A stretch of 64,000 bases of DNA from the NCBI GenBank assembly GCA_041650295.1, contig JBAZLM010000001.1, positions 64,318-128,317 of the forward strand. The letters run 5' to 3'. Positions 1 through 64,000 of this stretch are shown here, one piece after another. The position numbers and the translations under genes were made by a program. How positions within the stretch are numbered: the stretch's first letter is position 1; every line of letters begins with the position of its first letter. The notes under the pieces are model-generated. The model did no database searches and was not told the origin of the DNA. It saw nothing but the letters and a program-made list of their open reading frames with translations. Source of the stretch: Candidatus Omnitrophota bacterium. GTDB taxonomy: Bacteria > Omnitrophota > Gorgyraeia > Gygaellales > Profunditerraquicolaceae.

Positions 1-247
1 CCGGACCCAATTCAACAGAAAGTAATTCATCGCTAAACTCTACTAGGTCCCCAACTTTTAACCCTTGAGTACTTTCATAAACTTGCATCTCTGCTTGATC
101 TGAGCGCACCCGAATAACCTCGGCTTTTAAACGTACCTGTCCACAAAGAATATAAGCAACTTCATTCTGGATGATACTACCCTGCACCTGGGCAGTCACC
201 ATGTTGGCATTAACTTTAACTACTTTTCCAGTTCTTTTATTTTCCAT
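1..247 (-). CDS. V-type ATP synthase catalytic subunit A, N-terminal fragment; gene runs off the window edge
   Basis: Reverse-complement translation from the ATG at 247..245 gives MENKRTGKVVKVNANMVTAQVQGSIIQNE, resembling V/A-ATPase A subunit N-termini; a GGTGA RBS lies just upstream; it follows the E subunit in an operon layout. Confidence 0.55.
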   Translation of the reverse strand, partial: MENKRTGKVVKVNANMVTAQVQGSIIQNEVAYILCGQVRLKAEVIRVRSDQAEMQVYESTQGLKVGDLVEFSDELLSVELGP

Positions 248-249
248 AA

Positions 250-774
250 TTAATTCACCAATACCCCATCATACAAATCTTCTTTATTTGCATTTTCTAC
301 TTTTTCCCAGCGTTCTAATATCTTAAGCTTCAAAGCATAGATCAATAATGCTTCAAAATCAAAATAATGTCCCAGCGTTAACTGATCTAAATAATTCCAT
401 CTCTCCTGATCTAGGATTTTTTCTGCTTCCAATGCATACAGATTATGCCGATGTGCCGACAAAGCAATAACGCTAATATGCGCCTGCGGAAAATCTGGCA
501 AACGTACATATTTTTCAGGATCAATTTTTTTATCTTTAGCTCTAATCCGCACTAATTCATTCTTAAGAGCTGTATCAAAATTTAACCAATCCTTAAGAAT
601 CCCCGCAGCAGAAATATCCAAAATACCACTACTTACATTACGTAATCGTAAAATATCTACTTCCGGAACTAGGTTTTGACATTTAGCAAAAAATTCTTCT
701 AGACTAAACGGCATATGCGAAGAAAAATTAAGCAATGGCAAGCTTGAAATTAAATATACATAATAACTGCTCAT
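250..774 (-). CDS. hypothetical protein within the V-ATPase operon (position of the DUF2764-like gene in E-x-A-B-D type operons)
   Basis: ORF of 174 aa lies between subunit E and subunit A, tightly packed; no motif recognised. Confidence 0.4.
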   Translation of the reverse strand: MSSYYVYLISSLPLLNFSSHMPFSLEEFFAKCQNLVPEVDILRLRNVSSGILDISAAGILKDWLNFDTALKNELVRIRAKDKKIDPEKYVRLPDFPQAHISVIALSAHRHNLYALEAEKILDQERWNYLDQLTLGHYFDFEALLIYALKLKILERWEKVENANKEDLYDGVLVN

Positions 775-779
775 TAATT

Positions 780-1379
780 TTAGCCTTCCAAAATTTTATT
801 TAACTCTGGCCTTAAGTTATCGGCCAAATATTGTATAAGCGCTTGATCACTAAAATCAAAAACAGACTTACTAGCATCAAAACTAATTACAAAACCACTT
901 TGAATACTATTTTGGGACTTTAACACTATTTGTTTCTTTGTTTCTTGCGCAATCTGTTTTAAAAATCCATTTTCTAATTTTTCCTTATCCTGCTGACTTA
1001 AAGAAACAATAATTTCAGAAGAATTAGTTAGCGGGGCATTTTTTATTAATGTTGCAATAATACCAGCCAAAACTTCTGCAGAAAGTGCCTGGCTTAACTC
1101 TACCTTAATCAAATTATTTAACATGGCGTTAATTTCTTTGCGTAGGCTAATCAGCAAATCCCGCCCGGCTTGTTTTAAAGAAGCCTGGGTAGAATCATCG
1201 AGTTTTTTGGCTTGCTCGACCGCTTTTTCTACAATTTGTTTAGCCTCTAACTTAGCTGTCTGAATTATTTTTTGAGCTAATAAATCGGCATCAGTTTTTA
1301 TTTGCGCAGCTTTTTCCTCGGCTATTTTAATTCCTTCCCGTTGAATTTTTGCAATTAAATCTTTAATTTCTTCTGCCAT
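780..1379 (-). CDS. V-type ATP synthase subunit E
   Basis: 199 aa, highly charged helical protein MAEEIKDLIAKIQREGIKIAEEKAAQIK typical of V/A-ATPase E subunits; operon context. Confidence 0.6.
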   Translation of the reverse strand: MAEEIKDLIAKIQREGIKIAEEKAAQIKTDADLLAQKIIQTAKLEAKQIVEKAVEQAKKLDDSTQASLKQAGRDLLISLRKEINAMLNNLIKVELSQALSAEVLAGIIATLIKNAPLTNSSEIIVSLSQQDKEKLENGFLKQIAQETKKQIVLKSQNSIQSGFVISFDASKSVFDFSDQALIQYLADNLRPELNKILEG

Positions 1380-2058
1380 GGAGATCTCCTAAAATTTCGT
1401 TTGCTGCCACTAAAGGATTGGCTGCCTTTAAAATTGGCCGGCCAATGACTAAAAAATTACTTCCGGCTTTTAGTGCTTCCGACACAGTTGCTGTTCTCTT
1501 CTGGTCATCTTTGGCACAACTTTCTGGTCTAATCCCTGGAGTAACGATAACAAATTTCTTTTTAATTTTGGTGCGCAGTTTTGCTGCTTCTTGGGCCGAA
1601 CAAACTACTCCGTCTAAACCCCAGGCAATGCCATTTTTAGCTAAAGAAAAAATTTCTTCAGGCCTAGCCTTTTTACTCGTCAAAACAGTAACCCCAATTA
1701 ATAAAGGACGGGTCGTTTTAGAAATCTTTGCTTGGTTTTTAGCCGCATTTACCGCCGCCTCAACCATGGCTTGATCACCTGAGATATGCAAAGTTAACAT
1801 CTTTACCTTAAGCCGCACCGCCGAAGCTACTGCTTGGGCCACGGTATTAGGAATATCATAATACTTCAGGTCTAAAAATACCTGTGCCCCTTTTTTGTGT
1901 AGCAGCTGAATAATCTTGGGTCCATAAGCAGTAAAGAGATGACTACCTACTTTAAAAATTTTTATTTTAGGGTACAGTAGATTAACCAAACGCTTAGCTT
2001 GCGCTAAGGTATTTACATCTAGGGCTAAAATTATTTGAGAGTTACTTACTCTTTGCAC
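1363..2058 (-). CDS. pyrF: orotidine 5'-phosphate decarboxylase
   Basis: 231 aa; ILALDV, KVG and DLKYYDIPNTV motifs of OMP decarboxylase; pyr gene neighbourhood. Confidence 0.85.
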   Translation of the reverse strand: MQRVSNSQIILALDVNTLAQAKRLVNLLYPKIKIFKVGSHLFTAYGPKIIQLLHKKGAQVFLDLKYYDIPNTVAQAVASAVRLKVKMLTLHISGDQAMVEAAVNAAKNQAKISKTTRPLLIGVTVLTSKKARPEEIFSLAKNGIAWGLDGVVCSAQEAAKLRTKIKKKFVIVTPGIRPESCAKDDQKRTATVSEALKAGSNFLVIGRPILKAANPLVAANEILGDLHGRRN

Positions 2059-2978
2059 GCTTTTAATCTTCCGATAAGATTATCTAAATTCTGAATATTA
2101 TGTTCGACCATATACTGTTTTAACCCTAAAATAATCTCTAAGCTCACTTTAGGATTAATAAAATTAGCAGTCCCTACGCTAATAGCGGTTGCTCCAGCAA
2201 TAAAAAACTCCAAAGCACTTTGAGTGTCCATTATACCACCCATCCCGATAATAGGAATCTTAATTTTATTATAACTCTCCCAGACCATCTTAATGGCTAC
2301 CGGTCTGATCGCCGCTCCGCTTAATCCACCAACCCAGGCCCCCAACTTTGGAGTACGCTGATTAACATCAATACTCATTCCACTCAAAGTATTAATTAAG
2401 GCCAACGCATCACTACCGCCATCTTGAGCAGCAATTGCAATTTCGCTAATCGAAGTCACATTAGGCGATAATTTAGTAATTAAACATTTTTGTGTAACCT
2501 TGCGCACCATACTCACTAATTCAAAAGTATCTTTGGCATCTTGAGAAACTAATTTATTTTTTTGCAAATTAGGACAAGAGATATTTAATTCAATCGCCGC
2601 TACTGTATCAATTTTATCTAAGCGATTAGTTAAATTTAAAAACTCATCTAAATTTTCTTCTGCAGCAATACTCACAATAATCGGAACGGATAATTTTGCT
2701 AAATAAGGAAGTTTCTCTTGAAGAAATTTATCAATACCAGGATTCTCTAATCCAATAGAATTAAGCATGCCAGCAGGAGTCTCGCAAGTACGGGGAGGAA
2801 TATTTCCGTGGCGTGGTTTAAGTGTAATGGTTTTAGTAACAATTGCTCCCAATTTCTTTAAATCCATAAAATCTTTAAATTCTTCTGCATAACCAAAAGT
2901 TCCACTGGCCACCATCACCGGATTTTTTAATTCCAATCTTCCCAGATTAACGCTTAAATTAGGCTTAATTTTTACCAT
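2046..2978 (-). CDS. pyrD: dihydroorotate dehydrogenase catalytic subunit (class 1B)
   Basis: 310 aa; LKNPVMVASGTFG N-terminus; start overlaps pyrK stop. Confidence 0.9.
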   Translation of the reverse strand: MVKIKPNLSVNLGRLELKNPVMVASGTFGYAEEFKDFMDLKKLGAIVTKTITLKPRHGNIPPRTCETPAGMLNSIGLENPGIDKFLQEKLPYLAKLSVPIIVSIAAEENLDEFLNLTNRLDKIDTVAAIELNISCPNLQKNKLVSQDAKDTFELVSMVRKVTQKCLITKLSPNVTSISEIAIAAQDGGSDALALINTLSGMSIDVNQRTPKLGAWVGGLSGAAIRPVAIKMVWESYNKIKIPIIGMGGIMDTQSALEFFIAGATAISVGTANFINPKVSLEIILGLKQYMVEHNIQNLDNLIGRLKACKE

Positions 2979-3742
2979 GTTAGCTCCTGAGCAGAAAATA
3001 CCGGGCCATCTTTACAAACTCGTTGATACCCTGACTTGGTTGAAACTACACAACCTAAACAAACACCAATTCCACAAGCCATATGCGACTCTAAAGAAAG
3101 TTGCGCATTTATTTTATTGTTCTGAGCAATTGCACTAACTGCTTTTAACATCGCAGTAGGACCGCAAGAAAAAATCTCTGAAAATTTGTCTTGGGTTAAA
3201 ATAAGTTTTAATAGATCTGTAACCTTACCCTTAAATCCTTGTGAGCCATCGTCAGTAGCCAACTGGACTTTACAACCCAGGGCCTTAAATTCTGACGCAC
3301 AGAGAATTTGCTTTTTAGTTCTGGCACCAATTAAAACGAGTGGTTTTTGCAATTTTTTTGCTAAAAATACTAACGGGGCAACCCCCATTCCTCCGGCAAT
3401 TAAAATATTTTTACTGTTTAAAGTTTTACTGGTTTTAGAATAAGTAAACCCGTTACCTAGAGGCCCAATTAAATCTAAGTATTCACCAGACTTTCTAGTC
3501 GACAAGATCTGTGTACCGGGACCTAATATTTGATAAAAAAGTTTTATCTTATTAGCCTCTACTTGATGAATACTGATCGGGCGACGCAACAAAGGTTCTA
3601 AACCGGTATTAACTTTAATATTTACAAACTGCCCAGCTAGAGCATTTTTAGCAATTAAACTAGACTCAAATACTAGATGCCAATAATTATCTTGATATTT
3701 TTTATTAGATATAATTTTAACTTTATTTTGAAATGTTTTCAT
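2972..3742 (-). CDS. pyrK: dihydroorotate dehydrogenase electron-transfer subunit (FAD/2Fe-2S)
   Basis: 256 aa; FAD/NAD-binding motifs and C-terminal Cys cluster CGIGVCLGCVV. Confidence 0.85.
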   Translation of the reverse strand: MKTFQNKVKIISNKKYQDNYWHLVFESSLIAKNALAGQFVNIKVNTGLEPLLRRPISIHQVEANKIKLFYQILGPGTQILSTRKSGEYLDLIGPLGNGFTYSKTSKTLNSKNILIAGGMGVAPLVFLAKKLQKPLVLIGARTKKQILCASEFKALGCKVQLATDDGSQGFKGKVTDLLKLILTQDKFSEIFSCGPTAMLKAVSAIAQNNKINAQLSLESHMACGIGVCLGCVVSTKSGYQRVCKDGPVFSAQELTW

Positions 3743-4424
3743 GATTTTTACTCGTCCATTTACTTAATAAAATTACAAAAATAGCAAACAAAGCAAAAGT
3801 TAAAACTAGCCAGGCTAATTGTTGAAAATACACTCTTAAGCCATTCGTGGCAATATCTTCCCATGACTCAACTAATAAAATTAACAAAAGCAAGGTCGAC
3901 ATCGAGCCAATTTCTTTTTGAAACCAGGCAAGCTTAATTGGCAGATAAGCACTAATATCTAATTTTATAAGAGTCAAAAGAGAAGGAAATATTCGCGGGA
4001 CTTTTTTGCAATATTCCTTATAACTTCCTGGAAAAATAGCCGATAGCTTAGCTTCCTCTTTATAAATTAGTAATAGATAGCGAATAATAAAAACGATAAG
4101 AAAAATGATTACCGCCCACCATTGAAAAATAGCCAAAACTACTCCTAGGCCAATCAGAAATATTCCTAAATACATCGGATTACGCACCACTTGATATGGC
4201 CCGCCCTGAATTAAAGCCTGGCTCTCTTGAGAGTTCTCCGCTTTATAACCGCGCGCAGAAACCCGAATAATCTGACCTAAAAAAATTAACGCAAACCCCA
4301 ATAGCTCCACCGCTTCCTCCCAGAATCCTCCGGAATACCGGCGAATAAATACTCTAGGGAAAAATACAATAATCAATGCCGCAATCCCCATAATAATTCC
4401 ATTAATCTTAAGCCTTTTCTTCAT
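3723..4424 (-). CDS. membrane methyltransferase family protein (ICMT/PEMT-like)
   Basis: Multi-TM 233 aa protein with VVRNPMYLGIFLIGLG motif typical of isoprenylcysteine carboxyl / phospholipid methyltransferase family. Confidence 0.5.
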   Translation of the reverse strand: MKKRLKINGIIMGIAALIIVFFPRVFIRRYSGGFWEEAVELLGFALIFLGQIIRVSARGYKAENSQESQALIQGGPYQVVRNPMYLGIFLIGLGVVLAIFQWWAVIIFLIVFIIRYLLLIYKEEAKLSAIFPGSYKEYCKKVPRIFPSLLTLIKLDISAYLPIKLAWFQKEIGSMSTLLLLILLVESWEDIATNGLRVYFQQLAWLVLTFALFAIFVILLSKWTSKNHENISK

Positions 4425-4427
4425 AAA

Positions 4428-5228
4428 TTATTTTTGGCACTTATCACAAAAATAAGTACCCCTTCCCCCTTGAGTAAAACGTTTAATTGGATGATGACAA
4501 ACTAAACATGGCTGTTTATCTCGACCGTAAACTTGATGAAAACGCGCATAGTCTCCATTCTTTCCAGAAACCCGCACATAATCATCCACCGAAGAACCAC
4601 CATGTTGAATTGCCTTGGTTAATACTTTTTTTGTTTCCTTGTACAAACTTTCTGTTTCTTTACTACTCAAACTTTGCGCCACGCGCTCAGGATTAATCCG
4701 AGCATGAAATAAAATCTCTGCCGCATAAATATTGCCAATCCCAGAGATAAACGATTGGTCTAAAAGTAGTGGTTTAATTTTAGTTTTTCTTTTTAAAAGC
4801 ATAGCTTTAAAGTCAGCAGAAGTCAAATCAAAAGGCTCTGGGCCCAAGCCTTGCACAAACTTTAACTTTTTCCAATCCTTAACCAAGCGCAACTCGCCAA
4901 ATAAACGATGATCATTAAAATCTAAGATACTGCCATCCGACAGATGAAACGCTAAACGACTTTTCTCTGAGCCACCCGGATAAACTAGTTGTCCGGTCAT
5001 CTTAAGATGTACCGTTAAGAACAAACCATTGGATAACTCTAAAATCAATAATTTTGCTCGACGTAAAACATTTCTTATTGTTTGACCTTCTAAAGATTTT
5101 TTAAATTGTAAAGGTGCCGGCTCCCTAATTACCTTGGGATTATTAATTGCTACTTTAATAATTTTTTTACCGATGATTACCTTAGAAAGATCCTGTTTAA
5201 TAGTTTCTACTTCTGGAAGCTCAGGCAT
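4428..5228 (-). CDS. mutM: formamidopyrimidine-DNA glycosylase
   Basis: MPELPEVETI N-terminus with catalytic Pro2/Glu3; C-terminal zinc finger CxxC...CxxC. Confidence 0.85.
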   Translation of the reverse strand: MPELPEVETIKQDLSKVIIGKKIIKVAINNPKVIREPAPLQFKKSLEGQTIRNVLRRAKLLILELSNGLFLTVHLKMTGQLVYPGGSEKSRLAFHLSDGSILDFNDHRLFGELRLVKDWKKLKFVQGLGPEPFDLTSADFKAMLLKRKTKIKPLLLDQSFISGIGNIYAAEILFHARINPERVAQSLSSKETESLYKETKKVLTKAIQHGGSSVDDYVRVSGKNGDYARFHQVYGRDKQPCLVCHHPIKRFTQGGRGTYFCDKCQK

Positions 5229-5230
5229 AA

Positions 5231-6802
5231 TTATTTTTTAATTTTCTTTCCCTTAACTTTATAGTACTCTTGCAAACATTTCACTTTTAACTTTTTCTTT
5301 AATAAAACTTCAATTCCGCTTACCGTAGCTTGTGCACCAAAAATTGTTGTAGTATAAGGTATGGCGTTTAAAATAACCTGAGAACGTATCTTTACTTCAT
5401 CTAAATGTGGAATTCTTCCCGAAGGAGTATTAATCACCAACTGTATCTTGCCGGCTTTCATTAAATCCAAAACATTAGGGCTGCCTTCTGAAATTTTCGG
5501 TAAAACCTTAGAAGCAACTTTACTTTTTGCCAACACCATTGCAGTTCCGCTGGAGGCATAAATTTTAAAACCTAAATCCTTAAACTTTTTAGCAATTAAA
5601 ATAATATTACGCTTATCTCGATCGTTAACTGAAATAAATACATTGCCTCTTTTAGGTAATTTTTGACCAGCGGCCAACTGACTCTTAATATAAGCCTGAC
5701 CAAAATCAGCATCGATACCCATAACTTCACCGGTTGATTTCATCTCCGGACCTAAAATAATATCTACTCCCGGGAAACGATTAAAAGGAAAAACTGATTC
5801 TTTAATCGCCACATGCTTAGGAATAATTTCTTTAATAAATTTTAAATCTTTTAATTTTTTTCCTAACATCGCTTTGGTCGCTAAATTGACCAAAGGAACT
5901 CCAATAACTTTAGAAACAAACGGCACTGTGCGCGAAGCACGCGGATTAACTTCTAAAATATAAACTTTTCCGTCTTTAACGGCATATTGTACATTCATTA
6001 AACCCACTACATGTAATTCTTTAGCCATATGCACCGTTGCCTGACGAATTTTATTAAGTATCTCCTCTGATAATGTGTAAGTGGGCAAAGACATCGCCGC
6101 ATCTCCAGAGTGCACTCCGGCCTGCTCAATGTGTTCCATAATCCCGCCAATAATAAAATCTTTTCCATCACCCACTAAATCTACATCTACCTCAATGGCA
6201 TCCTCTAAAAATTTATCTACCAAAACAGGATGGTCACCGGAAACTGCCGCCGCTTCTTTAATAAATTTTTCCAAAACCTGTTCATCGTAAGCAATCTCCA
6301 TGGCTCGACCACCTAAAACATAGGAAGGACGCACCAAAACCGGATAGCCAATACGATTTGCTACTTCTTTAGCTTGTTCAAAATTAAATGCCGTTCCATT
6401 AACTGGTTGTAGAAGTCCTAACTTATCCAACATTAATTTAAAACGCTTACGGTCTTCGGCGATATCAATACTATCTGCGCTAGTTCCCAAAACCCGTACC
6501 CCTGCTTTAAGCAAAGGTACTGCTAAATTAAGCGGAGTTTGGCCGCCAAATTGCACAATTACTCCTAACGGTTTTTCTCTTTCAATAATATTTATGATAT
6601 CTTCAAAAGTTAACGGTTCAAAATACAATTTATCTGAAGTATCATAATCAGTAGAAACGGTCTCCGGGTTACAGTTAACCATAATGCTCTCTATTCCTTC
6701 TTCCCGCAAGGCATATGCAGCGTGGCAACAACAGTAATCAAACTCAATTCCTTGCCCGATTCTATTGGGTCCACCTCCTAAAATAATGACTTTTTTCTTC
6801 AT
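5231..6802 (-). CDS. carB: carbamoyl-phosphate synthase large-subunit homologue, half-size (C-terminal ATP-grasp carbamoyl-phosphate domain plus MGS-like allosteric domain only)
   Basis: 523 aa beginning KKVIILGGGPNRIGQGIEFDYCCCHA (second-half signature FDYCC) and ending with an MGS-like domain; about half the canonical ~1070 aa. Confidence 0.8.
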   Translation of the reverse strand: MKKKVIILGGGPNRIGQGIEFDYCCCHAAYALREEGIESIMVNCNPETVSTDYDTSDKLYFEPLTFEDIINIIEREKPLGVIVQFGGQTPLNLAVPLLKAGVRVLGTSADSIDIAEDRKRFKLMLDKLGLLQPVNGTAFNFEQAKEVANRIGYPVLVRPSYVLGGRAMEIAYDEQVLEKFIKEAAAVSGDHPVLVDKFLEDAIEVDVDLVGDGKDFIIGGIMEHIEQAGVHSGDAAMSLPTYTLSEEILNKIRQATVHMAKELHVVGLMNVQYAVKDGKVYILEVNPRASRTVPFVSKVIGVPLVNLATKAMLGKKLKDLKFIKEIIPKHVAIKESVFPFNRFPGVDIILGPEMKSTGEVMGIDADFGQAYIKSQLAAGQKLPKRGNVFISVNDRDKRNIILIAKKFKDLGFKIYASSGTAMVLAKSKVASKVLPKISEGSPNVLDLMKAGKIQLVINTPSGRIPHLDEVKIRSQVILNAIPYTTTIFGAQATVSGIEVLLKKKLKVKCLQEYYKVKGKKIKK

Positions 6803-6870
6803 TTTACTCCACTTTTTAGCTTTATTTGACTACTTTATGGGTTAATTGCTCCATTTCCCTATTTTTGCTT

Positions 6871-6969
6871 ATTTTGCCCCTGACAGGAATTGAGCACTCA
6901 CCTTATCTAGCGAAACACTGTCGAGCGCAGCGAGACAGTGTCGAACCTTCGATTTCCTGTCACTTATTT
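6871..6969. repeat. tRNA-Arg-associated insertion: 23-nt direct duplicate of the tRNA-Arg 3' end plus trailer, a ~51-nt hairpin insert (TGAGCAC...CGAAA-stem-GAGCGCAGCGA-stem) and an inverted copy of the T-arm
   Basis: cttattttgcccctgacaggaat occurs at 6868-6890 and 6963-6985; between them is the hairpin CACTGTC-GAGCGCAGCGA-GACAGTG; same insert family as 60687-60860. Confidence 0.6.
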
Positions 6970-7041
6970 TGCCCCTGACAGGAATCGAACCTGTACCACC
7001 AGCTTCGGAGGCTGATGCGCTATCCGTTGCGCTACAGGGGC
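6970..7041 (-). tRNA. tRNA-Arg (anticodon CCG)
   Basis: Reverse complement folds as a cloverleaf: acceptor GCCCCTG/CAGGGGC, anticodon loop CTCCGAA, T-loop TTCGATT; no encoded CCA. Confidence 0.8.
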
Positions 7042-7048
7042 ATAAAAA

Positions 7049-8395
7049 TTATTTAACCTGATATACAATTTTTCCATTAAAGATTGTATATTCAACTAAC
7101 CCTTTTACGGTTTTACCAATAAACGGTGAATTGTGAGATTTAGAAAGAATTTTCTTCTTTTCTATCACAAATTCCCTGTGCGCATCGATAATAATTATAT
7201 CTGCGTCAGCATCAACGCCTAAAGTACCTTTATTAATTCCTAAAATCCTGGCTGGATTTAAGGCTAATTTCTCAACCAACTCTGACCAACTTAATATATT
7301 TTTATCAATTAGCTCCATGACACTCACAGATAACCCTGACTCTAGTCCAATTTTTCCAAACTCCGCGCGATCAAACTCAATCTCCTTTTCATTCTCTGTA
7401 TGTGGAGCATGGTCTGAGGCAATTACATCTATAATCTTATTTTTTAATCCATCTTTTATCGCCGCTAAATCTTTTTTAGTGCGCAGAGGTGGATTAATTT
7501 TCATATTTGTATCATAATCGATTATATCATCTTCAGTTAAAGCAAAATAATGCGGAGCAGTTTCACAGGTCACTTTAATTTCTTTTTGTTTAGCCGCAGC
7601 AATAATCTCTATGGATTCCTGGCAGCTTACGTGGGCAATATGCACCGCTGACCCAGACTTTTGCCCCAAATCAATATCACGCGCTACTCGCTTATATTCT
7701 GATTCATTGGATATCCCACGTAAACCCAAGCGCGTAGAATTAAACCCTAAATTAATTACGCCTTTTTGTGTTAATTTTTTATCTTCACAATGGCAAATGG
7801 TTAAAACCCCCGCTCCTTTGGCATCTTTTAAAGCTTGCAACATAATACTATCGTTATCTACAGAAGCTCCATCATCGGAAATAGCCAAAGCGCCAGCTTG
7901 TTTTAATGCCGCAATATCATTTAATTGGTTTCCTAGACGATCTTTAGTAATTGCTCCACAAACTAACACATTAACTTTAGCATCATTTTTAATTATTTTT
8001 TGTAACAGAGCGATACTTTCTGGACAATCCATCGCCGGTTGAGTGTTGGGCATGGCTAACACAGTAGTCACGCCACCTTTAGCAGCAGCCGCTGTGGCAC
8101 TAGCTACGGTTTCTTTGTCTTCTCTTCCAGGTTCGCGCAAATGCACATGCATATCAACAATTCCCGGGGCGACAATTTTATTTTCCGCATTAATTACAGT
8201 GGCATCGCTAGATATAATATTTTTAGCCACTTTAGAAATTTTATTACCTTCAATTAAAATATCTAAAACTGCGTCAATTTTATTTGCCGGATCAATTACG
8301 CGACCACCTTTTATCAAAATACTTGCCCCGTTAGAAATAGGTTGTCGCTGACAACCGCTGGGCATCTCTTCTATTTTATTTCTAATGGGGCTCAT
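7049..8395 (-). CDS. pyrC: dihydroorotase
   Basis: 448 aa; VDMHVHLREPG metal-binding motif; follows pyrB. Confidence 0.85.
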   Translation of the reverse strand: MSPIRNKIEEMPSGCQRQPISNGASILIKGGRVIDPANKIDAVLDILIEGNKISKVAKNIISSDATVINAENKIVAPGIVDMHVHLREPGREDKETVASATAAAAKGGVTTVLAMPNTQPAMDCPESIALLQKIIKNDAKVNVLVCGAITKDRLGNQLNDIAALKQAGALAISDDGASVDNDSIMLQALKDAKGAGVLTICHCEDKKLTQKGVINLGFNSTRLGLRGISNESEYKRVARDIDLGQKSGSAVHIAHVSCQESIEIIAAAKQKEIKVTCETAPHYFALTEDDIIDYDTNMKINPPLRTKKDLAAIKDGLKNKIIDVIASDHAPHTENEKEIEFDRAEFGKIGLESGLSVSVMELIDKNILSWSELVEKLALNPARILGINKGTLGVDADADIIIIDAHREFVIEKKKILSKSHNSPFIGKTVKGLVEYTIFNGKIVYQVK

Positions 8396-9324
8396 TTTTT
8401 CGCTTCCTTAGCTTGGCTGACTAAATATAAAACCGCCATTCGCACCGCAATCCCGTTAGTTACCTGCTCTAAAATTACCGAATTAGCTCCGTCAGCCACC
8501 TCGCTAGACATCTCAATCCCTCGATTAATCGGACCCGGATGCATTACCACAATATCTTTTTTAGCTTTGGCCAATCTTTCTTCGGTAATCCCAAATTTTT
8601 TAAAATAATCTAGTTGTGCTGGGAAAGCCGTACCTTCATCGCGCTCAAATTGCATCCTTAAAACATTTACAGCGTCGGATTTTTTTAGAACCTCATCTAA
8701 ATTGCTAGAAGTTTTGGCTCCGGTTAATTCTATCCCTACTGGCAATAAGATCTCTGGAGCACAAACCGTAACATTAGCTCCTAACTTAGTTAAACCCCAA
8801 ATATTAGAACGCGCCACACGAGAATGTGCAATATCGCCGACAATCGCTACATTTAATCCTTTAATTTTTCCTAATTTTTCTTTTAAAGTAAACATATCCA
8901 ATAAAGCTTGGGTAGGATGTTCATGCCAACCGTCTCCGGCATTAACCACGCTAATATCTAGAGCTCGCGCCAACATATTGGCCGCCCCTGAATAGTTGTG
9001 GCGCATTATAATAATATCAGCTTTTAAGGCTTGAATATTTTTCCCAGTATCAATTAAAGTCTCGCCTTTGCGCACACTAGAAGTCTCTGTGGAGATATTA
9101 ATAACATCAGCAGAAAGTCGTTTTGCGGCTACCTCAAAAGATACGCGGGTACGCGTCGATGGTTCATAGAAAAGATTAACGGCGGTTTTTCCGCGCAGTG
9201 CAGGAACTTTTTTAATTTCCCGGGTCGAGACTTCTTTAAATGATTCAGCAGTGTCTAAGATTAACTCAATCTCTTCGCTAGTTAAATACTCTAAACCTAA
9301 AAGATCTTTCTTGGTCCAGACCAT
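8392..9324 (-). CDS. pyrB: aspartate carbamoyltransferase catalytic subunit
   Basis: 310 aa; STRTR and HPTQ motifs. Confidence 0.9.
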   Translation of the reverse strand: MVWTKKDLLGLEYLTSEEIELILDTAESFKEVSTREIKKVPALRGKTAVNLFYEPSTRTRVSFEVAAKRLSADVINISTETSSVRKGETLIDTGKNIQALKADIIIMRHNYSGAANMLARALDISVVNAGDGWHEHPTQALLDMFTLKEKLGKIKGLNVAIVGDIAHSRVARSNIWGLTKLGANVTVCAPEILLPVGIELTGAKTSSNLDEVLKKSDAVNVLRMQFERDEGTAFPAQLDYFKKFGITEERLAKAKKDIVVMHPGPINRGIEMSSEVADGANSVILEQVTNGIAVRMAVLYLVSQAKEAKK

Positions 9325-9863
9325 TATGCTTTCTCCGCAATTAAAACTTCATCACTGCCATCAGACTCTTGTAAATGCACTTCTACTGCTTCTTTATGAG
9401 AAGTTGGAATATTTTTGCCCACAAAATCTGCGCGAATTGGTAGCTCGCGATGTCCGCGGTCGACTAAAACTGCCAACTGTATCGACTTAGGTCGGCCAAA
9501 ATCAATTAAGGCGTCCAGTGCTGCCCGAATGGTGCGCCCGGTATAAAGCACATCGTCGACTAAAACTAAATTTTGATTATTAATGTCGAAATCTATTTCG
9601 GTTTTTCGCACCAACGGTTGGCCGGAAGCCAGCGCTAAATCATCGCGGTAGAGAGTAATATCTAAAGCGCCGACTGGAACATCGATATTTTCAATTTTCT
9701 TGATACATTCGGCGATACGTTTAGCAATAAAAACCCCGCGATTACGAATTCCAACTATACATAAATCAACCGTGCCCTTATTTTTTTCAATAATTTCATG
9801 GGCAATGCGCATAATCGCCCGATTTATGCCTTCCTGATCCAATATTTTAACTTTTTCCTTCAT
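9324..9863 (-). CDS. pyrR: bifunctional pyrimidine operon regulator / uracil phosphoribosyltransferase
   Basis: 179 aa; PRPP-binding motif [12 protein letters not shown]; leader contains a PyrR-binding box. Confidence 0.9.
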
Positions 9864-9874
9864 CTAGCCCTCGT

Positions 9875-9990
9875 AGGCACAAAAATACCCTCGGCTTGGT
9901 TTGCCCAGGGTTCATAAGTTTTTAATAATTTATTCTGCATTTTATTTACCTTGCCAGCTTCTCAGAGCCGGACTTAAAGGTCCATTTAAG
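9875..9990 (-). promoter_or_regulatory. PyrR-dependent transcription attenuator (binding loop/antiterminator plus intrinsic terminator)
   Basis: Minus-strand RNA reads GUCCGGCUCUGAGAAGCUGGCAAGG, matching the PyrR box UCCNGNGAGGCUGAGAAGG. Downstream, CCCUGGG..GCCGAGGG followed by UAUUUUUGU precedes the pyrR RBS. Confidence 0.55.
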
Positions 9991-9994
9991 GTTA

Positions 9995-10022
9995 ATTATA
10001 CTGCCAAATGCTTATTTGTCAA
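9995..10022 (-). promoter_or_regulatory. sigma70-type promoter of the pyr operon
   Basis: Minus strand TTGACA-16nt-TATAAT (rc of 10017-10022 and 9995-10000). Confidence 0.5.
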
Positions 10023-10024
10023 GT

Positions 10025-10678
10025 CTAAATTATAATTACAAACTCCCCTCTCGGTTTAGGATTTATAAGCTTTTCTTGAATAATTTTTGGGTCTCCGCGT
10101 AGCACTTCCTCAAACTTTTTGGTCAGCTCTCTGGCCACCACCACTTCTTTATCTGGGAAAACTGCCTTTATATCATCTAAACTGGCTAAGATACGATGAC
10201 AAGACTCATAAAACACTAACGTACAACCCAATTGCTTTAATTTCTCTAGCTGATTTCTGCGCGCTTGCGCACGATTAACTAAAAAACCTCCAAAATAAAA
10301 TTCATGTGCCGGTTTACCGGAAAGCACCAAAGCATTGACAAAAGCAGCTGGTCCAGGAATAAAAGTTAATTCAATATTATTTTGTATGGCTAAATTAATT
10401 AAATTATACCCAGGATCCAAAATTCCCGGGGTGCCCGCATCAGAGACCAGGGCAACATTTTTTCCTTCTTTTAATAATTTAATTAAGTAATCCCCTTTTG
10501 TAAATCGATTATGTTGGAAAAAGCTCGTCGTGGGAGTGGTGATTTGATAATGGGTTAAAAGAATTTTGGTGTGGCGAGTATCTTCACAAGCAATTAAATC
10601 AACGCTTTTTAATATCTCTATAGCGCGATAGGTGAGATCTTTTAAGTTGCCAATAGGGGTAGCGACGATGTATAGCAT
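10025..10678 (-). CDS. rsmI: 16S rRNA (cytidine1402-2'-O)-methyltransferase
   Basis: 217 aa; LYIVATPIGNLKD..ACEDTR tetrapyrrole-methylase fold signature. Confidence 0.85.
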   Translation of the reverse strand: MLYIVATPIGNLKDLTYRAIEILKSVDLIACEDTRHTKILLTHYQITTPTTSFFQHNRFTKGDYLIKLLKEGKNVALVSDAGTPGILDPGYNLINLAIQNNIELTFIPGPAAFVNALVLSGKPAHEFYFGGFLVNRAQARRNQLEKLKQLGCTLVFYESCHRILASLDDIKAVFPDKEVVVARELTKKFEEVLRGDPKIIQEKLINPKPRGEFVIII

Positions 10679-10730
10679 ATTAGAGATTGCTTCCCCGCCA
10701 CGAAAATGGCGGGTCGCAATGACGACGATA

Positions 10731-12569
10731 TTATTCTACAGTTACAGACTTAGCTAAATTACGCGGCTGATCCACATCACACCCGCGTTTTACCGCAATA
10801 TGATATGCTAATAATTGTAAAGGTAATACTACTAACAAAGGTGAAAACATCTCTTCGATTTTAGGAACATAAATCACTTCATTGGTTAACTCTTTAATCT
10901 CTTTATCCCCGTCGGTAGCAATAGCAATAATTTTGCCTTTACGCGAGCGAATTTCTTGAATATTAGAGATCATTTTTTCATATACTTTCGATAATGGAGC
11001 AATACAAACTACTGCTCGATACTCATCAATTAACGCAATCGGCCCGTGTTTCATCTCGCCGGCAGCATAACCTTCTGCCGGAATATAAGAAATTTCTTTT
11101 AATTTTAATGCTCCTTCTAAAGCCGAAGGATAATTAACATTCCTACCCAAATATAAAAACGATCCTAAATGCGAATGTTTACGCGCAAGCGTAGCAATAC
11201 TTTTTTGTAACTTTAAAATTTCAATCTGATGCTCTGGCACTTTACGCAACTCTTCAATTAATTTTTTAATTTTGGTCGCAGAAACCGTACCTTTAATTTG
11301 AGCTAGATATAATGCAAATAAATAAAGCGCGGTTAACTGCGCAGTATAAGCTTTAGTCGAAGCCACGCCAATTTCCGGTCCAGCATGCGTATAAATTATA
11401 CCATCGCTTTCTCTGGTCAGCGTCGAGCCTAAGACATTGCACACTGATAACACCATCGACCCTAATCGCTTGGCTTCTCTAATTCCCGCCAACGTATCGG
11501 CAGTCTCGCCAGATTGGCTAATCGCAATGACTAAAGTCTCTGGACCAATTAAAAGATCGCGATAACGAAACTCACTAGAGACATCGATTTGCGTAGCCAC
11601 CCCACAAATAGACTCAAGGGTATACTTAGCTACCATTCCAGCATGATAAGCCGTACCACAAGCCACAATAAATATTTTTTGTATTTCTTTTAATTTTTCT
11701 TCGGCAATATTTTGCTCTTCAAAAAATATCTTTCCAGTTTCTTTGTGAATACGGGAATAAATTAAATTTTTTAAAATTTGCGGTTGCTCATTAATTTCTT
11801 TGAGCATAAAATGATCATATCCACCTTTTTCTGCCTGGGCAATATCCCAATTAATGTGCACGATGTCTTTAAAAACGGTTTTGCCATCTAGGTTGCTAAC
11901 TTTATAATTATCTTTATCTAATACGACAATTTCATTTTCATCTAGAAAAATAACTTCTTTGGTAAATCCTAAAATTGCAGGAACATCGGAGGCTAAAAAG
12001 TTTTCACCCTTGCCCACTCCAACGATCAATGGGCTGCCAAAACGCGCACCAATTAATTTATTCGGTTCTTTAGCAGAAATAACTCCAATGGCAAAAGAAC
12101 CAATTAATAATTTTAAAGCCTTAGCCACCGCTTCTTCTAAAGATACATTTACATAAAACTTTTCAATTAAGTGCACAATAACTTCGGTATCAGTTTGACT
12201 GACAAAGGTGTGGCCGTCTTTAATTAATTGTAGTTTAAGTGCTTCAAAATTTTCAATAATTCCGTTATGCACGACGGCAATTTGCCCTGAGCAATCTGGA
12301 TGAGGATGGGCATTAGCCTGCGTAGGCGCACCGTGAGTCGCCCAACGCGTATGGGCAATGCCGACTACACCGCTTAACGGTTTACTTTTAACTAATTTTT
12401 CTAATGCACTAATTTTTCCGGGAGATTTACGAATGCCAACACTACTTTTTTTAGGAAGGATTAACGCGATACCACTGGAATCATAGCCGCGATATTCTAG
12501 GCGTTTTAAACCCGCCAATAAAATTGGCTGAGCTTCTTTTTCGCCGATATATCCGACTATGCCGCACAT
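10731..12569 (-). CDS. glmS: glutamine--fructose-6-phosphate aminotransferase
   Basis: 612 aa; MCGIVGY N-terminal nucleophile; two SIS domains; ends ..VTVE. Confidence 0.95.
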   Translation of the reverse strand: MCGIVGYIGEKEAQPILLAGLKRLEYRGYDSSGIALILPKKSSVGIRKSPGKISALEKLVKSKPLSGVVGIAHTRWATHGAPTQANAHPHPDCSGQIAVVHNGIIENFEALKLQLIKDGHTFVSQTDTEVIVHLIEKFYVNVSLEEAVAKALKLLIGSFAIGVISAKEPNKLIGARFGSPLIVGVGKGENFLASDVPAILGFTKEVIFLDENEIVVLDKDNYKVSNLDGKTVFKDIVHINWDIAQAEKGGYDHFMLKEINEQPQILKNLIYSRIHKETGKIFFEEQNIAEEKLKEIQKIFIVACGTAYHAGMVAKYTLESICGVATQIDVSSEFRYRDLLIGPETLVIAISQSGETADTLAGIREAKRLGSMVLSVCNVLGSTLTRESDGIIYTHAGPEIGVASTKAYTAQLTALYLFALYLAQIKGTVSATKIKKLIEELRKVPEHQIEILKLQKSIATLARKHSHLGSFLYLGRNVNYPSALEGALKLKEISYIPAEGYAAGEMKHGPIALIDEYRAVVCIAPLSKVYEKMISNIQEIRSRKGKIIAIATDGDKEIKELTNEVIYVPKIEEMFSPLLVVLPLQLLAYHIAVKRGCDVDQPRNLAKSVTVE

Positions 12570-12588
12570 GTATACACCTTAAATTTAA

Positions 12589-12663
12589 TGACCCTAACGG
12601 GATTTGAACCCGTGTCGAGAGCTTGAAAAGCTCTTGTCCTAGACCAGGCTAGACGATAGGGTC
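12589..12663 (-). tRNA. tRNA-Glu (anticodon TTC)
   Basis: Reverse complement gives GACCCTATCGTCTAGCCTGGTCTAGGAC...GGGTTCAAATCCCGTTAGGGTCA; anticodon loop TTTTCAA; squeezed between gyrA stop and glmS start. Confidence 0.85.
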
Positions 12664-12671
12664 GATTAGTC

Positions 12672-15104
12672 TTATGCTTCTTCTTCAGCAATTACTGGAG
12701 CCACACAAGAAACATGATCCTTGTCTTGTAACTTAATTAACCGTACACCTTGTGAAGAACGACCAGTTTCACGAATATCTTTTATAGCGCAACGTAAAAA
12801 TATACCATTTTGAGTAATCACCATCAACTCATCCCTGTCATTGACGGTTTTTAAATTTACCGCCTGCCCATTTTTATCAGTAACTTTAATATTAATTACA
12901 CCTTTACCACCGCGGCTGGTTAAACGATATTCATCAATGGTGGTGCGCTTTGCAAAACCTAATGCGGTTACAGTAAGAATAGTAGAATTTTTCTGCGGCA
13001 CAACCATATCAATGACTTCATCCTTTTTAGCCAATGAAATCGCGCGTACCCCATGTGCACCACGCCCCATTTCTCGTACTTTCTCCTCACTAAACCTGAT
13101 CGCTTTTCCTTGACGAGTACCGATTAATAATTCTTGTTTGCCGTCGGTCATCTCTACACCAATTAAAGCATCATCTTTATCTAAAGTAATACCAATAATA
13201 CCGCCTTTGCGGGGATTACCATATGCCTCTAATTTAGTTTTCTTAATTTGTCCTAGCTTAGTCACCATTACTAAATATTTGTCCGCAGAAAATTCCTTTA
13301 CCGGGATAGTGGAGCTAACCTTAGCTGACGCTTCCATCTGCACCAAGTTGACAATCGCTTTACCTTTAGAGATACGACTGGCTTGCGGAATCTCATAAAC
13401 TTTTAACCAATGCACCTGGCCTTTATCGGTAAAAATTAATAAATAATCTTTAGTTGAGGCGACAAATAAATGTTCACTAAAATCTTCTTCTTTTAATTCT
13501 GCTCCGGTAGAGCCGGTGCCACCACGTTTTTGCTTACGATACGCACTGACCGGTAAACGTTTAATATAGCCACCGTGACTAATGGTCACCACTACATCTT
13601 CTTCAGCAATTAAGTCTTCTACTTCTAATTCCTCAGCTTCTCCGACGATATCGGTGCGCCGAGAATCACCAAATTTTTTCTTTAACTCTTCTAATTCTTC
13701 TTTAATAATCGCTTCGATTTTTTTAAGCGAAGCTAAAATAGAGCGACAAATTTCAATCTTCTTTAAAAGTTCAGCATACTCTGCTTCTAACTTATCCCGC
13801 TCTAAAGCAGTCAGGCGCTGTAACTGCATTTCCAGAATAGCCTGAGCTTGCAACTCTGAAAGCTCAAACTCTTTCATTAAATTAAGCTTGGCCGCTTCTA
13901 TACTTTTAGAAGTTTTAATAACTTTAATAATCCGATCAATATGTTGTTGGGCAATTTTTAATCCTTCTAAAATATGCGCACGTTTTAAAGCTTTATCTAA
14001 TTCAAATTGGGTGCGTCTACGAATAACTACCCGACGGTGTTCAATATAACAATCCAATACTTGACGCAAATTTAAAACTTTAGGCCGATTATCTACCAAG
14101 GCCAACATAATCACGCCAAAAGTACTCTCTAGCTGTGTATGCTTAAAGAGTTGGTTTAAAATAATCTGTGATTCAACATCACGCTTAAGCTCCACAACTA
14201 TACGCATACCTTCTTTATCGGATTCATCGCGAATATCGGAAATTCCTTCGATTTTTTTATCATCGACTAAAGCCGCGATAGCTTCAATGAGCGAAGACTT
14301 TTGCACCTGGTAAGGAATCTCGGTAAAGATAATGAGGTCTTTACCATTCTTCTGGTGTTCAATCGTGGCTTTACCGCGCATGACTAATTTTCCGCGCCCA
14401 GTAGTATAAGCATCTTTAATGCCGCCTTTACCACAAATCAAACCACCGGTCGGAAAATCCGGGCCCTTAATATAACGCATCAAATCTTTAATCTCTGCGT
14501 TAGGATTGTCTAACAAATAAATAATGGCATCACACACTTCAGTCAAATTATGCGGGGGGATATTGGTCGCCATACCCACGGCAATGCCACTAGAGCCATT
14601 CACCAAAAGATTGGGTAAAGATGCGGGTAATAATAACGGTTCTTTTAAAGAGGAGTCGAAATTAGGTCCGTAATTAACAGTTTCTTTTTCAATGTCACCC
14701 AACATTTCATCAGAGACCGCCGCCAGACGAGCTTCAGTATAACGCATAGCCGCAGCAGTATCACCATCCACCGAACCAAAGTTTCCTTGACCATCAATTA
14801 ACGGATAACGTAATGAAAAATCCTGTGCCATTCTCACCAAGGTATCATAAATGGCAGAGTCACCATGCGGGTGATACTTACCCATCGTCTCACCGACGAT
14901 ACGTGCACATTTTTTATAAGGTTTAGAATGCTCAAGATTAAGCTCGCGCATCGCATACAGTATGCGTCGATGAACAGGTTTTAAACCATCGCGTACATCG
15001 GGCAAAGCTCGCCCCACAATGACACTCATGGAATAATTTAAATATGAGTCTTTAACTTCATCCTCAATATAAACTTCAATTATTTTTTCATTACGCGTAT
15101 ACAT
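12672..15104 (-). CDS. gyrA: DNA gyrase subunit A
   Basis: 810 aa; AMRYTE active-site Tyr motif; QRDR; C-terminal beta-pinwheel repeats. Confidence 0.95.
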
Positions 15105-15112
15105 ATTTTAGC

Positions 15113-15931
15113 TTATAAAATTTCTTTTAATTTTTTATACAACACCACATTGCTCATCGTCCAAAAAGGTACTAATATAATATTCATCAAGAAAATATAA
15201 AGTGTAGTTACGATATTAACCGGTGACATCAGATCAGGACCAGCGTCAGTAAATATACCTAAAATAAACACCGGTAACAGTCCTACTAGATAAACTAAAA
15301 TAATTAATCCGTACGTGCCCACCACAGGATTAATATGTTTCTTAATTAATGCACAGCTTTGTTTTAAAGCAGCCAATGGACCTAAAGTTTCATAAACGCA
15401 AACTAATGCAGATAACGACCAACGCAACGCCACAGCCAACACTAACAATAAAGCCGCAACTAATAAAATAACTCCAAAAATTAATCCTATCGTTTGATTT
15501 AATTTTAATAGCATGGGCAACACAACTGTACCTAATATACCCACAATAATTGCAAAACCCGCTGCAAATATCACTATACAAATAATTAAAACTAAATATT
15601 TTAAAAAATAGTTTTTAACTTCTTGAATACTTTGTTTAATTGTATAGGTTTGTGCACTAACTATTTTGTTAGCGCTCAATAATAGTGAAATATAACCCCA
15701 ACTACTAATAACTAAGATCAACATAAAAGCCGCAGTTTGCGCCAAAGTTGTTGGTTGGCCTGCAGCAGTATTCATAAACGGTAAAAACGACATCAAGGTA
15801 ACCGGTAAATTAAAGATCAAATAAATCAGACCAAGTTGTTTTAAATTCGATCTACAAAAACTTCCAGCTTGTTTAAGAATAGCTACTGGATGCAACGCCA
15901 CATTTTCTTGGTTAGACATATCTGCCTCCAT
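15113..15931 (-). CDS. hypothetical polytopic membrane protein inserted between gyrB and gyrA
   Basis: 272 aa; about 6 predicted hydrophobic helices; no recognisable motif. Confidence 0.5.
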   Translation of the reverse strand: MEADMSNQENVALHPVAILKQAGSFCRSNLKQLGLIYLIFNLPVTLMSFLPFMNTAAGQPTTLAQTAAFMLILVISSWGYISLLLSANKIVSAQTYTIKQSIQEVKNYFLKYLVLIICIVIFAAGFAIIVGILGTVVLPMLLKLNQTIGLIFGVILLVAALLLVLAVALRWSLSALVCVYETLGPLAALKQSCALIKKHINPVVGTYGLIILVYLVGLLPVFILGIFTDAGPDLMSPVNIVTTLYIFLMNIILVPFWTMSNVVLYKKLKEIL

Positions 15932-15933
15932 AG

Positions 15934-18372
<2,439 letters not shown>

Positions 18373-18657
18373 TTAAAGTTCTCCAATGCGTAAACTAATA
18401 TTTTTTAATTCTTTATTTTCTTTTTGAAGGATTTCCAACAACTCAACTTTTTTTAAACTTAAAATATAGAGCCAGGCCGAAGAATCTACGCTCAAACCCA
18501 ACACACCCTTACTGAAATATTTAACTTTTATATGCTGCAACTCTTTCTTTGTCAAGGCTTTTTTTAACCACTGCTGCGGTCCAGCCTCGGAAACCGCATT
18601 TTTTTTAACATTAAGCCCTTGCATCACATCATCTAATGTTTTTTTTAAAAGCTCCAT
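18373..18657 (-). CDS. DUF721-family small protein
   Basis: 94 aa; position and size match the DUF721 protein commonly found between dnaN/recF and gyrB. Confidence 0.5.
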   Translation of the reverse strand: MELLKKTLDDVMQGLNVKKNAVSEAGPQQWLKKALTKKELQHIKVKYFSKGVLGLSVDSSAWLYILSLKKVELLEILQKENKELKNISLRIGEL

Positions 18658-18660
18658 TTT

Positions 18661-19755
18661 TTAACTTAAGCGCATAGGCAAAACTATATATACATAACCA
18701 CTAATTCTAACCACTCCTGGTTTTTCTGTATCCATTAATTCTAAATTCACATGATCATCATGTAAGTTTTTTAACACATCCATTAAATATATCGGATTAA
18801 ACCCAATGACTAACTCTTTTCCTTGATACTCCACCTCTAATTCTTCATGAAACTCTCCTACATCGGGCGTAGACTTAGAAATTACTAATTTATTTTTAAA
18901 AACTTCTAATTTCACCGCCTGATAATCTGGCGTTGACAACAATGCCGCTCTTTTAGTAGCTAATAAAAACTGGGTTCGTGAAACTTTGATTTTATTATCT
19001 GAGGCCAGTGGGATAACTTGTTTATAATCCGGAAATTCTCCTTCAATAAGACGTGATATAATCGCTACGCTACCTAAATCAAACAAAGCTTGATTGCTAC
19101 TTACCACCAACGATAATTCCCCTTGATCTTTTAAATTGCGATTTAATTCATGGATTGTTTTAATCGGAATAATCATACTCACTTCTATATCATTTTCTCC
19201 CAAAGTAAGTTTCTCGTCGGCAATAGCTAAACGTTTACCATCCGTAGCTACCAAAGTAAGATTACCTTTAGTAATTTTAAAAAGAATACCGTTTAAAACA
19301 TACCGTGTTTCATCAAAAGAAACCGCAAAAGCAGTCAAAGATAACATCTGTTTTAAAACGCCTTGCTCAATCTTAATCACTTTTTTATCTTTAAACTCTG
19401 GTAATTTAGGAAACTCTTCTTTAGCTAATCCCATAATTTTAAATTGACACAAATCAGAGTCAATTACCACTTGATTGTTTTTCTTAGTAGTAATATTAAT
19501 GGTTTCTAAGGGAAATTCTTTAATAATATCACTAAATCTCTTCGCAGGAATCGTAATCGCCCCCTGTTCTTGAGTATCCACAGGAATTACACAAGTTATC
19601 CCAATATCTAAATCTGTAGCCGTTAACTTTAAAATATCCGCTTGAGCTTCAATTAAGATATTAGAAAGAATGGGTAGGGCAGATTTAGAGGTAATAATGT
19701 TCTGTACTACTTGAATTGCACCGATAAGTTGATTTTTTTCGACTTTAAACTTCAT
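18661..19755 (-). CDS. dnaN: DNA polymerase III beta sliding clamp
   Basis: 364 aa; three-domain clamp; immediately downstream of dnaA. Confidence 0.9.
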   Translation of the reverse strand: MKFKVEKNQLIGAIQVVQNIITSKSALPILSNILIEAQADILKLTATDLDIGITCVIPVDTQEQGAITIPAKRFSDIIKEFPLETINITTKKNNQVVIDSDLCQFKIMGLAKEEFPKLPEFKDKKVIKIEQGVLKQMLSLTAFAVSFDETRYVLNGILFKITKGNLTLVATDGKRLAIADEKLTLGENDIEVSMIIPIKTIHELNRNLKDQGELSLVVSSNQALFDLGSVAIISRLIEGEFPDYKQVIPLASDNKIKVSRTQFLLATKRAALLSTPDYQAVKLEVFKNKLVISKSTPDVGEFHEELEVEYQGKELVIGFNPIYLMDVLKNLHDDHVNLELMDTEKPGVVRISGYVYIVLPMRLS

Positions 19756-19896
19756 TTAACAATCTCCTTCTATTTATATATATTTAATAACTTAAAATAA
19801 TAGTAGTCTTAATAGGACCAAAAATCTGTGTACAAGCATAAAAACGGTTGTTATATATATGTTTAGAATAAAAATTAGCGGTTAATAACCTGGGTG
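19756..19896. other. dnaA-dnaN intergenic AT-rich region; candidate oriC DNA-unwinding element half
   Basis: Runs such as ttctatttatatatatttaataacttaaaataatag; DnaA-box-like TGTGTACAA; TTATCCAAG/TTATCAAAC just inside the dnaA 3' end. Confidence 0.4.
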
Positions 19897-21234
19897 TCAT
19901 TGTTTGATAACTTGGATAACTTTTTCAATTCGGGTTTTTAATTCCGGATTACAGTGAATATCCTCTTTTAATTTATTGTATGAATGTAAAACCGTAGTAT
20001 GGTCTTTGCCGCCAAAAAGCTCTCCAATTTCTGGTAGCGATAAATCTGTTAACTCTCTACTTAAATACATAGCGATTTGTCTGGGGAAAACAATTTGTTT
20101 GTTACGCTTCTTAGTTTTTAAATCTTGTAAAGAAATTCCAAATTCTTCTACCACGCAACGTTGAATAAAATCCACAGTAATTAATTTAGTTGGTTCTCTT
20201 AAGAGATCTTTTAAAACTTCTTGGGCTAATGGTAGTGTTACTGGCGCCTCTTCTAATAATGAATAAGCAATGGTGCGAATTAAAGCGCCTTCTAATTCTC
20301 GAATATTAGTTTTAATTAATTGCGCAATAAAAAAAATGACTTCGTCGGGTACAGCAACAGGTTCTCTTTCAATTTTCTTTTTTAAAATAGCCACGCGAGT
20401 TTCTAAATCGGGAGGCTGGATATCTGTAGCCAGGCCCCAACCGAAACGAGAGACTAATCGTTCCTGCAGATTAGTGATTTCTTTTGGTGGTCGGTCAGAG
20501 GAAAAAACAATTTGTTTATGCGCGTCGTATAAAGTGTTAAAAGTATGAAAAAATTCTTCCTGTGTAGATTCTTTACCAGCGATAAAATGAATATCATCAA
20601 TGACTAATACATCTAAGGAACGATATTTTTGTCGAAAGGCTGCTGTGGAACGATGAGCGATGGCATCGATTAATTCATTAGTAAATTTTTCACTGGAGAC
20701 ATAACATATCTTTACTCCAGAGGGTGCATTGTTACGAATTTGATGACAGATCGCCTGGATCAGATGTGTTTTGCCTAAACCAACTCCTCCGTAAATAAAT
20801 AAAGGGTTATAAGTTTTGGCTGGAGAATTAGCTACGGCGATGGAATATGCGTGAGCATGTCGATTGGATGGGCCAATCACAAAATTGTCAAAAGTGTAGC
20901 GGGAATTAAGATTAATGAAACCTGTAGTGATTGTAGGTTTGTTAGTTGCTTCTATTGTTGCAGGGGTTGTTTCTGTTTTTGTGGGGGTAGTGTTAGCTAC
21001 GAGTTTTACTAACAGATTATCCAAGCCCCTAAGCTTTAAAGTTTCTTGAATAAGATGCAGATAATGTTTTTCTACCCAATCTTTAAAAAATTGGTCCGGC
21101 GCCTCTAAGTGAAGATTATGATCATCCGTGGGCAATAGTTTTAGTGGTGCAATCCAAGTAGTAAAGACGGTTTCACCGAGTTTAGTCTTTAAGTCTCCTT
21201 GTGTCTTTTCCCAGTTTTTGGTTAGCTCGAGCAT
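19897..21234 (-). CDS. dnaA: chromosomal replication initiator protein
   Basis: 445 aa; Walker A GGVGLGKTHL, AAA+ box and C-terminal DnaA-box-binding HTH. Confidence 0.95.
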   Translation of the reverse strand: MLELTKNWEKTQGDLKTKLGETVFTTWIAPLKLLPTDDHNLHLEAPDQFFKDWVEKHYLHLIQETLKLRGLDNLLVKLVANTTPTKTETTPATIEATNKPTITTGFINLNSRYTFDNFVIGPSNRHAHAYSIAVANSPAKTYNPLFIYGGVGLGKTHLIQAICHQIRNNAPSGVKICYVSSEKFTNELIDAIAHRSTAAFRQKYRSLDVLVIDDIHFIAGKESTQEEFFHTFNTLYDAHKQIVFSSDRPPKEITNLQERLVSRFGWGLATDIQPPDLETRVAILKKKIEREPVAVPDEVIFFIAQLIKTNIRELEGALIRTIAYSLLEEAPVTLPLAQEVLKDLLREPTKLITVDFIQRCVVEEFGISLQDLKTKKRNKQIVFPRQIAMYLSRELTDLSLPEIGELFGGKDHTTVLHSYNKLKEDIHCNPELKTRIEKVIQVIKQ

Positions 21235-21490
21235 GATTTGTTAAAGTAATATACAGAGTTAACAGCTTATGCACACCTTGCATAAATCTGTGGATAAATA
21301 AATGTGTTAATTTTTTTAAAACATAGCTATTATAACAGAGACCAAAATCCTTGCAAGTAAAAAAGTTAAATGTCAGTTATTATACAACAAACTACTAAAC
21401 CGTCAATAAAAAACTTGACCGATAAATAAATGTGTGTTACAATTCACAAATCTTAGAAGATATTCATTTCAACTTAAAGGAGTTATTGCA
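21235..21490. other. dnaA-rpmH intergenic region with DnaA boxes; candidate oriC part, dnaA promoter region and rpmH promoter
   Basis: Perfect DnaA box TGTGGATAA at 21289-21297; 8/9 box TTATGCACA at 21267-21275. 15-mer GATAAATAAATGTGT repeated at 21293-21307 and 21421-21435. TTGACC-17-TACAAT promoter at 21415-21443; gene orientation flips here. Confidence 0.5.
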
Positions 21491-21628
21491 ATGAAAAAGA
21501 ACCTAAAGACACCCACAAAAATTGTTGGTAAGAAACGCCATGGTTTCCGCAGTAAAATGGCCTCAAAAAATGGTCGTAAATTAATTGCCCGTCGACGTGC
21601 TAAAGGTAGAAAACGTTTAAGCATCTAA
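21491..21628 (+). CDS. rpmH: 50S ribosomal protein L34
   Basis: [45 protein letters not shown]; AAGGAG RBS 9 nt upstream; listed ORF has a spurious N-terminal extension. Confidence 0.85.
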
Positions 21629-21641
21629 TTGAGGTAATACT

Positions 21642-21866
21642 TTGCCTGCGAGATTAAGTCGAGTTGCACTTACATTAATTACTTGTTATCAAAAATATTT
21701 GAGGCCGGCTCTTCCGGTCTGTTGTCGTTTTCAACCGAGCTGTTCGGAATATGCAAAGCAAGCAATTTTAAAATATGGTTTAATAAAAGGAGTATTCAAG
21801 GGTTTCATGAGAATATTGCGGTGTCATCCTTTTTCAGGACGCTGCGGATATGATCCCTTAATATAA
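21642..21866 (+). CDS. yidD: membrane protein insertion efficiency factor
   Basis: 74 aa; CRFQPSCSEYA and HPFSGRCGYDP motifs; follows rpmH with no rnpA in between. Confidence 0.85.
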   Translation: MPARLSRVALTLITCYQKYLRPALPVCCRFQPSCSEYAKQAILKYGLIKGVFKGFMRILRCHPFSGRCGYDPLI

Positions 21867-21870
21867 AATT

Positions 21871-23400
21871 ATGGAAAAACGTTTAGTATTGGCAATCGCA
21901 TTATCACTTTTAGTATTATTGAGTTGGTCAGTGCTTGTACCTAAGCCGCAAGTCGTTGAAAATAAAGGAGTTATAGCATCAGAGGTGAAGCTAGAAACTA
22001 TAGCCCAGAACACTCCCCTGGTTTTACAGCCTACTCCCGTTGCCCCCTCTTCAACAATAGTGATAAAAGAACCAATAAAATTTGTACAAAATAATCGGGA
22101 GATAGTTTTTAACCCAGAGAACGGCACGATTGTAAAAGTAATTTTTAAAGACAATCTTGAGCATCAATTGCCATTGTTTGTGGGCTTTTTAACCAATGAT
22201 AATTTAGCGTTTCATCATACTAATACTACAAAAGATTCGATTACCTTCGTTCACGAAGATCAAAGTCAAAGAGTTGTGAAGAAGTTTTCTTTACCTAACA
22301 ACAGCTACACCATAGGTTTAGAGATAAAAATTCAAAACTTATCTAGTGCTCCTTTGATATTAAATCCAAAATTAATTTTAGGTCGTTTAAACTTAGATGG
22401 CAAAAATCCTCAATCACGCTATCAAGATGTTTTGTTTAGCGGTAAAGAAAAAACGGCACATCTTTCTGCTGGTAAAGATGCTAGCAGCCAAGATATTAAA
22501 TTTATTGGGTTGAGAGATCAATATTTTTGTGTAATTTTAGAGCCGGCTGAACTAGTTACCAATGCTTATGTAAAAAAACTTTCACCTCAGGAGTCTGAGG
22601 TTGGACTTTTTACTCAAGAGATTACTTTAAAATCTAATGCTCAGATTGGACAGTCATATCGTATCTATTTGGGGCCACAAGATTTAAAGATATTAAATAG
22701 CGTAAATCCAGAATGGACATCTATTATTTATTTTGGTATGTTTGATTTTATCGCCCAGTTGATTTTGCAGTTGCTGGGATTTTTTTATAGCTTAGTGCAT
22801 AATTGGGGTTGGGCATTAATTATTTTGAGTGTGGCGGTTTATTTCTTATTGTTCCCGCTCTCGATTAAACAAATGCGCTCGATGAAGGAGATGCAGATTT
22901 TGCAACCAAAGATTGAAGCGCTCCGCAATGAATACAAAAATAATCCACAAAGACTAAATAAAGAGATCATGGATCTTTATAAAGAACACAAGGTTAATCC
23001 ATTGAGTGGTTGTTTACCGTTGATATTACAAATGCCGATATTTTTTGCGCTTTATCAGGCGTTGATTCGTTCGGTAGCTTTACGCGGCGCTCATTTTTGG
23101 TGGATAAAAGATCTTTCTTCGCCCGATCGACTATTTGTTTTTAAAAATTCTATTCCTATTTTGGGTAACCAATTAAATATATTGCCTATTTTAATGGCGA
23201 TTGGTATGTTTGTGCAGCAGAAGATCTCTATGGCCAAGGCAACTGGGGATTCTGCTCAACAACAAAAAATCATGATTGTGGTAATGCCGATTATGTTCGG
23301 AGTAATTTTTTATCAAATGCCATCGGGATTAGTTCTGTATTGGTTTGTGAATAGTATTTTGATGTTAGGGTATCAATATAAAATTAACAAACAAAAATGA
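21871..23400 (+). CDS. yidC: membrane protein insertase YidC
   Basis: 509 aa; N-terminal TM, periplasmic domain and C-terminal 5-TM 60KD_IMP core (NWGWALIILSV...). Confidence 0.9.
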   Translation: MEKRLVLAIALSLLVLLSWSVLVPKPQVVENKGVIASEVKLETIAQNTPLVLQPTPVAPSSTIVIKEPIKFVQNNREIVFNPENGTIVKVIFKDNLEHQLPLFVGFLTNDNLAFHHTNTTKDSITFVHEDQSQRVVKKFSLPNNSYTIGLEIKIQNLSSAPLILNPKLILGRLNLDGKNPQSRYQDVLFSGKEKTAHLSAGKDASSQDIKFIGLRDQYFCVILEPAELVTNAYVKKLSPQESEVGLFTQEITLKSNAQIGQSYRIYLGPQDLKILNSVNPEWTSIIYFGMFDFIAQLILQLLGFFYSLVHNWGWALIILSVAVYFLLFPLSIKQMRSMKEMQILQPKIEALRNEYKNNPQRLNKEIMDLYKEHKVNPLSGCLPLILQMPIFFALYQALIRSVALRGAHFWWIKDLSSPDRLFVFKNSIPILGNQLNILPILMAIGMFVQQKISMAKATGDSAQQQKIMIVVMPIMFGVIFYQMPSGLVLYWFVNSILMLGYQYKINKQK

Positions 23401-23597
23401 AAAAAGTGCGATTTATTGAAGTTGAAGGAAAAACAGTTGAAGAAGCAGTAAAAAAAGCTTTAGCACAGTTACAGTTGCCCCGCAATCGGGTTAAGATAGA
23501 GAGTGTTACGGAAGAGAAAAAAGGACTTTTTGGCATGGCAGGAGAAAAGCCGGCCAAGTTGCGAGTGAGTGTAATTCCTGGTAAAGATAACACTTGA
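23397..23597 (+). CDS. Jag/KhpB N-terminal-domain-only protein
   Basis: 66 aa matching the Jag_N domain in the conserved yidC-jag position; no KH or R3H domains follow. Confidence 0.5.
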   Translation: MKKVRFIEVEGKTVEEAVKKALAQLQLPRNRVKIESVTEEKKGLFGMAGEKPAKLRVSVIPGKDNT

Positions 23598-23680
23598 CAA
23601 CCCTGTTGATTTTGAGATAATTGATTTAACTCAGGTGGATGTTCCCCGGGGAACCAAGATATATAACCACAACTATATCA

Positions 23681-24472
23681 ATGGGTAAAATAATTGCAAT
23701 TTGTAATCAGAAGGGTGGCGTAGGTAAAACCACGACGTCGATTAACCTTGCGGCTTATTTGGCAATGGCCGGTAAGCGTGTAATTCTGATTGATCTTGAT
23801 CCTCAGGCTAACGCCACGAGTGGAATTGGGATTAATAAGCATGATGTACAAAAAAGCACTTACCATATTTTGCTTGAAGAATCTAAACTCGCCGAAATTT
23901 TACAAAAAACTGTAATCGATAATTTATGGCTCGCTCCTTCTAATTTAGATTTAACGGGAGCTGAGGTAGAACTAGTGGGTGCGCTAGGTCGTGAGTATAG
24001 ATTAAAAAGAGCATTGCAAGTTGAAAAAGAAAACTTTGATTTTATTATTATAGATTCTCCACCGTCATTGGGTCTCTTAACTATCAATGGTTTATGTGCT
24101 GCTGATTCAGTAATTATTCCGGTACAGTGTGAATATTATGCGTTAGAAGGGTTAACGCAACTCCATAACACGATTAAACTTGTGAAAGAAAATCTTAATC
24201 CTGCGTTAAGTGTGGAAGGGGTTCTTTTAACTATGGCGGATTTTCGCACCAATTTGACCAAGGAAGTAATTAATGAAGCGCGTAACCATTTTAAAGAAAA
24301 GGTTTATAATACCGTTATTCCGCGCAATATTCGTTTGACTGAAGCTCCCAGCTTTGGTAAACCGATTGCCCTATATGATAAGGCTTCTTTAGGGGCGGAG
24401 AAGTATGAGGATCTAAGCAGAGAAGTTTTAGGTTTATCAGCCAATTCATCAATTCCAAAAGGAGTCGTTTAA
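23681..24472 (+). CDS. parA: chromosome partitioning ATPase ParA/Soj
   Basis: Starts MGKIIAICNQKGGVGKTT (deviant Walker A); upstream part of the listed ORF is probably not translated. Confidence 0.9.
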   Translation: MGKIIAICNQKGGVGKTTTSINLAAYLAMAGKRVILIDLDPQANATSGIGINKHDVQKSTYHILLEESKLAEILQKTVIDNLWLAPSNLDLTGAEVELVGALGREYRLKRALQVEKENFDFIIIDSPPSLGLLTINGLCAADSVIIPVQCEYYALEGLTQLHNTIKLVKENLNPALSVEGVLLTMADFRTNLTKEVINEARNHFKEKVYNTVIPRNIRLTEAPSFGKPIALYDKASLGAEKYEDLSREVLGLSANSSIPKGVV

Positions 24473-25329
24473 TGGAAAGAAGAGCGTTGGGAAAAGGATT
24501 GAGCGCGTTGATACCAGAAAAAGCAGTGGATGTTAATGTCCATAAAGAAGAGATTGTTTATGTCCAGTTTGGACAAATTAAACCTAATCCATTTCAACCA
24601 AGAGAAGATTTTGATCAAGCAAACATAGAGGAGCTTGCCCAATCGATCAAGGAAAAAGGAGTGATTCAACCGCTTTTAGTTAGACGGCGAGGTGATAATT
24701 ATGAATTGATTGCTGGAGAGAGAAGATTACGTGCATCTAACTTACTGGGGCTCAAAGAGATACCGGTTATTGTGCGTGAAGTTAGTGATCAAGATTCTTT
24801 AGAGCTGGCTTTAATTGAAAATATCCAGCGCGAAGAATTAAATGCCATTGAAGAAGCGCATGCTTATCAGCATTTGATCGATAAATTTCATGTTAGTCAA
24901 GAAAAAATTAGCGAAGCATTAGGAAAGTCCAGAGTAACTATCACTAACACTCTGCGCTTGCTTAAGCTGCCACATGAAATTCAAGTGGAGATGAAAAAAG
25001 GCAGAATTAGTTTTGCCCACGGTCGAGCACTATTGGAGATCGATGATGCCAATCATCAGCGTCGACTAACCCAAGATATTATTACCAAGGGACTTTCAGT
25101 ACGCGAATTAGAAAATTTAATTAAAAGTAATCGTCCTAAATCTATAAAGCGTAATATTGGTCAAGGACAACGTGATCCTTTAGTAGCTATTTTAGAAGAA
25201 CAAATGCAGCATGCATTAGCTACCAAGGTAAGAATTAGTAAACGTAAAAAAAGAGGACATATTAATATTGAGTTTTATTCTCCAGAAGATTTGCAACGTA
25301 TTGTAAATGTAATAAAAGGAGGCAAGTAA
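24472..25329 (+). CDS. parB: chromosome partitioning protein ParB/Spo0J
   Basis: 285 aa; ParB box GERRLRA and HTH; overlaps parA stop. Confidence 0.9.
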   Translation: MERRALGKGLSALIPEKAVDVNVHKEEIVYVQFGQIKPNPFQPREDFDQANIEELAQSIKEKGVIQPLLVRRRGDNYELIAGERRLRASNLLGLKEIPVIVREVSDQDSLELALIENIQREELNAIEEAHAYQHLIDKFHVSQEKISEALGKSRVTITNTLRLLKLPHEIQVEMKKGRISFAHGRALLEIDDANHQRRLTQDIITKGLSVRELENLIKSNRPKSIKRNIGQGQRDPLVAILEEQMQHALATKVRISKRKKRGHINIEFYSPEDLQRIVNVIKGGK

Positions 25330-25331
25330 AC

Positions 25332-25835
25332 ATGAACCAGGCAGTCTTAATTTTAATTAAGCCCGACGGGTTAAAGAAATCTTTAACCGGAAATATTTTA
25401 ACTAGGTTATCTGAAACTAAATTAGAAATTGTGGCAGCAAAAATGGTGCGTGTTTCTAAAAATCTTGCAGAAGAGCATTATAAACATTTAAAAGATAAAC
25501 CATTTTTTAGCGAGATTATAAAATATTTACAAGGCGAATTACATGATCGTAAAAAGGTTATGGCTTTAGTGTATGGTGGAGATGGGGCAATAAAAAAATG
25601 TCGTGATTTGGCTGGGGCAACTAATCCGGAAGAAGCTGATTCAACATCCATTCGCGGTTCTTATGGACGCATTACTACTAATGGTGTATATGAAAATGTA
25701 ATTCATGTTTCTAGTGATGATACGGAAGCTGAACGCGAAATTAAGCTTTGGTTTGCGCCCGACGATATCATTGTGGATCTTTATGCCACCAAAGATATTG
25801 TAGAAAAAGATTGTAAAAAGAAAGTTTGGGCTTAA
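25332..25835 (+). CDS. ndk: nucleoside diphosphate kinase
   Basis: 167 aa; active-site region NVIHVSD (His) and general NDK fold sequence. Confidence 0.85.
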   Translation: MNQAVLILIKPDGLKKSLTGNILTRLSETKLEIVAAKMVRVSKNLAEEHYKHLKDKPFFSEIIKYLQGELHDRKKVMALVYGGDGAIKKCRDLAGATNPEEADSTSIRGSYGRITTNGVYENVIHVSSDDTEAEREIKLWFAPDDIIVDLYATKDIVEKDCKKKVWA

Positions 25836-25858
25836 GTATGGGAAAAACTATAAACAGT

Positions 25859-26674
25859 ATGACTGGTTTTGGTAGCCATGAGGTGGAAATTGAATCGATT
25901 GGCCGGATCAGTGTAGAGCTAAGATGTATTAATCATAAATTTTTAGAGACTGTTTTTAATTTACCCGACGGTTGGGTCTCCTTAGAGGATAAACTTAAAA
26001 AAGAGATTGAAGGAAAAATTAGTCGCGGCAGGATTTATTGTGCGATTAATATCAAAGAACAGGTTGCGCATGGAATATTTTTAAATCGCAAACTGTTAAA
26101 AAATTATTTACATGAATTAAGTAGTGTAAAAAAAGAGTTCAAAATTAATGACAACCTAACTTTAGATGCTTTGATTCGCCTGCCGGGAGTGTTATCATTA
26201 CGAGAAAATAAATTTACCGGCTGCCATGTTTGGGAGCAACTCAAGCCTATTTTTTTGCAGGCTCTCACGGCTTTATTAACGGCGCGACAAAAAGAGGGCA
26301 AAGCGTTAGCTAGTTTATTAAAAAATCGTTGCCAATTATTACAAAAAGATTTAATTTTTATTCGTCAGCGTTATGCGGTGGGGATTAAAGCTAGATTAAG
26401 CAAGATTCAAACCCCAGAAGAGAAGCTGTCGTTTTTAAAGAGTGCGGATATTGCCGAAGAGATTGATCGCTTAAGTTTTCATATTAAAAATTTCCAACAA
26501 AAAATTGTTAAAGGTGGGTCAGTAGGCAAAGAGCTAGATTTTATTACCCAAGAGATGCAACGAGAAGCCAATACTTTAGCGGCAAAATCATTTGATCTGA
26601 TTATTTCAGGAAGAGCTGTAGAGATGAAAAGCCAGATTGAAAAGATTCGCGAACAGGTACAGAATATAGAGTAG
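25859..26674 (+). CDS. yicC: YicC-family stress-induced protein (YicC_N + DUF1732)
   Basis: Starts MTGFG; conserved yicC-gmk-rpoZ arrangement. Confidence 0.8.
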   Translation: MTGFGSHEVEIESIGRISVELRCINHKFLETVFNLPDGWVSLEDKLKKEIEGKISRGRIYCAINIKEQVAHGIFLNRKLLKNYLHELSSVKKEFKINDNLTLDALIRLPGVLSLRENKFTGCHVWEQLKPIFLQALTALLTARQKEGKALASLLKNRCQLLQKDLIFIRQRYAVGIKARLSKIQTPEEKLSFLKSADIAEEIDRLSFHIKNFQQKIVKGGSVGKELDFITQEMQREANTLAAKSFDLIISGRAVEMKSQIEKIREQVQNIE

Positions 26675-27273
26675 TGAAAGTCAAAAAAGAGAAAAATACT
26701 TCTGGAAAAATTTTTGTGATCAGCGGACCCTCGGGCTCTGGCAAGACCACCTTACTGACCAGTTTAATTAAAGACAAAAAAATCTCTAAATTATTAACAA
26801 AATCTTGCTCTGTAACTACACGACCTAAGCGTAGTAAAGAAAAAGAGGGCAAAGACTATTTTTTTGTATCTAAAGCAGATTTTCGGAATTTGGTAAAAAC
26901 AAAAAAAATTCTTGAATGGACTAAGTATTTGGGCTATTATTACGGAACGCCTAGGGGGCCGTTAGAAAGCCAATTAGCTAGAGGCAAGAGTCTTGGCTTG
27001 TGTTTGGATCTTAAGGGGGCACGGATACTTAAAAAAATATACCCCGAGAACACCATAACGGTTTTTGTTTTACCGCCCTCATTGGATGTGCTTAAAAATA
27101 GAATCCAAAACCGTTGTCGTCAAACCAATAAAAATGAAGTAACCCAACGTATTGGTTTAGCGCGCAAGGAGTTATTGGCAACGTCTAGTTTTGACCATTG
27201 TATTATGAATCAAAATTTAAAAGTTGCATTAAGGGAATTAAAAAAAATATTTTTTCAAGCAATCAAAGCATAA
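26674..27273 (+). CDS. gmk: guanylate kinase
   Basis: 199 aa; P-loop GPSGSGKTT; followed by rpoZ. Confidence 0.85.
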   Translation: MKVKKEKNTSGKIFVISGPSGSGKTTLLTSLIKDKKISKLLTKSCSVTTRPKRSKEKEGKDYFFVSKADFRNLVKTKKILEWTKYLGYYYGTPRGPLESQLARGKSLGLCLDLKGARILKKIYPENTITVFVLPPSLDVLKNRIQNRCRQTNKNEVTQRIGLARKELLATSSFDHCIMNQNLKVALRELKKIFFQAIKA

Positions 27274-27297
27274 TATTTTACTTGAGGGGGTCTAAAG

Positions 27298-27534
27298 ATG
27301 GGTTATCAAGGTAGAGAAAGATTATTAGATAAGAGTATGGGTTCTATTTATAAATTGGTGATTTTGGCGTCGAAAAGAGCTTTGGAGATTGCCGAAGGAG
27401 CACCAAAATTAGTTAATGATGATGCGTCGGTAAAATTTTCTACGGTGGCGTTGCATGAGATTGCCGCTGGTAAAGTAGAAGCAAAAAAAGCAAGCGCGGC
27501 CAGTATTGCTAACGCAGCTAAAGCTAAAGAATAA
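27298..27534 (+). CDS. rpoZ: DNA-directed RNA polymerase omega subunit
   Basis: 78 aa; KLVILASKRALEI omega signature; gmk-rpoZ synteny. Confidence 0.75.
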   Translation: MGYQGRERLLDKSMGSIYKLVILASKRALEIAEGAPKLVNDDASVKFSTVALHEIAAGKVEAKKASAASIANAAKAKE

Positions 27535-28079
27535 TGACAAAAGTGACAAAGAATATTATTTTAGGGGTAACGGCGAGCATCGCAATTTATAAAGCCTGCG
27601 AGCTGATTCGAAAATTAAAAGCTTGCGGATTTTCGGTGAGCGTGGTGATGACTAAAGAAGCTGAAGAGCTGATTAAGCCGGTTGTTTTTCAAGCCTTGAG
27701 TGGTAATCGGGTTTATCGAGGAGGCATTTTTGATGAACAAGATACCTGGGAGATCGGACATATCTCTTTAGCGCAAAAAGCGGATTTAATTTTAATTGCT
27801 CCGGCGACGGCCAATATCCTGGCTAAATTAGCTACTGGTATTTGTGATGATCTTTTAAGTTGTACGGTTTGTGCTAGTAAAGCGCAAGTGTTAATTGCTC
27901 CGGCGATGAATAAGAATATGTATAAAAATAAAATTACGCAAAGTAATATTGCGAAATTAAAATCTTGTGGTTATAAATTTATTGCTCCGGTTAGTGGGTT
28001 ATTGGCATGTGGGGCAGTGGGCGTAGGTTGTTTGGCAGAGACCGAAGAGATTGTAAAGCAGGTTAAAAAAATATTGTAA
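27534..28079 (+). CDS. coaC: phosphopantothenoylcysteine decarboxylase (flavoprotein, CoaC domain only)
   Basis: 181 aa; GVTASIAIYKACELIRKL flavoprotein motif; no CoaB domain fused. Confidence 0.8.
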   Translation: MTKVTKNIILGVTASIAIYKACELIRKLKACGFSVSVVMTKEAEELIKPVVFQALSGNRVYRGGIFDEQDTWEIGHISLAQKADLILIAPATANILAKLATGICDDLLSCTVCASKAQVLIAPAMNKNMYKNKITQSNIAKLKSCGYKFIAPVSGLLACGAVGVGCLAETEEIVKQVKKIL

Positions 28080-28148
28080 TTTTGGCGTCCCGTAAAGCCG
28101 CTTTGGGGCTAGGCGACGGCCACGGGATGAACGAAGTGAATTTTACGT

Positions 28149-28220
28149 GGCGACGTAGCCAAGTGGTAAGGCAGTTCTCTGCAAAAGAACTATTCAGCGG
28201 TTCGAATCCGCTCGTCGCCT
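28149..28220 (+). tRNA. tRNA-Cys (anticodon GCA)
   Basis: GGCGACGTAGCCAAGTGGTAAGGC...anticodon loop CTGCAAA...T-loop TTCGAAT...CGTCGCCT. Confidence 0.85.
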
Positions 28221-28245
28221 AAAAAATTTTGGCGTTAATTATTTA

Positions 28246-28328
28246 GGGCAAGTGGTGGAATGGCATACACGACAGACTTAAAATCTGTTGGCCGCAAGGT
28301 CGTAAGGGTCCGACTCCCTTCTTGCCCA
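28246..28328 (+). tRNA. tRNA-Leu (anticodon TAA), type II with long variable arm
   Basis: GGGCAAG acceptor, anticodon loop CTTAAAA, long variable arm, T-loop TCCGACT, ends CTTGCCCA. Confidence 0.8.
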
Positions 28329-28333
28329 TTAAT

Positions 28334-28445
28334 TCAGAACTAAGAACTAAGAATTAAGAGCTAAGAGTTAAAATAGGGTAAAGGTATTTTACTAAAGTAG
28401 TATTTAGTTTTTCTTAGCTCTTAGTTCTTTTGTCTTAGCTCTGCT
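28334..28445. repeat. long imperfect inverted repeat built from CTAAGA-type hexamer repeats between tRNA-Leu and tRNA-Val
   Basis: Left arm gaactaagaactaagaattaagagctaagag. Right arm cttagctcttagttcttttgtcttagctc, an imperfect reverse complement of the left arm. The arms flank a ~45-nt AT-rich loop. Confidence 0.5.
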
Positions 28446-28450
28446 TTACC

Positions 28451-28524
28451 GGGCTCATAGCTCAGTTGGTTAGAGCGTTGCGTTGACATCGCAAAGGTCT
28501 CAGGTTCAAGTCCTGATGGGCCCA
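28451..28524 (+). tRNA. tRNA-Val (anticodon GAC)
   Basis: GGGCTCATAGCTCAGTTGGTTAGAGC...anticodon loop TTGACAT...GGTTCAAGTCC...TGGGCCCA. Confidence 0.85.
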
Positions 28525-28654
28525 TTGTAAATTGGTTTGTGGTTCTCCCGCCGGAGTTTAATATATTGGCGGGATCCCGCCAGTGCTTAAAGAATAAGCG
28601 GGAAAGTCCACTTGGGCCCATTTAAATAAACGTAGTGCATACACCTTATAAACT

Positions 28655-30373
28655 ATGGATTTATCTATTTTAAGACATTCTTGTTCTCACGTTATGGCGG
28701 AAGCGGTCAAAGAGCTTTGGCCAGATGTGAAATTGGCGATTGGTCCGGCCATTGAAGATGGTTTTTATTATGATTTTGATAAAAAAGAACCATTTAGTGA
28801 CGAAGATTTATTAGCGATTGAGAAAAAAATGCAGCAGATTATTGCTGCCAATAATATTTTTGTGCGCGAAGATTTAGAGAAAGCTAAGGCAGTTGAATTA
28901 TTTAAAAAAGCCAAAGAAAGCTATAAGGTTGAATTAATTCAAAGTTTACCGGATGCTACAGTTTCCATTTATAAAACCGGAGATAATTTTTTAGATTTAT
29001 GTCGTGGTCCACACATTAAGTCAACCGGGGAAATCAAAGCTTTTAAACTTTTGTCAGTAGCCGGTGCTTATTGGCATGGGATTGAAACTAACCCGATGTT
29101 ACAAAGAATTTATGGGACTTGTTTTAATTCGCCAAAAGAGTTAGATGAGTATTTAAAAAATTTAGAAGAAGCAAAGTTACGTGACCATCGAAAACTTGGC
29201 CCGCAGCTAGGGTTCTTTGATATATATCATGAGCAGGCTGGTGCTGGATTAGTTTTTTATCATCCTAAGGGCGCTATTTTGCGTACGATTATTGAAGATT
29301 ATGAAAAAAAAGAACATTTAAAACGTGGCTATCAAATTGTAATTACTCCGCATATTATGGATGTGGCGTTATGGAAAACTAGCGGTCACTATGATTATTA
29401 TAAAGAGAATATGTATTCGTTTATTACCGAAGGCAAAGAGTTTGTTTTAAAGCCGATGAATTGCCCGGGCCATATTTTAATTTATAAATCAAAAACTAGA
29501 AGCTATAAAGATTTACCGATTCGTTTATTCGAGCTAGGGACAGTTTATCGTCGAGAAAAGGCGGGTGTTTTGCATGGGCTCTTAAGAGTCAGGGGCTTTA
29601 CTCAGGACGATGCACATGTTTTTTGTTTGCCTGAACAATTAGGGGATGAGATTAAAAAGATTATCGATTTTGTTTTTGAAACTATGCAGGTTTTTGGTTT
29701 TAATCAATGGGGGGTGGAATTAAGTACGCGCCCAGATAAGTTTATTGGCTCAGCAGATGATTGGCAAAAAGCCACCGATGCTTTAGAGAATGCTTTAAAA
29801 GAAAAAGGTATTGTTTATGAAATTAATCAAGGCGACGGGGCGTTTTATGGACCCAAAATCGATATTAAATTAAAAGATGCATTAAAGCGTACTTGGCAGT
29901 GTGCGACGATTCAGTGTGATTTTGCGTTGCCTAAAAGATTTGAACTAGCTTATATTGATGCTGCGGGAAAAGAACAACAGCCGATTATGTTGCACCGGGT
30001 TTTATTAGGTAGCTTAGAGCGTTTTATTGGGGCGTTGATTGAGCATTATAAAGGCGAGCTTCCTTTGTGGTTGAGCCCGACTCAGGTTTTATTAATTCCG
30101 CTGAAGGAGACAACTTTTGCCTATGCGCAGGATGTAAAAAATAAATTAGAAAATAAAGATATCCGTGTGGAGATAGATTTACGCAATGAGTCTTTGGATA
30201 AAAAAATTCGAGAAGCAGAATTAAATAAAATTCCCTATAGTTTGATTATTGGTGATCGCGAAGCGGCAGCGCAAACAGTAAGTGTGCGCAAAAAAGGGAG
30301 CGGTCAACAGGGAGTATTATCGGTAGATAAATTGATTGAAGATTTAGTTAACCAGATTCAGGAACATAGGTAA
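28655..30373 (+). CDS. thrS: threonine--tRNA ligase (lacks the N-terminal TGS domain)
   Basis: 572 aa; begins in the N2/editing domain (HSCSHVMAEA), class II core and C-terminal anticodon-binding domain. Confidence 0.9.
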   Translation: MDLSILRHSCSHVMAEAVKELWPDVKLAIGPAIEDGFYYDFDKKEPFSDEDLLAIEKKMQQIIAANNIFVREDLEKAKAVELFKKAKESYKVELIQSLPDATVSIYKTGDNFLDLCRGPHIKSTGEIKAFKLLSVAGAYWHGIETNPMLQRIYGTCFNSPKELDEYLKNLEEAKLRDHRKLGPQLGFFDIYHEQAGAGLVFYHPKGAILRTIIEDYEKKEHLKRGYQIVITPHIMDVALWKTSGHYDYYKENMYSFITEGKEFVLKPMNCPGHILIYKSKTRSYKDLPIRLFELGTVYRREKAGVLHGLLRVRGFTQDDAHVFCLPEQLGDEIKKIIDFVFETMQVFGFNQWGVELSTRPDKFIGSADDWQKATDALENALKEKGIVYEINQGDGAFYGPKIDIKLKDALKRTWQCATIQCDFALPKRFELAYIDAAGKEQQPIMLHRVLLGSLERFIGALIEHYKGELPLWLSPTQVLLIPLKETTFAYAQDVKNKLENKDIRVEIDLRNESLDKKIREAELNKIPYSLIIGDREAAAQTVSVRKKGSGQQGVLSVDKLIEDLVNQIQEHR

Positions 30374-30388
30374 AAAAAGGAGGATCAT

Positions 30389-30895
30389 ATAAAAAAGTTC
30401 ACTAGAATTAACGACAGAATTAGTGCTCCACAGGTAAGGGTTATTGGTCACGACGGAAGTCAATTAGGGGTGATGACGGTGCAAAGGGCTTTGGAGATCG
30501 CCAATCAACACGAATTAGATTTAGTGGAAGTGGCGGCGGCGGCTACCCCTCCGGTTTGTAGGATTATTGAGTACAGTAAATTTAAATATGACCTGGAAAA
30601 AAAGGAACGCGAGTCTAAAAAACATCAAAAACAGGGACGCCTAAAAGAGATTCGTCTTAAGCCCAATATTGATGAGCATGATTTTGAAACCAAGGTTAAG
30701 CAAGTGATTAGTTTTTTAAAGAAAAAAGATAAAGTTAGAGTTAATCTTTTCTTCCGTGGTCGACAAATGGAGCATTTAGATTTAGGAAGAAAAGTTTTAG
30801 ATAATTTCATTATTCAAACACAAGAAGAGGGAATAGTGGAAAAAACACCGATGTTAGAAGGCAGAATTATGTCTTTTGTAATCGCCCCTAAATAA
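30389..30895 (+). CDS. infC: translation initiation factor IF-3, probably with a non-AUG (ATA) start
   Basis: Conserved IF3 N-terminus KKFTRINDRISAPQVRVIGHDGSQLGV reads in frame upstream of the listed ATG. No ATG/GTG/TTG before the thrS stop. AAGGAGG RBS 5 nt upstream of ATA at 30389. Confidence 0.75.
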   Translation: MKKFTRINDRISAPQVRVIGHDGSQLGVMTVQRALEIANQHELDLVEVAAAATPPVCRIIEYSKFKYDLEKKERESKKHQKQGRLKEIRLKPNIDEHDFETKVKQVISFLKKKDKVRVNLFFRGRQMEHLDLGRKVLDNFIIQTQEEGIVEKTPMLEGRIMSFVIAPK

Positions 30896-30917
30896 GGTAT
30901 AATAACGGGAGAATAAT

Positions 30918-31118
30918 ATGCCAAAATTAAAAACTAAAAGAGGCGTAGCGAAAAGATTTAAAATTTCTAAAAGAGGCAAAGTTAAGTATTCCCCAGGTGG
31001 CAAGAGCCATTTGGCATCATCTAAAAGAACTAAAAAAATCAGGAATCTAAGAAAACGCAGAGGATTAGCCGGCAAAAAAGAAGTACGGTTTATTAAATCC
31101 ATGCTGCCTTATGGATAG
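30918..31118 (+). CDS. rpmI: 50S ribosomal protein L35
   Basis: [23 protein letters not shown]; infC-rpmI-rplT operon. Confidence 0.9.
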
Positions 31119-31183
31119 ATTCCACAGACACCCCGCGTTTATAATGAATTACGCGGGTGTGCCCTTGAGGGCTAGGAGAAAAA

Positions 31184-31531
31184 ATGGCTAAAGCTAAACA
31201 CAGTGTAGCAACACGAAAAAAGAAAAAGAAGGTTCTTAAGCTTGCGAAGGGATATTGGGGTGATCGCAGTAAACAATATCAGCAAGCTAAACGTACCCTG
31301 ATGCATGCATTAAAATATGCTTATCGGGATCGTCGCAATAAGAAACGTGAAATCCGCGGTCTTTGGATTGCCCGCATTAATGCCGCATGTAGAGAAGTAG
31401 GAATTACTTATAGTGCATTTATGAGTGGTTTAAAAAAATCTAAAATTACTTTAGATCGTAAAATCTTAGCGGATTTAGCAGTAAGAGATAGTAGTGCATT
31501 TAAAAAACTGGTAGATACGGTTAAGAAATAA
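31184..31531 (+). CDS. rplT: 50S ribosomal protein L20
   Basis: 115 aa; [31 protein letters not shown]. Confidence 0.9.
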
Positions 31532-31599
31532 AGCCCTTTGGGCATACAGTCCCGTCTGTCTTGTTTTTTTAAAGACTGCATCTGGGGCAAGAGGTTTCT

Positions 31600-32253
31600 A
31601 TGCACGTAATTATTGTTGGCTGCGGTAGAGTTGGTTCAGAGCTGGCTAAGCTTTTGTCCGGTGAAGGCCATGACGTTGTGGTGATTGATAAATCACGAGA
31701 GTCATTTAGTCGACTAGGTGACTCTTTTAACGGCATGACTATGGTGGGCAACGGTTTTGATTTAGCCTTATTAAAGCAGGTTGGTATTGAAAAGGCGGAT
31801 GCTTTTTGTGCTGTCGCCAATGGTGACAATACTAATTTAATTAGTGCCCAAGTAGCTAAAAAAATTTTTTCTGTTCCTAAGGTTTTTGCACGTATTTATG
31901 ATCCGCAACGTGCGCATATTTATGCGGCATTAGGCTTAGATATTATTAGCGGGACGATGTTATTGTCTGCGATGCTCAGAGATAAGATTATTGAAAGTCG
32001 TTTCTCTAGTTATTTAATTGAATCTAAGGACTTAGGTGTCATTGAAATTGAAATTAAAGATAATTTAGTTGGTAAAACCATTCAAGATATTAATATCCCC
32101 GGCGATTTTATTGTAGTTGCCTTACGTAGGATGCAAGGGGTTATTATCCCTGAACCAAAAACCGTTTTAAATAATAAAGATATTTTAATGGGCGTGGTGA
32201 AGGTCTCTAGCCTTAAACAGGTTAGAGAGAAATTCCATTTAAAAGGTAGATAA
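31600..32253 (+). CDS. trkA: Trk/Ktr potassium uptake NAD-binding subunit (TrkA-N + TrkA-C)
   Basis: 217 aa; Rossmann GxGxxG (IIVGCGRVG) and C-terminal TrkA-C domain. Confidence 0.8.
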   Translation: MHVIIVGCGRVGSELAKLLSGEGHDVVVIDKSRESFSRLGDSFNGMTMVGNGFDLALLKQVGIEKADAFCAVANGDNTNLISAQVAKKIFSVPKVFARIYDPQRAHIYAALGLDIISGTMLLSAMLRDKIIESRFSSYLIESKDLGVIEIEIKDNLVGKTIQDINIPGDFIVVALRRMQGVIIPEPKTVLNNKDILMGVVKVSSLKQVREKFHLKGR

Positions 32254-32255
32254 CT

Positions 32256-32918
32256 ATGTATATTTTAATCGTGGGTGCCGGTAAAGTCGGTTATTTTTTA
32301 GCCAAGCGTCTATATCAGGGAAAACATACGGTAAGCATTGTAGATAAAGATCGGCAGATCTGTGAAGAGATTGCTAAAGATTTAGAAATTTTAGTGATTA
32401 GCGGCGACGGTTGTGATCCTAAGATATTAGAAGAAGCCGGCATTGCTCGCGCAGATGTAGTAGCTGCAGTTACCGGAGATGATGAAGATAATCTAGTAAT
32501 CTGTCAGTTGGCTAAAGAAAAATTTAATATCCAGCGCACCGTTGGCCGAGTGAATAATCCGGATAATGAACATACTTTTAGTGAGTTGGGGATTGATGTG
32601 CCGGTAGATTCTACAAAAATTATTGCTAAAATTATTGAAGAAGAAGTTTCTTTTTCTGATTTTGTAAACCTAATGAGTTTTAAACGCGGCAAATTGGCAA
32701 TTGTGCGCGTGGACCTGCCTAGCGATGCTCCCATTATTAACAAGCAGTTAAAAGATATTAATCTTCCTAAAGACGCAGTGTTGGTTTCTATTGTCAGAGG
32801 GGAAGAAGTAATTCTCCCTAAAGGTGATACTGTGCTTAAGCCTGGGGACGATGTGATTGCTCTTACATTAATCGGAAACGAACCGCAACTTTTGAGTCTT
32901 TTAGCTGGAAAGCTTTAA
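32256..32918 (+). CDS. trkA: second Trk/Ktr NAD-binding subunit (TrkA-N + TrkA-C)
   Basis: 220 aa; ILIVGAGKVG Rossmann motif; paralogue of the preceding gene. Confidence 0.8.
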   Translation: MYILIVGAGKVGYFLAKRLYQGKHTVSIVDKDRQICEEIAKDLEILVISGDGCDPKILEEAGIARADVVAAVTGDDEDNLVICQLAKEKFNIQRTVGRVNNPDNEHTFSELGIDVPVDSTKIIAKIIEEEVSFSDFVNLMSFKRGKLAIVRVDLPSDAPIINKQLKDINLPKDAVLVSIVRGEEVILPKGDTVLKPGDDVIALTLIGNEPQLLSLLAGKL

Positions 32919-33034
32919 CCGATGAGATTTAAACCCGCCTTAAATATTACTTTAGGTATAATTACAGAAATTTTATATGTATTTTCTATCATGTTAGCCG
33001 CATTTTTAATCTGTTGGTTAATCTATTTTAAAAC

Positions 33035-34537
33035 ATGATTCTTAAACCTCGCCTAAAAGATTTAAAAACAATCGGGTTTTATTTAGGAAAGATAATTTTA
33101 GGATTAGCTTTTACCATGACTCTTCCGATTTTAATCGGCCTATGTTTTGGTGAGGTTAATCCGGTTTTAGATTTTGTTTTGAGTATTCTGATCTCGGTTT
33201 TGTTGGGCTGGTCGTTAACGATTCTTTGTCGTACGGGTGAAGATTTAAATTGGGTACAGGGGATGATTGTGGTAAGCATCTCTTGGATTATTGCCATGAT
33301 TTTAGGGGCGATACCCTTATATTTGAGCGGTCATTGGAAATCCTTTCTGGATGCTTGTTTTGATGCTATGTCCGGATTTGCAACGACAGGCTTAACCTTG
33401 GTGCAAAATCTGGACCATATCTCTTATGCGCACAATTTCTGGCGACATTTGATTATGTTTTTGGGTGGCCAGGGAATTATTGTGATTGCACTTTCATTTT
33501 TTGTACGTGGCTTCTCCGGTGCCTTTAAGATGTATGTGGGAGAGGCCCGCGATGAAAGAATTATGCCTAATGTTATTAATACTGCACGTTTTATTTGGAT
33601 GGTTAGTATTGTTTATTTAATTTTGGGCACGTTGGCTTTAGGGATCACCGGGATATTTAATGGTATGCAGCCGGTGAATGCATTTTTTCACGGTGCCTGT
33701 ATTTTTATGGCAGCTTTTGATACCGGTGGATTTGCTCCGCAGTCACAGAACATACTTTATTATCACAGTATAATTTATGAAATTATTACGATAGTCATTA
33801 TGATCTTAGGGGCATTAAATTTTAAACTACATTATCATCTTTGGTCGGGAAACCGCAAAGAAATTTTTAAGAATATAGAAGTGGTTACGTTATTTTTTAC
33901 AATCATTGCTACTTTTTTTATTGTGGTGATTGGTTTGGCCCAGCTAGGTAGTTATCCGGATGCTTTAGTGCTTTTTCGTAAAGGTTTTTATCAGTTAATT
34001 TCTGGGCACACTGGCACTGGCTTTCAAACAATTTATCCTCAGGAATTCTTGGATAGCTGGAATCCTTTAGCCTTAACCGGAGTTATTATCGCCATGGCTT
34101 TAGGTGGAGCGGTATGTTCTACGACGGGTGCGATTAAAATGTTACGCATCGGTGTTATTTTAAAAGCGTTTAAGGAAGACCTAAAGAGAATTATTATGCC
34201 TGAAAAAACGATTGTGATTGAAAAATTTCATCATATTAAAGAAATATTTTTAGAAGATAAATTGGTGCGTAGCGCCTTAACCATTACTTTAGCTTATTTA
34301 GTTTTGTATGGATTAGGGACATTGATCGGTATGTTTTATGGATATCCATTTTTAGAGTCATTATTTGAATCGACATCTGCTGCTGCTAATGTGGGCCTGT
34401 CTTGCGGGATTACTAGCATTGGAATGCCTACGGGCTTAAAAATTACTTATATTATACAGATGTGGGCAGGACGCTTAGAGTTTATGTCAGTATTTGCGAT
34501 CATTGGATTTTTAGTGGCAGCCATAAAAGGAAAATGA
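33035..34537 (+). CDS. trkH: Trk/Ktr potassium transporter membrane subunit
   Basis: 500 aa polytopic protein with repeated selectivity-filter-like GFATTGL / TGTGF segments. Confidence 0.85.
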   Translation: MILKPRLKDLKTIGFYLGKIILGLAFTMTLPILIGLCFGEVNPVLDFVLSILISVLLGWSLTILCRTGEDLNWVQGMIVVSISWIIAMILGAIPLYLSGHWKSFLDACFDAMSGFATTGLTLVQNLDHISYAHNFWRHLIMFLGGQGIIVIALSFFVRGFSGAFKMYVGEARDERIMPNVINTARFIWMVSIVYLILGTLALGITGIFNGMQPVNAFFHGACIFMAAFDTGGFAPQSQNILYYHSIIYEIITIVIMILGALNFKLHYHLWSGNRKEIFKNIEVVTLFFTIIATFFIVVIGLAQLGSYPDALVLFRKGFYQLISGHTGTGFQTIYPQEFLDSWNPLALTGVIIAMALGGAVCSTTGAIKMLRIGVILKAFKEDLKRIIMPEKTIVIEKFHHIKEIFLEDKLVRSALTITLAYLVLYGLGTLIGMFYGYPFLESLFESTSAAANVGLSCGITSIGMPTGLKITYIIQMWAGRLEFMSVFAIIGFLVAAIKGK

Positions 34538-35022
34538 AAAATAATTTTAGCTTAATTTTAATTAATTTATTTATTCTGGGATTTTTTAGCTTGCAGCATG
34601 CTTGGGCACAAAATTTGACGAGTAATGATTTAATTCAACATACTAAAAAGTATGATGGTAAAACGGTTGTATATCGGGGAGAAGCGATTGGCGATGTGAT
34701 GGGCCGCGGTAATTTCGCTTGGGTAAATATTCATGATGGTAATAATGCAATTGCTATTTGGGTTAGTTCCGATTTAGCAAAAGAAATACAATTTACCGGC
34801 AATTATAAAACTCAAGGAGATATTTTAGAAGTTACGGGAATTTTTTATCGTAATTGCTTAGAACACGGTGGAGACTTAGATATTCATGCACAAACATTAA
34901 AGAAAATATCGGCAGGTAGAATTGTCAGTTATAAAATAGATTTAATTAAGTTGAAATTAATTTTTATTTTATTTGGAGTATTGCTTTTAATATGGATATT
35001 AACCTTATTCAGACGCAAATAA
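34534..35022 (+). CDS. hypothetical exported protein (N-terminal signal/TM, C-terminal TM anchor)
   Basis: Likely start MKNNFSLILINLFILGFFSLQHAWAQNL; C-terminal hydrophobic stretch; no known motif. Confidence 0.4.
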   Translation: MKNNFSLILINLFILGFFSLQHAWAQNLTSNDLIQHTKKYDGKTVVYRGEAIGDVMGRGNFAWVNIHDGNNAIAIWVSSDLAKEIQFTGNYKTQGDILEVTGIFYRNCLEHGGDLDIHAQTLKKISAGRIVSYKIDLIKLKLIFILFGVLLLIWILTLFRRK

Positions 35023-36005
35023 ATAGTGATTTAGCGGCGGTTACTACTATTGTGGCCCTGGAAGAAGTGCGGGTCAAGTATTTGGGTAGAAAAGGATTAT
35101 TGGCGGATTTAACCGGATCAATTCCAACGCTTCCAGTTGAACAGAGGGGTAGCTTTGGTAAAGAAGTAAACGCTTTAAAAAATATGGTTTCAAATCTGAT
35201 TAGTGAAAAAGAGTTAACTTTAAAAAATAATGCAGCGCTTGGGAAAAAAGAAAATTTAGACGTGGGGATGCCGGGGATTGCTCAAGAGTTAGGCAGCATT
35301 CATCCCATTACTCAAATTATTGATGAAATTTGTGCAATCTTTAATCGGATTGGTTTTTCTGTAGTGGCCGGTCCAGAAATTGAAACTGAATATAATAATT
35401 TTACGGGCTTAAATATTCCCTTAGAACATCCTTCGCGGGACGCTTTTGATACCTTTTATTTAAAAAAATATTCTAAATTGCTTTTGCGTAGCCATACTTC
35501 TCCGGTGCAAGTTCGCGCCATGAAAAAACATAAGCCACCGTTAGCGATTATCGTTCCGGGCAGGGTTTATCGGCCGGATGCGGTGGATGCCAGTCATCTT
35601 TTTATGTTTCATCAAATTGAAGGATTTATGGTGGATGAAAATATACAATTTTCGGATCTTAAGGGGGTCTTAGAGTTTTTTGCTAAGAGCGTTTTTGGCA
35701 CAGAGATTAAAATGCGTTTTCGACCGCATTTTTTTCCTTTCACTGAGCCTTCGGCAGAAGTGGACATCTCTTGTATTATTTGTAAAGGTAAAGGGTGTTC
35801 AGTTTGCGGTAGGAAAGGATGGCTTGAGATTTTGGGTGCAGGGATGATTCATCCTAATGTTTTTAAACACGTAGGGTATGATCCTAAAAAATATACGGGT
35901 TTTGCTTTTGGCATGGGCGTAGAAAGAATTGCCATGTTAAAATACGGGATTAATGATATTAGACTATTTTTTGAAAATGATTTAAGATTTTTAAAACAAT
36001 TTTAA
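34992..36005 (+). CDS. pheS: phenylalanine--tRNA ligase alpha subunit
   Basis: 337 aa; class II motifs (FRPHFFPFTEPS, GAGMIHPNV, GFAFGMGVERIAM). Confidence 0.9.
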   Translation: MDINLIQTQINSDLAAVTTIVALEEVRVKYLGRKGLLADLTGSIPTLPVEQRGSFGKEVNALKNMVSNLISEKELTLKNNAALGKKENLDVGMPGIAQELGSIHPITQIIDEICAIFNRIGFSVVAGPEIETEYNNFTGLNIPLEHPSRDAFDTFYLKKYSKLLLRSHTSPVQVRAMKKHKPPLAIIVPGRVYRPDAVDASHLFMFHQIEGFMVDENIQFSDLKGVLEFFAKSVFGTEIKMRFRPHFFPFTEPSAEVDISCIICKGKGCSVCGRKGWLEILGAGMIHPNVFKHVGYDPKKYTGFAFGMGVERIAMLKYGINDIRLFFENDLRFLKQF

Positions 36006-36096
36006 TCCCGCACCTTCTGTGTATTCAAGGCTTTAAAAATTAGAAGGTGTTTGGATAAATTAAAATTTCATTTTATGAACATAAAGAAGGTGCGGG
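36006..36096 (+). promoter_or_regulatory. pheS-pheT intergenic RNA switch candidate: three copies of CACCTTCT/AGAAGGTG giving alternative hairpins that can sequester the pheT Shine-Dalgarno
   Basis: CCCGCACCTTCT (36007-36018) is complementary to AGAAGGTG (36042-36049) and to AGAAGGTGCGGG (36085-36096, abutting the pheT ATG at 36097). Confidence 0.4.
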
Positions 36097-38127
36097 ATGA
36101 AAGTTACCTATAGCTGGTTAAAAGATTTTGTAGATTTAAAAATTACCCCTCATCAGTTAGCTGACAAGCTAACCATGGCTGGGCTGGAGGTGGTTTCTTT
36201 AGAAGAGAGCGGCCAAGACTTTGTTTTTGAGATTGAGATTACTTCTAATCGCTCGGATTGGCTGAGTGTTTTAGGGATTGCCCGAGAAGTGGGGGCAATT
36301 TGTGGATTAAAACCCAAGGTTATTAAGCAGAAAGAAACCAAAGCTAAAATTAAAGATGTTTTACCTTTAAAAATTTTAGTAGAGGATAAAAAAGATTGTC
36401 CATATTATAGCGCAAGAATAATTTCTAATATCAAAGTTGGCCCGTCTCCCGATTGGTTAAAAAAACGATTAGAGTCTTTAGGTTGTCGCAGTGTTAATAA
36501 TATCGTAGATATAACTAACTATATTTTATTTGAAACTGGCCAACCGCTACATGCTTTTGATTTAGATGTATTAGGAGTAAATGTAGTAAATATTCGTCGC
36601 GCTAAAAATAATGAAAAAATTGTTACTATCGATGGTCAAGAGAAAATTTTAACCCCAGAAGTTTTAGTAATTGCTGATTTGCATCAGCCTGTTGCTGTCG
36701 CTGGCATTATGGGCGGAAAAAATTCAGAGGTAACTTTTAAGACCCGTAATATTTTGTTAGAATCGGCGGTATTTAATCCAATATTAGTAAGACGTGCTAA
36801 GCAAAAATTGGGGTTACAATCGGAATCAGCGTATCGGTTTGAACGCGGAGTAGATTTAACGACGGCGCAAAGCGCTTCTTTGGCGGCCCAGGAATTAATT
36901 TTAAAATTAGCTTCTGGAAAACTTTGCGGCTTTAAAAGCGTAGGAACCTCTAAGCAATCTCTTTGTGTAATTAATTTGGAAATTGCAGCTGTGCATAAAA
37001 CATTAGGGGTTAATATTTCTTTAGTTAAAATTAAACAAATTTTAATCAGTTTAGGTTTAAGTGTAAAAGTTAAGTCAAAAAAAGCTTTAACCGTTACTGT
37101 TCCTAGCTTTCGCCAAGATTTAAAATTACCCGTCGATTTAATTGAAGAGATCGCCCGTATTTATGGTTATGCACAGATTCCTACCACAATGCCGGCGATT
37201 AGACCGGGTGAAGATATTGTGGATAAAAAGAATATTACGGCACAAGTAAAGAACATCTTAAGTGGATTGGGGATGGCCGAGGTAATTACCTATAGCTTAG
37301 TTGATCGCGCGTTACTTAATAAAGCAGGGGTTGCCTGCCAAGAAGGTTTGTTAGAAATTTTGAATCCTTTAAGTCTTGAGCAAGAAGTATTAAGGCCGGC
37401 GCTTTTTCCTAGCTTGGTGCGTTGTTTGGCTTATAATTTAAACCAACAACAAGAAAATATTAAAATTTTTGAAATTGCTGATGTCTTTTCTGATCAAGGT
37501 GGTAGCGTGCAAGAAAGACCTTGTTTAGCTCTGGCTTTATCCGGAGTTAACTCTTTTTTAATCCGTCAGGGATTGGTTAAGGATGAAGTAACCTTGTTAC
37601 ATTTAAAAGGAATATTAGAGATATTATTTAGCCGTTTAGGCATTAAAAATTTTGATTTTTCTCGTTATGACGATAATCGAATTAATATTATTATAAATTC
37701 TGAAGTAGTAGGTTTTATGTTAGAGCTAAGCCAAAAAATTACACAGATTTTTGATATTAAAAACCGGCAAGTTATTTTGGCGCAAGTGGATCTGCAGAAA
37801 TTATCTAGCCATGTAAATTTAGGCAAGAAATTTCTAAATCTTCCTAAGTTCCCGTCGATTACCAGAGATATTAGTTTTGTGATGAAAAATGATCTGGCGA
37901 TTAAAGACCTGCTTTTAGCGATTGAAGAAAAAGGTGCTCCGCTGTTGCGTCAAGCCAAGGTAGCTGATTATTATCAGGGTAAACAAATACCGCCAGGATT
38001 TAAGGGTTTGACGATATCTTGTATTTATCGACAGGATGAGCGCACGCTCACTGAGGATGAAATTAGCCCGCTACATAATCAGATCTGTGCGTTGTTGAAA
38101 GAACGTTTTGAGATTAATTTCCGTTAG
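36097..38127 (+). CDS. pheT: phenylalanine--tRNA ligase beta subunit (short form)
   Basis: 676 aa; B1 N-terminal domain MKVTYSWLKDFV, B3/B4, B5 and FDX-ACB C-terminal region. Confidence 0.9.
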   Translation: MKVTYSWLKDFVDLKITPHQLADKLTMAGLEVVSLEESGQDFVFEIEITSNRSDWLSVLGIAREVGAICGLKPKVIKQKETKAKIKDVLPLKILVEDKKDCPYYSARIISNIKVGPSPDWLKKRLESLGCRSVNNIVDITNYILFETGQPLHAFDLDVLGVNVVNIRRAKNNEKIVTIDGQEKILTPEVLVIADLHQPVAVAGIMGGKNSEVTFKTRNILLESAVFNPILVRRAKQKLGLQSESAYRFERGVDLTTAQSASLAAQELILKLASGKLCGFKSVGTSKQSLCVINLEIAAVHKTLGVNISLVKIKQILISLGLSVKVKSKKALTVTVPSFRQDLKLPVDLIEEIARIYGYAQIPTTMPAIRPGEDIVDKKNITAQVKNILSGLGMAEVITYSLVDRALLNKAGVACQEGLLEILNPLSLEQEVLRPALFPSLVRCLAYNLNQQQENIKIFEIADVFSDQGGSVQERPCLALALSGVNSFLIRQGLVKDEVTLLHLKGILEILFSRLGIKNFDFSRYDDNRINIIINSEVVGFMLELSQKITQIFDIKNRQVILAQVDLQKLSSHVNLGKKFLNLPKFPSITRDISFVMKNDLAIKDLLLAIEEKGAPLLRQAKVADYYQGKQIPPGFKGLTISCIYRQDERTLTEDEISPLHNQICALLKERFEINFR

Positions 38128-38150
38128 TAGTAGAGATAGTTACAGTAGGA

Positions 38151-38180
38151 TTGACTTGGGACTAAAGCATGTGTTATACT
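38151..38180 (+). promoter_or_regulatory. sigma70-type promoter
   Basis: TTGACT (38151-38156) - 17 nt - TTATACT with -10 TATACT at 38175-38180. Confidence 0.5.
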
Positions 38181-38187
38181 CTGCTTG

Positions 38188-38372
38188 TAAATGAAACGTT
38201 CTTTTAGATATCCCTGCGGTGCACGTTGGAAAACTGATAATTGTTGAACCAACACAATTTTCAAGGGTACCTATAATTTTTTAGGCACGTGTGTCTAAGA
38301 ATAGGGTGCCCACCTGAAACCAAATCGGTTCAGAATATCGTTCCAACGGCACATTTGCGGGGATTTTTTTTA
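38188..38372 (+). ncRNA. candidate ~185-nt structured ncRNA (6S-like long closing stem ending in a U-tract), or a leader attenuator for the downstream gene
   Basis: CCCUGCGGUGCACGUUGG (38212-38229) is complementary to CCAACGGCACAUUUGCGGGG (38344-38363), which is followed directly by T8 (38364-38371). A consensus promoter lies upstream; no ORF in the interval. Confidence 0.3.
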
Positions 38373-38395
38373 ATTTAATTATTTGAGGTAAGTGT

Positions 38396-39082
38396 ATGTT
38401 CATGGTTATTGTAATTTTATTAATTATTTTGGCGATCTGTTTAATTATTTATGCAATTTTAGAAAACTTAAAAGCACAAAAAGTAGATTCGGGGAAAAAG
38501 AAACATCAACTGTTGCAAGGATCTGTGGCAGTTGCAGAGATGGAACAAAAAATTAATCGCTTTCAGCGTCGGATTTTAGTGTTAGAAAATGAGCTAGAAG
38601 CGCATAAAAAGCCCCAAATTATTGTAAATGATTCTGCAGAGTTAATTAAAGAGCAGGAGATTAAGTTTTCCGATGAATTAAAACGTCGCGTTGAATGGGT
38701 AGCTAAAGCGGAAGCCGAATTAGCTAAAGTAAAAGCAGAAAATATTACATTAAAAAATCAATTTTTAGCTAAGGAAAATGAGTTAAATGAAGAGTTTGCT
38801 AAAAATGTAGATGCCTTGCGACAATTGCGGGAATTAAAGATGGCGCTAGAGTCAAAAGAGGTCGCTTGCCGACTTAAAGAAGATCAAGTGCAAACGCAAA
38901 AACATCAAATCGAAGGCCAACTAAAAAGTATTAATGAATATTTAGCCACGATTGCAGATTTTAAGCGCAAAGAAAAAATTAATGAATGGGTGCCTAAGGT
39001 TGAGTTTAATGAATTAAATCGCAAATATTTATTATTAGAAAAGCAGCTAAGCCAATCTCAACATCAGTCAGAGGAGGATTAG
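38396..39082 (+). CDS. hypothetical membrane-anchored coiled-coil protein
   Basis: 228 aa; N-terminal TM helix VIVILLIILAICLIIYAIL followed by a long heptad-rich charged region. Confidence 0.5.
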   Translation: MFMVIVILLIILAICLIIYAILENLKAQKVDSGKKKHQLLQGSVAVAEMEQKINRFQRRILVLENELEAHKKPQIIVNDSAELIKEQEIKFSDELKRRVEWVAKAEAELAKVKAENITLKNQFLAKENELNEEFAKNVDALRQLRELKMALESKEVACRLKEDQVQTQKHQIEGQLKSINEYLATIADFKRKEKINEWVPKVEFNELNRKYLLLEKQLSQSQHQSEED

Positions 39083-39088
39083 GATGAA

Positions 39089-39634
39089 ATGAAACGCAAA
39101 ACGTCTTTAATTTTAGCACTAACTTTATTTTTAACATTTTATTATGGAGGAGCTCTAGCGATGGCCAAAAACATAGCAGTTTTAGAAACTAATCAGGGAA
39201 ATATTGAAATTAAATTGATGCCGGAAGTTGCACAGAAGACCTGTGAAAATTTTATAAAGCTAATTGAAAAGGGATATTATAATGGTTTAATTTTTCATCG
39301 AGTAATCAAAGGTTTTATGATCCAAGGTGGCGATCCTACCGGAACGGGTTCCGGCGGAGAATCAATTTGGGGCCATTCTTTTGAAGATGAAGTGACTCCG
39401 GTAGCAAAATTTGATGAAGCAGGAGTTTTAGCAATGGCTAATGCCGGGCCAGATACCAATGGCAGCCAGTTTTTTATTACTTGTGCCCCTACTCCCTGGT
39501 TAAATATGCGTCATACAATTTTTGGAGAAGTGGTGGCAGGATTAGATGTGGTGCAAAAGATCGAAAATACTGCAGTAGGGGCCAATGATCGTCCGGTTGC
39601 CCAACAAAAGATTATTAAAGCATACATAAAATAA
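39089..39634 (+). CDS. ppiB: peptidyl-prolyl cis-trans isomerase, cyclophilin type, with signal peptide
   Basis: 181 aa; FHRVIKGFMIQGGDP and cyclophilin core motifs. Confidence 0.85.
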   Translation: MKRKTSLILALTLFLTFYYGGALAMAKNIAVLETNQGNIEIKLMPEVAQKTCENFIKLIEKGYYNGLIFHRVIKGFMIQGGDPTGTGSGGESIWGHSFEDEVTPVAKFDEAGVLAMANAGPDTNGSQFFITCAPTPWLNMRHTIFGEVVAGLDVVQKIENTAVGANDRPVAQQKIIKAYIK

Positions 39635-39650
39635 TAATTTAGTTTCTCAT

Positions 39651-39682
39651 AAACAAAAAGGGCCCTAATCTTAGGGCTCTTT
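39651..39682 (+). terminator. intrinsic terminator after the cyclophilin gene
   Basis: AAAAAGGGCCCTAATCTTAGGGCTCTTTTT: 9-bp stem with one mismatch, flanked by A and T runs (bidirectional). Confidence 0.6.
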
Positions 39683-39819
39683 TTGGAGGGGATAATCCTC
39701 AATGGCTTGCGCTATCCTATCCTCCGTTTTAATTAACAAAAAAGGTTAATTAAAGCATGACACAGCTTTAACAAAAAACAAGGGTATTTTAAGGGTTTGA
39801 CGAAAACGTTTTCCAAATT

Positions 39820-41850
39820 ATGAAAAAAATAGATTACCATCAAGAATTAAACGCTGCACAATTTAAAGCTGTGGAATCGATTAATGGCCCACATCTAGTG
39901 ATTGCTGGCGCTGGAAGCGGAAAAACACGCGTATTAGTTTATCGCGTAGCCTATTTAGTGGAACAAGGAGTTAAGCCAGAACAGATTTTGTTGCTGACCT
40001 TTACCCGTCGCGCTTCTGAGGAGATGTTGCGTCGGGCTTGTATTCTTTTAGATGAGCGTTGCAAAAGTGTCTCTGGCGGTACGTTTCATTCGTTTGCCAA
40101 TATGATTTTGCGCAAATACGCTAAATTATTAGAGATTAGTAATAATTTTACGATTCTGGATCAGGCGGATGCTGAAGATGCGGTTAATTTGGTACGCACG
40201 AATTTAGGTTTTCATAAATCTGAAAAACGTTTTCCACGAAAAAGAGCGATTTTAGAAGCAATCTCCAAAAGTGTAAATAAATCCAGCAGTATTGAAGATG
40301 TGCTTTATGATGAATACCCACAATTTATTGAATTTACAAAAGACATTGAAAAGATTCGGGATGAGTATAGTAAATATAAACGTCAAAAATCACTCCTAGA
40401 TTATGATGATCTGTTAGTTTTTTTAAAAAATCTTTTAACTAAGCATGAAGACATTCGTGCGGCGATCTCTTCTCGCTATAAATATATTATGGTGGATGAG
40501 TATCAAGATACTAACAAATTACAAGCACACATTGCTTGTCTTTTGGCAGCCGATCACGCTAACATTATGGTAGTGGGTGATGATGCTCAGAGCATCTATT
40601 CCTTCCGCGGAGCAAACTTTAAAAATATTATTGATTTTCCGATGATATTTAAAGGTACAAAAATTATTACTTTAGAGGAAAATTATCGTTCTACCCAGCC
40701 AATTTTAAATTTAACTAATGCGGTAATCGCTCAAGCCAAAGAAAAATTTGAAAAAAATTTATATACTAAGAAAAAAGAGGGCAATGTTCCAATTTTTATT
40801 GATTGTCCTAATGAAAACGCCCAATCTGTTTTTGTGGCTGATAAAATTTTGGAACTTAGAGAAGAAGGGGTGGCTTTAAAAGATATTGCTGTACTTTTTC
40901 GTTCTGGTTGGCACTCTAATGATTTGGAGGTGGAGCTTTCTAGTCGAAATTTGCCTTTTGCAAAATATGGCGGGCAGAAGTTTGTTGAGGCCTCGCACAT
41001 TAAAGATCTGATGAGTTATTTACGAATTGCTTATAACCCGCAAGATCAGGTGAGTTGGTTGCGCGCACTTTTATTAATTCCTAAAATCGGACCTAAAACA
41101 GCTTCTAAAATTATTCAAGCGATTGTAGATAAACATAATCTCGAAGATTTAATTGAGAAAAATTCCGAATTAAAAAAATTATTTGAATTGTTAAAAGATA
41201 TAAATTGTCATACAGCAGCTCCGGCTAAGATTATTGAGAAATTCTTAAATTATTATCAGCCGTTACTTAAAATTAAGTATGATGATTTTAATAAACGTTT
41301 AAATGATCTAGATTCATTGTTAAGAATTGCTGATCGCTATAAATCGGTCGAACAATTTTTGGTCGATATGGCCTTAGAGCCTCCGGAACGTTCTTTATTT
41401 GAGGCCGGTAAAAAAGATAAATCTGACTTTCCGCTTACCCTTTCTACAATCCATTCCGCTAAAGGTTTAGAGTGGCACACGGTTTTTTTAATTTATGTGG
41501 CTGAGGGACATATGCCTTCATACTTGTCGCTAGAAACTGAGGAAGAGGTGGAGGAGGAGCGCCGGCTATTTTATGTTGCCGCGACCAGAGCCAAGGTTAA
41601 TTTATTTTTGTTAAAACCGCATATTGATCGCTCACCGCGCAGTTTCATGGATGGAGGTGGCGGGTCAGTATTTACTCAGGTCTCTCGGTTTCTAGAGCAG
41701 GGGAATTTGTTAGATAAATTTGTGGATGTGCAAAGTGCCGGGGATACTGATGAGTTGGATGATATAGAATTAGAAGATATTATTGGTGAGAAAAGAAATA
41801 AGAATAAGGCTTTTTTTGAAAGCATTGATGAGTACTTCCGCAATGAATAA
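39820..41850 (+). CDS. ATP-dependent DNA helicase, UvrD/PcrA/Rep family
   Basis: 676 aa; Walker A AGAGSGKT, motif II DEYQDTN, TLHSAKGLEW-like C-terminal motifs. Confidence 0.85.
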   Translation: MKKIDYHQELNAAQFKAVESINGPHLVIAGAGSGKTRVLVYRVAYLVEQGVKPEQILLLTFTRRASEEMLRRACILLDERCKSVSGGTFHSFANMILRKYAKLLEISNNFTILDQADAEDAVNLVRTNLGFHKSEKRFPRKRAILEAISKSVNKSSSIEDVLYDEYPQFIEFTKDIEKIRDEYSKYKRQKSLLDYDDLLVFLKNLLTKHEDIRAAISSRYKYIMVDEYQDTNKLQAHIACLLAADHANIMVVGDDAQSIYSFRGANFKNIIDFPMIFKGTKIITLEENYRSTQPILNLTNAVIAQAKEKFEKNLYTKKKEGNVPIFIDCPNENAQSVFVADKILELREEGVALKDIAVLFRSGWHSNDLEVELSSRNLPFAKYGGQKFVEASHIKDLMSYLRIAYNPQDQVSWLRALLLIPKIGPKTASKIIQAIVDKHNLEDLIEKNSELKKLFELLKDINCHTAAPAKIIEKFLNYYQPLLKIKYDDFNKRLNDLDSLLRIADRYKSVEQFLVDMALEPPERSLFEAGKKDKSDFPLTLSTIHSAKGLEWHTVFLIYVAEGHMPSYLSLETEEEVEEERRLFYVAATRAKVNLFLLKPHIDRSPRSFMDGGGGSVFTQVSRFLEQGNLLDKFVDVQSAGDTDELDDIELEDIIGEKRNKNKAFFESIDEYFRNE

Positions 41851-41957
41851 AGCAGGCGCAAAACCCTATATTTTATCTTGAGATAGGACAAAAACTGTGT
41901 TAAGATTTTAATAGAATTATTAACTAAAATTACCGCATAAATTAACAATGTATTAAT

Positions 41958-42395
41958 ATGACTGCCCAACTTCCTTATAGTGAAAAAGTAATGGATCATT
42001 TTAACCATCCGCGCAATGTTGGCGAAATTGCTGACGCCAGTGGTGTGGGTACCGTGGGCAATCCGGTTTGCGGAGACGTAATGAAGATGTATTTAAAGAT
42101 TCAAGGTGAAATTATTGTTGATGTAAAATTTAAGACCTTTGGTTGTGGAGCGGCAGTAGCCACTAGTTCGATGGTCACTGAGATGGTTAAAGGCAAGAGT
42201 ATTGCTGAGGCCTTGCAGATTACTAATAGTGCGGTGGCGCAGGCTTTGGGAGGCCTACCGGCGGTTAAAATGCATTGTTCGGTGCTAGCAGAAGAGGCGC
42301 TGCGCTCGGCTTTAAAAGATTATTATACTAAACAGGGACTACCGATTCCTTTTGAGGATAAAGGACACGCTCATGAGGGAGAGACCTGTTTATAG
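41958..42395 (+). CDS. iscU: Fe-S cluster assembly scaffold protein (IscU/NifU-like)
   Basis: 145 aa; HFNHPRNVG, GNPVCGDVM, conserved Cys residues. Confidence 0.8.
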   Translation: MTAQLPYSEKVMDHFNHPRNVGEIADASGVGTVGNPVCGDVMKMYLKIQGEIIVDVKFKTFGCGAAVATSSMVTEMVKGKSIAEALQITNSAVAQALGGLPAVKMHCSVLAEEALRSALKDYYTKQGLPIPFEDKGHAHEGETCL

Positions 42396-43008
42396 GGTTT
42401 TTAGTTATGTTGACCCCGTTACAAATAAAAAAATGACAATACGTGATTTAAAATTTGTAACGGGGTTGACAAAGGCTCAGATACGTAGTAAAATTCTTAA
42501 GAGATTAAAAATACAGAAGGAGGAAGACCGAAACCGAAAAAGTAAACTCATAAAAGATAAACTTTTAAGGAATAAGGTTTTTAAAAAGGCGAAGATAATA
42601 ATGTTTTACATCGCTTTTGGGGGAGAGGTAAATACTGAAGAGATGATTAGGGAAGCTAAAAAAATAGGCAAAGTAATTTGTGTGCCAATTTGTAAAAAAG
42701 ATAAAGAAACTATGCAACCAAACATATTCGAAGATCACGGGAAATTAAAAAAAGGTCCTTATGGAGCATTAGAGCCGGTGACGCAGGCTTTAATTAAACC
42801 TAAAGACTTGGATCTTGTGATTGTGCCCGGGCTAGCTTTTGATAAAAAAGGAAATCGGCTGGGCCGCGGTAAAGGTTGCTACGATCGTTTCTTAAATCAG
42901 CTTTCTAAAAATACTGCTTCTATAGGTTTGGCTTTTGATTTCCAAATCTTGCCTCGTGTTCCCACCACAAGTTATGATGTAAGCATGCAAAAAGTTATCT
43001 TCTCCTAA
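42373..43008 (+). CDS. 5-formyltetrahydrofolate cyclo-ligase family protein
   Basis: LVIVPGLAFDKKGNRLGRGKGCYDRFL motif of the 5-FTHF cyclo-ligase family; start codon uncertain (TTG 42352, ATG 42373 or 42433). Confidence 0.7.
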   Translation: MRERPVYRVFSYVDPVTNKKMTIRDLKFVTGLTKAQIRSKILKRLKIQKEEDRNRKSKLIKDKLLRNKVFKKAKIIMFYIAFGGEVNTEEMIREAKKIGKVICVPICKKDKETMQPNIFEDHGKLKKGPYGALEPVTQALIKPKDLDLVIVPGLAFDKKGNRLGRGKGCYDRFLNQLSKNTASIGLAFDFQILPRVPTTSYDVSMQKVIFS

Positions 43009-43053
43009 ACTCTTAGAAAACTTTCGCAAACTAAGGTTAAAAGGAGGATAGAA

Positions 43054-44610
43054 ATGGTTTTCAGTATAGTAGTACTCATCGTTATTGCCCTAGGTGCCGC
43101 ATATTCTGGTTATTTCCTCAGAAAACATATCGCCGAGAAAAAATTAAAAAGTGCTGAGCTAGAAGCCGAGCATATTTTAGAGGTCGCTAAAAAAGAAGTT
43201 TTAGATAAGCGCCGAGAAGCTGAATTAGAGGCTAAAGATTTGCTTTATCGGATGCGTCAGGACTTTGAACGCGAGATTAAAGATCGCAAGTTCGAAATTG
43301 TTAACTTAGAAAAAAGATTAACCCAAAAAGAAGAGAATATTGATCGCCGGCTGGATCTTTTAGAAAAGAAGGAAAAAGAGATTGATCTGCGTAACGATAA
43401 TCTTAAAAAACAAGAGGAGTCTTTGAAGGTCAAAGATAATCAATTGTTAGCATTGGTAGCCGAAGAAAAAGAAAGATTGCAAAAAATTTCTTCATTATCG
43501 GCAGAAGAAGCCAAGCAAATCTTGCTTAATCGTTTAAATGAAGAGTTAGATAATGAAAAAGCCGTGTTTATCAAGCGCCAAGAAGAAGATGTGCGTACTA
43601 TTGCGGATAAAAAAGCGCGCGAGATTTTAAGTTTAGCTATTCAGCGTTGTGCGGCTGAGCATACTGTAGAGTCAACGGTTAGCGTAGTGAATTTACCCAA
43701 TGATGAAATGAAGGGCAGGATTATTGGACGTGAAGGAAGAAATATTCGTGCATTAGAGATGGCTACCGGAGTAGATGTAATTATTGATGATACACCGGGA
43801 GCAGTAACTTTGTCTGGATTTGATGCGGTGCGCCGTGAGATTGCTCGTTTGAGTTTAGAAAAACTTATCTCAGATGGTAGAATTCATCCTGGTCGGATTG
43901 AAGAGTTGGTAGAAAAGACTAAGAAAGAAATGGATGAAAAGATCCGCGAGGAAGGGGAGCGCGCTGCTTTTGAAGCCGGAGTTAATGGCCTGCATCCAGA
44001 GATTATTAAGCTTTTAGGTCGTCTAAAGTATCGTACTAGTTACGGTCAAAATGCTTTGCAACACTCCAAAGAAGTTTCTTTCTTATTAGGAATCATGGCT
44101 TCTGAACTGGGGTTAGATTTTAAATTAGGCCGTCGGATTGGTCTTTTACATGATATTGGTAAAGCGGTAGATCATCAAGTGGAAGGGACTCATGCCAAGT
44201 TAGGGGCGGATCTAGCTAAGAAGTATAATGAAGGAGCAGAAGTAGTTTCGGCGATTGAATCGCATCATGAAGAAGCACAACCGCAGAGTATGTACGGGGT
44301 TTTAGCGATTGCTGCTGATGCGGTGAGTGCAGCTAGACCCGGAGCAAGACGTGAGACTTTAGAGATTTACGTTAAGCGTTTAGATAAATTAGAATCGATT
44401 GCTAATGTCTTTAAGGGTGTAGAAAAATCTTTTGCCATTCAGGCGGGCCGTGAAATTCGCGTGATTGTGCAGCCGGAGAAAATTACGGATGCAGAGGCAG
44501 TGACGATGTGTCGAGATATTCGTAAGAAAATTGAAGAAGGGATGGAGTATCCTGGTCAGATTAAAGTTACGGTTATTCGCGAAACACGGACCATTGAATA
44601 CGCCAAATAA
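43054..44610 (+). CDS. rny: ribonuclease Y
   Basis: 518 aa; N-terminal TM, coiled coil, KH domain ([13 protein letters not shown]) and HD domain (HDIGK). Confidence 0.9.
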
Positions 44611-44737
44611 GTGAAGGCATAAGTTAGGGAGCAGAAAACAATTTATGCGACATAACTTATTTGCCTGAACTTATCCCCGCCGCTTGTAATTTTTGGTTTT
44701 TAAAAAGTACAGCGGTGGTAAATGGAGTTATATAAAG

Positions 44738-45517
44738 ATGAAAATATTATTTATCGGAGATATTGTTGGTTCGCCGGGTAGAGAAGCAATTAAACAATTA
44801 GTCAATCCTTTAAAAAAAGAGCTGGGGATTGATTTTGTCATTGCTAATGCGGAGAATGCTTCGGGTGGATCAGGGATTACTTTAAAAGTTACAGAAGATC
44901 TCTTTTCTTCCGGAGTAGATGTAATTACCTCCGGGGATCACATCTGGAAAAAAGCAGAGATCTTTGAATTAATTAATCGTGAAGAAAGAATTTTGCGACC
45001 TTTAAATTATCCAAGTGGCGCTCCGGGTAAAGGAGCAGCGGTTTTTAAAGCTAAAAATGGAGTTAAAGTTGGAGTGATTAATGTTAATGGGCGAGTTTTT
45101 ATGGAGCCACTAGACTGTCCTTTTAAAACAACGCTGGCAGCTTGCGAAGAGTTAGCCAAAGAAACTAAAATTATTTTTGTTGATATTCATGCTGAAGCTA
45201 CTTCAGAAAAGGTAGCTTTGGGTTGGTATTTAGATGGTAAAGTCTCGGCGGTTTTAGGTACGCATACTCATATTCAAACCGCAGATGAAAAAATTTTACC
45301 CAAAGGTAGTGCCTATATTACCGATGTGGGGATGACTGGTCCGTATGATTCGGTAATTGGGCGAAGAGTAGAAGATGTGCTCACTCGTTTTTTAAGTTTA
45401 ATTCCGGTCAGATTTGAAGTGGCGCAGGAAAATATTCAAATGCATGGCGCCTTAGTAGAAGTTGATGAAAAGACTGGTAAGGCGATTTCGATTGTTAGGA
45501 TTGCTAAAAAACTTTAG
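44738..45517 (+). CDS. ymdB: YmdB-like metallophosphoesterase (2',3'-cyclic-nucleotide 2'-phosphodiesterase family, TIGR00282)
   Basis: Starts MKILFIGDIVG; GDH and HTH metal-binding motifs; conserved rny-ymdB pairing. Confidence 0.85.
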   Translation: MKILFIGDIVGSPGREAIKQLVNPLKKELGIDFVIANAENASGGSGITLKVTEDLFSSGVDVITSGDHIWKKAEIFELINREERILRPLNYPSGAPGKGAAVFKAKNGVKVGVINVNGRVFMEPLDCPFKTTLAACEELAKETKIIFVDIHAEATSEKVALGWYLDGKVSAVLGTHTHIQTADEKILPKGSAYITDVGMTGPYDSVIGRRVEDVLTRFLSLIPVRFEVAQENIQMHGALVEVDEKTGKAISIVRIAKKL

Positions 45518-45538
45518 ATCAATAAAAGGAAACCGATT

Positions 45539-47305
45539 ATGCTGCGTCGGATCTTATCATTTTTTATTTTTTTGTTTATTCTTTTAAATAGCGTTGCTTT
45601 TGCACAAACCAACGAAGAATTAGAATTTAATTTAGACCTAAACTCTGCTACAGTTAGCCTACCTAAAATATATAAACCGAGTATTGATTTAAGCGGTAGA
45701 GGCGTAGTTGTTAATAAAATTTGGCCACAAACCTTAGCTTCTAAAGACTCTTTAGATACTTGGCAAAAAGATTTAAATTTTAATAATTTTTATCGGCTCC
45801 AATATAATCTTTGGGAGATTCAACAGTTAGCTAATGATTCAGTGGAGCAGGAAAAACTTTTTAATAGCTATGAAGAGGTAATCAAAAGAATTAGTGATAG
45901 CGGTGGGACAGTGATCCTTAATTTATTTGGTACGCCGTTTGGTTTAGGTAGGGTTTTGGATAAGAATAGTGCTCCTCATGATCTAAGGGCCTATAAGGAA
46001 CTAGTTAAGAAAATTATCCGTAAACTAAGTTGCGAAAAGAAATATAATATTTGGTATGAAGTTTGGAATGCTCCGGATTTGGGTGATTTCTTTTTAGGAG
46101 AGAGAAGTGAATATTTTAATCTTTACCGTAGTGTTGGTGAGGCGGTTAAAGAGCTACGTCGGGAGAGTAAAATTAATATTCCTTTAGGTGGCCCTTCGGT
46201 CAGTGCGTGGTTTAGAAATCTTCAGCCTAATACCATATTGTCTCCAGAGAATAGTTTAATTTATGAATTAATCAAATATTGTTACAATTATCGCCTACCT
46301 TTAGATTTTATCTCATGGCACGCCTATTCTAGCGATCCGCAAGAAGATAAACAAGATACGATTTATAATAAGTCGACGGTTAAGTTGATTCGTGAATGGT
46401 TAAGTTATTTTCATTTTGATAGTCAACTTCCTTTAATTATTGATGAATGGAATTTTGATGGTGCAGCCAATATGCTTTCTGAAAGATGTAAGTCGGCTAA
46501 TATTGCGGCTAGTTATATTCCGGCGCGATTAAAAAATATGTGGGAGGCACAGATTGATTATCAAACTTATTTTTGTTTGGAAGATTTTGGCGGTAATCGA
46601 GGGGCAGTTACGAGAAATTTGGGGGTAGCGACATTTGACTTAGGTCGCAAAGAAAGTAAAAGTTATCCTAAAAGTAGTTATAATTTATTTCGCTTATTGA
46701 ATCTTTTAGGTGAGAATTTATTTACTAGTGGATTAAATGATGATTTTGTGGGAGTAATTGCCACTAAGTCAGAAGATTATATTGCGGTAATGATTTATAA
46801 TTATCTTGATCAGCAAGCAGCGATGAATTATTTATCGCGTAACATTGTTTATTTAAATAGCAATGATCGTAAATCATTATTGAGCATAGTAAAATCGGAT
46901 CGCCTAGAGAAAGTGTTGATTGGTAAATTAGATTTAGTAACGTTACGTCTAGGCTCTAAAGCCAAAGAAATGTTAATTTCTGCTATAGAATTAAATAATG
47001 CAGTTAATAAATTTTCCACAATGAATCGAAAATTAAAAATTACGATCAAAGGCATAGAAGACCTTTATGTTTTAAATAAATATATTATTGATAATAAGTG
47101 TAGCCGGGATTGTGAATTTAAAGTTAATGAAGAAAAAGATATAGATTTTGCTAAGGATTATATTGAAACACTAGAATTAGCTCCGTATTCCGTGCAATTG
47201 TTAGTTTTTAAAAAGAAAGTGATGGAAGCAAAAACAGAGTTAAAAGTAGTGCCAGTTAAGGAAAAAGCTGAAGTTATTGAAAACAAAAATGTCGAAGATA
47301 AGTAA
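45539..47305 (+). CDS. exported TIM-barrel glycoside-hydrolase-like protein (clan GH-A-like); product uncertain
   Basis: 588 aa with signal peptide; IWYEVWNAPD resembles the WNEP acid/base strand but Glu is replaced by Ala; LIIDEWNFD resembles the nucleophile strand. Confidence 0.4.
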   Translation: MLRRILSFFIFLFILLNSVAFAQTNEELEFNLDLNSATVSLPKIYKPSIDLSGRGVVVNKIWPQTLASKDSLDTWQKDLNFNNFYRLQYNLWEIQQLANDSVEQEKLFNSYEEVIKRISDSGGTVILNLFGTPFGLGRVLDKNSAPHDLRAYKELVKKIIRKLSCEKKYNIWYEVWNAPDLGDFFLGERSEYFNLYRSVGEAVKELRRESKINIPLGGPSVSAWFRNLQPNTILSPENSLIYELIKYCYNYRLPLDFISWHAYSSDPQEDKQDTIYNKSTVKLIREWLSYFHFDSQLPLIIDEWNFDGAANMLSERCKSANIAASYIPARLKNMWEAQIDYQTYFCLEDFGGNRGAVTRNLGVATFDLGRKESKSYPKSSYNLFRLLNLLGENLFTSGLNDDFVGVIATKSEDYIAVMIYNYLDQQAAMNYLSRNIVYLNSNDRKSLLSIVKSDRLEKVLIGKLDLVTLRLGSKAKEMLISAIELNNAVNKFSTMNRKLKITIKGIEDLYVLNKYIIDNKCSRDCEFKVNEEKDIDFAKDYIETLELAPYSVQLLVFKKKVMEAKTELKVVPVKEKAEVIENKNVEDK

Positions 47306-48554
47306 ATTGGAAAATAGTGATCTGGGTCTTTTGGGGCAAAAGCATAAACATATTTATTCGGTCTCTGAAATTACTCAGGTAATTAAAGGATTATTGGAGA
47401 ATAGCGTTGGTGAAGTTTGGTTGGAAGGAGAGATCTCTAATTTTAAAGCCGCTAGTAGCGGACATTTTTATTTTTCGCTTAAAGATCAAGCAGCGGTAAT
47501 TTTGGGAGCGATGTTTGCTCATGCGAATAAAGGATTAAAATTTAAATTAGAGGATGGTCTAAAAGTTATTTGTTTTGGTAAAGTTGATGTTTATGGGCCA
47601 CGTGGCCAGTATCAGATTATAGTAGAAAAGATTGAGCCGCTTGGCCTGGGAGCTCAACAATTAGCCTTTGAGCAGTTAAAGAAAAAATTAGCTGCCGAAG
47701 GGCTTTTTGAAACCGCGCATAAGAAGCTGTTGCCGCAGATGCCTTTTTCTGTAGGAATTGTTACTTCTGCTAAAGGGGCGGCCGTGCGAGATATTTTACA
47801 GATTTTAAAAAAAGGAGCTTCTTTTGTAGATGTAGTTTTGCGGGATGTGCGTGTGCAGGGCCAACAGGCATCTAGTGAAATTGCGCAAGCTATTGCAGAT
47901 TTGAATAATTTTGCTAAAGTAGACTTGATTATTGTTAGTCGCGGCGGCGGTAGTACTGAGGATCTTTGGGCGTTTAATGAAGAAGAGGTCGCCCGGGCAA
48001 TTTATAATTCTAGTCTACCGATAATTTCTGCGGTGGGACATCAAATCAATACGACTTTATCGGATTTAGTGGCGGATGTTTTTGTAGAGACTCCTTCGGC
48101 GGCAGCTAAGATTATTGTAGATAAAAAGAATGCTTTATTGGCAGCTTTAGCTGGCTCTAAGTATGAATTAGATTTTTTAATGAATAATTTAATCGGGGAA
48201 TTAAAAAATAGGATTACCGAGTTAACGCATACTTTAAAAAGTCCGCTGGACCGGCTACTTGAGAAACAACAGCAAACCGATGAGTTATTTTCGGAATTAA
48301 ATTATAAGATGAAACATCTTTTGGAGTTATCGCAAGAGCGTTGCAGTTCATTAGTGCAAAGGTTGGGGGCTTTAAGTCCGCTGGCGATTCTTTCCCGGGG
48401 TTATAGTTTAAGTATGTTAGTGCCCAGTGAATTAATCGTTAAGGATATTGTACAAATAAAACCAGGTGATAGATTAAAAACAGTTTTACATAAAGGTGAA
48501 GTAATTAGTATCGTTGAGGAGGTTTCTGCTGATGAAAGAAAAAACCGCGTTTGA
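47289..48554 (+). CDS. xseA: exodeoxyribonuclease VII large subunit
   Basis: ~420 aa; OB-fold N-terminus and catalytic core; followed by xseB; start (47277 or 47289) overlaps upstream gene end. Confidence 0.85.
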   Translation: MSKISKLENSDLGLLGQKHKHIYSVSEITQVIKGLLENSVGEVWLEGEISNFKAASSGHFYFSLKDQAAVILGAMFAHANKGLKFKLEDGLKVICFGKVDVYGPRGQYQIIVEKIEPLGLGAQQLAFEQLKKKLAAEGLFETAHKKLLPQMPFSVGIVTSAKGAAVRDILQILKKGASFVDVVLRDVRVQGQQASSEIAQAIADLNNFAKVDLIIVSRGGGSTEDLWAFNEEEVARAIYNSSLPIISAVGHQINTTLSDLVADVFVETPSAAAKIIVDKKNALLAALAGSKYELDFLMNNLIGELKNRITELTHTLKSPLDRLLEKQQQTDELFSELNYKMKHLLELSQERCSSLVQRLGALSPLAILSRGYSLSMLVPSELIVKDIVQIKPGDRLKTVLHKGEVISIVEEVSADERKNRV

Positions 48555-48771
48555 AGATGATTTAAAAAAATTACAAAAAATAGTTGAAGAGTTGGCTAGT
48601 GGGAAAATTACTTTGGGTGAGTCGCTTAAAAAATATGAAGAGGGAGTAAGGATTGCGCAAACCTGTTCGCAGACATTAGCCGATGCCCAGCGTAAAGTGG
48701 AATTATTAATGAAAAAAGACGGTAAGTTTGCTTTAGAAAAATTTGACGATTCAGATACAGAAGAAAAATAA
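48532..48771 (+). CDS. xseB: exodeoxyribonuclease VII small subunit
   Basis: ~79 aa; FEDDLKKLQKIVEELASGKITLGESLKKYEEGVRIAQTC typical XseB; overlaps xseA 3' end. Confidence 0.8.
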   Translation: MKEKTAFEDDLKKLQKIVEELASGKITLGESLKKYEEGVRIAQTCSQTLADAQRKVELLMKKDGKFALEKFDDSDTEEK

Positions 48772-48773
48772 AT

Positions 48774-50639
48774 ATGTATTTAGAAAAAATTAATTCTCCA
48801 CAAGATCTAAAAAAATTAAGTATTGAGGAGCTTACGCTTTTAGCCGAGGAGATTCGCCAGAGGTTAATTGAGGTGGTCTCTCAGACGGGTGGGCACCTGG
48901 CTTCTAGTCTTGGGGCTACGGAATTAATTATTGCTTTGCACTATTGTTTAAATACGCCAAAAGATAAAATTGTTTTTGATGTCGGCCATCAAGCCTATGC
49001 ACACAAGCTCTTAACCGGCCGTAACGCAAAATTTTCTACACTTCGACAGTATGAGGGAATTAGTGGTTTTCCTTCTAAGGATGAATCAATTTATGATCCT
49101 TTTACTAGTGGGCATAGTTCTAATGCTGTATCGTTGGGACTGGGATTAGCTTGCGCCAGAGATTTATTACCTAAAGAAGAACAATTTAAAGTAGTCTCGG
49201 TTGTGGGGGATGGATCTTTAAGTGGCGGGCTATGTTTTGAAGGTTTAAATAATGCGGGGCATTTAAAAAAAGATATTCTAGTAGTTTTAAATACTAATGA
49301 GTTAAGTATCTCTCCGAATGTGGGGGCGATTAGTAATTATTTAAATAAAATTATTTCGCTGCCGGTTTATAATCGTTTTCATGAGAATGTTGAGAAGTTC
49401 CTTAAAACTCGAGTTCCTCGTGGGAGTCGTCTGTTGAATTTAATGACTAAGTTTGAAGAAGGATTAAAAGGTTTGTTTGTTCCAGGAATGTTGTTTGAAG
49501 AATTAGGTTTTCGTTATTTTGGGCCGATTAATGGCCATGACTTAACTTCTTTGACTTCGACGTTAAAAAATATTTTAGAGATTAAAGGACCGCGACTATT
49601 ACATATTGTGACTAAGAAAGGTAAAGGTTGCGCACATGCTGAGAAAAACCCGGTACGCTTTCATGGGATAGGTTGTTTTGATATTAATACTGGTGAGAGC
49701 GAAGTTAAAAAAATTTCTGCGAATGAAAAAAGCTACACAGAGATATTTGGTGATAAATTAGTCCAGTTAGCCAGTGTAGATAAGCGTATTGTTGCCATTA
49801 CTGCGGCGATGCCCGAAGGTACTGGTTTATGTAAATTCAGAGATACCTTTGCGGAAAGATTTTTTGATGTGGGGATTGCTGAGGGGCATGCGGTTTGTTT
49901 TGCCGCTGGATTAGCCAAACAAGGATTTAAACCGGTAGTAGCAATTTATTCTACTTTTTTACAACGGGCTTATGATCAGATTATTCAGGAAGTTTCTTTG
50001 CAGGGGTTAGCGGTAATTTTTGCCATTGACCGAGCAGGTATTGTCGGTGAAGACGGAGTCACGCATCAGGGCATTTTTGATCTGGCTTATCTAAGAAGTA
50101 TTCCGCATTTAGTAATTATGGCACCTATTGACGGGGCTGAATTAGAAAAGATGCTGGAGTTTGCGTTAGGTTTAAATAAACCGGTAGCTATTAGATATCC
50201 TCGAGCTAGTACAATATTAAAAAATAACTCTGTGAACACATTAAAGTTAGGGAAGGCAGAGTTGATCTGTGCAGGGGAAGATTTTTCCTTGATTGCTTTG
50301 GGGAGTATGGTTTTAACGGCTAAAGAAGCAATAGAGATTTTAAGTAAAGAAGGAATAAATGGTTCTTTGATTAATGCGCGATTTGCGGCTCCGTTAGATT
50401 TGGAATTAATTAAAAAGGTCTCTGCGGAAAAAAAATATATATTTACTGTGGAAGAGGGTATAATTGAGGAGGGTTTTGGCAGTGCGGTGGCCCAGGAGTT
50501 AGGGGTTTATGTGCAACGCATTGGCTTGCCGTTTGATTTTATTCAACATGGTAACCGAAGTCTACTTTTAGATAAATACGGGTTAACTGCTCAAGGGATT
50601 GCCAATACGATTCGTCAGGCAATCAAAAATCATGGCTAA
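48774..50639 (+). CDS. dxs: 1-deoxy-D-xylulose-5-phosphate synthase
   Basis: 621 aa; TPP-binding GDG...N motif (VVGDGSLSGG), GHSS transketolase-like motif. Confidence 0.95.
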   Translation: MYLEKINSPQDLKKLSIEELTLLAEEIRQRLIEVVSQTGGHLASSLGATELIIALHYCLNTPKDKIVFDVGHQAYAHKLLTGRNAKFSTLRQYEGISGFPSKDESIYDPFTSGHSSNAVSLGLGLACARDLLPKEEQFKVVSVVGDGSLSGGLCFEGLNNAGHLKKDILVVLNTNELSISPNVGAISNYLNKIISLPVYNRFHENVEKFLKTRVPRGSRLLNLMTKFEEGLKGLFVPGMLFEELGFRYFGPINGHDLTSLTSTLKNILEIKGPRLLHIVTKKGKGCAHAEKNPVRFHGIGCFDINTGESEVKKISANEKSYTEIFGDKLVQLASVDKRIVAITAAMPEGTGLCKFRDTFAERFFDVGIAEGHAVCFAAGLAKQGFKPVVAIYSTFLQRAYDQIIQEVSLQGLAVIFAIDRAGIVGEDGVTHQGIFDLAYLRSIPHLVIMAPIDGAELEKMLEFALGLNKPVAIRYPRASTILKNNSVNTLKLGKAELICAGEDFSLIALGSMVLTAKEAIEILSKEGINGSLINARFAAPLDLELIKKVSAEKKYIFTVEEGIIEEGFGSAVAQELGVYVQRIGLPFDFIQHGNRSLLLDKYGLTAQGIANTIRQAIKNHG

Positions 50640-50835
50640 AGTAGTAATTAATCAGGACAAATGTAAAGGTTGTCTTTTGTGTGTGAATTTTTGTCCCAAG
50701 GGCTTGCTTAAAAAAAGCGTAAAATTAAATAAACGGGGATTAAATTTTGTAGAGTTTGATTTATCGCAAGAGTGTATTGGCTGTGCGCAGTGTGCGGTAA
50801 TTTGTCCGGATTGTTGTATTGAGGTTTATAAGTAA
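50632..50835 (+). CDS. 2-oxoacid:ferredoxin oxidoreductase delta subunit (2x[4Fe-4S] ferredoxin)
   Basis: Two CxxCxxCxxxCP motifs; ATG overlaps dxs stop (ATGGCTAA). Confidence 0.8.
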   Translation: MAKVVINQDKCKGCLLCVNFCPKGLLKKSVKLNKRGLNFVEFDLSQECIGCAQCAVICPDCCIEVYK

Positions 50836-51881
50836 TGTTAAAACAAAAAATATTAATTTCAGGTAATGAGGCGATTGCTGAGGGGGCGTTGCAAGCCGGT
50901 TGCAGTTTTTATGCCGGTTATCCGATTACTCCGCAAAATGAATTAATTGCTTATATGGCCAAACATATGCCTAAAAAAGGAATTTTTATTCAGGCAGAGT
51001 CTGAGCCGGCGGCAATTAATATGGTTTACGGAGCTTCTGCGGCAGGAGCGCGTTCGATGACTTCATCATCAAGTCCGGGAATTAGTTTAATGCAAGAAGG
51101 AATCTCTTATATTGCCGGCGCACAACTTCCGTCGGTAATTGTAAATATTATGCGCGGTGGTCCGGGTTTAGGCAATATTGCTCCGGCGCAATCGGATTAT
51201 TTCCAAGCTACCCGCGGCGGCGGTCACGGAGATTATCACTTAATTGTTTTAGCACCTGGGTCAGCGCAAGAGGCCTATGATCTTACACAAACCGGTTTTG
51301 ATCTAGCGGATAAATATCGTATTCCGGTAATGATTTTAGGTGATGGAATATTAGGCCAGATGATGGAGCCGGTAACATTATCGACTAAAAAAATTAAAGT
51401 TAATCCGGCTAAGAGCTGGGCATTATCCGGTTGTCAAGGGAGAAAGCCTAATATCGCTAAATCATTCTTTTTGCGTGAAGGAGATTTAGAAACTTTTAAT
51501 CTTAAATTACAAAAGAATTATGAGTTAATAAAAAATAAAGAAGAACGTTATGAAAGTTTATTTGTCGCGGATGCTAAAGTGATCTTAGTAGCTTATGGGA
51601 CAATGGCGCGGATTGCTAAAACGGTGGTTAGCCAATTAAGAAGCGTTGGTAAAAAAGTAGGCTTGATTCGTCCGATTACACTTTGGCCATTTCCGCAAAA
51701 ACCGTTTAATTTAAAAAATAAAAGAACTAAATTTTTAGTTACCGAGATGTCTTATGGCCAGATGGTTGATGATGTTAAGTTAGCGGTGAATGGCAGAAAT
51801 AAAATAAATTTTTTAGGTCGCTCAGGCGGTGGAGTGCCTAGTCAAGAAGAGCTAATTAGTAAAATTAGCAAATTATTATAA
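50835..51881 (+). CDS. 2-oxoacid (pyruvate/2-oxoglutarate/2-ketoisovalerate):ferredoxin oxidoreductase alpha subunit
   Basis: 348 aa; POR/KOR alpha domain sequence; in a delta-alpha-beta-gamma operon. Confidence 0.85.
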   Translation: MLKQKILISGNEAIAEGALQAGCSFYAGYPITPQNELIAYMAKHMPKKGIFIQAESEPAAINMVYGASAAGARSMTSSSSPGISLMQEGISYIAGAQLPSVIVNIMRGGPGLGNIAPAQSDYFQATRGGGHGDYHLIVLAPGSAQEAYDLTQTGFDLADKYRIPVMILGDGILGQMMEPVTLSTKKIKVNPAKSWALSGCQGRKPNIAKSFFLREGDLETFNLKLQKNYELIKNKEERYESLFVADAKVILVAYGTMARIAKTVVSQLRSVGKKVGLIRPITLWPFPQKPFNLKNKRTKFLVTEMSYGQMVDDVKLAVNGRNKINFLGRSGGGVPSQEELISKISKLL

Positions 51882-52609
51882 TGGAAAAAATATTTTCTCG
51901 TCCAGAATCTTTGTATGATTTACCTACGCATTATTGTCCAGGCTGTGGCCACGGGATTGCCCATCGTTTAGTGGCGCAAGTTATTGATGAACTAGCGGTG
52001 CGTGAAAAAACTATTGGTATTGCTCCGGTGGGTTGTGCGGTAGTAGCCTATGATTATTGGAATTTTGATTGTTCAGAGGCAGCGCACGGTCGAGCTCTAG
52101 CCGTAGCTACCGCTATAAAAAGAGTACATCCGAATAATGTTGTTTTTACTTATCAGGGCGACGGAGACTTGGCGGCTATTGGTACTAATGAGACGATTCA
52201 TGCGGCCAATCGAGGAGAAAATTTAACGGTAGTGTTTATAAATAATGCAGTGTATGGGATGACTGGGGGGCAACTTGCTCCGACTACGCTTTTAGGGCAG
52301 AAGACTTCGACCTCTGTTGAAGGAAGAGATAAAGAAAAGCACGGTTATCCTTTAAAAATTTCTGAGATGCTGGCTTTATTGCCGGGAGTAGTTTATGTAG
52401 AAAGAGTCTCTTTAGAGTCTCCTCAGGAAGTTTTAAAAGCAAAGCGCGCAATTAAACAAGCTTTTGAAAATCAAATTAATAAATTAGGTTTTTCTTTGGT
52501 GGAGATACTTTCGCCTTGTCCAACTTATTGGGGCCTGTCGCCCAAAGATTCATTGGAATGGATAAAAAATGTAATGCAAAAAGAGTTTCCTTTGGGAAGG
52601 ATTAAATGA
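51881..52609 (+). CDS. 2-oxoacid:ferredoxin oxidoreductase beta subunit (TPP-binding)
   Basis: 242 aa; CPGCGHG and TPP-binding GDG motif. Confidence 0.85.
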   Translation: MEKIFSRPESLYDLPTHYCPGCGHGIAHRLVAQVIDELAVREKTIGIAPVGCAVVAYDYWNFDCSEAAHGRALAVATAIKRVHPNNVVFTYQGDGDLAAIGTNETIHAANRGENLTVVFINNAVYGMTGGQLAPTTLLGQKTSTSVEGRDKEKHGYPLKISEMLALLPGVVYVERVSLESPQEVLKAKRAIKQAFENQINKLGFSLVEILSPCPTYWGLSPKDSLEWIKNVMQKEFPLGRIK

Positions 52610-53142
52610 TTGAGCGAATAATTATCGCGGGTTCCGGCGGTCAAGGAGTAATGCTTTTAGGTAAGGTGATTGCTGAGGCAGCGATGCAACAAGGTTTTCA
52701 AGTTGTTTATTTGCCGGCTTATGGTCCAGAGGTACGCGGGGGGACCAGTCACTGTATGGTGACTATCTCTGATCAAGTAATCGGGTCTCCTTATATTTCT
52801 AAAGCTGATGTTCTGATTATTCTTAATAATCCTTCTTTAGAAAGATTTAAAAATAAAGTTCAAAATAATGGTTTGTTAATTTTAAATTCTTCCTTGGCTA
52901 AAACTGAGGCTTATGCAAAAGTTAAAGTGTTACAATTTCCTTTTACGGATCTGGCTTTAAAGTTAGGCAATGTTAAAGTAGCCAATATGGTGGCCTTAGG
53001 AGTGTATTTGTTGGCTAAGAAAATTATAAAGAAAGAAAATATTTTAAAAGTCTTTAAATTCATGGCCCCGTCGGGGAATTTGAAAATTTTAGAGATTAAT
53101 GAGTTAGCTTTAAAAGAAGGGGGAAGGTTAATTAATGGTTAG
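52606..53142 (+). CDS. 2-oxoacid:ferredoxin oxidoreductase gamma subunit
   Basis: 178 aa; IIIAGSGGQGV motif. Confidence 0.8.
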   Translation: MIERIIIAGSGGQGVMLLGKVIAEAAMQQGFQVVYLPAYGPEVRGGTSHCMVTISDQVIGSPYISKADVLIILNNPSLERFKNKVQNNGLLILNSSLAKTEAYAKVKVLQFPFTDLALKLGNVKVANMVALGVYLLAKKIIKKENILKVFKFMAPSGNLKILEINELALKEGGRLING

Positions 53143-54427
53143 AGTCAGATTCGCACCTAGTCCTACCGGGAATTTACATATCGGCGGTGGCCGCACAGCA
53201 TTATTTAATTGGCTTTTTTGCCAATCTAAAGGCGGAAAGTTTGTTTTAAGAATTGAAGATACCGATCAAGAGCGTTCTAAAAAAGAATTTGTGGATGAAA
53301 TTTTAAATAGTCTTAAATGGTTAGGCTTTAGTTGGGATGAGCTTTATTATCAAAGCCAGCGTTTTGACCGTTATCGTATGCATGCGGATAAGTTACTTAA
53401 ATCCGGTGTAGCTTACATTGAAAAATCTCCCGAAGGAAAAGAAGCTATAATTTATAAAGTCCCTCCGAAAAAAATTGTGGTTAATGATTTAATTCGCGGA
53501 CAAATTGCATTTGATTCTACTTTAATTAAAGATCAGGTCTTAATTAAATCCGATGGCACGCCAACTTATAACTTTGCTTGTGTAGTTGATGATGCTGAGA
53601 TGAATATTACCCATATTATTCGTGGAGACGATCATATCTCCAATACTCCTAAACAAATTCTTATTTATGAAGCCTTAGGATTTCAACTACCGCTTTTTGC
53701 GCACCTTCCTTTGATCATGGGTGTCGACGGGGGAAGGCTTTCTAAAAGAACCGGAGCTACCGCGATTAGCGACTATCGTAAGATGGGTTATTTGTCTGAG
53801 GCATTATTAAATTATCTGCTTTATTTAAGTTGGTCGCCTGGTGATAACCGTGAATTGATTAATATGCCAGAGGCAATTAAATTATTTGAGATAAAAAATG
53901 TTAATAAAACTGCGGCTACTTTTGATATTAAGAAGTTAGATTGGATTAATAATCAGTATTTAAAGAATGCAGATCCAGGGAAATTAGCGGATTATCTTGT
54001 GCCGTTATTGGTAGAAAAAAATTATATTAATCTAGATAATTATGATCGACCATATCTTTTGCAACTAGTGAAATTGTTCCAAGCTCGGCTACCTAGGATT
54101 AATGACTTTGTGGAGTGGGCGGACTTTTTCTTTTTAGCAGAACCGGTGATGGATGAAGAGGCGGTAAAAAAATATTTAGCTACAGATTTAACTAAGGAGT
54201 TTAAACTTTTTATGCAACGTTTAGAAAGTTTAGCTAGTTTTGAGGTGGCCAGTATTGAAGCAGCCTTTCGAGAGATGATTGCGCAATTAGGCATTGAAGC
54301 TAAAGTTTTAATTCATCCAATTCGGGTTGCCCTTACCGGTAAAACGATTGGTCCGGGATTGTTTGAGTTGATTCATGTTTTAGGCAAAGAGAAGAGCGTG
54401 CAAAGATTATCAAAATGGGTGAGGTAG
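53135..54427 (+). CDS. gltX: glutamate--tRNA ligase (short form)
   Basis: 430 aa; class I HIGH-like SPTGNLHIGG and KMSKS-like RLSKR motifs. Confidence 0.85.
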   Translation: MVRVRFAPSPTGNLHIGGGRTALFNWLFCQSKGGKFVLRIEDTDQERSKKEFVDEILNSLKWLGFSWDELYYQSQRFDRYRMHADKLLKSGVAYIEKSPEGKEAIIYKVPPKKIVVNDLIRGQIAFDSTLIKDQVLIKSDGTPTYNFACVVDDAEMNITHIIRGDDHISNTPKQILIYEALGFQLPLFAHLPLIMGVDGGRLSKRTGATAISDYRKMGYLSEALLNYLLYLSWSPGDNRELINMPEAIKLFEIKNVNKTAATFDIKKLDWINNQYLKNADPGKLADYLVPLLVEKNYINLDNYDRPYLLQLVKLFQARLPRINDFVEWADFFFLAEPVMDEEAVKKYLATDLTKEFKLFMQRLESLASFEVASIEAAFREMIAQLGIEAKVLIHPIRVALTGKTIGPGLFELIHVLGKEKSVQRLSKWVR

Positions 54428-54455
54428 GAGTTAAAAAAAGATAGTTGGCGACCCC

Positions 54456-54485
54456 TTGAAATTAGCCACAAATATATGTTATAAT
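54456..54485 (+). promoter_or_regulatory. sigma70-type promoter
   Basis: TTGAAA (54456-54461) - 18 nt - TATAAT (54480-54485). Confidence 0.5.
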
Positions 54486-54491
54486 CTATTG

Positions 54492-54581
54492 AAGTTTAAT
54501 TAAGGCAAGGGGTAAACTACCAGCGGGCAGGCAATGCCCAGGACTAAAAGCCAAAAAATTTCCCCTTGCCTATTTTTTTTG
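54492..54581 (+). ncRNA. candidate small structured RNA or terminator-type leader (~90 nt)
   Basis: 10-bp closing stem AGGCAAGGGG (54503-54512) / CCCCTTGCCT (54562-54571) enclosing inner hairpin GGGCA-GGCAA-TGCCC, followed by T8; own promoter upstream. Confidence 0.35.
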
Positions 54582-54626
54582 TGTTACAATACTGATAATT
54601 AAGCTTTGATTAAAAGGGGGAAAGCG

Positions 54627-54827
54627 ATGATGAAAAAGTTTTTTTTATTGTTGGTGCTTTTCGTTTTTGCGTTTTTGACTAGTGGTTGCATTACTATTAA
54701 TACCGACGGATGTTGTTCCAACAAAGCTAATAGTTGTTGTGAAAAAAAAGCAGTTAAAGCTGAGCCTAAAGAGAGCGTGAATCCGATTAAGGTCGCTGAT
54801 GATTGGGTAAAGAAGAATCTCTGGTAA
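54627..54827 (+). CDS. small Cys-rich lipoprotein
   Basis: MMKKFFLLLVLFVFAFLTSGC lipobox (LTSG-C) then CITINTDGCCSNKANSCCEKK; GGGGGA RBS 6 nt upstream; extended -10 TGTTACAAT at 54582-54590. Confidence 0.5.
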   Translation: MMKKFFLLLVLFVFAFLTSGCITINTDGCCSNKANSCCEKKAVKAEPKESVNPIKVADDWVKKNLW

Positions 54828-54862
54828 TAATTTAACGAAAGATTATTTTAGTTGTAAATATT

Positions 54863-54895
54863 AAGCCGGGTTTATCCCCGGCTTTTTATTTTTAA
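54863..54895 (+). terminator. intrinsic terminator after the lipoprotein gene
   Basis: AAGCCGGG-TTTATC-CCCGGCTT followed by TTTATTTTT. Confidence 0.6.
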
Positions 54896-54900
54896 AAAAA

Positions 54901-54956
54901 ATAGGCAAGTGCTGAGGCCGTCTACCTATTTCCACCTGCTCCTCATGCTTGCCTAT
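54901..54956 (+). other. imperfect 17-bp-arm hairpin upstream of the giant gene
   Basis: ATAGGCAAGTGCTGAGG ... CCTCATGCTTGCCTAT. Confidence 0.3.
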
Positions 54957-55121
54957 ATAAAGCCAGATCTTACTACTTAAGTATACACGTTTTTAGTATT
55001 GATTTTCAAGGGGGTAGAATTAATAATTTTTGAAAACGTTTTCTTTTTGCCGTATTTTCCTCTTGAATTTGCCTTACCTATATAGCATACTTACTTTACT
55101 ATGAGCCCGGTAGGCATAAAT

Positions 55122-58100
55122 ATGAAAAACTCTAAACTTAGAAAAATTTTATCTTTATTTCTGTGTGGACTGCTATTGCTTCAGCAGACCGGCTTTGCTC
55201 AGGTGGCCAGCGTCGAGCTAAACTTATCTAGTCGGTTTGCTTCCGCAGGCAGTGCTTTATCCAATATACTATCTGTAGATAAGTTCCGTCCAGTTCATCT
55301 AAGATCTATCTCCTACGATCAACTCAACAATAACTTTAAGCTTTTAATTGATAAAGGGGATACTAAGAATCCCAAAACTCAAGAGATCGAATCTACTACC
55401 AAAGACCTGCTCAACTACTTCTTTGTGGGTATTGCTCTACCCAATAGCTCCTTCTGGGTAAACCTTAGACCTGATGCTCCGACTAACATTATTGATCCAC
55501 TACTGGCTCAAACCGAAGTCGGTAAGATTCTCCTAGAAGCCGACCTGCAACTTAAAAAAGACACCGCTGAAGCCACTAACCCGCAATCCCCAGCAGGCAA
55601 AGCCTACTGGAATAAGCTCTATGCTAAAGCCAATGAACTCTACGGTAACCAGAACGTCAACATCCCCACACTAACTAGACCTTGGATAGTTCCTGATGAG
55701 ATCATTATCCGTGAATCTACCAACAATGCCTATGTCTACAAAGCTACTCTAAAGGTCATGTTAGAACAAGATTATCTTAAAGATAACTCTACCTACTCTT
55801 TTAAAGATGACCGCGCTAAACAACTCAATGAATACTCATCTCAGATTATCAGACAAGAGATCATCCCTAAACTCACTAAAGAGATTAACTCCGCTAAACG
55901 TTATGCCCAACTGCGTCAGGTATACTACTCATTAATCCTAGCCCAATGGTTTAAAGCCAGAAACCTCAACAACCCTAATAATCCTTATGCTAAACAAATC
56001 GACCGTAAAGATCTAACCAACCTTAAAACTAATACTCCTTACTCCGTAGACACTTACTTTAACTCTTATAAACAAAACTTTACCCAAGGCCAATACAACA
56101 TCAAAGAACCCGTCTATACACCCTATGGACAGGTGGTCAGGAGTTATTTTAGTGGAGGCGTGGTATTTGGTGAACCAATAACTAAAGCTATACAAAAGGA
56201 TATTGTTCCAGGATATAGATTAGATATGAATCAATCTTATTTAACAAGTGTAGAAGGTGATTTAGTGCATGTGATGGCAGAAGGAGTAAGTAGGCAGAGA
56301 GCTTATTCTAAAACTGATAGCAATAGCTCTCTTAAAGATCTTGAATATACATATGGTGTAAAAATAAATGTTCTTACTACCAGTGAATTTGATCAAAAAG
56401 CCAGTCAATTGGGGATCAGTAATCCCGGTAAGGGATTTGGTTATTTTGATCGCTCAGCTGACCAGCCGTATGTTTATATTCTTAAAGGCAATGAGAATAA
56501 CCGCGATTTAGTTATGCACGAAATTACTGAAGCTTTAGCCAGACAGAGCCAAGGCGTAGCGACTGCTGGAGCAGAAACGGGAGGAATTTCGGGAAATGGA
56601 ATAGATCCAATAGTTAATAAATTGATTGCGCAAGAAGTGGCTAGCAAGCTGGCGGAATTATCTGTAAAAACTGGATTAAATATTTCAGAGAAGATAAAAA
56701 ATAGTAATGAGCTAGTTAAGTGGATGGAAGCTTTACAAGAATATCCTTTATTGGCAGATAAAATTACTGCGCATATTATTGTTACTTTAAGAATGTTACA
56801 TAATAGTAATAATCCTCAAGATGCCATAAATTTTTGGGGAGATTCTAGAGAAATGTGGAAAGTTAGGGAGGCGCTGGTTCCGCTTTTACAGAGCCAAATT
56901 CCAATGTTGTGGAAACAATTATTAGTGAAATTTTTACCGTTGGTAAGCTATGATCAGTTGTTGCGCATACGCGATCTATCTAGAGAATTACAGGATAATA
57001 TGCAACCGCCAACCTATGCATCCGATGATGATATTAATTACATGTCTACTATTGTTAGACCTACAGGCGACTACATTGCCGCTAGAATAAGAGATACAAT
57101 TCATCGCAATCCTAGTAATAAAATAAATTTAATTTTATTACAAGCTTATAAGGTTTATTTAAATGAAGGGCTTGATGCGTATAGGGAATATTTGAAAAAT
57201 AATCCGCAAACGCAAATATTACCTGCTAATAATATTTTGGATGATCGATTAAATTTTGAAAAAAAAGCTAAAGCATTAGAAAAATGCGATGCCTTAATAT
57301 CTCTGGTAGGAGATCTGACTGGTAAGGCCTCTGGAGAAATAATCATGCAAAGCCGTTTTGAGACTTGGAAGAAAGCGGTGTCTGGGCATAGTGATTTTGG
57401 AATAAAAATTTCTAATTTAATTAATGCAAATCCTGATAATCCTACTGATACTTTAGAGTATTTAGGAGAGATTGTCGCAATGAGAAAAGATCTCCAAAGA
57501 ATGTTTATTGATCTTACTGGCGAAGCGTTGTTTGTAAGCTATTTGTTAGACAATGCTTTAGAGACTCTATATTATGTTAATTGCGACAAAATTTTTGAAG
57601 ACAAAAGTGTTAATTCTTTAATATTAATGAGGAGTCTTTTGGAAAATACCAGTTTAAACGGGTATTCTCAGCAAGAAAGTGCAACAATCTTAGAAAAATT
57701 AAAAGAATGGAGCCAGACAACATCTCTAAAAATTAGTAACAAAAAATCTTTAACTGAAAATGATTGGAGTGAGCTTGTTAAAATATATTTAGATGTAAAA
57801 AATAAAATTATTAATGCAAATACAAATTTAATTATTGATAATTTTTATGAGGAAGCTGCAAAATTAATGGGCATTACTAATGCCGAAGATGTTTCCGCAG
57901 ATATTTTAAGAAATGACACCATTTCTTTGTTATCGCGAGCTTTAAGTGAAGCTCTGGTAAAAGCTGGAATTACGCAAGTCATATATGCTGGAGAAGGGGC
58001 AGGCAAAGTAAGGGTTTTTGATAACCTGGACTTTTTAGAGAAAAATCCCCCAACAGATAACGATATTGTTATTCTTAAATTTGATTTAACTGAAGAACAA

Positions 58101-60530
58101 ATTAGTAGAAATATTACTTCAGCTGTTTCAGCGGTGGTTTTTTCTAAAACCGGGCCAATTTCACATTTGGCTCTTTGGGTAAAGGGTAAACGTATCCCTT
58201 CGGCAATTTGTTCCACTGTTTCGCAATTTGAACAATTTCAAGGTCAGAAGGTTAAATTTATAATTAATGATGACCAAGTAGTTTTAGAACCAACTAAAGA
58301 TTTAGTGGAAGGTTCTGTAAAGCCAGCCAAAGAAATTAAAAAAATAGTGTTGCCTAGGGCAAAGAATAAATTAGAGCATATTATTTACGCTGATCAGTTT
58401 GCAGCTGATAATGCGGGGAATAAGGCAGCGGGATTGAAAAAAATTCCGGCGGAATTTTTATTACCGAGCTTTGTAGTAAGTAGTAGTTTTTATGATGCAG
58501 TATTAAATGATCCGCTTAATGCTGATATTGCAGTTGAACTATCAGATTATTTGCAAAAAGCAATTCGTAATCCATTAGCTAATGATATATCGGATACTTT
58601 AGATAAAGCGAGGCGTTTGATTAATCAATTAGTGATTTCAGATGCTAAAGCAGCGGAAATTTTAGGGGCGATTGAAAAAACAATGGGTCAAAATAAGGAT
58701 TTAAGTTTGGTTGTCAGGTCTTCAACTAACGCTGAAGACCTGCCCGGTTATGTGGGAGCTGGACTTTATGGTTCTTTTAAAAATGTGCGCCCGGATCAGG
58801 AATCGTTAGCTGAAAATATTAAAAAAGTTTGGGCTAGTGTCTGGAATGAGCTCCCCTTTAGGGATCGTCAAGTTGAAGGGATTGATCATTTGGCGGTTTA
58901 TCCGGCTGTACTTATCCAGCAGATGTATCCTTCGGATTACCACGCAACGATTTATACTCAGGATCCGGCAAATAAAGGAAAATTAGTTATTCAATTAAAG
59001 CAGGGGCTTGGCGAGCCTGATGAATATAATGATAAGAATATTCAGCAGTTTTCGGGTATGCCGTATCTTTTTATTTATGACGCTGATTCTCATGAATTAA
59101 GTGTAAAAAGCTATGCTGATATTAATTATAAGTTAATTTTAAGAGATGGTGTTATTCAGGAAGTTTTAGCAGACTATAATAATGATCCTATTGGCGATAA
59201 AAATGGAAGAGAGCTTTTAAAACAACTTGCTCAGGTGGCATTAGATATCGCTGCAAAAGCAAAAACTCCTCAAGATATTGAAGGAGGAATTAGGAATGTA
59301 AGTGGGGTTTGGGAATTTAAGCTATTTCAGTCCAGAGATCAAGCTAATGCATCTGATATAGCCAAGACATCTGCACAGGTTGATAGTAATACAATTATTG
59401 CTGGAGAAATTGGTTCGCTTGCTAATGAAATTGCAGGTTTGTTTCGAAAAGAACTTAAAAAAGGATTAAGTGATAGAAATTTTGATGCCATTATTAGTAA
59501 ATATGGCGGGGTGTTCGTAGGTGAAGGTAGATCTGGCAAGGCTTATAAATTTTCTACTACTACCGGAGAGATGGTAATTAAATTTTTTGTTGATGTTGGT
59601 CCCGTTGAATATACCACGTTTGAATCTGAGGTACGGGGTTTATCGCGGGCAGACAACCCATTATTTCAACAGTATGTAACTAGTGCTAGAGCTAATGATG
59701 ATAAAGTAAGCTATATTGTGACAAAATTTGTGAGCGGAATAAGCTTTGATTCTGAGTATAGTTATTCGGAATGGCAGGAATTAAGCCCAGCTGCACAAGA
59801 AAAATATTTTGATAAAATAGAACAAAGAATCCAAAGTATTCCGGATGAGCATTGGGATCAACTGGTTTTAATTTTTAAATATGCAAAAGAAGAGGGAATT
59901 ATTATTGATGCAAAAAAATCCGATAATTTTAAATATACCCCGGAAAGAGGGTTCGTTGTTTTGGATTATGTGTCTTTGATAAATAAAGAGATGTCTGCTA
60001 ATCTTCTTGAAGAAGCAGCTCCTTTGATTGTTGGTGGGGGCTTAATGGCTCAAATAGGAGATGAGAACATTGCTTTGGTTAAGAGCAAGATAGGCGAGGC
60101 GAAAAAACGAATTAGAAATAATTCAGTGGTAATTGTAGATGAAAATGATACAAAAAAAGGTGGTATTGATTTTCGTTTCTTACCGATTGTTACGCAGTCC
60201 ATGGGTAGTTTAAAAGCGAGCATGAGAGGGATACCCGTAAATACTTTGCAACAAATTAATTTAACTAGAGAGTGGAGTGATATTAATCGTTTAGTTAGTT
60301 CTGGGATTGCTCCTTCCACAGAGCGTTTAAAAGAATACTTTGCCGCTAGTTGTTTTAAAGGAAATCTAGATACAGATAATCAAAAGATAATTGCCTGCAT
60401 TTCGGATATTTTAAGAATGGAAGAGCTAACTTGTTCGACTACCGATGCCACCCTTAAAGATATTTTAGTAGTCTTAGGTTCCGGTAGAAGTGGGGAGGAT
60501 TTAAAGTTAGCGCTGAGTGGGGTTAATTAA
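55122..60530 (+). CDS. giant exported multidomain protein: Sec signal peptide, ~950-aa unknown N-terminal region, PEP-utilizer phosphohistidine swivel domain, PPDK_N-type ATP-grasp nucleotide-binding domain, protein-kinase-like domain, C-terminal tail
   Basis: Signal peptide MKNSKLRKILSLFLCGLLLLQQTGFA-QV; the listed ORF starts 7 codons earlier. Swivel domain: GEGAGKVRVF...NDIVILKFDLTEE...SKTGPISHLALWVKGKRIPSAICST, His codon near 58164. PPDK_N: NKAAGLKKIP...LVVRSSTNAEDLPGYVGAGLYGSF...VWASVWNE...AVLIQQMYPSDYHATIYTQDP. Kinase-like: G-loop VGEGRSGKAYKF, MVIKFF lysine, IIIDAKKSDNF catalytic loop, VLDY. Confidence 0.7.
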   Translation: MKNSKLRKILSLFLCGLLLLQQTGFAQVASVELNLSSRFASAGSALSNILSVDKFRPVHLRSISYDQLNNNFKLLIDKGDTKNPKTQEIESTTKDLLNYFFVGIALPNSSFWVNLRPDAPTNIIDPLLAQTEVGKILLEADLQLKKDTAEATNPQSPAGKAYWNKLYAKANELYGNQNVNIPTLTRPWIVPDEIIIRESTNNAYVYKATLKVMLEQDYLKDNSTYSFKDDRAKQLNEYSSQIIRQEIIPKLTKEINSAKRYAQLRQVYYSLILAQWFKARNLNNPNNPYAKQIDRKDLTNLKTNTPYSVDTYFNSYKQNFTQGQYNIKEPVYTPYGQVVRSYFSGGVVFGEPITKAIQKDIVPGYRLDMNQSYLTSVEGDLVHVMAEGVSRQRAYSKTDSNSSLKDLEYTYGVKINVLTTSEFDQKASQLGISNPGKGFGYFDRSADQPYVYILKGNENNRDLVMHEITEALARQSQGVATAGAETGGISGNGIDPIVNKLIAQEVASKLAELSVKTGLNISEKIKNSNELVKWMEALQEYPLLADKITAHIIVTLRMLHNSNNPQDAINFWGDSREMWKVREALVPLLQSQIPMLWKQLLVKFLPLVSYDQLLRIRDLSRELQDNMQPPTYASDDDINYMSTIVRPTGDYIAARIRDTIHRNPSNKINLILLQAYKVYLNEGLDAYREYLKNNPQTQILPANNILDDRLNFEKKAKALEKCDALISLVGDLTGKASGEIIMQSRFETWKKAVSGHSDFGIKISNLINANPDNPTDTLEYLGEIVAMRKDLQRMFIDLTGEALFVSYLLDNALETLYYVNCDKIFEDKSVNSLILMRSLLENTSLNGYSQQESATILEKLKEWSQTTSLKISNKKSLTENDWSELVKIYLDVKNKIINANTNLIIDNFYEEAAKLMGITNAEDVSADILRNDTISLLSRALSEALVKAGITQVIYAGEGAGKVRVFDNLDFLEKNPPTDNDIVILKFDLTEEQISRNITSAVSAVVFSKTGPISHLALWVKGKRIPSAICSTVSQFEQFQGQKVKFIINDDQVVLEPTKDLVEGSVKPAKEIKKIVLPRAKNKLEHIIYADQFAADNAGNKAAGLKKIPAEFLLPSFVVSSSFYDAVLNDPLNADIAVELSDYLQKAIRNPLANDISDTLDKARRLINQLVISDAKAAEILGAIEKTMGQNKDLSLVVRSSTNAEDLPGYVGAGLYGSFKNVRPDQESLAENIKKVWASVWNELPFRDRQVEGIDHLAVYPAVLIQQMYPSDYHATIYTQDPANKGKLVIQLKQGLGEPDEYNDKNIQQFSGMPYLFIYDADSHELSVKSYADINYKLILRDGVIQEVLADYNNDPIGDKNGRELLKQLAQVALDIAAKAKTPQDIEGGIRNVSGVWEFKLFQSRDQANASDIAKTSAQVDSNTIIAGEIGSLANEIAGLFRKELKKGLSDRNFDAIISKYGGVFVGEGRSGKAYKFSTTTGEMVIKFFVDVGPVEYTTFESEVRGLSRADNPLFQQYVTSARANDDKVSYIVTKFVSGISFDSEYSYSEWQELSPAAQEKYFDKIEQRIQSIPDEHWDQLVLIFKYAKEEGIIIDAKKSDNFKYTPERGFVVLDYVSLINKEMSANLLEEAAPLIVGGGLMAQIGDENIALVKSKIGEAKKRIRNNSVVIVDENDTKKGGIDFRFLPIVTQSMGSLKASMRGIPVNTLQQINLTREWSDINRLVSSGIAPSTERLKEYFAASCFKGNLDTDNQKIIACISDILRMEELTCSTTDATLKDILVVLGSGRSGEDLKLALSGVN

Positions 60531-60670
60531 ATTTAGTAACTGCTATCTTGCTTGCCAGTAAAACCAAACATTATTGCGATAAAAGGTGATTTTATTTTTA
60601 TAAATCATTCTTTACAGTCGTGTATAAAGCGGCTATAATTAATTCCGCTTTATATTTATAGGTCAGTTAT

Positions 60671-60766
60671 TGCCCTGTGGTCTAATTTGAGCACCTTGGT
60701 TTTAAATTTGGCGAAATCCTGCGAGCGCAGCGAAGCAGGAGGTAGGACTAAAGCTATTTAAATTAC
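60671..60766 (+). repeat. repeat unit R1: tRNA-Gln 5' 17 nt + ~54-nt hairpin insert (loop GAGCGCAGCGA) + GGTAGGAC
   Basis: TGCCCTGTGGTCTAAT identical to the tRNA-Gln 5' end, then TTGAGCACCTTGG...GGCGAAATCC-CCTGC-GAGCGCAGCGAA-GCAGG-AGGTAGGAC; same insert family as at 6891-6941. Confidence 0.6.
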
Positions 60767-60860
60767 TGCCCTGTGGTCTAATTTGAGCACCTTGGTTTTA
60801 AATTCGGCGAAATCCCGCCGGTTTTTAGGCGGGAGGTAGGACTAAAATTATTTAAGCTAT
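60767..60860 (+). repeat. repeat unit R2: second copy with a sequence-divergent but structurally equivalent hairpin
   Basis: Identical to R1 for the first ~47 nt, hairpin replaced by CCCGCC-GGTTTTTA-GGCGGG, then GGAGGTAGGACTAAA. Confidence 0.6.
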
Positions 60861-60934
60861 TGCCCTGTGGTCTAATGGTAGGACACAAGAATCTGGATCT
60901 TGTTATCATGGTTCGAGTCCATGCGGGGCAACCA
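60861..60934 (+). tRNA. tRNA-Gln (anticodon CTG) with encoded CCA
   Basis: TGCCCTGTGGTCTAATGGTAGGACACAAGAATCTGGATCTTGTTATCATGGTTCGAGTCCATGCGGGGCAACCA; U1-A72 pair typical of bacterial tRNA-Gln; anticodon loop ATCTGGA. Confidence 0.8.
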
Positions 60935-60937
60935 TCT

Positions 60938-61006
60938 AGCTCTATCTCCGTCGAGAGATAGAGCTTAATTAATCCCTGACGTAGTTTCTCCGTCGGGGAT
61001 TTTTTA
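60938..61006 (+). terminator. perfect 11-bp hairpin followed by an intrinsic terminator downstream of tRNA-Gln
   Basis: AGCTCTATCTC-CGTC-GAGAGATAGAGCT, then CCCTGACG-tagtttct-CGTCGGGG + TTTTTT. Confidence 0.55.
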
Positions 61007-61039
61007 TGTGCCGACGTTGCAAAGAGTTAGGGAGTAGAT

Positions 61040-61250
61040 TGGTTGGATTCATTTTTAAATAAATAATTATTTCTTTAGGCATTATATAAACTGCATAAAT
61101 AGCCATACAGTAGGTACAATATCGCTAAACATCTCGGACTTGGCATTTTTATAATGGCTTCTATATAATGCCATTTACGCCTTAATCTTGGCTATATTTG
61201 CCATATATAATGCCATTATATAGAATAGTGTGGTTATTATGTTAGATTAA
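61040..61250. other. AT-rich region with repeated TATATAATGCCATT / GCCATACAGT motifs between tRNA-Gln and the recombinase gene; candidate att/recombinase-binding site at an integrated-element junction
   Basis: TATATAATGCCATT at 61162-61175 and 61204-61217; inverted copy TATAATGGC at 61154-61162; GCCATACAGT at 61102-61111 and again at 63407-63416. Confidence 0.35.
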
Positions 61251-62888
61251 TTAAAGGTTAGTTTCTTGGGTAAGAGTTCGCCAGGATTCTATTTGTTTAG
61301 TCCAATCAAATTCTCTGGCTATTAGGTTGGCTTTGTATTCTGGCACTGCATTAAGGATTTCATTAGATCCCATGAGAATCTCTTCTTGGATTTTCGGAGA
61401 GAGGAATAGAAGTTCTACTATAAGATGCAATTGGATGGCAGACATATTGAGCCACTGCGCCACTTGTTTAATATTTGTGGCTTTGCCATTATCTAGTAGC
61501 TCTTGTGCTTGGTAGGCAAGGATTAACCGCTGGCGTAATTTTGGTTCATTTTTAATTTCAATTTTAGGATCATGTGTAGTGATATGCCGGACTTCTTTTA
61601 AATCTGTACTGTATTCCTGAGCTGTACCGTCAGAGAATGTAATAAATATTTTTTTAGCCACTGTATCATAATCAATCTGCTTAATTAAGTTTACTAGGAA
61701 TGATTTTTGTTCTTGAGAGGTGAAGCTTTGCCAATTTTCCTTTAATTTAGCGCCTTCTGGATGATTGAACAAGCATTCTGCTACGGCTTTTTCGATTTCA
61801 AGAGCGTTTATTGTTTTAGTGTTGCAGGTGTGATAACCGTATTTCTGTGCATGGATACAAACATAGTACCTATATTTGGTCTGTTGCGCTTTGTAAGTGT
61901 AAGTTGCAATCATTGGCCTATTACAGGCCTTACAGAAGAGGAGTTTAGTTAGTATATTTATAACTTTTTTCCCGCGAACCAATTCTTGATAATTTCGATT
62001 CTTTTTTAAAAGTTCCTGAACGCGTTTATATGAATCTTCATCAATGATTGCTTCTTGTTCGCCTTCATAAATTGCTCCATTATAAGAAACTTTTCCAATA
62101 TAAAGTGTGCTATGTAGAATATGGTTGATGGTTGTATTCTGGAAGGCATTACCATCGGCTTTCTTGCCATCTTTAGTAGTATAGGATTTGCTTCGCAAGC
62201 CTTTTTCCGTGAGCGCTTGGGCAACATGTTTTAGAGAATAGCCCTTTAGGTATAAGTCATAAATAGTTTTTATGGTTTCAGCTTCTGTTGGGTTTATTGT
62301 TAGTTTTTTTGTTCCTTTGATGCAATTGTAACCTAAAGGTGGCCTTCCACCAAGCCATTTTCCTCTCTTTCTAGCCGCGCCCATTTTATCTTTTGTTCTT
62401 TCGGAGATAATCTCGCGTTCAAATTGAGCAAAAGATAGTAAAATGTTTAATGTTAACCGGCCCATAGAGGAGTTAGTATTGAATGCTTGAGTTACAGATA
62501 CAAAGGTAACGTTATGCTTATCAAAAAGCTCAAGAAGATGAGTGAAGTCGACTAGGGACCGGGAGAGTCGGTCAACTTTATACACTACAACGCAGTTGAT
62601 TTTACCGGTTTTGATATCTTCAATTAGTTTTTTCAGCGCCGGTCGTTCGGTATTTGATCCAGTATATCCCCCATCGTCATAAAGGTCATCTAATGCAACC
62701 CACCCTTCATTCTTTTGGCTTTTTATGTAGTTGATGCCGGATTCTCTTTGTGCATCAAGCGTGGTAAATTCTTGCTCTAAGCCTTCAGTGGTAGACTTTC
62801 GCGTGTAAATAGCGCAGTAGATTGTTTGTTTCTCTTGCCCAGTAGCACTGTCCATAATTTCCTTACATTCTAAAGAATAGATAGCCAT
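61251..62888 (-). CDS. large serine recombinase (resolvase/invertase N-terminal catalytic domain + recombinase and zinc-ribbon domains)
   Basis: 545 aa; catalytic region YTRKSTTEGLEQEFTTLDAQRE (Ser nucleophile), VYKVDRLSRS motif, C-terminal Cys cluster. Confidence 0.85.
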   Translation of the reverse strand: MAIYSLECKEIMDSATGQEKQTIYCAIYTRKSTTEGLEQEFTTLDAQRESGINYIKSQKNEGWVALDDLYDDGGYTGSNTERPALKKLIEDIKTGKINCVVVYKVDRLSRSLVDFTHLLELFDKHNVTFVSVTQAFNTNSSMGRLTLNILLSFAQFEREIISERTKDKMGAARKRGKWLGGRPPLGYNCIKGTKKLTINPTEAETIKTIYDLYLKGYSLKHVAQALTEKGLRSKSYTTKDGKKADGNAFQNTTINHILHSTLYIGKVSYNGAIYEGEQEAIIDEDSYKRVQELLKKNRNYQELVRGKKVINILTKLLFCKACNRPMIATYTYKAQQTKYRYYVCIHAQKYGYHTCNTKTINALEIEKAVAECLFNHPEGAKLKENWQSFTSQEQKSFLVNLIKQIDYDTVAKKIFITFSDGTAQEYSTDLKEVRHITTHDPKIEIKNEPKLRQRLILAYQAQELLDNGKATNIKQVAQWLNMSAIQLHLIVELLFLSPKIQEEILMGSNEILNAVPEYKANLIAREFDWTKQIESWRTLTQETNL

Positions 62889-63330
62889 TCCAATGTTGTC
62901 CTGTTATAGCGCAGGCTACATTAGAAAGGGATTTGTAGATATTGCCATTATATTCAAAGCCATTTTCAAGCACCTTAACTTGAATTTCTTTACCTTTGTA
63001 ATTTTTAGTAATAATGCTACCAGGAATCGGAAGACGACGATCCTTCAACTGTGAAACATTGCTAGTTATTGGTTTAATATTATTCGGCCTAAGCAATAGA
63101 TTATTAATAGGGTCATATTTCTGAATAAGCTCTTTAATTTTGTTTTGAGTTTCAGCGGAAATGCCCCCGGATTCCAATTCCTGAAGCCGATAGGCAAGCT
63201 TACGCCAGAGAAATACCTTATTATTCGAAGGAACTTTCTGGCCCGGGAATAACTCTTCGTATTTTGTCTCAAGCTCACTTAGGGTTTTTTTCTTAAGTTC
63301 TACTATTTGAGATAAATTGGTTTCAGCCAT
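62863..63330 (-). CDS. DUF2924-family protein co-transcribed with the serine recombinase
   Basis: LWRKLAYRLQELESGGIS motif characteristic of DUF2924; 26-nt overlap with the recombinase start; listed ORF extends 10 codons upstream of the probable MAETNLS start. Confidence 0.5.
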   Translation of the reverse strand: MAETNLSQIVELKKKTLSELETKYEELFPGQKVPSNNKVFLWRKLAYRLQELESGGISAETQNKIKELIQKYDPINNLLLRPNNIKPITSNVSQLKDRRLPIPGSIITKNYKGKEIQVKVLENGFEYNGNIYKSLSNVACAITGQHWNGYLFFRM

Positions 63331-63588
63331 AATTGGTCTCCTTTTTTCAGTGGTGAGCAAGGCTGTAAAGGCAGTTGCGTCGAACCACTTTCGTTAGTAC
63401 GTATATGCCATACAGTTCGAGAGATAGCAAGTTATATAATAGATATTATTTTCGATTATTTAACCCCCAAGGCGTATTATCATTAGCAAGTTAGTATATT
63501 TTGCCACACCTGTTTATAGGGAGTGTTTCTATAGCGGGTTCCTTCTGGGCGTTTCTAGAATAATACCTCTTGTTTCGCTAGAATTTCA

Positions 63589-63638
63589 TTGACAACCTTT
63601 TTTTGTATGTTATAATTTACAATATCCGAATATTGTAA
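63589..63638 (+). promoter_or_regulatory. consensus promoter plus palindromic operator upstream of the ArsR-family gene
   Basis: TTGACA (63589-63594) - 16 nt - TATAAT (63611-63616); perfect inverted repeat TTACAATAT-ccga-ATATTGTAA at 63617-63638. Confidence 0.5.
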
Positions 63639-63652
63639 AATAAGGAAATAAA

Positions 63653-63982
63653 ATGCAAGAACTTGCCTATAAAATAAAAGCCGATTTCTTAAAAGCTCTA
63701 TCCCATCCTGTGCGTCTTCAAATAATTGAACTTCTTAAGGATGGCGAAAGAAACGTGGGCAGTATTATGAAAACTTTAAGTATACAACAATCAAGCCTTT
63801 CGCGACATCTTACAGTTTTAAGAGAAGCGGGGATATTAAAGTCAAGACAACAAGGTACGGTTATCTACTATGATATTGAAGATCATATTATCTTTCATGT
63901 ATTGCGTCCTATAGCTGAGATGTTGCGTAAGAAGCTTAAGAAGACTGAATCGGTATTAAGTAGTCTGGGTAAAGAAAAATAA
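63653..63982 (+). CDS. ArsR/SmtB-family transcriptional regulator
   Basis: 109 aa; HPVRLQIIELLKDGERNVGSI winged-helix motif. Confidence 0.8.
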   Translation: MQELAYKIKADFLKALSHPVRLQIIELLKDGERNVGSIMKTLSIQQSSLSRHLTVLREAGILKSRQQGTVIYYDIEDHIIFHVLRPIAEMLRKKLKKTESVLSSLGKEK

Positions 63983-64000
63983 AGCTTTAAGAAGAAAGCG

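Follow-up and report, generated by a model that had tools for sequence, protein, structure and literature searches.

The window analyzed here, i.e. the entire 64-kb stretch of DNA, belongs to a metagenome-assembled genome of Omnitrophota and carries an intact tRNA-Arg(CCG) gene, in which CCA is not encoded. Beyond the 3′ end of this gene, pieces of the same tRNA recur and enclose a 51-nt insert composed of two modules, which we termed box and hairpin. The following features were assigned:

6868 to 6890, minus strand: distal copy of a 23-nt repeat (3′ side of an interrupted T-arm copy, tRNA 3′ end and trailer)
6890 to 6915, plus strand: box module of the insert, TTGAGCACTCACCTTATCTAGCGAAA (covariance-model match 6890 to 6940, 47.6 bits, E = 6.5e-10)
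6916 to 6940, plus strand: hairpin module of the insert (from the fold, the model pairs and covariation in the family)
6941 to 6947, minus strand: 5′ side of the interrupted T-arm copy, GGTTCGA, matching tRNA positions 52–58
6948 to 6962, minus strand: inverted T-arm copy (by direct reading; none in relatives)
6963 to 6985, minus strand: proximal copy of the 23-nt repeat (tRNA positions ~58–73, discriminator and 6-nt trailer AATAAG)
6969 to 7042, minus strand: intact tRNA-Arg(CCG) (ARAGORN; Rfam tRNA, 71.4 bits)

Re-reading of the window showed that the direct repeat of the tRNA-Arg 3′ end, CTTATTTTGCCCCTGACAGGAAT, is indeed perfect over 23 nt, as the first-pass annotation had reported, and extends to 26 nt if one mismatch is allowed. 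The two copies are spaced by 95 nt. Since the tRNA-Arg(CCG) gene spans 6969–7042 on the minus strand, 17 of the 23 repeated nucleotides are the end of the tRNA (ATTCCTGTCAGGGGCAA) and the remaining 6 are trailer, whereas 8 nt of trailer had initially been assigned. Just 72 nt of non-coding DNA, without integrase or island genes, lie between the copies. The insert, which had correctly been placed inside a T-loop, reads TTGAGCAC-TCACCTTATCTAG-CGAAA-CACTGTC-GAGCGCAGCGA-GACAGTG (6890–6940, 51 nt) and splits the T-loop of the distal, partial tRNA copy; at its left border, a single base (A58/T6890) can be assigned to either flank or insert. Past the insert, the tRNA-like sequence resumes with TCGAACC (6941–6947), the reverse complement of GGTTCGA, and is followed by the inverted copy that had also been noted: 15 nt reading TTCGATTTCCTGTCA (TGACAGGAAATCGAA on the minus strand) that correspond to an uninterrupted T-loop, the 3′ T-stem and the start of the acceptor. 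The order on the tRNA strand is thus tRNA-Arg, AATAAG, TGACAGGAAATCGAA, GGTTCGA, the hairpin CACTGTC-TCGCTGCGCTC-GACAGTG, TTTCGCTAGATAAGGTGAGTGCTCAA, and finally TTCCTGTCAGGGGCAA with a second AATAAG. The hairpin has the arms CACTGTC/GACAGTG and the interior GA-GC-GCA-GC-GA, and the opposite strand of the box (TTTCGCTAGATAAGGTGAGTGCTCAA) contains a Shine-Dalgarno-like AAGGTG. The distal repeat copy runs on unbroken into the ancestral sequence upstream of carB, which lies 90 nt from the element. A terminator scan of positions 6700–7200 detected no terminator-like site, and the tail after the hairpin, TTTCGC, has no T run. The insert is probably devoid of tRNA function and would form, at most, a hairpin 3′ of tRNA-Arg.

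Related units are found at a second tRNA locus of the window:

60611 to 60639, plus strand: promoter-like site TTTACA-17-TATAAT (11/12 match), upstream of the repeat units and tRNA-Gln
60671 to 60748, plus strand: unit 1, composed of tRNA-Gln positions 1–16, box and hairpin (60687–60740) and GGTAGGAC, the remaining D arm; 55.3 bits
60767 to 60842, plus strand: unit 2, composed of tRNA-Gln positions 1–16, box and hairpin (60783–60834) and GGTAGGAC; 47 bits
60861 to 60934, plus strand: intact tRNA-Gln(CTG) (ARAGORN; Rfam tRNA)

The two units stand in tandem, measure ~95 nt each, and each closes with an 18-nt leader. Their box reads TTGAGCACCTTGGTTTTAAATT(T/C)GGCGAAA, while the hairpins are TCCTGC-GAGCGCAGCGAA-GCAGGA with the loop GAGCGCAGCGA in unit 1 and TCCCGCC-GGTTTTTAG-GCGGGA in unit 2 (arms given as TCCCGCC/GGCGGGA). 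Since the flanks correspond to tRNA-Gln positions 1–16 and the remaining D arm, the element occupies the D-loop of a 5′ tRNA fragment. It is sense to tRNA-Gln and antisense to tRNA-Arg, so that the difference in orientation remarked on earlier is real. A good promoter (60611–60639) precedes the units, which are thus probably part of the tRNA-Gln leader transcript; the same arrangement of promoter and units is also present in locus L102. The tRNA-Gln copies of the window, L102, L097, L034 and L086 have a locus-specific CTTGG variant in common, and the flanking tRNA-Gln fragment decays progressively across them, indicating that this insertion is old and inherited. A search for close relatives of the neighboring 1809-aa protein, aimed at synteny-based orthologues, yielded none in the database searched.

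The first-pass annotation had ascribed the Arg and Gln inserts to one hairpin family on the basis of the shared TGAGCAC, CGAAA and 11-nt loop, and had proposed a comparison with shuffled sequence. The composite motif TGAGCAC-N8–30-CGAAA occurs three times in the window compared to 0.11 occurrences expected, and none of 100 shuffles reached three. The 11-mer GAGCGCAGCGA is found exactly at 6923 and 60723; taken alone it is weak evidence, as up to one mismatch gives three matches versus 0.52 expected. A covariance model trained on 46 copies (43 from other genomes and the window's own three) retrieved exactly three copies from the 64-kb window with 47–55 bits and E values of ~1e-9 to 1e-11, the next match having E > 7. 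All three lie inside tRNA fragments. At both loci, a single family does interrupt truncated tRNA copies in the parts that encode loops.

The family extends well beyond the window. At least 119 metagenome stretches match a looser pattern; among the matches listed, ~110 are true copies and the remainder are chance matches in G+C-rich coding DNA. In 517 kb of sequence, the covariance model gave 83 matches. A strict pattern applied to species-representative genomes yielded two true relatives, L005 from Omnitrophota and L002 from a genome labelled Patescibacteria; two further matches in G+C-rich genomes (L003 and L004) were discarded as chance, since they have no hairpin. Nearly all named relatives of the ABC transporter of L002 belong to Omnitrophota (70–73% identity), suggesting that the Patescibacteria label is probably wrong. 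A transfer across phyla was rejected, as the neighbors of L002 are of Omnitrophota type. Like the window itself, all named neighbors of element copies are Omnitrophota. Two scans of viral contigs gave either nothing or a chance match in G+C-rich coding sequence, and a phage origin was rejected on these grounds. No Rfam family overlapped the units at the gathering threshold or at E values up to 10, the only matches in the scan being tRNAs, 6S and the FMN riboswitch. These results speak against hammerhead-like or other ribozymes, a T-box, a PyrR site and a terminator; nor does the core of the unit resemble a hammerhead by eye. We further rejected a CRISPR-like array because the "spacers" are hairpins common to several genomes, a sigma-70 promoter within the box because spacing and hexamers are wrong (real consensus promoters adjoin the box), and a tRNA-like fold of the unit itself because the pairing is not consistent. 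Searches by sequence and by topic found no published description. The family therefore appears to be undescribed, in line with the first impression of an unnoticed element. The 51-nt insert at tRNA-Arg represents a single member of this modular family of non-coding intergenic repeats, which is dispersed in Omnitrophota.

Each unit consists of a box of 29–38 nt (about 30), laid out as TTGAGCACC, an A/T-rich spacer and GCGAAA, followed by a hairpin without a gap. The box ends TTGAGCACCTT and GCGAAATCC are invariant in the metagenome loci because the pattern used in the search required them; the ends do vary in secondary array copies and in the Arg copy (e.g., TAGAGCACC, GTGGGCACC, TGACACC, GCGAAACAC). 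Among the matches listed, a perfect arm of at least 6 bp begins within 2 nt of GCGAAA in 91 of 111 copies (82%), compared to 9.4% at random positions, and these 111 copies have 39 different arms. The hairpin measures 15–122 nt, its length varying because extra hairpins nest within the loop. In a model-based alignment of 83 copies, 93% of the cells pair, whereas a slid partner gives 39–53%, and both-side changes occur in 134 cells versus 44.5 ± 4.8 in shuffles; being fitted to the covariance model, this alignment favors structure somewhat. By this measure, the hairpin sequence is free to vary while pairing is maintained by compensatory change. The interior shows GA...GA in 27 of 87 copies and TC...TC in none (among the matches listed), which sets the TTGAGCAC strand apart. 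Nearest-neighbor folding energies of the two strands are nearly equal, and single sequences fold only marginally better than shuffles (z −1.7 to −2.2). Units are commonly found in direct arrays (box-hairpin-box-hairpin) and in mosaics with other hairpin repeats.

The copies embedded in tRNA sequence define the ends of the element to the base: it starts with TTGAGCAC and stops where the hairpin stops. As to the termini and target duplications for which the first-pass annotation had proposed an alignment of copies, neither target-site duplications (0–1 nt of ambiguity at most) nor terminal inverted repeats are present. In L057, a whole tRNA-Val copy is split as GGGTTC/TTGAGCAC...GGCGGGA/AAATCC, and L110 shows GGTGGTTT/hairpin...GCTCAA/AAATCC (slashes mark the junctions). 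The same ends, again without duplication, are seen for the copies in Gln, Ser (L019), Phe (L035) and Arg sequences. The left flanks are A/T-rich and not fixed (AAT, TTC, TTT, GAA, AAAA, CGAA or CATA).

Comparison with related genomes supported the earlier idea of inserted DNA. In L127, L129 and L130, relatives with a PyrC 78–80% identical to that of the window, tRNA-Arg(CCG) joins the conserved motif upstream of carB directly, with neither unit nor duplication. As these relatives have the tRNA without the insert, the insertion is derived. In the closest relatives (L126, L131/132 and L133; 83–85% identical), tRNA-Arg is lost entirely, which marks this spot as prone to rearrangement. The Arg copy is a derived insertion, and its site is the region encoding the T-loop in a partial, redundant duplicate of the tRNA-Arg 3′ end. 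The duplication itself arose in place, since the locus-specific trailer was duplicated as well. A simple insertion, however, fails to account for the 15-nt inverted T-arm segment or for the spare partial tRNA duplicates at several loci. The segment 6948–6962 is complementary to an uninterrupted T-loop and acceptor, and must therefore either be older than the unit or have arisen separately from it. This segment and GGTTCGA...TTCCTGTCA together make up a palindrome, pointing to fold-back synthesis in a break-repair or template-switch event. Duplication and insertion at this locus may represent one event or two.

Loop insertion, inferred initially from two loci, recurs independently elsewhere. 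We found six independent tRNA-internal events, namely in the T-loops of Val, Met and Arg and in the D-loops of Gln, Phe and Ser, and each of them adjoins an intact gene for the same tRNA. By our rough arithmetic, six of six events in D- or T-loops would have a probability of ~1e-4 if insertion were random within a 75-nt tRNA. In L071, a related module meets a tRNA-Met fragment at the anticodon loop. Of 90 copies among the matches listed, 16 have a tRNA no more than 200 nt away, compared to ~2% expected (34 tRNAs in 798 kb). The D- and T-loops of spare tRNA copies are thus repeatedly occupied by the family. The first-pass annotation had gone further and regarded tRNA loops as the specific target, a view that did not hold: about 85% of the ~110 copies among the matches listed lie outside tRNAs in ordinary intergenic spacers. 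Hairpin loops are not preferred by junctions outside tRNAs either (4 of 89 versus about 7% in controls), so that general insertion into hairpin loops was not supported. Within tRNA genes, it is the loops that are rich in A/T and prone to become single-stranded. Survivorship must have a share in the pattern as well, since an insertion in a sole tRNA gene would be lost.

In the intergenic spacers, copies are oriented with respect to genes. With the TTGAGCAC orientation as reference, 45 cases have (−,−) and 12 have (+,+) genes on either side (among the matches listed), and the usual order is thus gene, hairpin, ATTTCGC..., A-rich stretch, ...CTTAAGGTGCTCAA, gene. For most copies the genes are co-directional, with the hairpin followed by AAGGTGCTCAA, often directly against the start codon; in other copies, a consensus TTGACA-N17-TATAAT promoter stands 8–10 nt after the box. 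Among the matches listed, the start codon lies −1 to +3 nt from ...GCTCAA in 13 copies at ~8 different genes, which include glmS, an SNF transporter and response-regulator-like genes. The box strand ending in CTTAAGGTGCTCAA thereby places AGGTG 5–6 nt before the start codon, i.e., at normal Shine-Dalgarno spacing. In L020, L079 and L092, hairpin and box occupy the tRNA-Glu-glmS spacer, and L020 keeps an old Shine-Dalgarno sequence upstream of the hairpin; the same spacer of the window is empty, 18 nt long and has its own Shine-Dalgarno sequence. L084 carries the unit in both the rpsH-rplF and the rplF-rplR spacers. As judged from these sequence contexts, the family has clearly been co-opted in many places as a putative hairpin and ribosome-binding cassette. 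Copies at orthologous sites were found in the tRNA-Gln leader and at the glmS and SNF transporter genes, which could reflect selection for function rather than mobility.

Which enzyme might move such a unit? The ORF at 61251–62888, proposed as a candidate in the first-pass annotation, encodes a large serine recombinase that comprises Resolvase, Recombinase and Zn_ribbon_recom domains and is accompanied by a DUF2924 partner. Its homologues occur only in L034 (49% identity) and L086, convergent to tRNA-Gln; no homologue occurs at any of the other ~100 loci or at the tRNA-Gln locus L102, which keeps the element. For this lack of co-occurrence we rejected the recombinase as a partner; most plausibly, it serves as the integrase of an unrelated island at tRNA-Gln. 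ORF clustering of the fetched loci revealed no recurrent transposase-like ORF near copies, and an IS200 TnpA query, which is a weak test, detected nothing in ~860 kb of these loci. We favor a hairpin-dependent mobilization in trans. An enzyme supplied in trans would recognize the box and the folded hairpin on one strand and move the unit as DNA, by a single-strand chemistry that may resemble that of REP/RAYT or IS200/IS605 systems. Such chemistry would explain the exact ends without duplication. The A/T-rich, single-stranded loop DNA of tRNA genes would be a favored, or at least tolerated, target, and insertions would survive only in dispensable tRNA duplicates, which would explain why every tRNA-embedded copy adjoins an intact tRNA. 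On balance, we lean towards a trans-mobilized box-hairpin DNA repeat with tRNA-loop and Shine-Dalgarno settings as the overall explanation. A more sweeping version appears improbable to us: here, the element would be a new minimal class of mobile DNA, mobilized as single-stranded DNA by an Omnitrophota enzyme, that prefers the single-stranded loops of cloverleaf-folded tRNA genes and couples integration to a re-copying of the tRNA segment that preserves the intact gene. It would at the same time serve as a portable translation-initiation cassette, while the plus-orientation copy co-transcribed with tRNA-Gln would act as an anti-Shine-Dalgarno small RNA against all box-bearing mRNAs.

The unit could, alternatively, be a conserved cis-acting RNA module that is not mobile, an explanation that we consider rather unlikely. 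It would combine an intercistronic hairpin (stabilizer or terminator), an A/U-rich leader and a Shine-Dalgarno sequence; in reversed orientation, for which the tRNA-Gln leader is the example, a small RNA derived from the leader would result, with a CACCUU box able to pair with the Shine-Dalgarno sequences of box-bearing mRNAs, and the likeness of copies would be due to selection and local duplication. The strong orientation bias relative to genes, the placement of ...AAGGTGCTCAA against the start codons of ~8 different genes, the copies between ribosomal protein genes in L084, the CTTGG variant shared by tRNA-Gln-leader orthologues of five genomes 3′ of a good promoter, and the hairpin covariation all agree with this notion. 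It offers no plausible regulatory role for the copies in tRNA pseudo-copies, however, including the Arg copy, which has no consensus terminator. Presence and absence at orthologous sites, the relic Shine-Dalgarno sequence in L020 and the exact ends, which are independent of context, also argue against it. Function and mobility are compatible, and the RNA-module reading may thus describe an exaptation rather than a true rival.

Alternatively, no dedicated enzyme might be involved. tRNA genes and the repeats both form stable hairpins, and template switching or fold-back break repair at such hairpin-forming DNA could copy the repeat in as filler while re-copying a part of the tRNA. The Arg locus itself lends some weight to this idea: the 6 nt of locus-specific trailer show that the duplication happened in situ, the inverted T-arm segment and the interrupted copy form a near-perfect palindrome, and the locus is prone to rearrangement, as seen from the loss of tRNA-Arg in the three closest relatives. 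The junction in L071 is an inverted repeat, too (GCTCAT...ATGAGC). On the other hand, all independent copies end identically, from TTGAGCAC to the end of the hairpin, which is unexpected for microhomology-driven copying, and the insertions in L057 and L110 are clean, without inverted filler. We therefore regard an origin by template switching as unlikely.

A direct repeat that runs from the T-loop past the tRNA 3′ end is the classic layout of tRNA-integrating elements. The 23-nt repeat might accordingly be the attL/attR scar of a decayed island at the tRNA-Arg T-loop, with the hairpin unit as a remnant of the island end. In this layout the repeat is like the att duplications left by tRNA-gene integrases, and L110 and L071 likewise have partial 3′ tRNA copies. 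In contrast to such systems, neither integrase nor island genes are present in the 72 nt between the repeats, and the large serine recombinase of the window is part of another island, at tRNA-Gln. Moreover, GGTTCGA beyond the unit places the unit inside the duplicated T-arm and not beside it, and the unit occurs ~100 times in non-tRNA settings (among the matches listed) as well as in D-loops and whole tRNA copies. We thus consider this scenario very improbable. Finally, a chance likeness of the Arg and Gln inserts, for which the 11-mer alone would leave some room, is practically refuted by the combined motif (three versus 0.11 expected), model E values of ~1e-9 and more than 100 relatives elsewhere.

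Among known systems, the element can be compared with REP/BIME sequences (REPINs), which are mobilized by RAYTs (Y1 HUH transposases). Both are short, intergenic, non-coding repeats that have an imperfect hairpin with conserved sequence 5′ of it, form mosaic arrays with other conserved motifs, would act on mRNA ends and have neither terminal inverted repeats nor target duplications. REP sequences are imperfect palindromes of 20–40 nt repeated in intergenic DNA, and the element agrees with this in having a covarying hairpin in 82% of copies (among the matches listed). Unlike REP sequences, it has a ~30-nt box ending in GCGAAA instead of GTAG, its hairpin sequence is not conserved (39 arms), its arrays are mostly direct whereas REPINs are inverted pairs, its copies lie mainly upstream of genes and donate a Shine-Dalgarno sequence, and no RAYT gene, which REPs typically flank, was seen in ~860 kb of loci by ORF clustering and the weak IS200 query. 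With the BOX elements of Streptococcus pneumoniae and the Correia elements (NEMIS) of Neisseria, it shares a modular, boxA/B/C-like composition with tandem variable modules, the intergenic location and putative effects on the expression of downstream genes. These elements differ in sequence and come from other phyla, a TA duplication and terminal inverted repeats characterize the Correia elements, and neither kind is known to occur in tRNA loops. IS200/IS605-derived PATEs share with the element the exact ends, the lack of both terminal inverted repeats and target duplication, the hairpin adjacent to the end and the strand asymmetry; the present element, in contrast, has one hairpin, no conserved left target tetranucleotide and no visible TnpA/TnpB partner. 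The missing terminal inverted repeats and target-site duplication also set it apart from MITEs. Mobile bulge-helix-bulge tRNA introns of archaea (positions 56/57, 58/59 and the D-loop) provide a precedent for one family of small inserts in D- and T-loops of several tRNAs, but here the host is bacterial, the interrupted copies are truncated or decaying beside an intact gene, and the unit mostly resides outside tRNAs. Rickettsia palindromic elements and mitochondrial GC clusters are likewise selfish hairpin repeats able to land in RNA genes, but they are longer palindromes in functional genes that remain functional. The unit thus resembles small repeats of the REP/BOX type, yet fails the defining tests of REP, MITE and IS200-type elements.

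No Omnitrophota are in culture, and essentially nothing of their non-coding DNA has been explored. A repeat that is phylum-wide, combines a fixed ~30-nt box with free-running hairpins and has exact ends offers a handle on a putative DNA-handling activity. As one and the same repeat donates a Shine-Dalgarno sequence to many unrelated genes, it also bears on how gene starts are constructed in Omnitrophota. In bacteria, it is unusual that spare tRNA copies are captured time and again at their D- and T-loops, and these natural junctions define the ends of the element precisely. In practical terms, the family can confuse the annotation of tRNAs and gene starts, and it may serve as a marker of Omnitrophota contigs for binning.

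The repeat, a box of about 30 nt followed directly by a hairpin, was absent from the window spacer between tRNA-Glu and glmS (12560-12590, minus strand), which measured just 18 nt, TAAATTTAAGGTGTATAC. At the same site, a hairpin plus box was present in L020, L079 and L092, three loci fetched from other genomes or metagenomes. Near the window's end, the stretch TTTCGCTAGAATTTCA (63573-63620, plus strand) was similar to the beginning of the box as read on its opposite strand. Immediately after it on the plus strand came a promoter, TTGACA-N17-TATAAT, that belongs to an ArsR-family gene (63653-63982). The covariance model built from 46 copies of the repeat gave no score at this site; TTTCGCTAGAATTTCA may be a decayed copy.

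Between pyrC and carB, the tRNA-Arg was missing in the window's closest relatives (L126 3770-3860, L131 2778-2958 and L133 1530-1608). In L131 its place was taken by a different hairpin repeat, GTTGTCATCCCCG...CGGGGATGAC, present in two copies. The gene after pyrC in L128 (3777-6257, MJ0043_C family) encoded 826 aa, versus about 412 aa in L127 and L129, and showed a faint intein match.

Convergent to the tRNA-Gln lay a large serine recombinase of 545 aa together with a DUF2924 protein (61251-63360, minus strand). This layout of tRNA-Gln and recombinase recurred in two fetched loci, L034 (recombinase identity 49%) and L086. The recombinase and DUF2924 region is probably an integrated element that uses the 3′ flank of tRNA-Gln; the far end of this putative element is located outside the window. 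Two further features of the window were recorded:

38208-38367, plus strand, 6S RNA (68.5 bits)
55101-60530, plus strand, ORF of 1809 aa with a C-terminal region of PEP/pyruvate-binding type

A protein database search with the C-terminal 699 aa of this ORF returned almost no close relatives, the best showing 40% identity over half of the query. Near position 20000, the GC skew changed sign from about -0.2 to +0.2; the cumulative skew minimum and a switch in gene strand fell at the same place, consistent with a replication origin.

One contig carrying the repeat upstream of rpmA (L002/L017) was deposited as 'Patescibacteria group bacterium'. The named relatives of an ABC transporter encoded on it were almost all Omnitrophota, and the label is probably wrong.

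Further hairpin families formed mosaics with the unit (L084 1860-2830, L106 3750-4100, L046, L048 and L117), namely ...AACTTAC...GTAAGTT..., ATAAGTTCGGAC...ATAAGTTATGTCGC and TTCGCAGAC...CTGCTCATTTAA(A)ATG, the last likewise terminating directly at start codons. In the rpsH-rplF-rplR stretch of L084, these hairpin repeats occupied all spacers. A second subfamily of the repeat itself possessed a 38-nt box, TTGAGCACCTTAATATATTAAGATCTGATGCGAAATCC, and comprised L008, L009, L011, L012, L022, L030, L033, L051, L072, L082, L114, L115 and other loci. It had no entry in Rfam. Its flanks were conserved on either side (...TTTTGAATCGG..CGCGCCTT and GGGGCCCTCGAACCTGATC..TTTTGAGA), and the subfamily looks like a larger structured repeat.

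What the first reader, a model, noticed from the sequence alone, without database searches (positions are those of the whole stretch)
55122..60530. Giant exported protein with a phosphohistidine swivel + ATP-grasp phosphotransfer module and a kinase-like domain
A ~1800-aa ORF with a textbook Sec signal peptide carries a PEP-utilizer mobile His domain (nt ~57960-58300) immediately followed by a PPDK_N-type ATP-grasp nucleotide-binding domain (nt ~58380-59000). That pair is the engine of PEP synthase, PPDK and rifampin phosphotransferase, here in swivel-then-grasp order. It is followed by a protein-kinase-like domain with G-loop, VAIK-like Lys, DxKxxxN-like catalytic loop and a DY in place of DFG (nt ~59480-60000). 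The N-terminal ~950 aa have no recognisable domain. This combination in an exported giant protein is not a described architecture as far as I know. An ATP-dependent phosphotransferase secreted to an ATP-poor compartment suggests delivery into another cell (effector or toxin), or phosphorylation of an extracellular substrate. The gene sits in the accessory block next to a tRNA, repeat elements and an integrated element.
Basis: partly seen in the sequence, partly recalled or inferred. Interest (0 to 1): 0.8.

Follow-up and report, generated by a model that had tools for sequence, protein, structure and literature searches.

The report
Capped Omnitrophota protein carrying a dikinase
This 1,802-residue Omnitrophota protein belongs to a large, apparently undescribed family in which the same N-terminal and C-terminal "caps" bracket interchangeable enzymes; here the enzymes are a starch-kinase-like (glucan, water dikinase type) phosphotransferase and a small kinase-like domain.

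Summary
The ORF is intact (55122-60530, +) and has a Sec-type N-terminus. It carries a phosphohistidine swivel (His1022), a PPDK_N ATP-grasp (Pfam E 1.5e-23) and a protein-kinase-like domain. The kinase-like call rests on invariant K1494/D1603/N1609/D1622 and on hhalign against PKA (E 3e-5); the fold itself is not proven.

Two points change the picture.

- **The order is a known one.** Swivel-then-grasp is the order found in glucan, water dikinases. 18 of 19 relatives of the swivel match Pfam GWD1_pHisD (best E 1.5e-26). The helical region upstream weakly matches the GWD1 central domain.
- **The ends are family caps.** Residues 8-357 and 1684-1809 are 50-86% identical in more than 100 Omnitrophota proteins. 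GTDB species genomes hold 427 such loci, several per genome. The middles of these proteins are almost never related: GGDEF, methyltransferases, radical SAM, and even GAPDH-TIM-PGK-PGM.

The caps have no Pfam, NCBIfam or PDB match. An AlphaFold model of them (pLDDT 81) has no structural neighbour.

Best reading: a capped cargo protein whose cargo is a GWD-type dikinase. The Sec signal predicts export. The effector or toxin idea is neither shown nor excluded, and the housekeeping cargo in relatives argues against a toxin.

The parts
55122..60530 (+). Whole CDS, 1802 aa from M8 plus stop. An in-frame ATG at 55101 would give 1809 aa. Residue numbers in this report count from 55101.
55122..55199 (+). 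Sec-type signal peptide, aa 8-33: n-region KNSKLRK, h-region ILSLFLCGLLLL, c-region QQTGFA, predicted cleavage before Q34. The QQxGFAQ stretch is conserved across the family.
   Evidence: sequence; family alignments
55263..56171 (+). N-cap, aa ~55-357: an alpha/beta domain with invariant motifs FRPxHLR, FWVNLRPD, LQLKKD, IPTLTRPWIVP, KATLKV, RQVYYS and YFSGG. It is 53-86% identical in more than 100 family members. No Pfam, NCBIfam or PDB match.
56172..56648 (+). Extension and linker, aa 358-516. Shared with only a few family members (P0009, P0022, P0034, P0045). Function unknown.
56649..57920 (+). All-helical domain, aa ~517-940, which always accompanies the swivel and ATP-grasp in relatives. 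It contains the IH(R)NPS motif (aa 667-673). Weak match to the potato GWD1 central domain, so it is the putative acceptor-binding domain.
   Evidence: PMC13553574
57975..58280 (+). Phosphohistidine swivel domain of GWD1 type, aa ~959-1060. Catalytic His1022 lies in TGPISH (codon 58164-58166).
58410..59375 (+). PPDK_N ATP-grasp nucleotide-binding domain, aa 1104-1425. Motifs present: GNKAAGL, VVRSSTNAED, QDIEGG, LFQSRD.
59508..60140 (+). Protein-kinase-like domain, aa ~1470-1680: G-loop GEGRSGKAY, K1494 (59580), catalytic loop D1603...N1609 (59907-59927, one residue longer than in most of the eight aligned homologues), and D1622 of LDY (59964).
60150..60527 (+). C-cap, aa 1684-1809: GGIDFRxLP motif followed by a helical bundle of about 110 aa. 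It ends within 0-12 residues of the C-terminus in most family members and is 28-97% identical across the family.
54999..55058 (+). Two overlapping sigma-70-like promoter matches (9 of 12 each) upstream of the start. They lie downstream of a terminator-like hairpin at 54863-54884, so the gene is probably transcribed on its own.
   Evidence: consensus matches only

Best explanation
The gene encodes one member of a multi-copy family found almost only in Omnitrophota MAGs, which I call capped cargo proteins.

**Caps.** A constant N-terminal unit (Sec-type signal peptide plus an alpha/beta domain of about 300 aa with no known fold relative) and a constant C-terminal unit (GGIDFR motif plus a helical bundle of about 110 aa) bracket an exchangeable enzyme cassette.

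**Cargo here.** The cassette has two parts:
- a glucan, water dikinase-type core: a helical acceptor-binding domain, then the phospho-His swivel (His1022), then the PPDK_N ATP-grasp;
- a small protein-kinase-like domain placed just before the C-cap.

**Inferred mechanism.** This is taken from PPDK, PEPS, RPH and GWD1. ATP binds the ATP-grasp. His1022 takes the beta-phosphate, and the gamma-phosphate goes to water, giving AMP + Pi. The swivel then rotates onto the helical domain and phosphorylates a hydroxyl acceptor bound there. The acceptor is most plausibly a glycan or another polyhydroxy polymer.

**Role of the other parts.** The kinase-like domain keeps the K/D/N/D set and may be a second ATP-dependent phosphotransferase. 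The caps decide where the enzyme works. The signal peptide predicts Sec export. The caps would then serve anchoring, assembly or onward delivery that is common to all family members.

**Shown:** the domain map, conservation of the catalytic residues, and the cap-plus-variable-cargo architecture.
**Inferred:** the dikinase chemistry, the nature of the acceptor, export, and the function of the caps.
For: **Caps.**
- BLASTP of the query against 120 hits shows aa 8-357 and 1687-1808 shared by nearly all, and the middle by only 5-6.
- Among 6,670 pairs the N-cap identity is always at least 53%. Only 38 pairs have middles homologous over at least half their length, including only 5 of the 116 pairs with N-cap identity of 80% or more. 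N-cap and C-cap identities correlate at r = 0.56.
- The N-cap lies at the very N-terminus, and the C-cap ends within about 12 residues of the C-terminus in most hits.
- GTDB species genomes hold 427 loci, almost all Omnitrophota, with up to 3 per genome among the best 80. Tandem genes occur.
- A paralogue from what is very probably the same MAG (P0002, MFA5092585.1) has an N-cap 86% identical to this one.
- Family members range from 606 to 3671 aa.
- The caps have no Pfam, NCBIfam, PADLOC or PDB sequence match.

**Cargo.**
- PPDK_N at E 1.5e-23.
- The swivel profile hits PEPS and PPDK swivels with the catalytic His aligned. 18 of 19 relatives hit PF22973 GWD1_pHisD, best E 1.5e-26.
- The helical-domain profile has the GWD1 central domain as its top PDB hits, 9qvi and 9ha9, E 0.012.
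- About 25 representative clusters share the whole unit aa ~517-1420.
- The GWD1 domain order and its pivoting His mechanism are described in PMC13553574.

**Kinase-like domain.**
Against: - The GWD1 central-domain link is weak. hmmsearch gives E 0.012, and hhalign aligns only 37 columns (E 4e-4, probability 35%).
- No carbohydrate-binding module is detected, so the acceptor is unknown.
- The window's own swivel scores below the Pfam cut-off.
- The kinase-like catalytic loop has one extra residue between D1603 and N1609 relative to most of the eight aligned homologues, and its fold is not confirmed.
- Export is inferred from sequence inspection only. ATP-, NAD-, SAM- and Fe-S-dependent cargo across the family is hard to reconcile with a periplasmic or extracellular site.
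- The contact between N-cap and C-cap is suggested only by the pTM of an artificial chimera.
Confidence: 0.62

Rival explanations
1. Secreted effector or toxin. The caps form a delivery platform that carries interchangeable enzymes into a host or prey cell, in the manner of MARTX toxins or polymorphic toxins. There the dikinase and the kinase use host ATP to modify host molecules.
For: - Sec-type signal conserved across the family.
- Constant ends with hypervariable enzymatic middles and several paralogues per genome.
- Nucleotide-dependent cargo that would be idle in an ATP-poor compartment.
- Omnitrophota are proposed to be predators or parasites that make very large surface or secreted proteins (PMC10066038; 10.1101/2023.11.21.568195).
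Against: - Cargo in relatives includes lower glycolysis (GAPDH, TIM, PGK, iPGM), glutamate dehydrogenase, NDK and radical SAM/B12 enzymes. These are housekeeping types, not toxins.
- No conserved neighbouring immunity, chaperone or secretion gene. The most frequent neighbours, which I identified by eye as rsmI, glmS, gyrA/B and ccdA, occur in at most 16 of 79 loci.
- No autoprocessing protease, RTX repeats or other known translocation domain.
- The gene's upstream flank is core genome, about 34 kb from oriC.
Confidence: 0.2
2. Cell-retained enzyme scaffold. The N-terminal hydrophobic segment is an uncleaved anchor or a targeting tag, and the caps tether many cytoplasmic-type enzymes to the membrane, to an internal structure or to each other. 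The dikinase then acts on an intracellular polymer such as a glycogen-like glucan.
For: - Cargo is overwhelmingly cytoplasmic in type and cofactor-dependent.
- Giant Omnitrophota proteins are described as multi-enzyme metabolic clusters rich in starch-synthase and sugar-metabolism domains (10.64898/2026.06.07.730766), which gives a GWD-type enzyme a plausible intracellular substrate.
- Family genes are scattered among housekeeping genes.
Against: - The n-region carries +4 charge and the h-region has only 12 residues, followed by G-F-A. That fits a cleavable Sec signal with the bulk translocated, not a cytoplasm-facing anchor.
- No other hydrophobic segment exists in the protein. No 19-residue window anywhere reaches a mean Kyte-Doolittle value of 1.6.
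Confidence: 0.15
3. An ordinary PEP synthase, PPDK or rifampin-phosphotransferase homologue, as the database name 'PEP/pyruvate-binding domain-containing protein' suggests.
For: Best NCBIfam and PDB sequence hits are PEP synthases and RPH, but only over the ATP-grasp.
Against: - Scores of 74 bits or less fall far below the family cut-offs of 500-1700 bits.
- There is no PEP-utilizers_C TIM barrel.
- The domain order is inverted relative to PEPS, PPDK and RPH.
- The swivel is of the GWD1 type.
Confidence: 0.02
4. An assembly or frameshift artefact that fuses separate genes.
For: None found.
Against: - The reading frame is continuous.
- Two database entries carry the same sequence, on contigs of different length.
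- Family caps at both extremes bracket the ORF exactly as in more than 100 relatives.
Confidence: 0.01

Closest known systems
Alpha-glucan, water dikinase GWD1 and phosphoglucan, water dikinase (plants and algae; StGWD1, PDB 9HA9/9QVI, Pfam PF22973 + PF01326)
   Same: The order is the same: all-helical central domain, then phospho-His domain, then C-terminal PPDK_N ATP-binding domain. The swivel family matches the GWD1_pHisD model, and the helical region's best PDB hits are the GWD1 central domain. The expected chemistry is therefore ATP + acceptor + H2O giving AMP + phospho-acceptor + Pi through a pivoting phospho-His (PMC13553574).
   Different: There are no CBM45 or CBM20 starch-binding modules. 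The host is bacterial (Omnitrophota). The core is embedded between a signal peptide with N-cap and a C-cap, and is fused to a kinase-like domain. Similarity of the central domain is only borderline. The substrate is unknown.
PEP synthase, pyruvate phosphate dikinase and rifampin phosphotransferase
   Same: They share the ATP-grasp (PPDK_N) plus swivelling phospho-His engine, and the ATP-grasp motifs and the TSH-like His motif are conserved.
   Different: In those enzymes the ATP-grasp comes first and the swivel follows. PEPS and PPDK add a PEP/pyruvate TIM barrel, which is absent here. RPH has a rifampin-binding insert, which is also absent.
MARTX toxins and polymorphic toxin systems
   Same: The logic is similar: constant terminal regions with swappable enzymatic modules, in multiple variants.
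   Different: There are no RTX repeats, no cysteine-protease processing domain and no adjacent immunity genes. Cargo includes housekeeping metabolic enzymes. Both caps are globular domains with no similarity to known trafficking domains.
Giant multi-enzyme proteins of Omnitrophota (West-Roberts et al. 2023 preprint; 2026 preprint 10.64898/2026.06.07.730766)
   Same: Same phylum. Both string many unrelated cytoplasmic-type enzyme domains in one polypeptide that often starts with a signal peptide. The domain repertoires are similar (methyltransferase, GNAT, HAD, radical SAM, sugar metabolism).
   Different: Those papers treat proteins of 10,000 aa or more and describe C39 or S8 peptidase, dockerin and SecA-like features. 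I found no mention of the 350-aa N-cap or 125-aa C-cap in term searches of three Omnitrophota papers or in the one section read in full. The present family is 0.6-3.7 kaa.
Protein-kinase-like superfamily (eukaryotic-like Ser/Thr kinases, APH, WaaP)
   Same: G-loop, beta3 Lys, a D-x4/5-N catalytic loop and a DFG-position Asp are aligned in register with PKA.
   Different: No Pfam kinase model is matched. The domain is short, about 200 aa from G-loop to end. DFG is replaced by LDY. The window copy has one extra residue in the catalytic loop. The fold is unconfirmed.

Membership tests
GWD/PWD-type dikinase | C-terminal PPDK_N nucleotide-binding (ATP-grasp) domain | tested here: met
   PF01326 at aa 1104-1425, E 1.5e-23.
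GWD/PWD-type dikinase | GWD1-type phospho-His domain directly upstream of the ATP-grasp, with a conserved catalytic His | tested here: met
   The window copy scores PF22973 E 2e-4, below cut-off. 18 of 19 relatives hit PF22973, best E 1.5e-26. S1021-H1022 is invariant. The His aligns with the catalytic His of PEPS and PPDK.
GWD/PWD-type dikinase | All-alpha central domain upstream of the His domain | tested here: inconclusive
   The profile's best PDB hits are the GWD1 central domain, 9qvi and 9ha9, at E 0.012 over about 320 columns. hhalign supports only 37 columns around the HNxPSP motif (E 4e-4, probability 35%). No structure model of this region was made.
GWD/PWD-type dikinase | N-terminal starch-binding modules (CBM45 or CBM20) | tested here: not met
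   No CBM family appears in the Pfam scans at E up to 10.
GWD/PWD-type dikinase | Dikinase reaction (ATP to AMP + Pi + phospho-glucan) | not testable with these tools
   Needs enzymology.
PEP synthase / PPDK | Order ATP-grasp, swivel, PEP/pyruvate TIM barrel (PF02896) | tested here: not met
   No PF02896 hit and the order is inverted. NCBIfam scores are 74 bits or less against cut-offs of about 600-980.
Rifampin phosphotransferase | ATP-grasp with inserted rifampin-binding domain and a C-terminal swivel | tested here: not met
   NF041857 scores 56.9 bits against a cut-off of 999, over the ATP-grasp only. The swivel precedes the ATP-grasp.
Protein-kinase-like superfamily | G-loop, beta3 Lys, catalytic Asp/Asn loop and Mg-binding Asp in canonical order | tested here: met
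   K1494, D1603, N1609 and D1622 are invariant in 9 homologues. hhalign against PKA gives E 3.3e-5 with all motifs in register.
Protein-kinase-like superfamily | Significant match to a curated kinase model, or a bilobal kinase fold | tested here: inconclusive
Sec-exported protein | Tripartite cleavable signal peptide | tested here: inconclusive
   The n, h and c regions and a G-x-A cleavage motif are visible and conserved in the family. No predictor and no experiment were available.
Polymorphic toxin / MARTX-like effector carrier | Known trafficking or repeat domains, a processing protease, toxin-type cargo and an adjacent immunity gene | tested here: not met
   No such Pfam domains. Cargo in relatives includes glycolytic enzymes. 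No conserved neighbour gene.
Anti-phage defence systems (PADLOC) | Match to any PADLOC model | tested here: not met
   0 families at E up to 0.1.
Omnitrophota capped cargo family (defined here) | N-cap at the extreme N-terminus and C-cap at the extreme C-terminus of one ORF | tested here: met
   aa 8-357 and 1684-1809 align at 50-86% identity with more than 100 proteins carrying both caps.

The most novel reading that the evidence does not exclude
The N-cap and C-cap together form a previously unrecognised protein-targeting or display system found almost only in Omnitrophota. Under this reading, one constant two-part scaffold of novel fold, with a dedicated conserved signal sequence, routes dozens of otherwise cytoplasmic enzymes to a common extracytoplasmic destination. 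The cargo would include a GWD-type dikinase, kinases, radical SAM enzymes and a four-enzyme glycolytic block. The destination could be an energised periplasm or surface coat, or a host cell. That would imply that these nanobacteria run ATP-dependent metabolism outside their cytoplasmic membrane or inside their hosts.
Probability: 0.3. Interest if true: 0.88.

Novelty: new variant of a known kind. Interest (0 to 1): 0.66.

Why it matters
**For the cargo.** It extends the glucan, water dikinase architecture, known from plant and algal starch metabolism, to an uncultured bacterial phylum. It comes in a new fusion with a kinase-like domain and without starch-binding modules. This gives a testable handle on what polymer these cells phosphorylate.

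**For the caps.** Hundreds of loci share two constant terminal modules around unrelated enzymes. This pattern does not appear in Pfam or NCBIfam, among solved structures, or in the Omnitrophota literature I could search. If the conserved Sec-type signal is functional, Omnitrophota export large numbers of ATP-, NAD- and SAM-dependent enzymes. That bears directly on the open question of how these ultra-small, possibly predatory cells interact with hosts and why they invest in very large multi-enzyme proteins. If it is not functional, the caps are a new intracellular scaffolding principle.

Either outcome can be reached with a few experiments.

Tried and rejected
- **Two wasted homology searches.** A second search with the middle region (aa 400-1680) returned only the protein itself and one weak hit. 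A third, with the kinase-like alignment A1, returned nothing. The word pre-filter failed in both. As a result the kinase-like domain could only be modelled with a 4-sequence alignment, and the model came out poor.
- I used the window chimera as the first row with full-length family members instead.
- **Apparent cargo-less loci.** Loci that seemed to hold N-cap and C-cap contiguously were checked. The shortest real member found is 606 aa, in L027.
- **Conserved partner genes.** Clustering the ORFs of 79 loci gave only housekeeping genes (my reading of the sequences), each in at most 16 loci.
- **Contig look-ups.** The look-up of encoding contigs found no record for P0001, P0002 or the window ORF, so I could not inspect the rest of the source genome.
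- **Unavailable library.** The AlphaFold-database fold libraries were not available. Fold comparison was limited to the PDB.
- **Paralogues in the window.** None found.
- **PADLOC.** No match.
- **hhalign against APH(3')-IIIa.** Not significant.
- **Penton protein hit.** The cap profile hit an entry named 'Penton protein' at E 0.0056 over 70 residues. I regard this as chance.
Full report

The window holds one uninterrupted ORF, 55101-60530 on the + strand, of 1809 codons. A 1809-aa version is held by JGI/IMG and ENA on a contig of different length. A frameshift or fusion artefact is therefore excluded.

The N-terminus reads M-KNSKLRK-ILSLFLCGLLLL-QQTGFA|QV. This has the three parts of a Sec signal peptide and is the only hydrophobic segment noted. 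No 19-residue window anywhere in the protein reaches a mean Kyte-Doolittle value of 1.6. No signal-peptide predictor was available.

**2. The three catalytic-type domains**

*ATP-grasp.* Pfam PPDK_N matches aa 1104-1425 at E 1.5e-23. PEP synthase and RPH structures and NCBIfam models align over this part only, far below their family cut-offs.

*Swivel.*
- The window sequence alone is sub-threshold: PF22973 GWD1_pHisD E 2e-4, PF00391 E 0.1.
- An alignment with 18 relatives found by an exhaustive HMMER search has an invariant Ser-His, His1022 here.
- As a profile it hits the swivel domains of PEP synthase (8a8e, E 1e-8) and PPDK (2fm4, E 7e-5), with the catalytic His aligned.
- 18 of the 19 members match PF22973, best E 1.5e-26. 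Ten match PF00391.

*Kinase-like domain (aa ~1470-1680).*
- No Pfam model matches.
- Eight homologues from other proteins share it. K1494, D1603, N1609 and D1622 are invariant.
- A profile-profile comparison with PKA gives E 3.3e-5 over 131 columns. It places the G-loop, beta3 Lys, hinge, catalytic loop and DFG position in register.
- The profile against the PDB returns 59 weak hits (E 0.1-2), and all but one are named as kinases.
- The AlphaFold model, built from only four sequences, is poor (pLDDT 56). Its strand and helix order resembles a kinase.

I rate a protein-kinase-like fold as likely but not proven. The window copy has one extra residue between D1603 and N1609.

**3.

Homologues that share the swivel and ATP-grasp nearly always also share the helical region of about 420 aa upstream. 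The unit is aa ~517-1420, found in about 25 representative clusters, and one protein carries it twice. A profile of that helical region has the crystal structures of the potato GWD1 central domain (9qvi, 9ha9) as its best PDB hits. These score E 0.012 over about 320 columns and include the family's most conserved motif, IHNxPSPxDL against GWD1 LHNNTSPDDV. hhalign supports only that motif region (E 4e-4, probability 35%).

The GWD1 paper describes exactly this order: central all-helical domain, His domain, then ATP-binding domain. The His domain pivots between the ATP site and the central domain, where the acceptor is thought to bind (PMC13553574). So swivel-then-grasp is a described architecture. 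What is missing here are the CBM45 starch-binding modules. What is added is the kinase-like domain.

**4.

The first homology search returned 849 proteins. In the best 120, the match covers only about 19-27% of the query at 38-86% identity.
- BLASTP shows that aa 8-357 and aa 1687-1808 are shared by essentially all of them. Only 5-6 share any of the middle.
- The N-cap lies at the very N-terminus, and the C-cap ends within about 12 residues of the C-terminus in most hits.
- The middles carry unrelated Pfam domains: GGDEF, several methyltransferases, metallophosphoesterase+FHA, GNAT, UbiB+M48, radical SAM+B12, glutamate dehydrogenase, NDK+CheR, HEAT/TPR, HD and NUDIX.
- One relative (L036, 3108 aa) carries GAPDH, TIM, PGK and iPGM between the caps.
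- Over 6,670 pairs the N-cap identity never falls below 53%. Only 38 pairs have middles homologous over at least half their length, and only 5 of the 116 pairs with N-caps at least 80% identical do. N-cap and C-cap identities correlate at r = 0.56.
- A scan of one genome per GTDB species found 427 loci encoding the N-cap. Nearly all are in Omnitrophota MAGs, with up to three per genome among the best 80. Tandem copies occur. Complete members range from 606 to 3671 aa.
- P0002 (MFA5092585.1) is very probably from the same MAG, judging by the accession series. Its N-cap is 86% identical, its kinase-like domain 46% and its C-cap 68%, with otherwise different content.

**5. What are the caps?**

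Neither cap matches any Pfam, NCBIfam or PADLOC model or any PDB sequence. I modelled the window's N-cap (aa 8-372) joined to its C-cap (aa 1680-1809), using an alignment of 59 full-length family members.
- The model has mean pLDDT 81 and pTM 0.77.
- The N-cap is an alpha/beta domain and the C-cap a helical bundle with pLDDT above 90.
- Residues 27-49 of the model and the artificial junction are disordered.

As far as these tools can see, the N-cap is a new fold. The pTM hints that the caps pack together, but I could not inspect the coordinates.

The signal-peptide region is itself unusually conserved (FQQxGFAQ). No gene is consistently found next to family members.

Term searches of three Omnitrophota papers (a 2023 preprint on giant genes, a 2026 preprint on complete genomes, and Seymour et al. 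2023), and one section of the 2026 preprint read in full, turned up no mention of these caps.

**6. Genomic setting**

Upstream are dxs, three subunits of a 2-oxoacid:ferredoxin oxidoreductase, gltX and a small lipoprotein-like ORF. dnaN, dnaA and yidC, together with the GC-skew switch, place oriC about 34 kb upstream. Downstream are two tRNA-Gln-like repeat units, tRNA-Gln, and a serine recombinase, DUF2924 and ArsR, which is a probable integrated element.

The gene has a terminator-like hairpin and promoter-like sites upstream and is probably monocistronic. It sits at the edge of the core genome, not inside an accessory block.

**7. Most likely mechanism**

Shown:
- the domain map;
- intact catalytic motifs of the ATP-grasp (GNKAAGL, VRSS, DIEGG, LFQSRD), the swivel His, and the kinase K/D/N/D set;
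- the architecture of constant caps with variable cargo.

Inferred from PPDK, PEPS, RPH and GWD1 biochemistry:
- ATP binds the ATP-grasp.
- His1022 receives the beta-phosphate.
- The swivel pivots to the helical domain and phosphorylates a hydroxyl acceptor, perhaps a glycan.
- The kinase-like domain may add a second phosphotransfer.

Inferred from sequence only: Sec export, with the caps providing a common anchoring, assembly or delivery function.

The cofactor-dependent, housekeeping nature of family cargo conflicts with an extracytoplasmic site. That conflict is the main unresolved point. It is also why the effector reading (about 0.2) and a cell-retained scaffold reading (about 0.15) remain alive beside the neutral capped-cargo dikinase statement (about 0.6).

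**8. Verdict**

The cargo is a new variant of a known enzyme type, a GWD-like dikinase fused to a kinase-like domain. The caps define a large family, found almost only in Omnitrophota MAGs, that I could not find described. That family is the more interesting result, and it deserves follow-up on localisation and on whether the capped enzymes are the cell's only copies.

Noticed in passing
window 60667-60856: Two tandem units of about 95 nt lie directly upstream of the real tRNA-Gln (60861-60934). Each starts with the first ~19 nt of the tRNA-Gln gene (TTGCCCTGTGGTCTAAT), followed by an insert of about 55 nt and then GGTAGGAC, which is the continuation of the tRNA D-loop. ARAGORN and Rfam do not call them. 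They could be remnants of integration events or disrupted tRNA copies.
   Followed up: partly
window 61251-63982: A large serine recombinase (61251-62888, -), a DUF2924 protein (62863-63360, -) and an ArsR-type regulator (63653-63982, +) lie just after tRNA-Gln. This is probably the edge of an integrated element.
   Followed up: partly
window 18661-23400: dnaN and dnaA lie on the - strand, and yidC and parA on the + strand. Gene orientation and the sign of the GC skew both switch at about 20-21.9 kb, so the window spans the chromosomal replication origin.
   Followed up: partly
window 38208-38367: A 6S RNA gene (Rfam RF00013, 68.5 bits) lies between pheT and the next operon.
   Followed up: no
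window 54456-54585: A strong promoter-like site (11 of 12, with an extended TG) is followed by a 10-bp GC-rich stem enclosing about 50 nt and then a U-run, between gltX and a small ORF. It could be a short transcript or only the gltX terminator. The fold z-score is just -1.55 and there is no Rfam match.
   Followed up: partly
window 54627-54827: A small 66-aa ORF has a lipoprotein-like signal (LTSGC) and a Cys-rich stretch (CCSNKANSCCEKK). It has no Pfam match and is followed by a clean terminator-like hairpin at 54863-54884.
   Followed up: no
L036 1037-16303: Two family genes lie in tandem, 22 nt apart. The first (3108 aa) carries GAPDH, TIM, PGK and iPGM domains between the caps, which is four lower-glycolysis enzymes in one capped polypeptide.
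   Followed up: yes
family proteins P0002-P0120: The motif [AS][AS]SP[VIL] occurs 86 times in 120 family proteins, against 3.45 expected from shuffles. It often lies just after the N-cap or just before the C-cap, so it may be a junction or processing signature of the cassettes. The window protein has none.
   Followed up: partly
P0023 (2496 aa): One family member carries two copies of the whole dikinase unit (helical domain, swivel, ATP-grasp) in tandem between the caps.
   Followed up: no
L025 1503-5274: The gyrA neighbour of one family locus appears to contain an intein-like insertion (CVTGD...SHN). This was judged by eye from the translation only.
   Followed up: no
L001, L011/L075 and several 'uncultured Planctomycetales' loci: A few N-cap loci come from MAGs labelled Thermodesulfovibrionia, Margulisiibacteriota or Planctomycetales. 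The contigs are short or the labels generic, so mis-binning or mislabelling seems more likely than true occurrence outside Omnitrophota. This was not checked.
   Followed up: no

Follow-up and report, generated by a model that had tools for sequence, protein, structure and literature searches.

Hairpin-split copies of tRNA gene ends in an Omnitrophota genome as a possible footprint of small mobile DNA

Half of the tRNA genes in the window, the 64,000-nt stretch of DNA analysed here, are accompanied by a copy of one gene end, about 100 nt long and split by a hairpin-bearing insert. The DNA comes from the oriC region of an Omnitrophota MAG. These split outer copies are best explained as a DNA-level footprint of mobile DNA, in arrays that would be resized by unequal recombination, and we give this explanation slightly better than even weight. 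Mobile DNA has long been known to land at tRNA genes, but in the form of kilobase-sized islands that carry integrases, and what the window shows is smaller. The same layout recurs in two candidate phyla, sometimes together with homing endonuclease genes, and a literature search returned no description of a split end copy combined with a hairpin insert. If the inserts are active, they may represent a minimal tRNA-targeting mobile element of ultra-small uncultured groundwater bacteria, and could cause assembly breaks and mis-called tRNA fragments in host genomes; if they are only scars, they would be useful markers of past invasions at tRNA-Gln.

Structure of the array at tRNA-Gln

Tandem Repeats Finder places 2.2 copies of a 96-nt period at 60667-60876. 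The array and the tRNA gene that it adjoins comprise the following features.

60671..60766, plus strand: unit 1, made up of tRNA nt 1-16 (60671-60686), insert (60687-60740), GGTAGGAC (60741-60748) and tail (60749-60766)
60718-60739, plus strand: unit 1 hairpin, CCTGC-GAGCGCAGCGAA-GCAGG
60767..60860, plus strand: unit 2, made up of tRNA nt 1-16 (60767-60782), insert (60783-60834), GGTAGGAC (60835-60842) and tail (60843-60860)
60814-60833, plus strand: unit 2 hairpin, CCCGCC-GGTTTTTA-GGCGGG
60861..60934, plus strand: intact tRNA-Gln(CTG) with encoded CCA (ARAGORN; Rfam tRNA, 60.2 bits)

The two tandem units with a tRNA-Gln 5' part that had been described in the original prediction are thus borne out by Tandem Repeats Finder, ARAGORN and Rfam. 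The identity to the start of the tRNA was put at 17 nt, but the actual run is 16 nt, the next base being T in the units and G in tRNA-Gln. This run, TGCCCTGTGGTCTAAT (tRNA-Gln nt 1-16), has three matches in the window, at 60671, 60767 and 60861, against 0.29 expected. As proposed, the insertion lies within the D-loop of the tRNA-Gln 5' part: inserts of 54 nt (unit 1) and 52 nt (unit 2) are both followed by GGTAGGAC, which is tRNA-Gln nt 17-24, and an 18-nt AT-rich tail closes each unit. Each insert consists of a 31-nt 5' part, TTGAGCACC..GGCGAAATC, and then a GC hairpin. The description of the units as identical outside the hairpin is nearly right, except that they differ by one T/C in the 31-nt part and at five positions in the tails.

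Both hairpins fold as DNA or as RNA; as DNA, that of unit 1 reaches -5.6 kcal/mol (z -1.6) and that of unit 2 -8.5 kcal/mol (z -4.0). Whole units, on the other hand, fold no better than shuffled sequences. Neither unit is called as a tRNA by ARAGORN or Rfam, a complete cloverleaf being found only at 60861-60934, and no Rfam 15 family, including small ribozymes and guide scaffolds, matches the units at E up to 10; at the related loci described below, the units have no Rfam match at E up to 0.1. A hammerhead-like reading of UGAGCAC..CGAAA was rejected because the core positions misfit, no stem II is possible and Rfam gives no match. The 18-nt tails were also considered as copies of the promoter -10 region, but the likeness was no better than that of shuffles.

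Tandem units beside a tRNA gene, each with a short tRNA end piece, are also present at the E. coli tyrT locus, where every repeat holds the last 19 nt of tRNA-Tyr. The tyrT units, however, are 178 bp long and lie downstream of the gene, and no hairpin insert splits the tRNA piece.

Position of the array in the transcription unit

The tRNA-Gln transcription unit is delimited by the following features.

60611..60639, plus strand: promoter TTTACA-17-TATAAT, 11/12 consensus positions (consensus scan)
about 60939-60964: first trailer hairpin, upstream of the terminator hairpin
60973..61005, plus strand: terminator hairpin and T-run, end of the tRNA-Gln transcription unit

The promoter block CTTTACAG...TATAATTA is invariant in three related species (L123, L124 and L138), and in those of the three without units it stands 16-21 nt from tRNA-Gln. 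Since this conserved promoter lies upstream of the array, and near the tRNA where units are absent, the array occupies the leader of the tRNA-Gln transcript. Co-transcription with tRNA-Gln, as originally predicted, is therefore plausible, but from another promoter than the one suggested: TTGCGA-18-TATAAA is absent from the output of the consensus scan. The two-hairpin trailer is also found in L121, L123 and L126.

A leader position raises the possibility that the units form a working leader RNA, for example an acceptor/D-arm mimic that titrates the amidotransferase or the GluRS encoded by the neighbouring gene, or a signal for processing or attenuation. Such a role, which we consider quite unlikely, would fit an array inside a conserved transcription unit with gltX as the conserved upstream neighbour. 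In unit 2 an alternative hairpin, TCGGCG-AAATCC-CGCCGG, is followed by TTTTT, as an attenuator would be, but unit 1 has no terminator-like form; neither unit 1 nor the tRNA-Arg copy described below has a T-run after its hairpin, so this form is not shared by all copies. The folding of whole units and the Rfam results given above also count against a leader RNA.

Copies at tRNA-Arg and tRNA-Val

The motif TGAGCAC-N5-30-GCGAAA has three matches in the window against 0.10 expected, the third of them at 6891. The motif search that had been proposed along with the original prediction thus led to more copies, at tRNA-Arg and tRNA-Val, so that three of the six tRNA genes in the window are affected and the inserts form a family rather than a one-off duplication.

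6868..6968, plus strand: unit beside tRNA-Arg(CCG), made up of a 23-nt direct repeat, insert, CGAACCT and filler
6868-6890 and again 6963-6985: direct repeat CTTATTTTGCCCCTGACAGGAAT, CTTATTT plus the first 16 nt of the reverse-complemented tRNA-Arg
6891-6941: tRNA-Arg insert, TGAGCAC..GCGAAAC and the hairpin ACACTGTC-GAGCGCAGCGA-GACAGTGT
6942-6948: CGAACCT, the next 7 nt of the tRNA-Arg gene, directly after the insert
6969-7042, minus strand: tRNA-Arg(CCG)
28451-28524, plus strand: tRNA-Val
28525..28620, minus strand: unit downstream of tRNA-Val, made up of filler, GGTTC (28541-28545), double-hairpin insert (28546-28603) and the 3' end copy AAGTCCACTTGGGCCCA (28604-28620)

Read in the sense of the tRNA, the unit at tRNA-Arg is a 3' end copy split in the T-loop. 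Its hairpin combines the loop of unit 1, GAGCGCAGCGA, with a wholly different stem, which agrees with the earlier observation that a hairpin is preserved although its sequence varies. The tRNA-Val insert has the minus-strand sequence TAAGCAC-T-GGCGGGATCCCGCC..GGCGGGA, its counterpart in unit 2 being TGAGCAC..GGCGAAATCCCGCC..GGCGGGA, and the composite motif AGCAC-N0-20-GGCGRRATCCCGCC has two matches in the window against 0.00 expected. Local alignment against shuffles gave 0/300 for Gln unit 1 with Arg and 1/300 for Gln unit 2 with Val. An AT-rich long inverted repeat, AGAACTAAGAACTAAGAATTAAGAGCTAAGAG .. CTCTTAGTTCTTTTGTCTTAGCTCT, is present at 28330-28445, between tRNA-Leu and tRNA-Val.

At each of the three loci the insert occupies the loop of the first stem-loop, some 16 nt in from the end of the gene, and is directed towards that gene. 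Relative to the tRNA it runs in sense direction at tRNA-Gln and in antisense direction at tRNA-Arg and at tRNA-Val, and its direction shows no agreement with the replichores flanking dnaA. The last bases to its left are AAT at Gln and Arg and CTT at Val. One hairpin, at the 3' end, is present in the Gln and the Arg insert and two in the Val insert, an arrangement that was compared with IS200/IS605-type elements; the 64-kb window holds no gene for a Y1 transposase, TnpB or IscB. Every end copy that keeps the whole D-arm (5') or the T-loop (3', at tRNA-Arg and tRNA-Val) is split. The window-type insert amounts to four copies at three loci, all inside tRNA end copies, and nhmmer with the three inserts found no more copies in 1.17 Mb of sequence.

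These copies bear on two further explanations. If the promoter-proximal part of the tRNA had simply been duplicated in tandem at this locus, without any wider family, the tandem layout and the 94-96-nt period of the array would be accounted for. Such a duplication is hardly credible given the additional copies at two other tRNA genes, the same insert in another species (see below) and two hairpins that differ wholesale instead of by point changes. It is also very improbable that the units encode a guide-type RNA, in which the 16-nt tRNA-matching segment and a scaffold (TGAGCAC..GCGAAA plus hairpin) would steer a nuclease or transposase to tRNA genes. The guide-then-scaffold RNAs at the left ends of IS200/IS605 elements do have a similar layout: at three loci a gene-matching segment of 16-17 nt lies directly 5' of the insert and differs according to the gene next to it, whereas the motifs of the insert are retained. 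Yet the 64 kb contain no effector gene, and the scaffold would be only about 52 nt long and has no Rfam match to known guide scaffolds. Since the tRNA sequence picks up again beyond the insert, a duplicated gene end accounts more simply for the matching segment.

Mobile genes in the window and tRNA-targeted integration

The chromosomal replication origin is marked by gene order and by a switch of gene strand near 21.3-21.8 kb, within 18661-25329, where dnaN-dnaA lie on the minus and yidC-parA-parB on the plus strand; the origin separates dnaA, dnaN, gyrB and gyrA from yidC and parAB. The only mobile-element genes in the 64 kb are found on the far side of tRNA-Gln from the array, and transposase or endonuclease genes, including GIY-YIG or LAGLIDADG ORFs, are absent from the window.

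61159-61225: 17-nt inverted repeat TTCTATATAATGCCATT/AATGCCATTATATAGAA with repeated TATATAATGCCATT, between the recombinase genes and tRNA-Gln
61251-62888: large serine recombinase of 545 aa with Resolvase, Recombinase and Zn-ribbon domains, reading towards tRNA-Gln
61251-63360: the serine recombinase gene together with a DUF2924 gene, both reading towards tRNA-Gln

The inverted repeat is probably one end of an integrated element. On the side towards gltX, an ORF of 1809 aa with a PPDK_N domain occupies 55101-60530, between gltX and tRNA-Gln, at a site where relatives have only an ORF of 65-80 aa. Hundreds of very long Omnitrophota proteins, whose domains are otherwise different, align with about 19-27% of this query at 38-86% identity. 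The 1809-aa ORF and GltX each have a 100% match among NCBI MAG proteins; an exact-sequence look-up of the large protein gave no record.

The split copies could also be remnants of integrase-borne islands, whose integration duplicated the gene end, whose body was then deleted and whose end would survive as the insert. Tyrosine integrases cross over in the T-loop or D-loop of tRNA genes, and the repeats described here begin in just these loops. Displaced tRNA gene fragments mark the ends of integrated islands and are the usual sign by which integration at tRNA genes is recognised (Islander database, PMC4383910; tRNA gene fragments, PMC9897764). The units resemble such fragments in that an end copy stands beside an intact, regenerated tRNA, with a repeat starting in a cloverleaf loop, at hot spots that vary between relatives. 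In addition, an island with a serine recombinase and DUF2924 abuts tRNA-Gln, and at tRNA-Arg the distal fragment in the window is the copy joined to the conserved flank; in relatives the tRNA-Arg site has the tRNA without a unit, or no tRNA-Arg.

We nevertheless regard this origin as unlikely. The inserted segments, bounded by the 16-nt direct repeats of the tRNA-Gln end and by the 23-nt repeat at tRNA-Arg, measure only about 72-80 nt and hold no ORF, integrase or cargo, so that the "island" would be some 75 nt long. The fragments are split by a hairpin, after which the next 5-8 nt of the tRNA resume, which a simple attL/attR pair would not produce; they form tandem units, and both 5' and 3' gene ends are used. 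Serine recombinases are not known to create long direct repeats, and the one present lies on the other side of tRNA-Gln. Neither tRNA-Arg nor tRNA-Val has a recombinase nearby, and there is no displaced 3' fragment of tRNA-Gln up to position 64000.

The locus in related genomes

A metagenome scan with the first 24 nt of tRNA-Gln yielded three contigs from one sample (L121, L122 and L123), and the other orthologous loci were reached through GltX homologues of 84-86% identity; overall, GltX at the orthologous gltX-tRNA-Gln loci is 84-89% identical to that of the window. Comparison of relatives at this locus, another of the checks originally suggested, showed that the presence of units varies. 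There are none in L121, L122, L124, L125 and L138, one in L126-128 and L130, two in L129 and three in L123. L121 and L122 have the same tRNA-Gln as the window. The exact architecture, TGCCCTGTGGTCTAAT-N40-70-GGTAGGAC, had no match in a scan of one genome per species, viral contigs scanned for parts of the insert gave none, and plasmid BLAST returned no match.

L123 is the orthologous locus, with the gene order porB-porC-gltX and a GltX 89% identical. Two of its three units are identical, and the third, the most upstream, has a decayed 5' end. Their inserts match unit 2 at 51/52 positions. The tails of 18 nt and the trailer of the tRNA, by contrast, have diverged, a combination that fits selection on the insert or very recent spread and argues against a plain old scar. 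L126-128 and L130 have another type of unit, consisting of TGCCCTGTCGT, the palindrome CCCTGCCTGGCGGCAGGCAGG and TAATCGGTAGGACTTaAGATT, in which the insertion follows nt 11 and the TGAGCAC part is lacking; the two units of L129, from the same aquifer, are of this type.

The leader RNA considered above would gain from an insert as conserved between two species as the tRNA itself, and from a hairpin maintained with different stems. It sits poorly, however, with the complete absence of units in close relatives, with the antisense position of the same insert at tRNA-Arg and tRNA-Val, and with the unrelated palindrome at a different D-arm position in other lineages.

In L122, a GC-rich and strongly folding segment of about 190 nt (686-870; -84 kcal/mol, z -4.0) lies downstream of the unit-less tRNA-Gln. 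It holds CCCGCCAGGTTTTGTGGCGGG, close to the hairpin of unit 2, has no Rfam match, and is followed by a tRNA 3' copy with TAGCGCAGCG inserted in the T-loop. The related hairpins of L122 are in sense direction to the tRNA at a 3' site, and the orientation rule is broken there.

Homing endonuclease genes at tRNA-Gln

In one clade, L131-135 and L137, the same kind of 5' fragment, with a longer, nested hairpin, precedes a double-LAGLIDADG ORF of 268 aa whose score exceeds the two Pfam cut-offs. Only 2 nt separate the end of this ORF from a tRNA-Gln in which both the acceptor stem and the D-stem are different.

A generic tRNA-Gln pattern retrieved at least 120 loci from genome contigs, mostly of Patescibacteria rather than Omnitrophota. 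Among the matches listed, a GC hairpin splits a 5' fragment directly ahead of tRNA-Gln in L006 and L041, and in L053 and L054 the split 5' fragment is followed by a GIY-YIG ORF of about 80 aa (Pfam), which starts a few nt after GGTAGGAC, and then by tRNA-Gln; in L054 the acceptor stem of this tRNA differs from that of the fragment. At six of about 118 loci among the matches listed (L038, L053, L054, L092, L105 and L107), the distance from tRNA-Gln to a small GIY-YIG gene is no more than a few hundred nt, and four more GIY-YIG matches in the same set are about 0.5-2 kb away (L059, L071, L085 and L093). In the Patescibacteria contigs L044, L061 and L097, a resident tRNA-Gln is broken into a 5' and a 3' piece with a complete tRNA-Gln between them. 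The acceptor stems of the two differ in L097, which looks as though a tRNA-Gln cassette had landed inside the resident gene.

Free-standing homing endonuclease genes are known to bring a replacement piece of their target, as in fungal mitochondrial atp6 with a GIY-YIG gene and in the tRNA region of phage T4 with SegB. The arrangement in L131-135/L137 and in L053/L054 is comparable, with the old fragment on one side of an endonuclease gene and, on the other, an intact copy of the target that is sometimes different. It departs from these systems in that the target is a bacterial chromosomal tRNA-Gln and the old fragment always has a GC hairpin in its D-arm, and the window has no endonuclease gene. 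The endonuclease genes and replacement tRNA-Gln of the relatives suggest, from their sequence layout, that endonuclease-driven invasion may be one source of such structures; the window itself is a gene-less remnant only.

Dispersed GC palindromes

GC-rich palindromes of the form CCTGCCTG..CAGGCAGG are also found outside tRNA fragments. In L126 they lie inside vorB (7770-7815 and 8639-8659; also in L127-L130), where they coincide with in-frame additions of 15 aa and 7 aa to VorB relative to orthologues, and the hairpin of L053, CCTGCCTGCGCAGGCAGG, is nearly the same as that of L126. The palindromes away from tRNA fragments, those in vorB included, indicate that a dispersed GC-palindrome family exists in these genomes. 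For the window-type insert, the resemblance to the CCTGCCTG palindromes is a likeness of kind only.

GC-rich mini-insertions of AT-rich genomes include Rickettsia palindromic elements, which the vorB palindromes of L126 much resemble, yeast mitochondrial GC clusters, and double-hairpin and repetitive hairpin-forming elements. GC-rich hairpin mini-insertions have been described from mitochondria (PMC2800124). The elements seen here are alike in being short single or double hairpins, dispersed and sometimes nested in an AT-rich genome, tolerated in frame (L126 VorB) and present or absent between close relatives. The window-type insert is different, as it occurs only in tRNA end copies, at a fixed distance and in a fixed direction, and has a non-hairpin 5' part (TGAGCAC..GCGAAA).

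Proposed origin of the split end copies

The original prediction had taken the changing hairpin as a sign of structural selection at the RNA or DNA level; that it points to a selected, tRNA-derived RNA is not supported. We favour a DNA-level origin, as a mobile element or a scar, because the units are patchy, with 0 to 3 copies in close relatives, and because the insert that is sense at tRNA-Gln is antisense at tRNA-Arg and tRNA-Val. Sister lineages use another hairpin at another D-arm position, and the architecture is associated, in relatives, with homing endonuclease genes and dispersed GC palindromes, which points the same way.

As a footprint of mobile DNA, the two units would be dead, dispensable copies of the promoter-proximal end of tRNA-Gln (nt 1-24), located in the leader. 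The insert would belong to a small family of GC-rich insertion sequences with one or two hairpins, which splits the D-loop after nt 16 at tRNA-Gln and the T-loop of the 3' end copies at tRNA-Arg and tRNA-Val. The process may begin with a break or integration in the loop of the first stem-loop. A stretch of about 24-30 bp made up of gene end and flank would then be duplicated, so that one tRNA copy stays intact; the outcome is observed, and the mechanism is a proposal. The hairpin element is kept only in the outer copy, presumably because an insertion there would spare, and elsewhere would kill, the working gene; that an intact copy cannot tolerate the insert would explain the splitting of all end copies that retain the D-arm or T-loop. 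Finally, the array could change in size by unequal recombination between the 16-23-nt repeats, which is backed by the difference in copy number between L127 and L129 and by the two identical units in L123.

Our weighting of the footprint is tempered by the conservation of the insert, its restriction to tRNA end copies, the sense hairpins of L122 and the lack of any transposase or endonuclease gene besides the serine recombinase in the 64 kb. As the TGAGCAC-type insert occurs only in tRNA end copies, it has no demonstrated independent mobility. More tentatively, and with well under even confidence, the units may belong to an undescribed class of tiny, gene-less, self-compensating mobile elements in Omnitrophota and Patescibacteria that home to the first loops of tRNA ends. 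Insertion of such an element would go along with duplication of the gene end; the tRNA would thereby survive, and the outer copy would continue to house the element. Certain lineages would have the elements paired with LAGLIDADG or GIY-YIG genes and a replacement tRNA-Gln, and the near-identity of inserts between species would reflect ongoing spread.

Further motif and hairpin matches

A motif match in L008 is consistent with chance. In L013 (2340-2400), a 100-N scaffold gap is followed by TGCCGGGTCGT, the 5' 11-mer of tRNA-Gln, and by TT-TGAGCAC-12 nt-GCGAAAT; no mobile gene lies near this match, which may either represent a window-type insert in Patescibacteria or have arisen by chance. The intergenic region between pyrC and carB in L141 (3680-3760; the same in L142) holds two tandem GC hairpins, GTTGTCATCCCCG..CGGGG, which are absent from L140 and from the window and are another hairpin insertion family.

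Follow-up and report, generated by a model that had tools for sequence, protein, structure and literature searches.

The occurrence of a large serine recombinase (LSR) gene and a DUF2924 gene beside tRNA-Gln in a Candidatus Omnitrophota genome raises the question of what kind of unit occupies this site and where it ends. The DNA analysed here (the window, 64,000 nucleotides, positions counted from its first letter) had been described in an earlier note as containing the edge of an integrated element at tRNA-Gln. The described features, namely tRNA-Gln(CTG), the LSR, DUF2924, an ArsR gene with promoter and palindrome, and repeated motifs, were all present, and a few details had to be corrected. 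A recurrent integration module at the tRNA was borne out, but it is not the edge of a large element: the unit is ~2.5 kb in size and ends inside the window, since homology to a host gene cluster starts at ~63455, where the module has its conserved outer boundary. At a probability of roughly 0.55, we read positions ~60935-63452 of the window as a cargo-free copy of the integration module that belongs to a family of site-specific integrative elements in Candidatus Omnitrophota. The module adjoins the 3' end of tRNA-Gln and comprises a promoter, DUF2924, the LSR, a tail of ~300 nt and a hairpin. The parts of the tail are a box array, conserved blocks and a putative two-way terminator, with the small CTCTC/GAGAG hairpin at the tRNA side. 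This copy is probably stranded, though both genes and the promoter are intact.

The LSR gene is intact and is encoded on the minus strand. It had been placed at 61251-62888, and the open reading frame is real; the ATG at 62888 would give a protein of 545 aa, but the likelier start is at 62855 (61251..62855, 534 aa), as the homologues are 534 aa long and align from Met12. Profile searches, which had been proposed as a check of the recombinase domains, found all three of them: Resolvase (PF00239, E=1e-36), Recombinase (PF07508, E=1e-18) and Zn_ribbon_recom (PF13408, E=3e-11). The catalytic serine in the YTRKS motif and the VDRLSRS motif were invariant in a family alignment of 30 sequences, as were the four zinc-ribbon cysteines (C319, C322, C344 and C355). 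The closest profile was that of a phage integrase (PHROG 95 integrase, E=2e-114), and the sequence relatives in the PDB included the TP901-1, SPbeta, PhiC31 and A118 integrases. About 170 additional C-terminal residues had no Pfam match; a ParB-like helix-turn-helix read from the sequence of this region was dropped for want of Pfam support. We assign the protein to the serine integrases; attP x attB recombination with a 2-bp crossover would be predicted for it, and its placement at tRNA ends comes from comparison among loci.

DUF2924 (62863..63330, minus strand, 155 aa) is the first gene of the two-gene operon. Its identity, which had been made conditional on a profile search, was confirmed by PF11149 (E=9e-38, 130.1 bits versus a cut-off of 31.2), the match spanning profile positions 2-134 of 135. 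As for the proposed coupling to the LSR downstream, the DUF2924 stop lies 7 nt before the start at 62855, with AAGGA spanning the stop, and the two genes would overlap by 26 nt if the LSR started at 62888. The pairing had been called recurrent in integrative elements, and in relatives it indeed recurs at the same or other tRNAs. Of 165 family loci taken from metagenomes and IMG/VR, 157 have DUF2924 as the gene immediately preceding the LSR; in the remaining eight, the LSR lies within ~270 nt of the locus start, leaving too little upstream DNA to judge. Both genes are under purifying selection (dN/dS ~0.09 for each). An AlphaFold2 model of DUF2924 was of moderate confidence (mean pLDDT 78, pTM 0.35) and had four helices in its N-terminal part, followed by a small C-terminal domain of beta-sheet. 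It had no significant fold match in the PDB or BFVD, and no sequence relative was found in the PDB. DUF2924 has been described as a partial match to the RAMA DNA-binding domain (PMC11342252). In our searches RAMA (PF18755) matched residues 104-153 below threshold (13.4 bits versus a cut-off of 35.2, E=0.077), and the resemblance is only suggestive. A role as directionality factor had also been suggested. Such a role appears to fit poorly with constant co-transcription from the promoter of the recombinase, as a constant operon under one conserved promoter argues against separable expression of DUF2924.

On the other side of the LSR, the module meets tRNA-Gln(CTG) (60861..60934, plus strand; ARAGORN, Rfam tRNA 60.2 bits), and the synteny POR-gltX-tRNA-Gln is kept in many Omnitrophota loci. 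Four nucleotides past the CCA end stands a hairpin with perfect 11-bp arms (AGCTCTATCTC-6-GAGATAGAGCT, 60938..60965), a candidate for the element-side half-site (P' arm) or for a tRNA 3'-processing structure supplied by the element. Relatives at tRNAs for Gln, His, Met, Glu and Lys have an equivalent CTCTC..GAGAG hairpin, separated from the tRNA end by 5-12 nt. In the window, the next feature is a module-borne terminator hairpin (60972..61006), which can plausibly act in both directions, as its T-run on the tRNA strand has a counterpart in an A-run on the opposite side; empty Omnitrophota tRNA-Gln sites had neither hairpin nor terminator. The folding z-score for 60935-61010 was -6.8, and compensatory changes were found in 8 of 10 pairs of the terminator hairpin across 12 relatives. 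A conserved block follows, CCCTAACTCTTTG on the recombinase strand (61020..61032), in which CTTT is invariant and the flanks are nearly so in alignments of 10-12 relatives at different tRNAs. The tail aligns across relatives at all targeted tRNAs, and a profile built from it finds the tail beside their LSRs. An RNA gene in the tail was considered and rejected, RNAalifold supporting the terminator hairpin only and Rfam the tRNA only. The junction region at 61.04-61.25 kb, previously called AT-rich, is only mildly so (GC 0.34 versus 0.36-0.40 nearby). Tandem arrays bear on the position of the crossover, as in their distal units the tRNA 3' end is reduced to TGGGGT (L143), TGGCTGC (L096) or ~10 nt (L004) beside the hairpin. 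From these truncated ends, the junction may be placed at the tRNA 3' end next to the CTCTC/GAGAG hairpin. The fragments range from 6 to ~24 nt and do not establish a single crossover position.

Between the terminator and the LSR gene lies an array of boxes (61078..61225), possibly protein-binding sites or promoter elements. TATAATGSC boxes are located at 61078-61088 (minus), 61150-61158 (plus), 61162-61175 (plus) and 61204-61222 (a 9-1-9 palindrome), with an invariant GAGAT at 61131-61135. The 64-kb window contains six copies of TATAATGSC versus 2.1 expected, five of them within 61078-61220, a clustering far beyond chance. As previously noted, one motif occurs twice in the junction, with exact copies of TATATAATGCCATT at 61162 and 61204. 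Box positions were conserved in L003, L004 and L005, and so was the spacing of 33 nt between two 17-nt inverted arms (61159-61175 and 61209-61225); in other lineages, the box sequence changes in concert. RNAalifold revealed no conserved RNA structure in the array. The proposal that the GCCAT-type motifs are att cores did not survive: the TATATAATGCC boxes, though conserved in relatives, are 140-290 bp away from the tRNA junction, and a similar array occurs beside a hydrogenase-like operon (L121) where there is no recombinase. A second motif, GCCATACAGT, had been noted to recur across the recombinase module, and it does (61102-61111 and 63407-63416), but the two copies do not represent a shared site: relatives show no conservation of the one at 61102, and the one at 63407 lies within the operon promoter. 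These are its only two copies in the window, and a 10-mer repeated within 3 kb and picked post hoc is not significant alone.

The inverted arms with their conserved spacing beside the gene, together with promoter-like hexamers overlapping the boxes (TTGGCA-18-TATAAT at 61140-61169), might instead mark the recombinase pair not as an integrase but as a domesticated invertase or resolvase, with the inverted boxes (61159-61225) as its substrate and a switch in nearby expression as the outcome. We regard this as very improbable. The combination of Recombinase and zinc-ribbon domains is that of integrases and transposases, in line with the closest profile named above, the arms enclose only 33 bp, too little for a switchable promoter-gene unit, and the alternative orientation was seen in none of ~15 relatives. 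The distribution and low divergence of the family, moreover, indicate horizontal movement.

At the promoter-side end, the DUF2924-LSR operon is preceded by a conserved promoter (63400..63431, minus strand; -35 CTTGCT at 63426-63431, -10 region at ~63402-63409), the 63407-63416 copy of GCCATACAGT occupying its spacer and extended -10. At least 14 relatives, with LSR identities of 45-92%, keep the arrangement CTTGMTATATCTC-N-TGTATGGCYATATGTG ahead of DUF2924. Immediately outside lies the boundary motif AAAATAATATCTATTATATA (63433..63452, minus strand, read on the recombinase strand; family consensus AAAATACCTCTCTATT). Conservation among relatives ends at this motif, even between modules that are 85-92% identical, and homology of the window to the host locus L298 begins ~3-6 nt outside it. 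No cargo lies between the operon promoter and host DNA in the window, and no tRNA-Gln 3'-end remnant was found at the outer junction of the window. A long boundary repeat flanking the module was likewise not found; for a serine integrase, none is expected. No second att junction, in the form of a matching core or tRNA fragment, was present at the outer junction of the window or in the 4.4 kb that follow its end, and relatives had none within 10 kb. Extension of the contig, proposed as a way to find the other element boundary, did not yield one: Logan contig L001, identical in sequence to the window, runs 4.4 kb further and there contained only the host cluster, with neither a second boundary nor a tRNA fragment. 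Contig ends were also considered as a clue to the junction, as both L001 and L294 break off 30 nt inside the tRNA; a tRNA 3' half common to co-occurring strains explains both, and these ends carry no information on the crossover.

The DNA beyond the boundary is host DNA. The ArsR-family gene (63589..63982 with promoter and palindrome, plus strand; ORF 63653-63982) had been counted as part of the element, but ArsR and the ~12 next genes form a conserved host cluster in other Omnitrophota contigs, where no recombinase or tRNA-Gln is nearby. Orthologous clusters with a conserved operator core (ATATCCGAATATTG) were found in L296-L299, in each case without any LSR. The assignment to ArsR itself is sound (HTH_5, E=1e-13, 51 bits versus a cut-off of 22, with the ArsR-type winged helix), as is the consensus promoter (TTGACA-16-TATAAT with TG, 12/12, 63589-63616). 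The operator palindrome is perfect, but it is 10-4-10 rather than 9-4-9 (TTTACAATAT-CCGA-ATATTGTAAA, 63616-63639). Read directly, the sequence of the 109-aa protein contains no cysteine and hence no alpha-3 ELCVCDL-type metal site; it would be a family member by fold and probably not a thiolate metal sensor.

The unit of promoter, DUF2924, LSR and ~300-nt tail recurs in Candidatus Omnitrophota, with a convergent tRNA 313-678 nt past the LSR match in relatives, the tRNA 3' end lying at a near-constant distance. The targets are tRNA-Gln (the window, L003, L005-7, L132 and L287-293), tRNA-His (L127, L130, L131), tRNA-Met (L128, L295), tRNA-Glu (L129), tRNA-Lys (L134) and tRNA-Asn (L142). The outer neighbours vary and are usually restriction or defence genes, including an SNF2/DUF1156/DUF499 system, an MmeI-type enzyme and methyltransferases with helicases, and once a terminase; type I restriction genes and cytosine methylases, judged from sequence without a profile test, were also among them. 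These neighbouring genes would be the cargo of the relatives. Family members were also found on IMG/VR viral contigs. Module decay is common in the family, L057 keeping the tail without the LSR and L096 holding a degenerate unit. No direct repeats of the tRNA 3' end were found within 10 kb of the cargo in relatives.

Related genomes had been suggested for a comparison with empty tRNA-Gln sites, and there the module proved to be sporadic: the family was absent from all 66 tRNA-Gln sites of other species that had at least 2.5 kb of downstream DNA. A block shared by L005 and L008 was rejected as a host marker for an empty site, being an ORF-less group II intron, another mobile element. The synonymous divergence of the module (dS 0.37-0.96) was compared, across one set of three genomes, with that of the neighbouring host genes POR and gltX (pS 0.60-0.80, saturated); divergence so far below that of the host genes suggests recent transfer. 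Sporadic presence at the same site and divergence unlike that of the flanking host genes are what an island or prophage integrated at a tRNA gene would show. They also bear on the idea that the module is a fixed chromosomal platform beside the tRNA, which captures and exchanges cargo at its promoter-side boundary in the manner of an integron. In several genomes with the module at this tRNA-Gln locus, the boundary motif does mark the exact start of variable DNA, and no two have the same cargo: the window has none, L003 the SNF2/DUF1156/DUF499 system, L287 methylase-helicase genes with phage genes, and L005 methylase-helicase genes with ParA. We nevertheless hold a platform to be improbable, as the module is far less diverged than host genes (and so moves between genomes) and is absent from most tRNA-Gln sites, and as neither the boundary motif nor the hairpin recurs within 10 kb of cargo at ten loci.

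In the reading that we favour, the LSR, probably with DUF2924 as its constant partner, would recombine a site on the element with the outermost 3' end of a tRNA gene, tRNA-Gln in this instance. The integrated element would supply the last few tRNA nucleotides together with the hairpin and the terminator, so that the tRNA gene would stay functional. In relatives, the DNA past the promoter would be cargo that varies between elements, chiefly genes for restriction-modification or other defence and in one case phage genes. The window lacks such cargo as well as the far att site, most likely through an internal deletion, and the module abuts the ArsR-headed host cluster. Several observations count against this reading. 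Integration is deduced by comparison, with neither a far att site nor an empty site of the same lineage seen, the outer junction carries no tRNA-Gln remnant, the variable length of the tRNA fragments leaves the crossover unfixed, and the box array of L121 has no LSR. A random deletion, moreover, would rarely end within ~3-6 nt of the point where conservation stops.

This last point also favours another possibility, that the 2.5-kb unit is complete in itself, an autonomous mini-element that inserts at tRNA 3' ends and resembles an insertion sequence, except that an LSR drives it; its arms would be the boundary motif (63433-63452) and the hairpin (60938-60965), and the defence genes and prophage of relatives would be separate islands at a hot spot. 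We see this as a possible though unlikely explanation. It gains from an outer junction that matches the conserved boundary and from L096, where the promoter-side boundary of the unit lies 14 nt from the tRNA fragment of the preceding unit. Both flanks of the window are host-like, the abrupt end of conservation among closely similar modules is accounted for, and both genes are under purifying selection. In addition, as read directly from the sequences, the boundary motif (an A-rich stretch plus TATCT/CTCTCT) is an inverted copy of the tRNA-proximal arm of the hairpin and lies about equally far from the end, which is what the two halves of a serine-integrase attP would show. Against it, most of the ~14 relatives have restriction or defence genes right at the boundary, usually divergently transcribed, which is hard to explain unless these travel with the module, and the family occurs on viral contigs and beside a terminase. 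The outer junction lacks a tRNA-end remnant, which is unexpected as tandem arrays suggest a crossover inside the tRNA end, and no empty site was available for comparison. More doubtful still is the extended proposal that DUF2924 and the LSR form a two-protein serine-integrase system for tRNA 3' ends, in which DUF2924 or the C-terminal extension of the LSR binds the box array and the 2.5-kb unit is autonomous. The array, 140-290 bp from the crossover, could then resemble the arm-type sites of lambda integrase, and the unit from promoter to hairpin could move alone while defence cargo accumulates beside it. Arm-type sites are not known for serine integrases.

Taken singly, the locus is ordinary, a stranded or minimal integration cassette beside a tRNA next to a host ArsR gene. 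Serine integrases are prized for genome engineering for their short sites and independence of cofactors. A clade with DUF2924, at least six tRNA specificities, its own terminator and a 300-nt tail would widen the knowledge of how these enzymes choose their sites. The family would also give DUF2924, which stands beside the recombinase of Wolbachia phage WO as well, a testable function, and, within the little-studied phylum Candidatus Omnitrophota, it marks a common carrier of defence genes.

Among known systems, Wolbachia phage WO likewise has a large serine recombinase with a DUF2924 gene as its neighbour, the two being located at the end of the prophage (PMC10299305, PMC11376236). In the literature searched, DUF2924 was mentioned only in the Wolbachia context, and PF11149 nowhere. 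The hosts and elements differ from those of the present family, the phage WO papers report neither an association with tRNA ends nor a conserved tail, and the function of the pair is putative in both. The family resembles the tRNA islands of tyrosine integrases in having the integrase by the tRNA 3' end, a restored tRNA end, tandem arrays and remnants, and common defence cargo. Overlap with tRNA or tmRNA genes was reported for 16 of 23 tyrosine-integrase attB sites in a mycobacterial survey (PMC10654092), beyond which no statement on serine integrases at tRNA genes was found in the literature searched. Unlike those islands, the present family has a serine-type recombinase, a duplicated tRNA segment of apparently only ~6-10 nt in most arrays rather than the usual longer repeat, and no far-end repeat within 10 kb. 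Like the directionality factors Bxb1 gp47, PhiC31 gp3 and SPbeta SprB, DUF2924 is a small accessory protein from the integrase's own element. The known directionality factors are not known to be related in sequence and, as far as is known, are expressed apart from the integrase, which separates integration from excision. In contrast, DUF2924 is always the first gene of the integrase operon, and it has no fold match to solved structures. The LSR shares the three-domain architecture, catalytic serine and four-cysteine zinc ribbon of PhiC31, Bxb1, TP901-1, A118 and SPbeta SprA, and, as with large serine integrases of phages and islands, its gene lies at the very end of the integrated unit without long flanking direct repeats. 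The characterised enzymes integrate alone, at sites of 40-50 bp in protein-coding or intergenic DNA, and are not known to have accessory sites. The present family departs from its phage and island counterparts in its co-transcribed DUF2924, its ~170 extra C-terminal residues, its sites at tRNA 3' ends and its conserved 300-nt tail.

Domain profiling downstream of the tRNA-Gln(CTG) gene (60861-60934) identified two genes on the minus strand, one for a large serine recombinase (LSR), in which the domains Resolvase, Recombinase and Zn_ribbon_recom were recognised, and one for a DUF2924 protein (PF11149, 130 bits). The earlier note's observation of these two genes at tRNA-Gln was confirmed, while its interpretation of the region was partly supported. 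The tRNA gene is followed by a perfect 11-6-11 hairpin (60938-60965), a strong terminator hairpin (60972-61006) and about 240 nt of non-coding DNA. As the LSR homologues are 534 aa long and their alignment begins at Met12 of the longest ORF, a start at 62855, 7 nt past the DUF2924 stop codon and with AAGGA across that stop, is likelier. Both genes are intact and under purifying selection (dN/dS about 0.09 in comparison to two related loci, L003 on ERZ27297473 k141_3371790 and L287 on Ga0272380_10000274). A DUF2924 protein (P0121) identical to that of the window is annotated in a Candidatus Omnitrophota MAG, where its contig measures 232.9 kb. The LSR has thousands of homologues, many of them about 50% identical and derived from Omnitrophota MAGs; close homologues are few (92%, 73% and 65-70% identity). 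In a family set of 165 loci from metagenome and IMG/VR contigs, 157 have DUF2924 as the gene directly upstream of the recombinase; in the remaining eight, the recombinase begins at most about 270 nt from the locus end, which leaves the upstream region not judgeable. DUF2924 and the LSR therefore form a fixed two-gene unit. The locus itself is a serine-integrase module located at the 3' end of a tRNA gene, with DUF2924 as its obligate partner. The interest lies in this family rather than in the window's small, cargo-less copy.

In the closest relatives (comparison loci are numbered with an L), the LSR was directed at a convergent tRNA gene, 313-678 nt past the end of the recombinase match. The tRNA was Gln in L003, L005-7, L132 and L287-293, His in L127, L130 and L131, Met in L128 and L295 (closed genome of Ca. 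Velamenicoccus archaeovorus, CP019384.1, near 1.58 Mb), Glu in L129, Lys in L134 and Asn in L142. Irrespective of the tRNA, a tail of about 300 nt could be aligned across all these loci. It comprises, in this order, two inverted TATATAATGSC-type boxes 33 nt apart, more boxes, an invariant GAGAT, CCCTAACTCTTTG, ATAAAAA with the terminator hairpin (compensatory changes in 8 of 10 pairs) and a small hairpin (CTCTC..GAGAG) at a distance of 5-12 nt from the end of the tRNA. The hairpin and terminator were absent from the empty tRNA-Gln sites of other Omnitrophota, so the tail is part of the element. In tandem arrays, the hairpin of the distal unit is followed by a scrap of a tRNA 3' end (TGGGGT in L143, TGGCTGC in L096 and about 10 nt in L004). 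These scraps support a junction at or within the final few nucleotides of the tRNA gene; the crossover position is approximate, since longer tRNA 3' fragments of about 24-30 nt also occur (L140, L134). In the Ca. Velamenicoccus genome (L295:12430-12790), a group I intron (Rfam RF00028, 57.6 bits) splits the module-adjacent tRNA-Met gene at its anticodon loop, and the gene was not called by ARAGORN.

The comparison with empty sites, proposed in the earlier note, also included 119 tRNA-Gln loci of GTDB species with the same T-arm and acceptor sequence. The DUF2924-LSR family was found at none of the 66 loci with at least 2.5 kb downstream, three of which have only a distant recombinase. The POR-gltX-tRNA-Gln synteny is common to the window, L003 and L287, and the POR and gltX host genes are synonymously saturated among them (pS 0.60-0.80), whereas the recombinase and DUF2924 genes show a dS of 0.37-0.96. 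The shared synteny, together with a module dS below that of the saturated host genes, indicates that the module reached the same site in the three lineages after their divergence. Decayed copies were also observed, namely a tail without recombinase (L057) and a degenerate unit (L096). Just downstream of tRNA-Gln in other PVC-group MAGs (L049, L075, L093, L097), distant LSRs of 23-34% identity, with no DUF2924 detected, are directed at the tRNA; the placement of LSR-type recombinases beside tRNA-Gln may extend more widely across this group.

At the outer end, the promoter upstream of DUF2924, CTTGMTATATCTC...TGTATGGCYATATGTG, is common to all relatives, and the motif AAAATACCTCTCTATT lies 8-12 nt outward of it in most of them. 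In the window, promoter and motif occupy 63400-63452, the motif itself being 63433-63452. Past this boundary motif, even modules that are 85-92% identical are unrelated. The ArsR-family gene that follows (63653-63982) had been counted as part of the element. A contig identical to the window, which adds 4.4 kb past its end (L001), shows the whole ArsR-headed cluster, with an ACP-like gene, a 133-aa gene, a ferredoxin, a CarD-like gene, several small proteins, a PG_binding lipoprotein and DUF2934. Other Omnitrophota contigs carry the same cluster in ordinary chromosomal settings, where neither a recombinase nor tRNA-Gln is close by: in L296/297 it follows PNPase-FtsK-RodZ-MiaB-PgsA-PgpA-LigT-CinA, and in L298/299 it follows seryl-tRNA synthetase together with grouped tRNA-Ser and tRNA-Arg genes. 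The ArsR promoter and operator core (ATATCCGAATATTG) are kept in those clusters, and homology to the window begins at ~63455, 3-6 nt outside the module boundary. ArsR is therefore host DNA, and the element-derived segment comprises about 60935-63452, ~2.5 kb without cargo. The consensus ArsR promoter described earlier was borne out (12/12, with a TG extension), as was the perfect palindrome, although its arrangement is 10-4-10 and not 9-4-9; its first base is the final base of the -10 hexamer. The ArsR-family protein has no cysteine and thus lacks the thiolate metal site typical of ArsR/SmtB sensors. The conserved sequence GTTCCGAGTTTTAAGGTGGGTCTGGA is common to L001:1-40, ~4.4 kb beyond the end of the window, and to L121:7200-7310; in L121, a terminator-like hairpin comes after it and a box array is 45 nt away. 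The sequence resembles a small RNA gene, with no match in Rfam.

Beyond the boundary, the relatives carry HTH_17 and SNF2/DUF1156/DUF499 genes (L003), a PLD-SNF2 helicase and an MmeI-type enzyme (L004), methyltransferases, a helicase, a ParA-like gene and a group II intron (L005), a methyltransferase, a helicase, a ParB-methyltransferase and a terminase (L287), type I restriction-like or cytosine-methylase-like genes as read from ORF starts (L127, L130, L131, L133, L143), large proteins with one common motif (L134, L136), or MarR and efflux pumps (L295). Mainly because this adjacency is regular, the neighbours read as cargo, which the window copy would have lost. An autonomous mini-element consisting of the 2.5-kb unit appears less likely: the regular cargo in relatives, the lack of a tRNA-end remnant at the window's outer junction and the occurrence of the family on viral contigs speak against it, although that junction does fall at the conserved boundary, L096 shows the same coincidence independently, and the boundary motif resembles the tRNA-proximal arm of the hairpin in inverted form. 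If the unit moved by itself, the empty site would join ...GGGGCAACCA(TC) to CGATTATTTAACCCCC, and the circle junction would join ...ATAGATATTATTTT to TCTAGCTCTATCTC. That the module serves as an integron-like platform is highly improbable, as repeated sites lend it no support and the module's low divergence is at odds with it. An ORF-less group II intron is located near tRNA-Gln in both L005 (8619-9190) and L008 (538-702). In L008, 187-nt tandem repeats also include the tRNA-Gln 3' end twice, as 22-nt copies that stop in the T loop; these were probably left behind by another integrative element.

The repeated box described in the earlier note was found again, with TATATAATGCCATT at 61162 and 61204 within an array at 61078-61225, and five of the window's six TATAATGSC sites lie inside 143 nt. 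The TATATAATGCC boxes are genuine, keep their positions in relatives and are overlapped by promoter-like hexamers. Their sequence shifts in concert between lineages (e.g., CTAGTTAATGG in L121 and CTAGTAAATGG in L143), a pattern that suggests protein-binding sites. Their proposed role as an att core was contradicted by their distance of 140-290 bp from the tRNA junction, their intactness in the integrated state and a similar array flanking a hydrogenase-like operon without recombinase in L121. GCCATACAGT, at 61102 and 63407, had likewise been considered a recombinase-binding or att site. The copy at 63407 belongs to the operon promoter, within its conserved spacer/extended -10; that at 61102 is not conserved, and the repeat is therefore probably coincidental.

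Upstream of tRNA-Gln, two tandem ~95-nt units (60667-60858) separate the tRNA from a promoter-like site (60611-60639). Each is made up of the initial 16 nt of tRNA-Gln, an insert of ~57 nt, GGTAGGAC (the D stem's 3' side) and a linker; the insert contains a hairpin whose stem varies between copies with compensating changes. The same unit, which matches no Rfam family, precedes tRNA-Gln in two further Omnitrophota MAGs as well, once in L106 (4975-5070) and in at least three copies in L060. Between gltX and tRNA-Gln, an 1809-aa protein (55101-60530), whose middle part holds the pyruvate phosphate dikinase ATP-binding domain PPDK_N, had no counterpart at that position in the related loci examined.

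The AlphaFold2 model of DUF2924 (mean pLDDT 78, pTM 0.35) predicted four N-terminal helices, a disordered linker and a small beta-sheet domain, and gave no significant match in PDB or BFVD. A weak match to the RAMA profile (E=0.077) was obtained; DUF2924 has been described as a partial RAMA match (PMC11342252). As DUF2924 always comes first in the recombinase operon, it would more probably be a constant partner, acting as cofactor or regulator, than the classical directionality factor suggested earlier. In Wolbachia phage WO, a DUF2924 gene adjoins a serine recombinase (PMC10299305, PMC11376236), as it does in the window.
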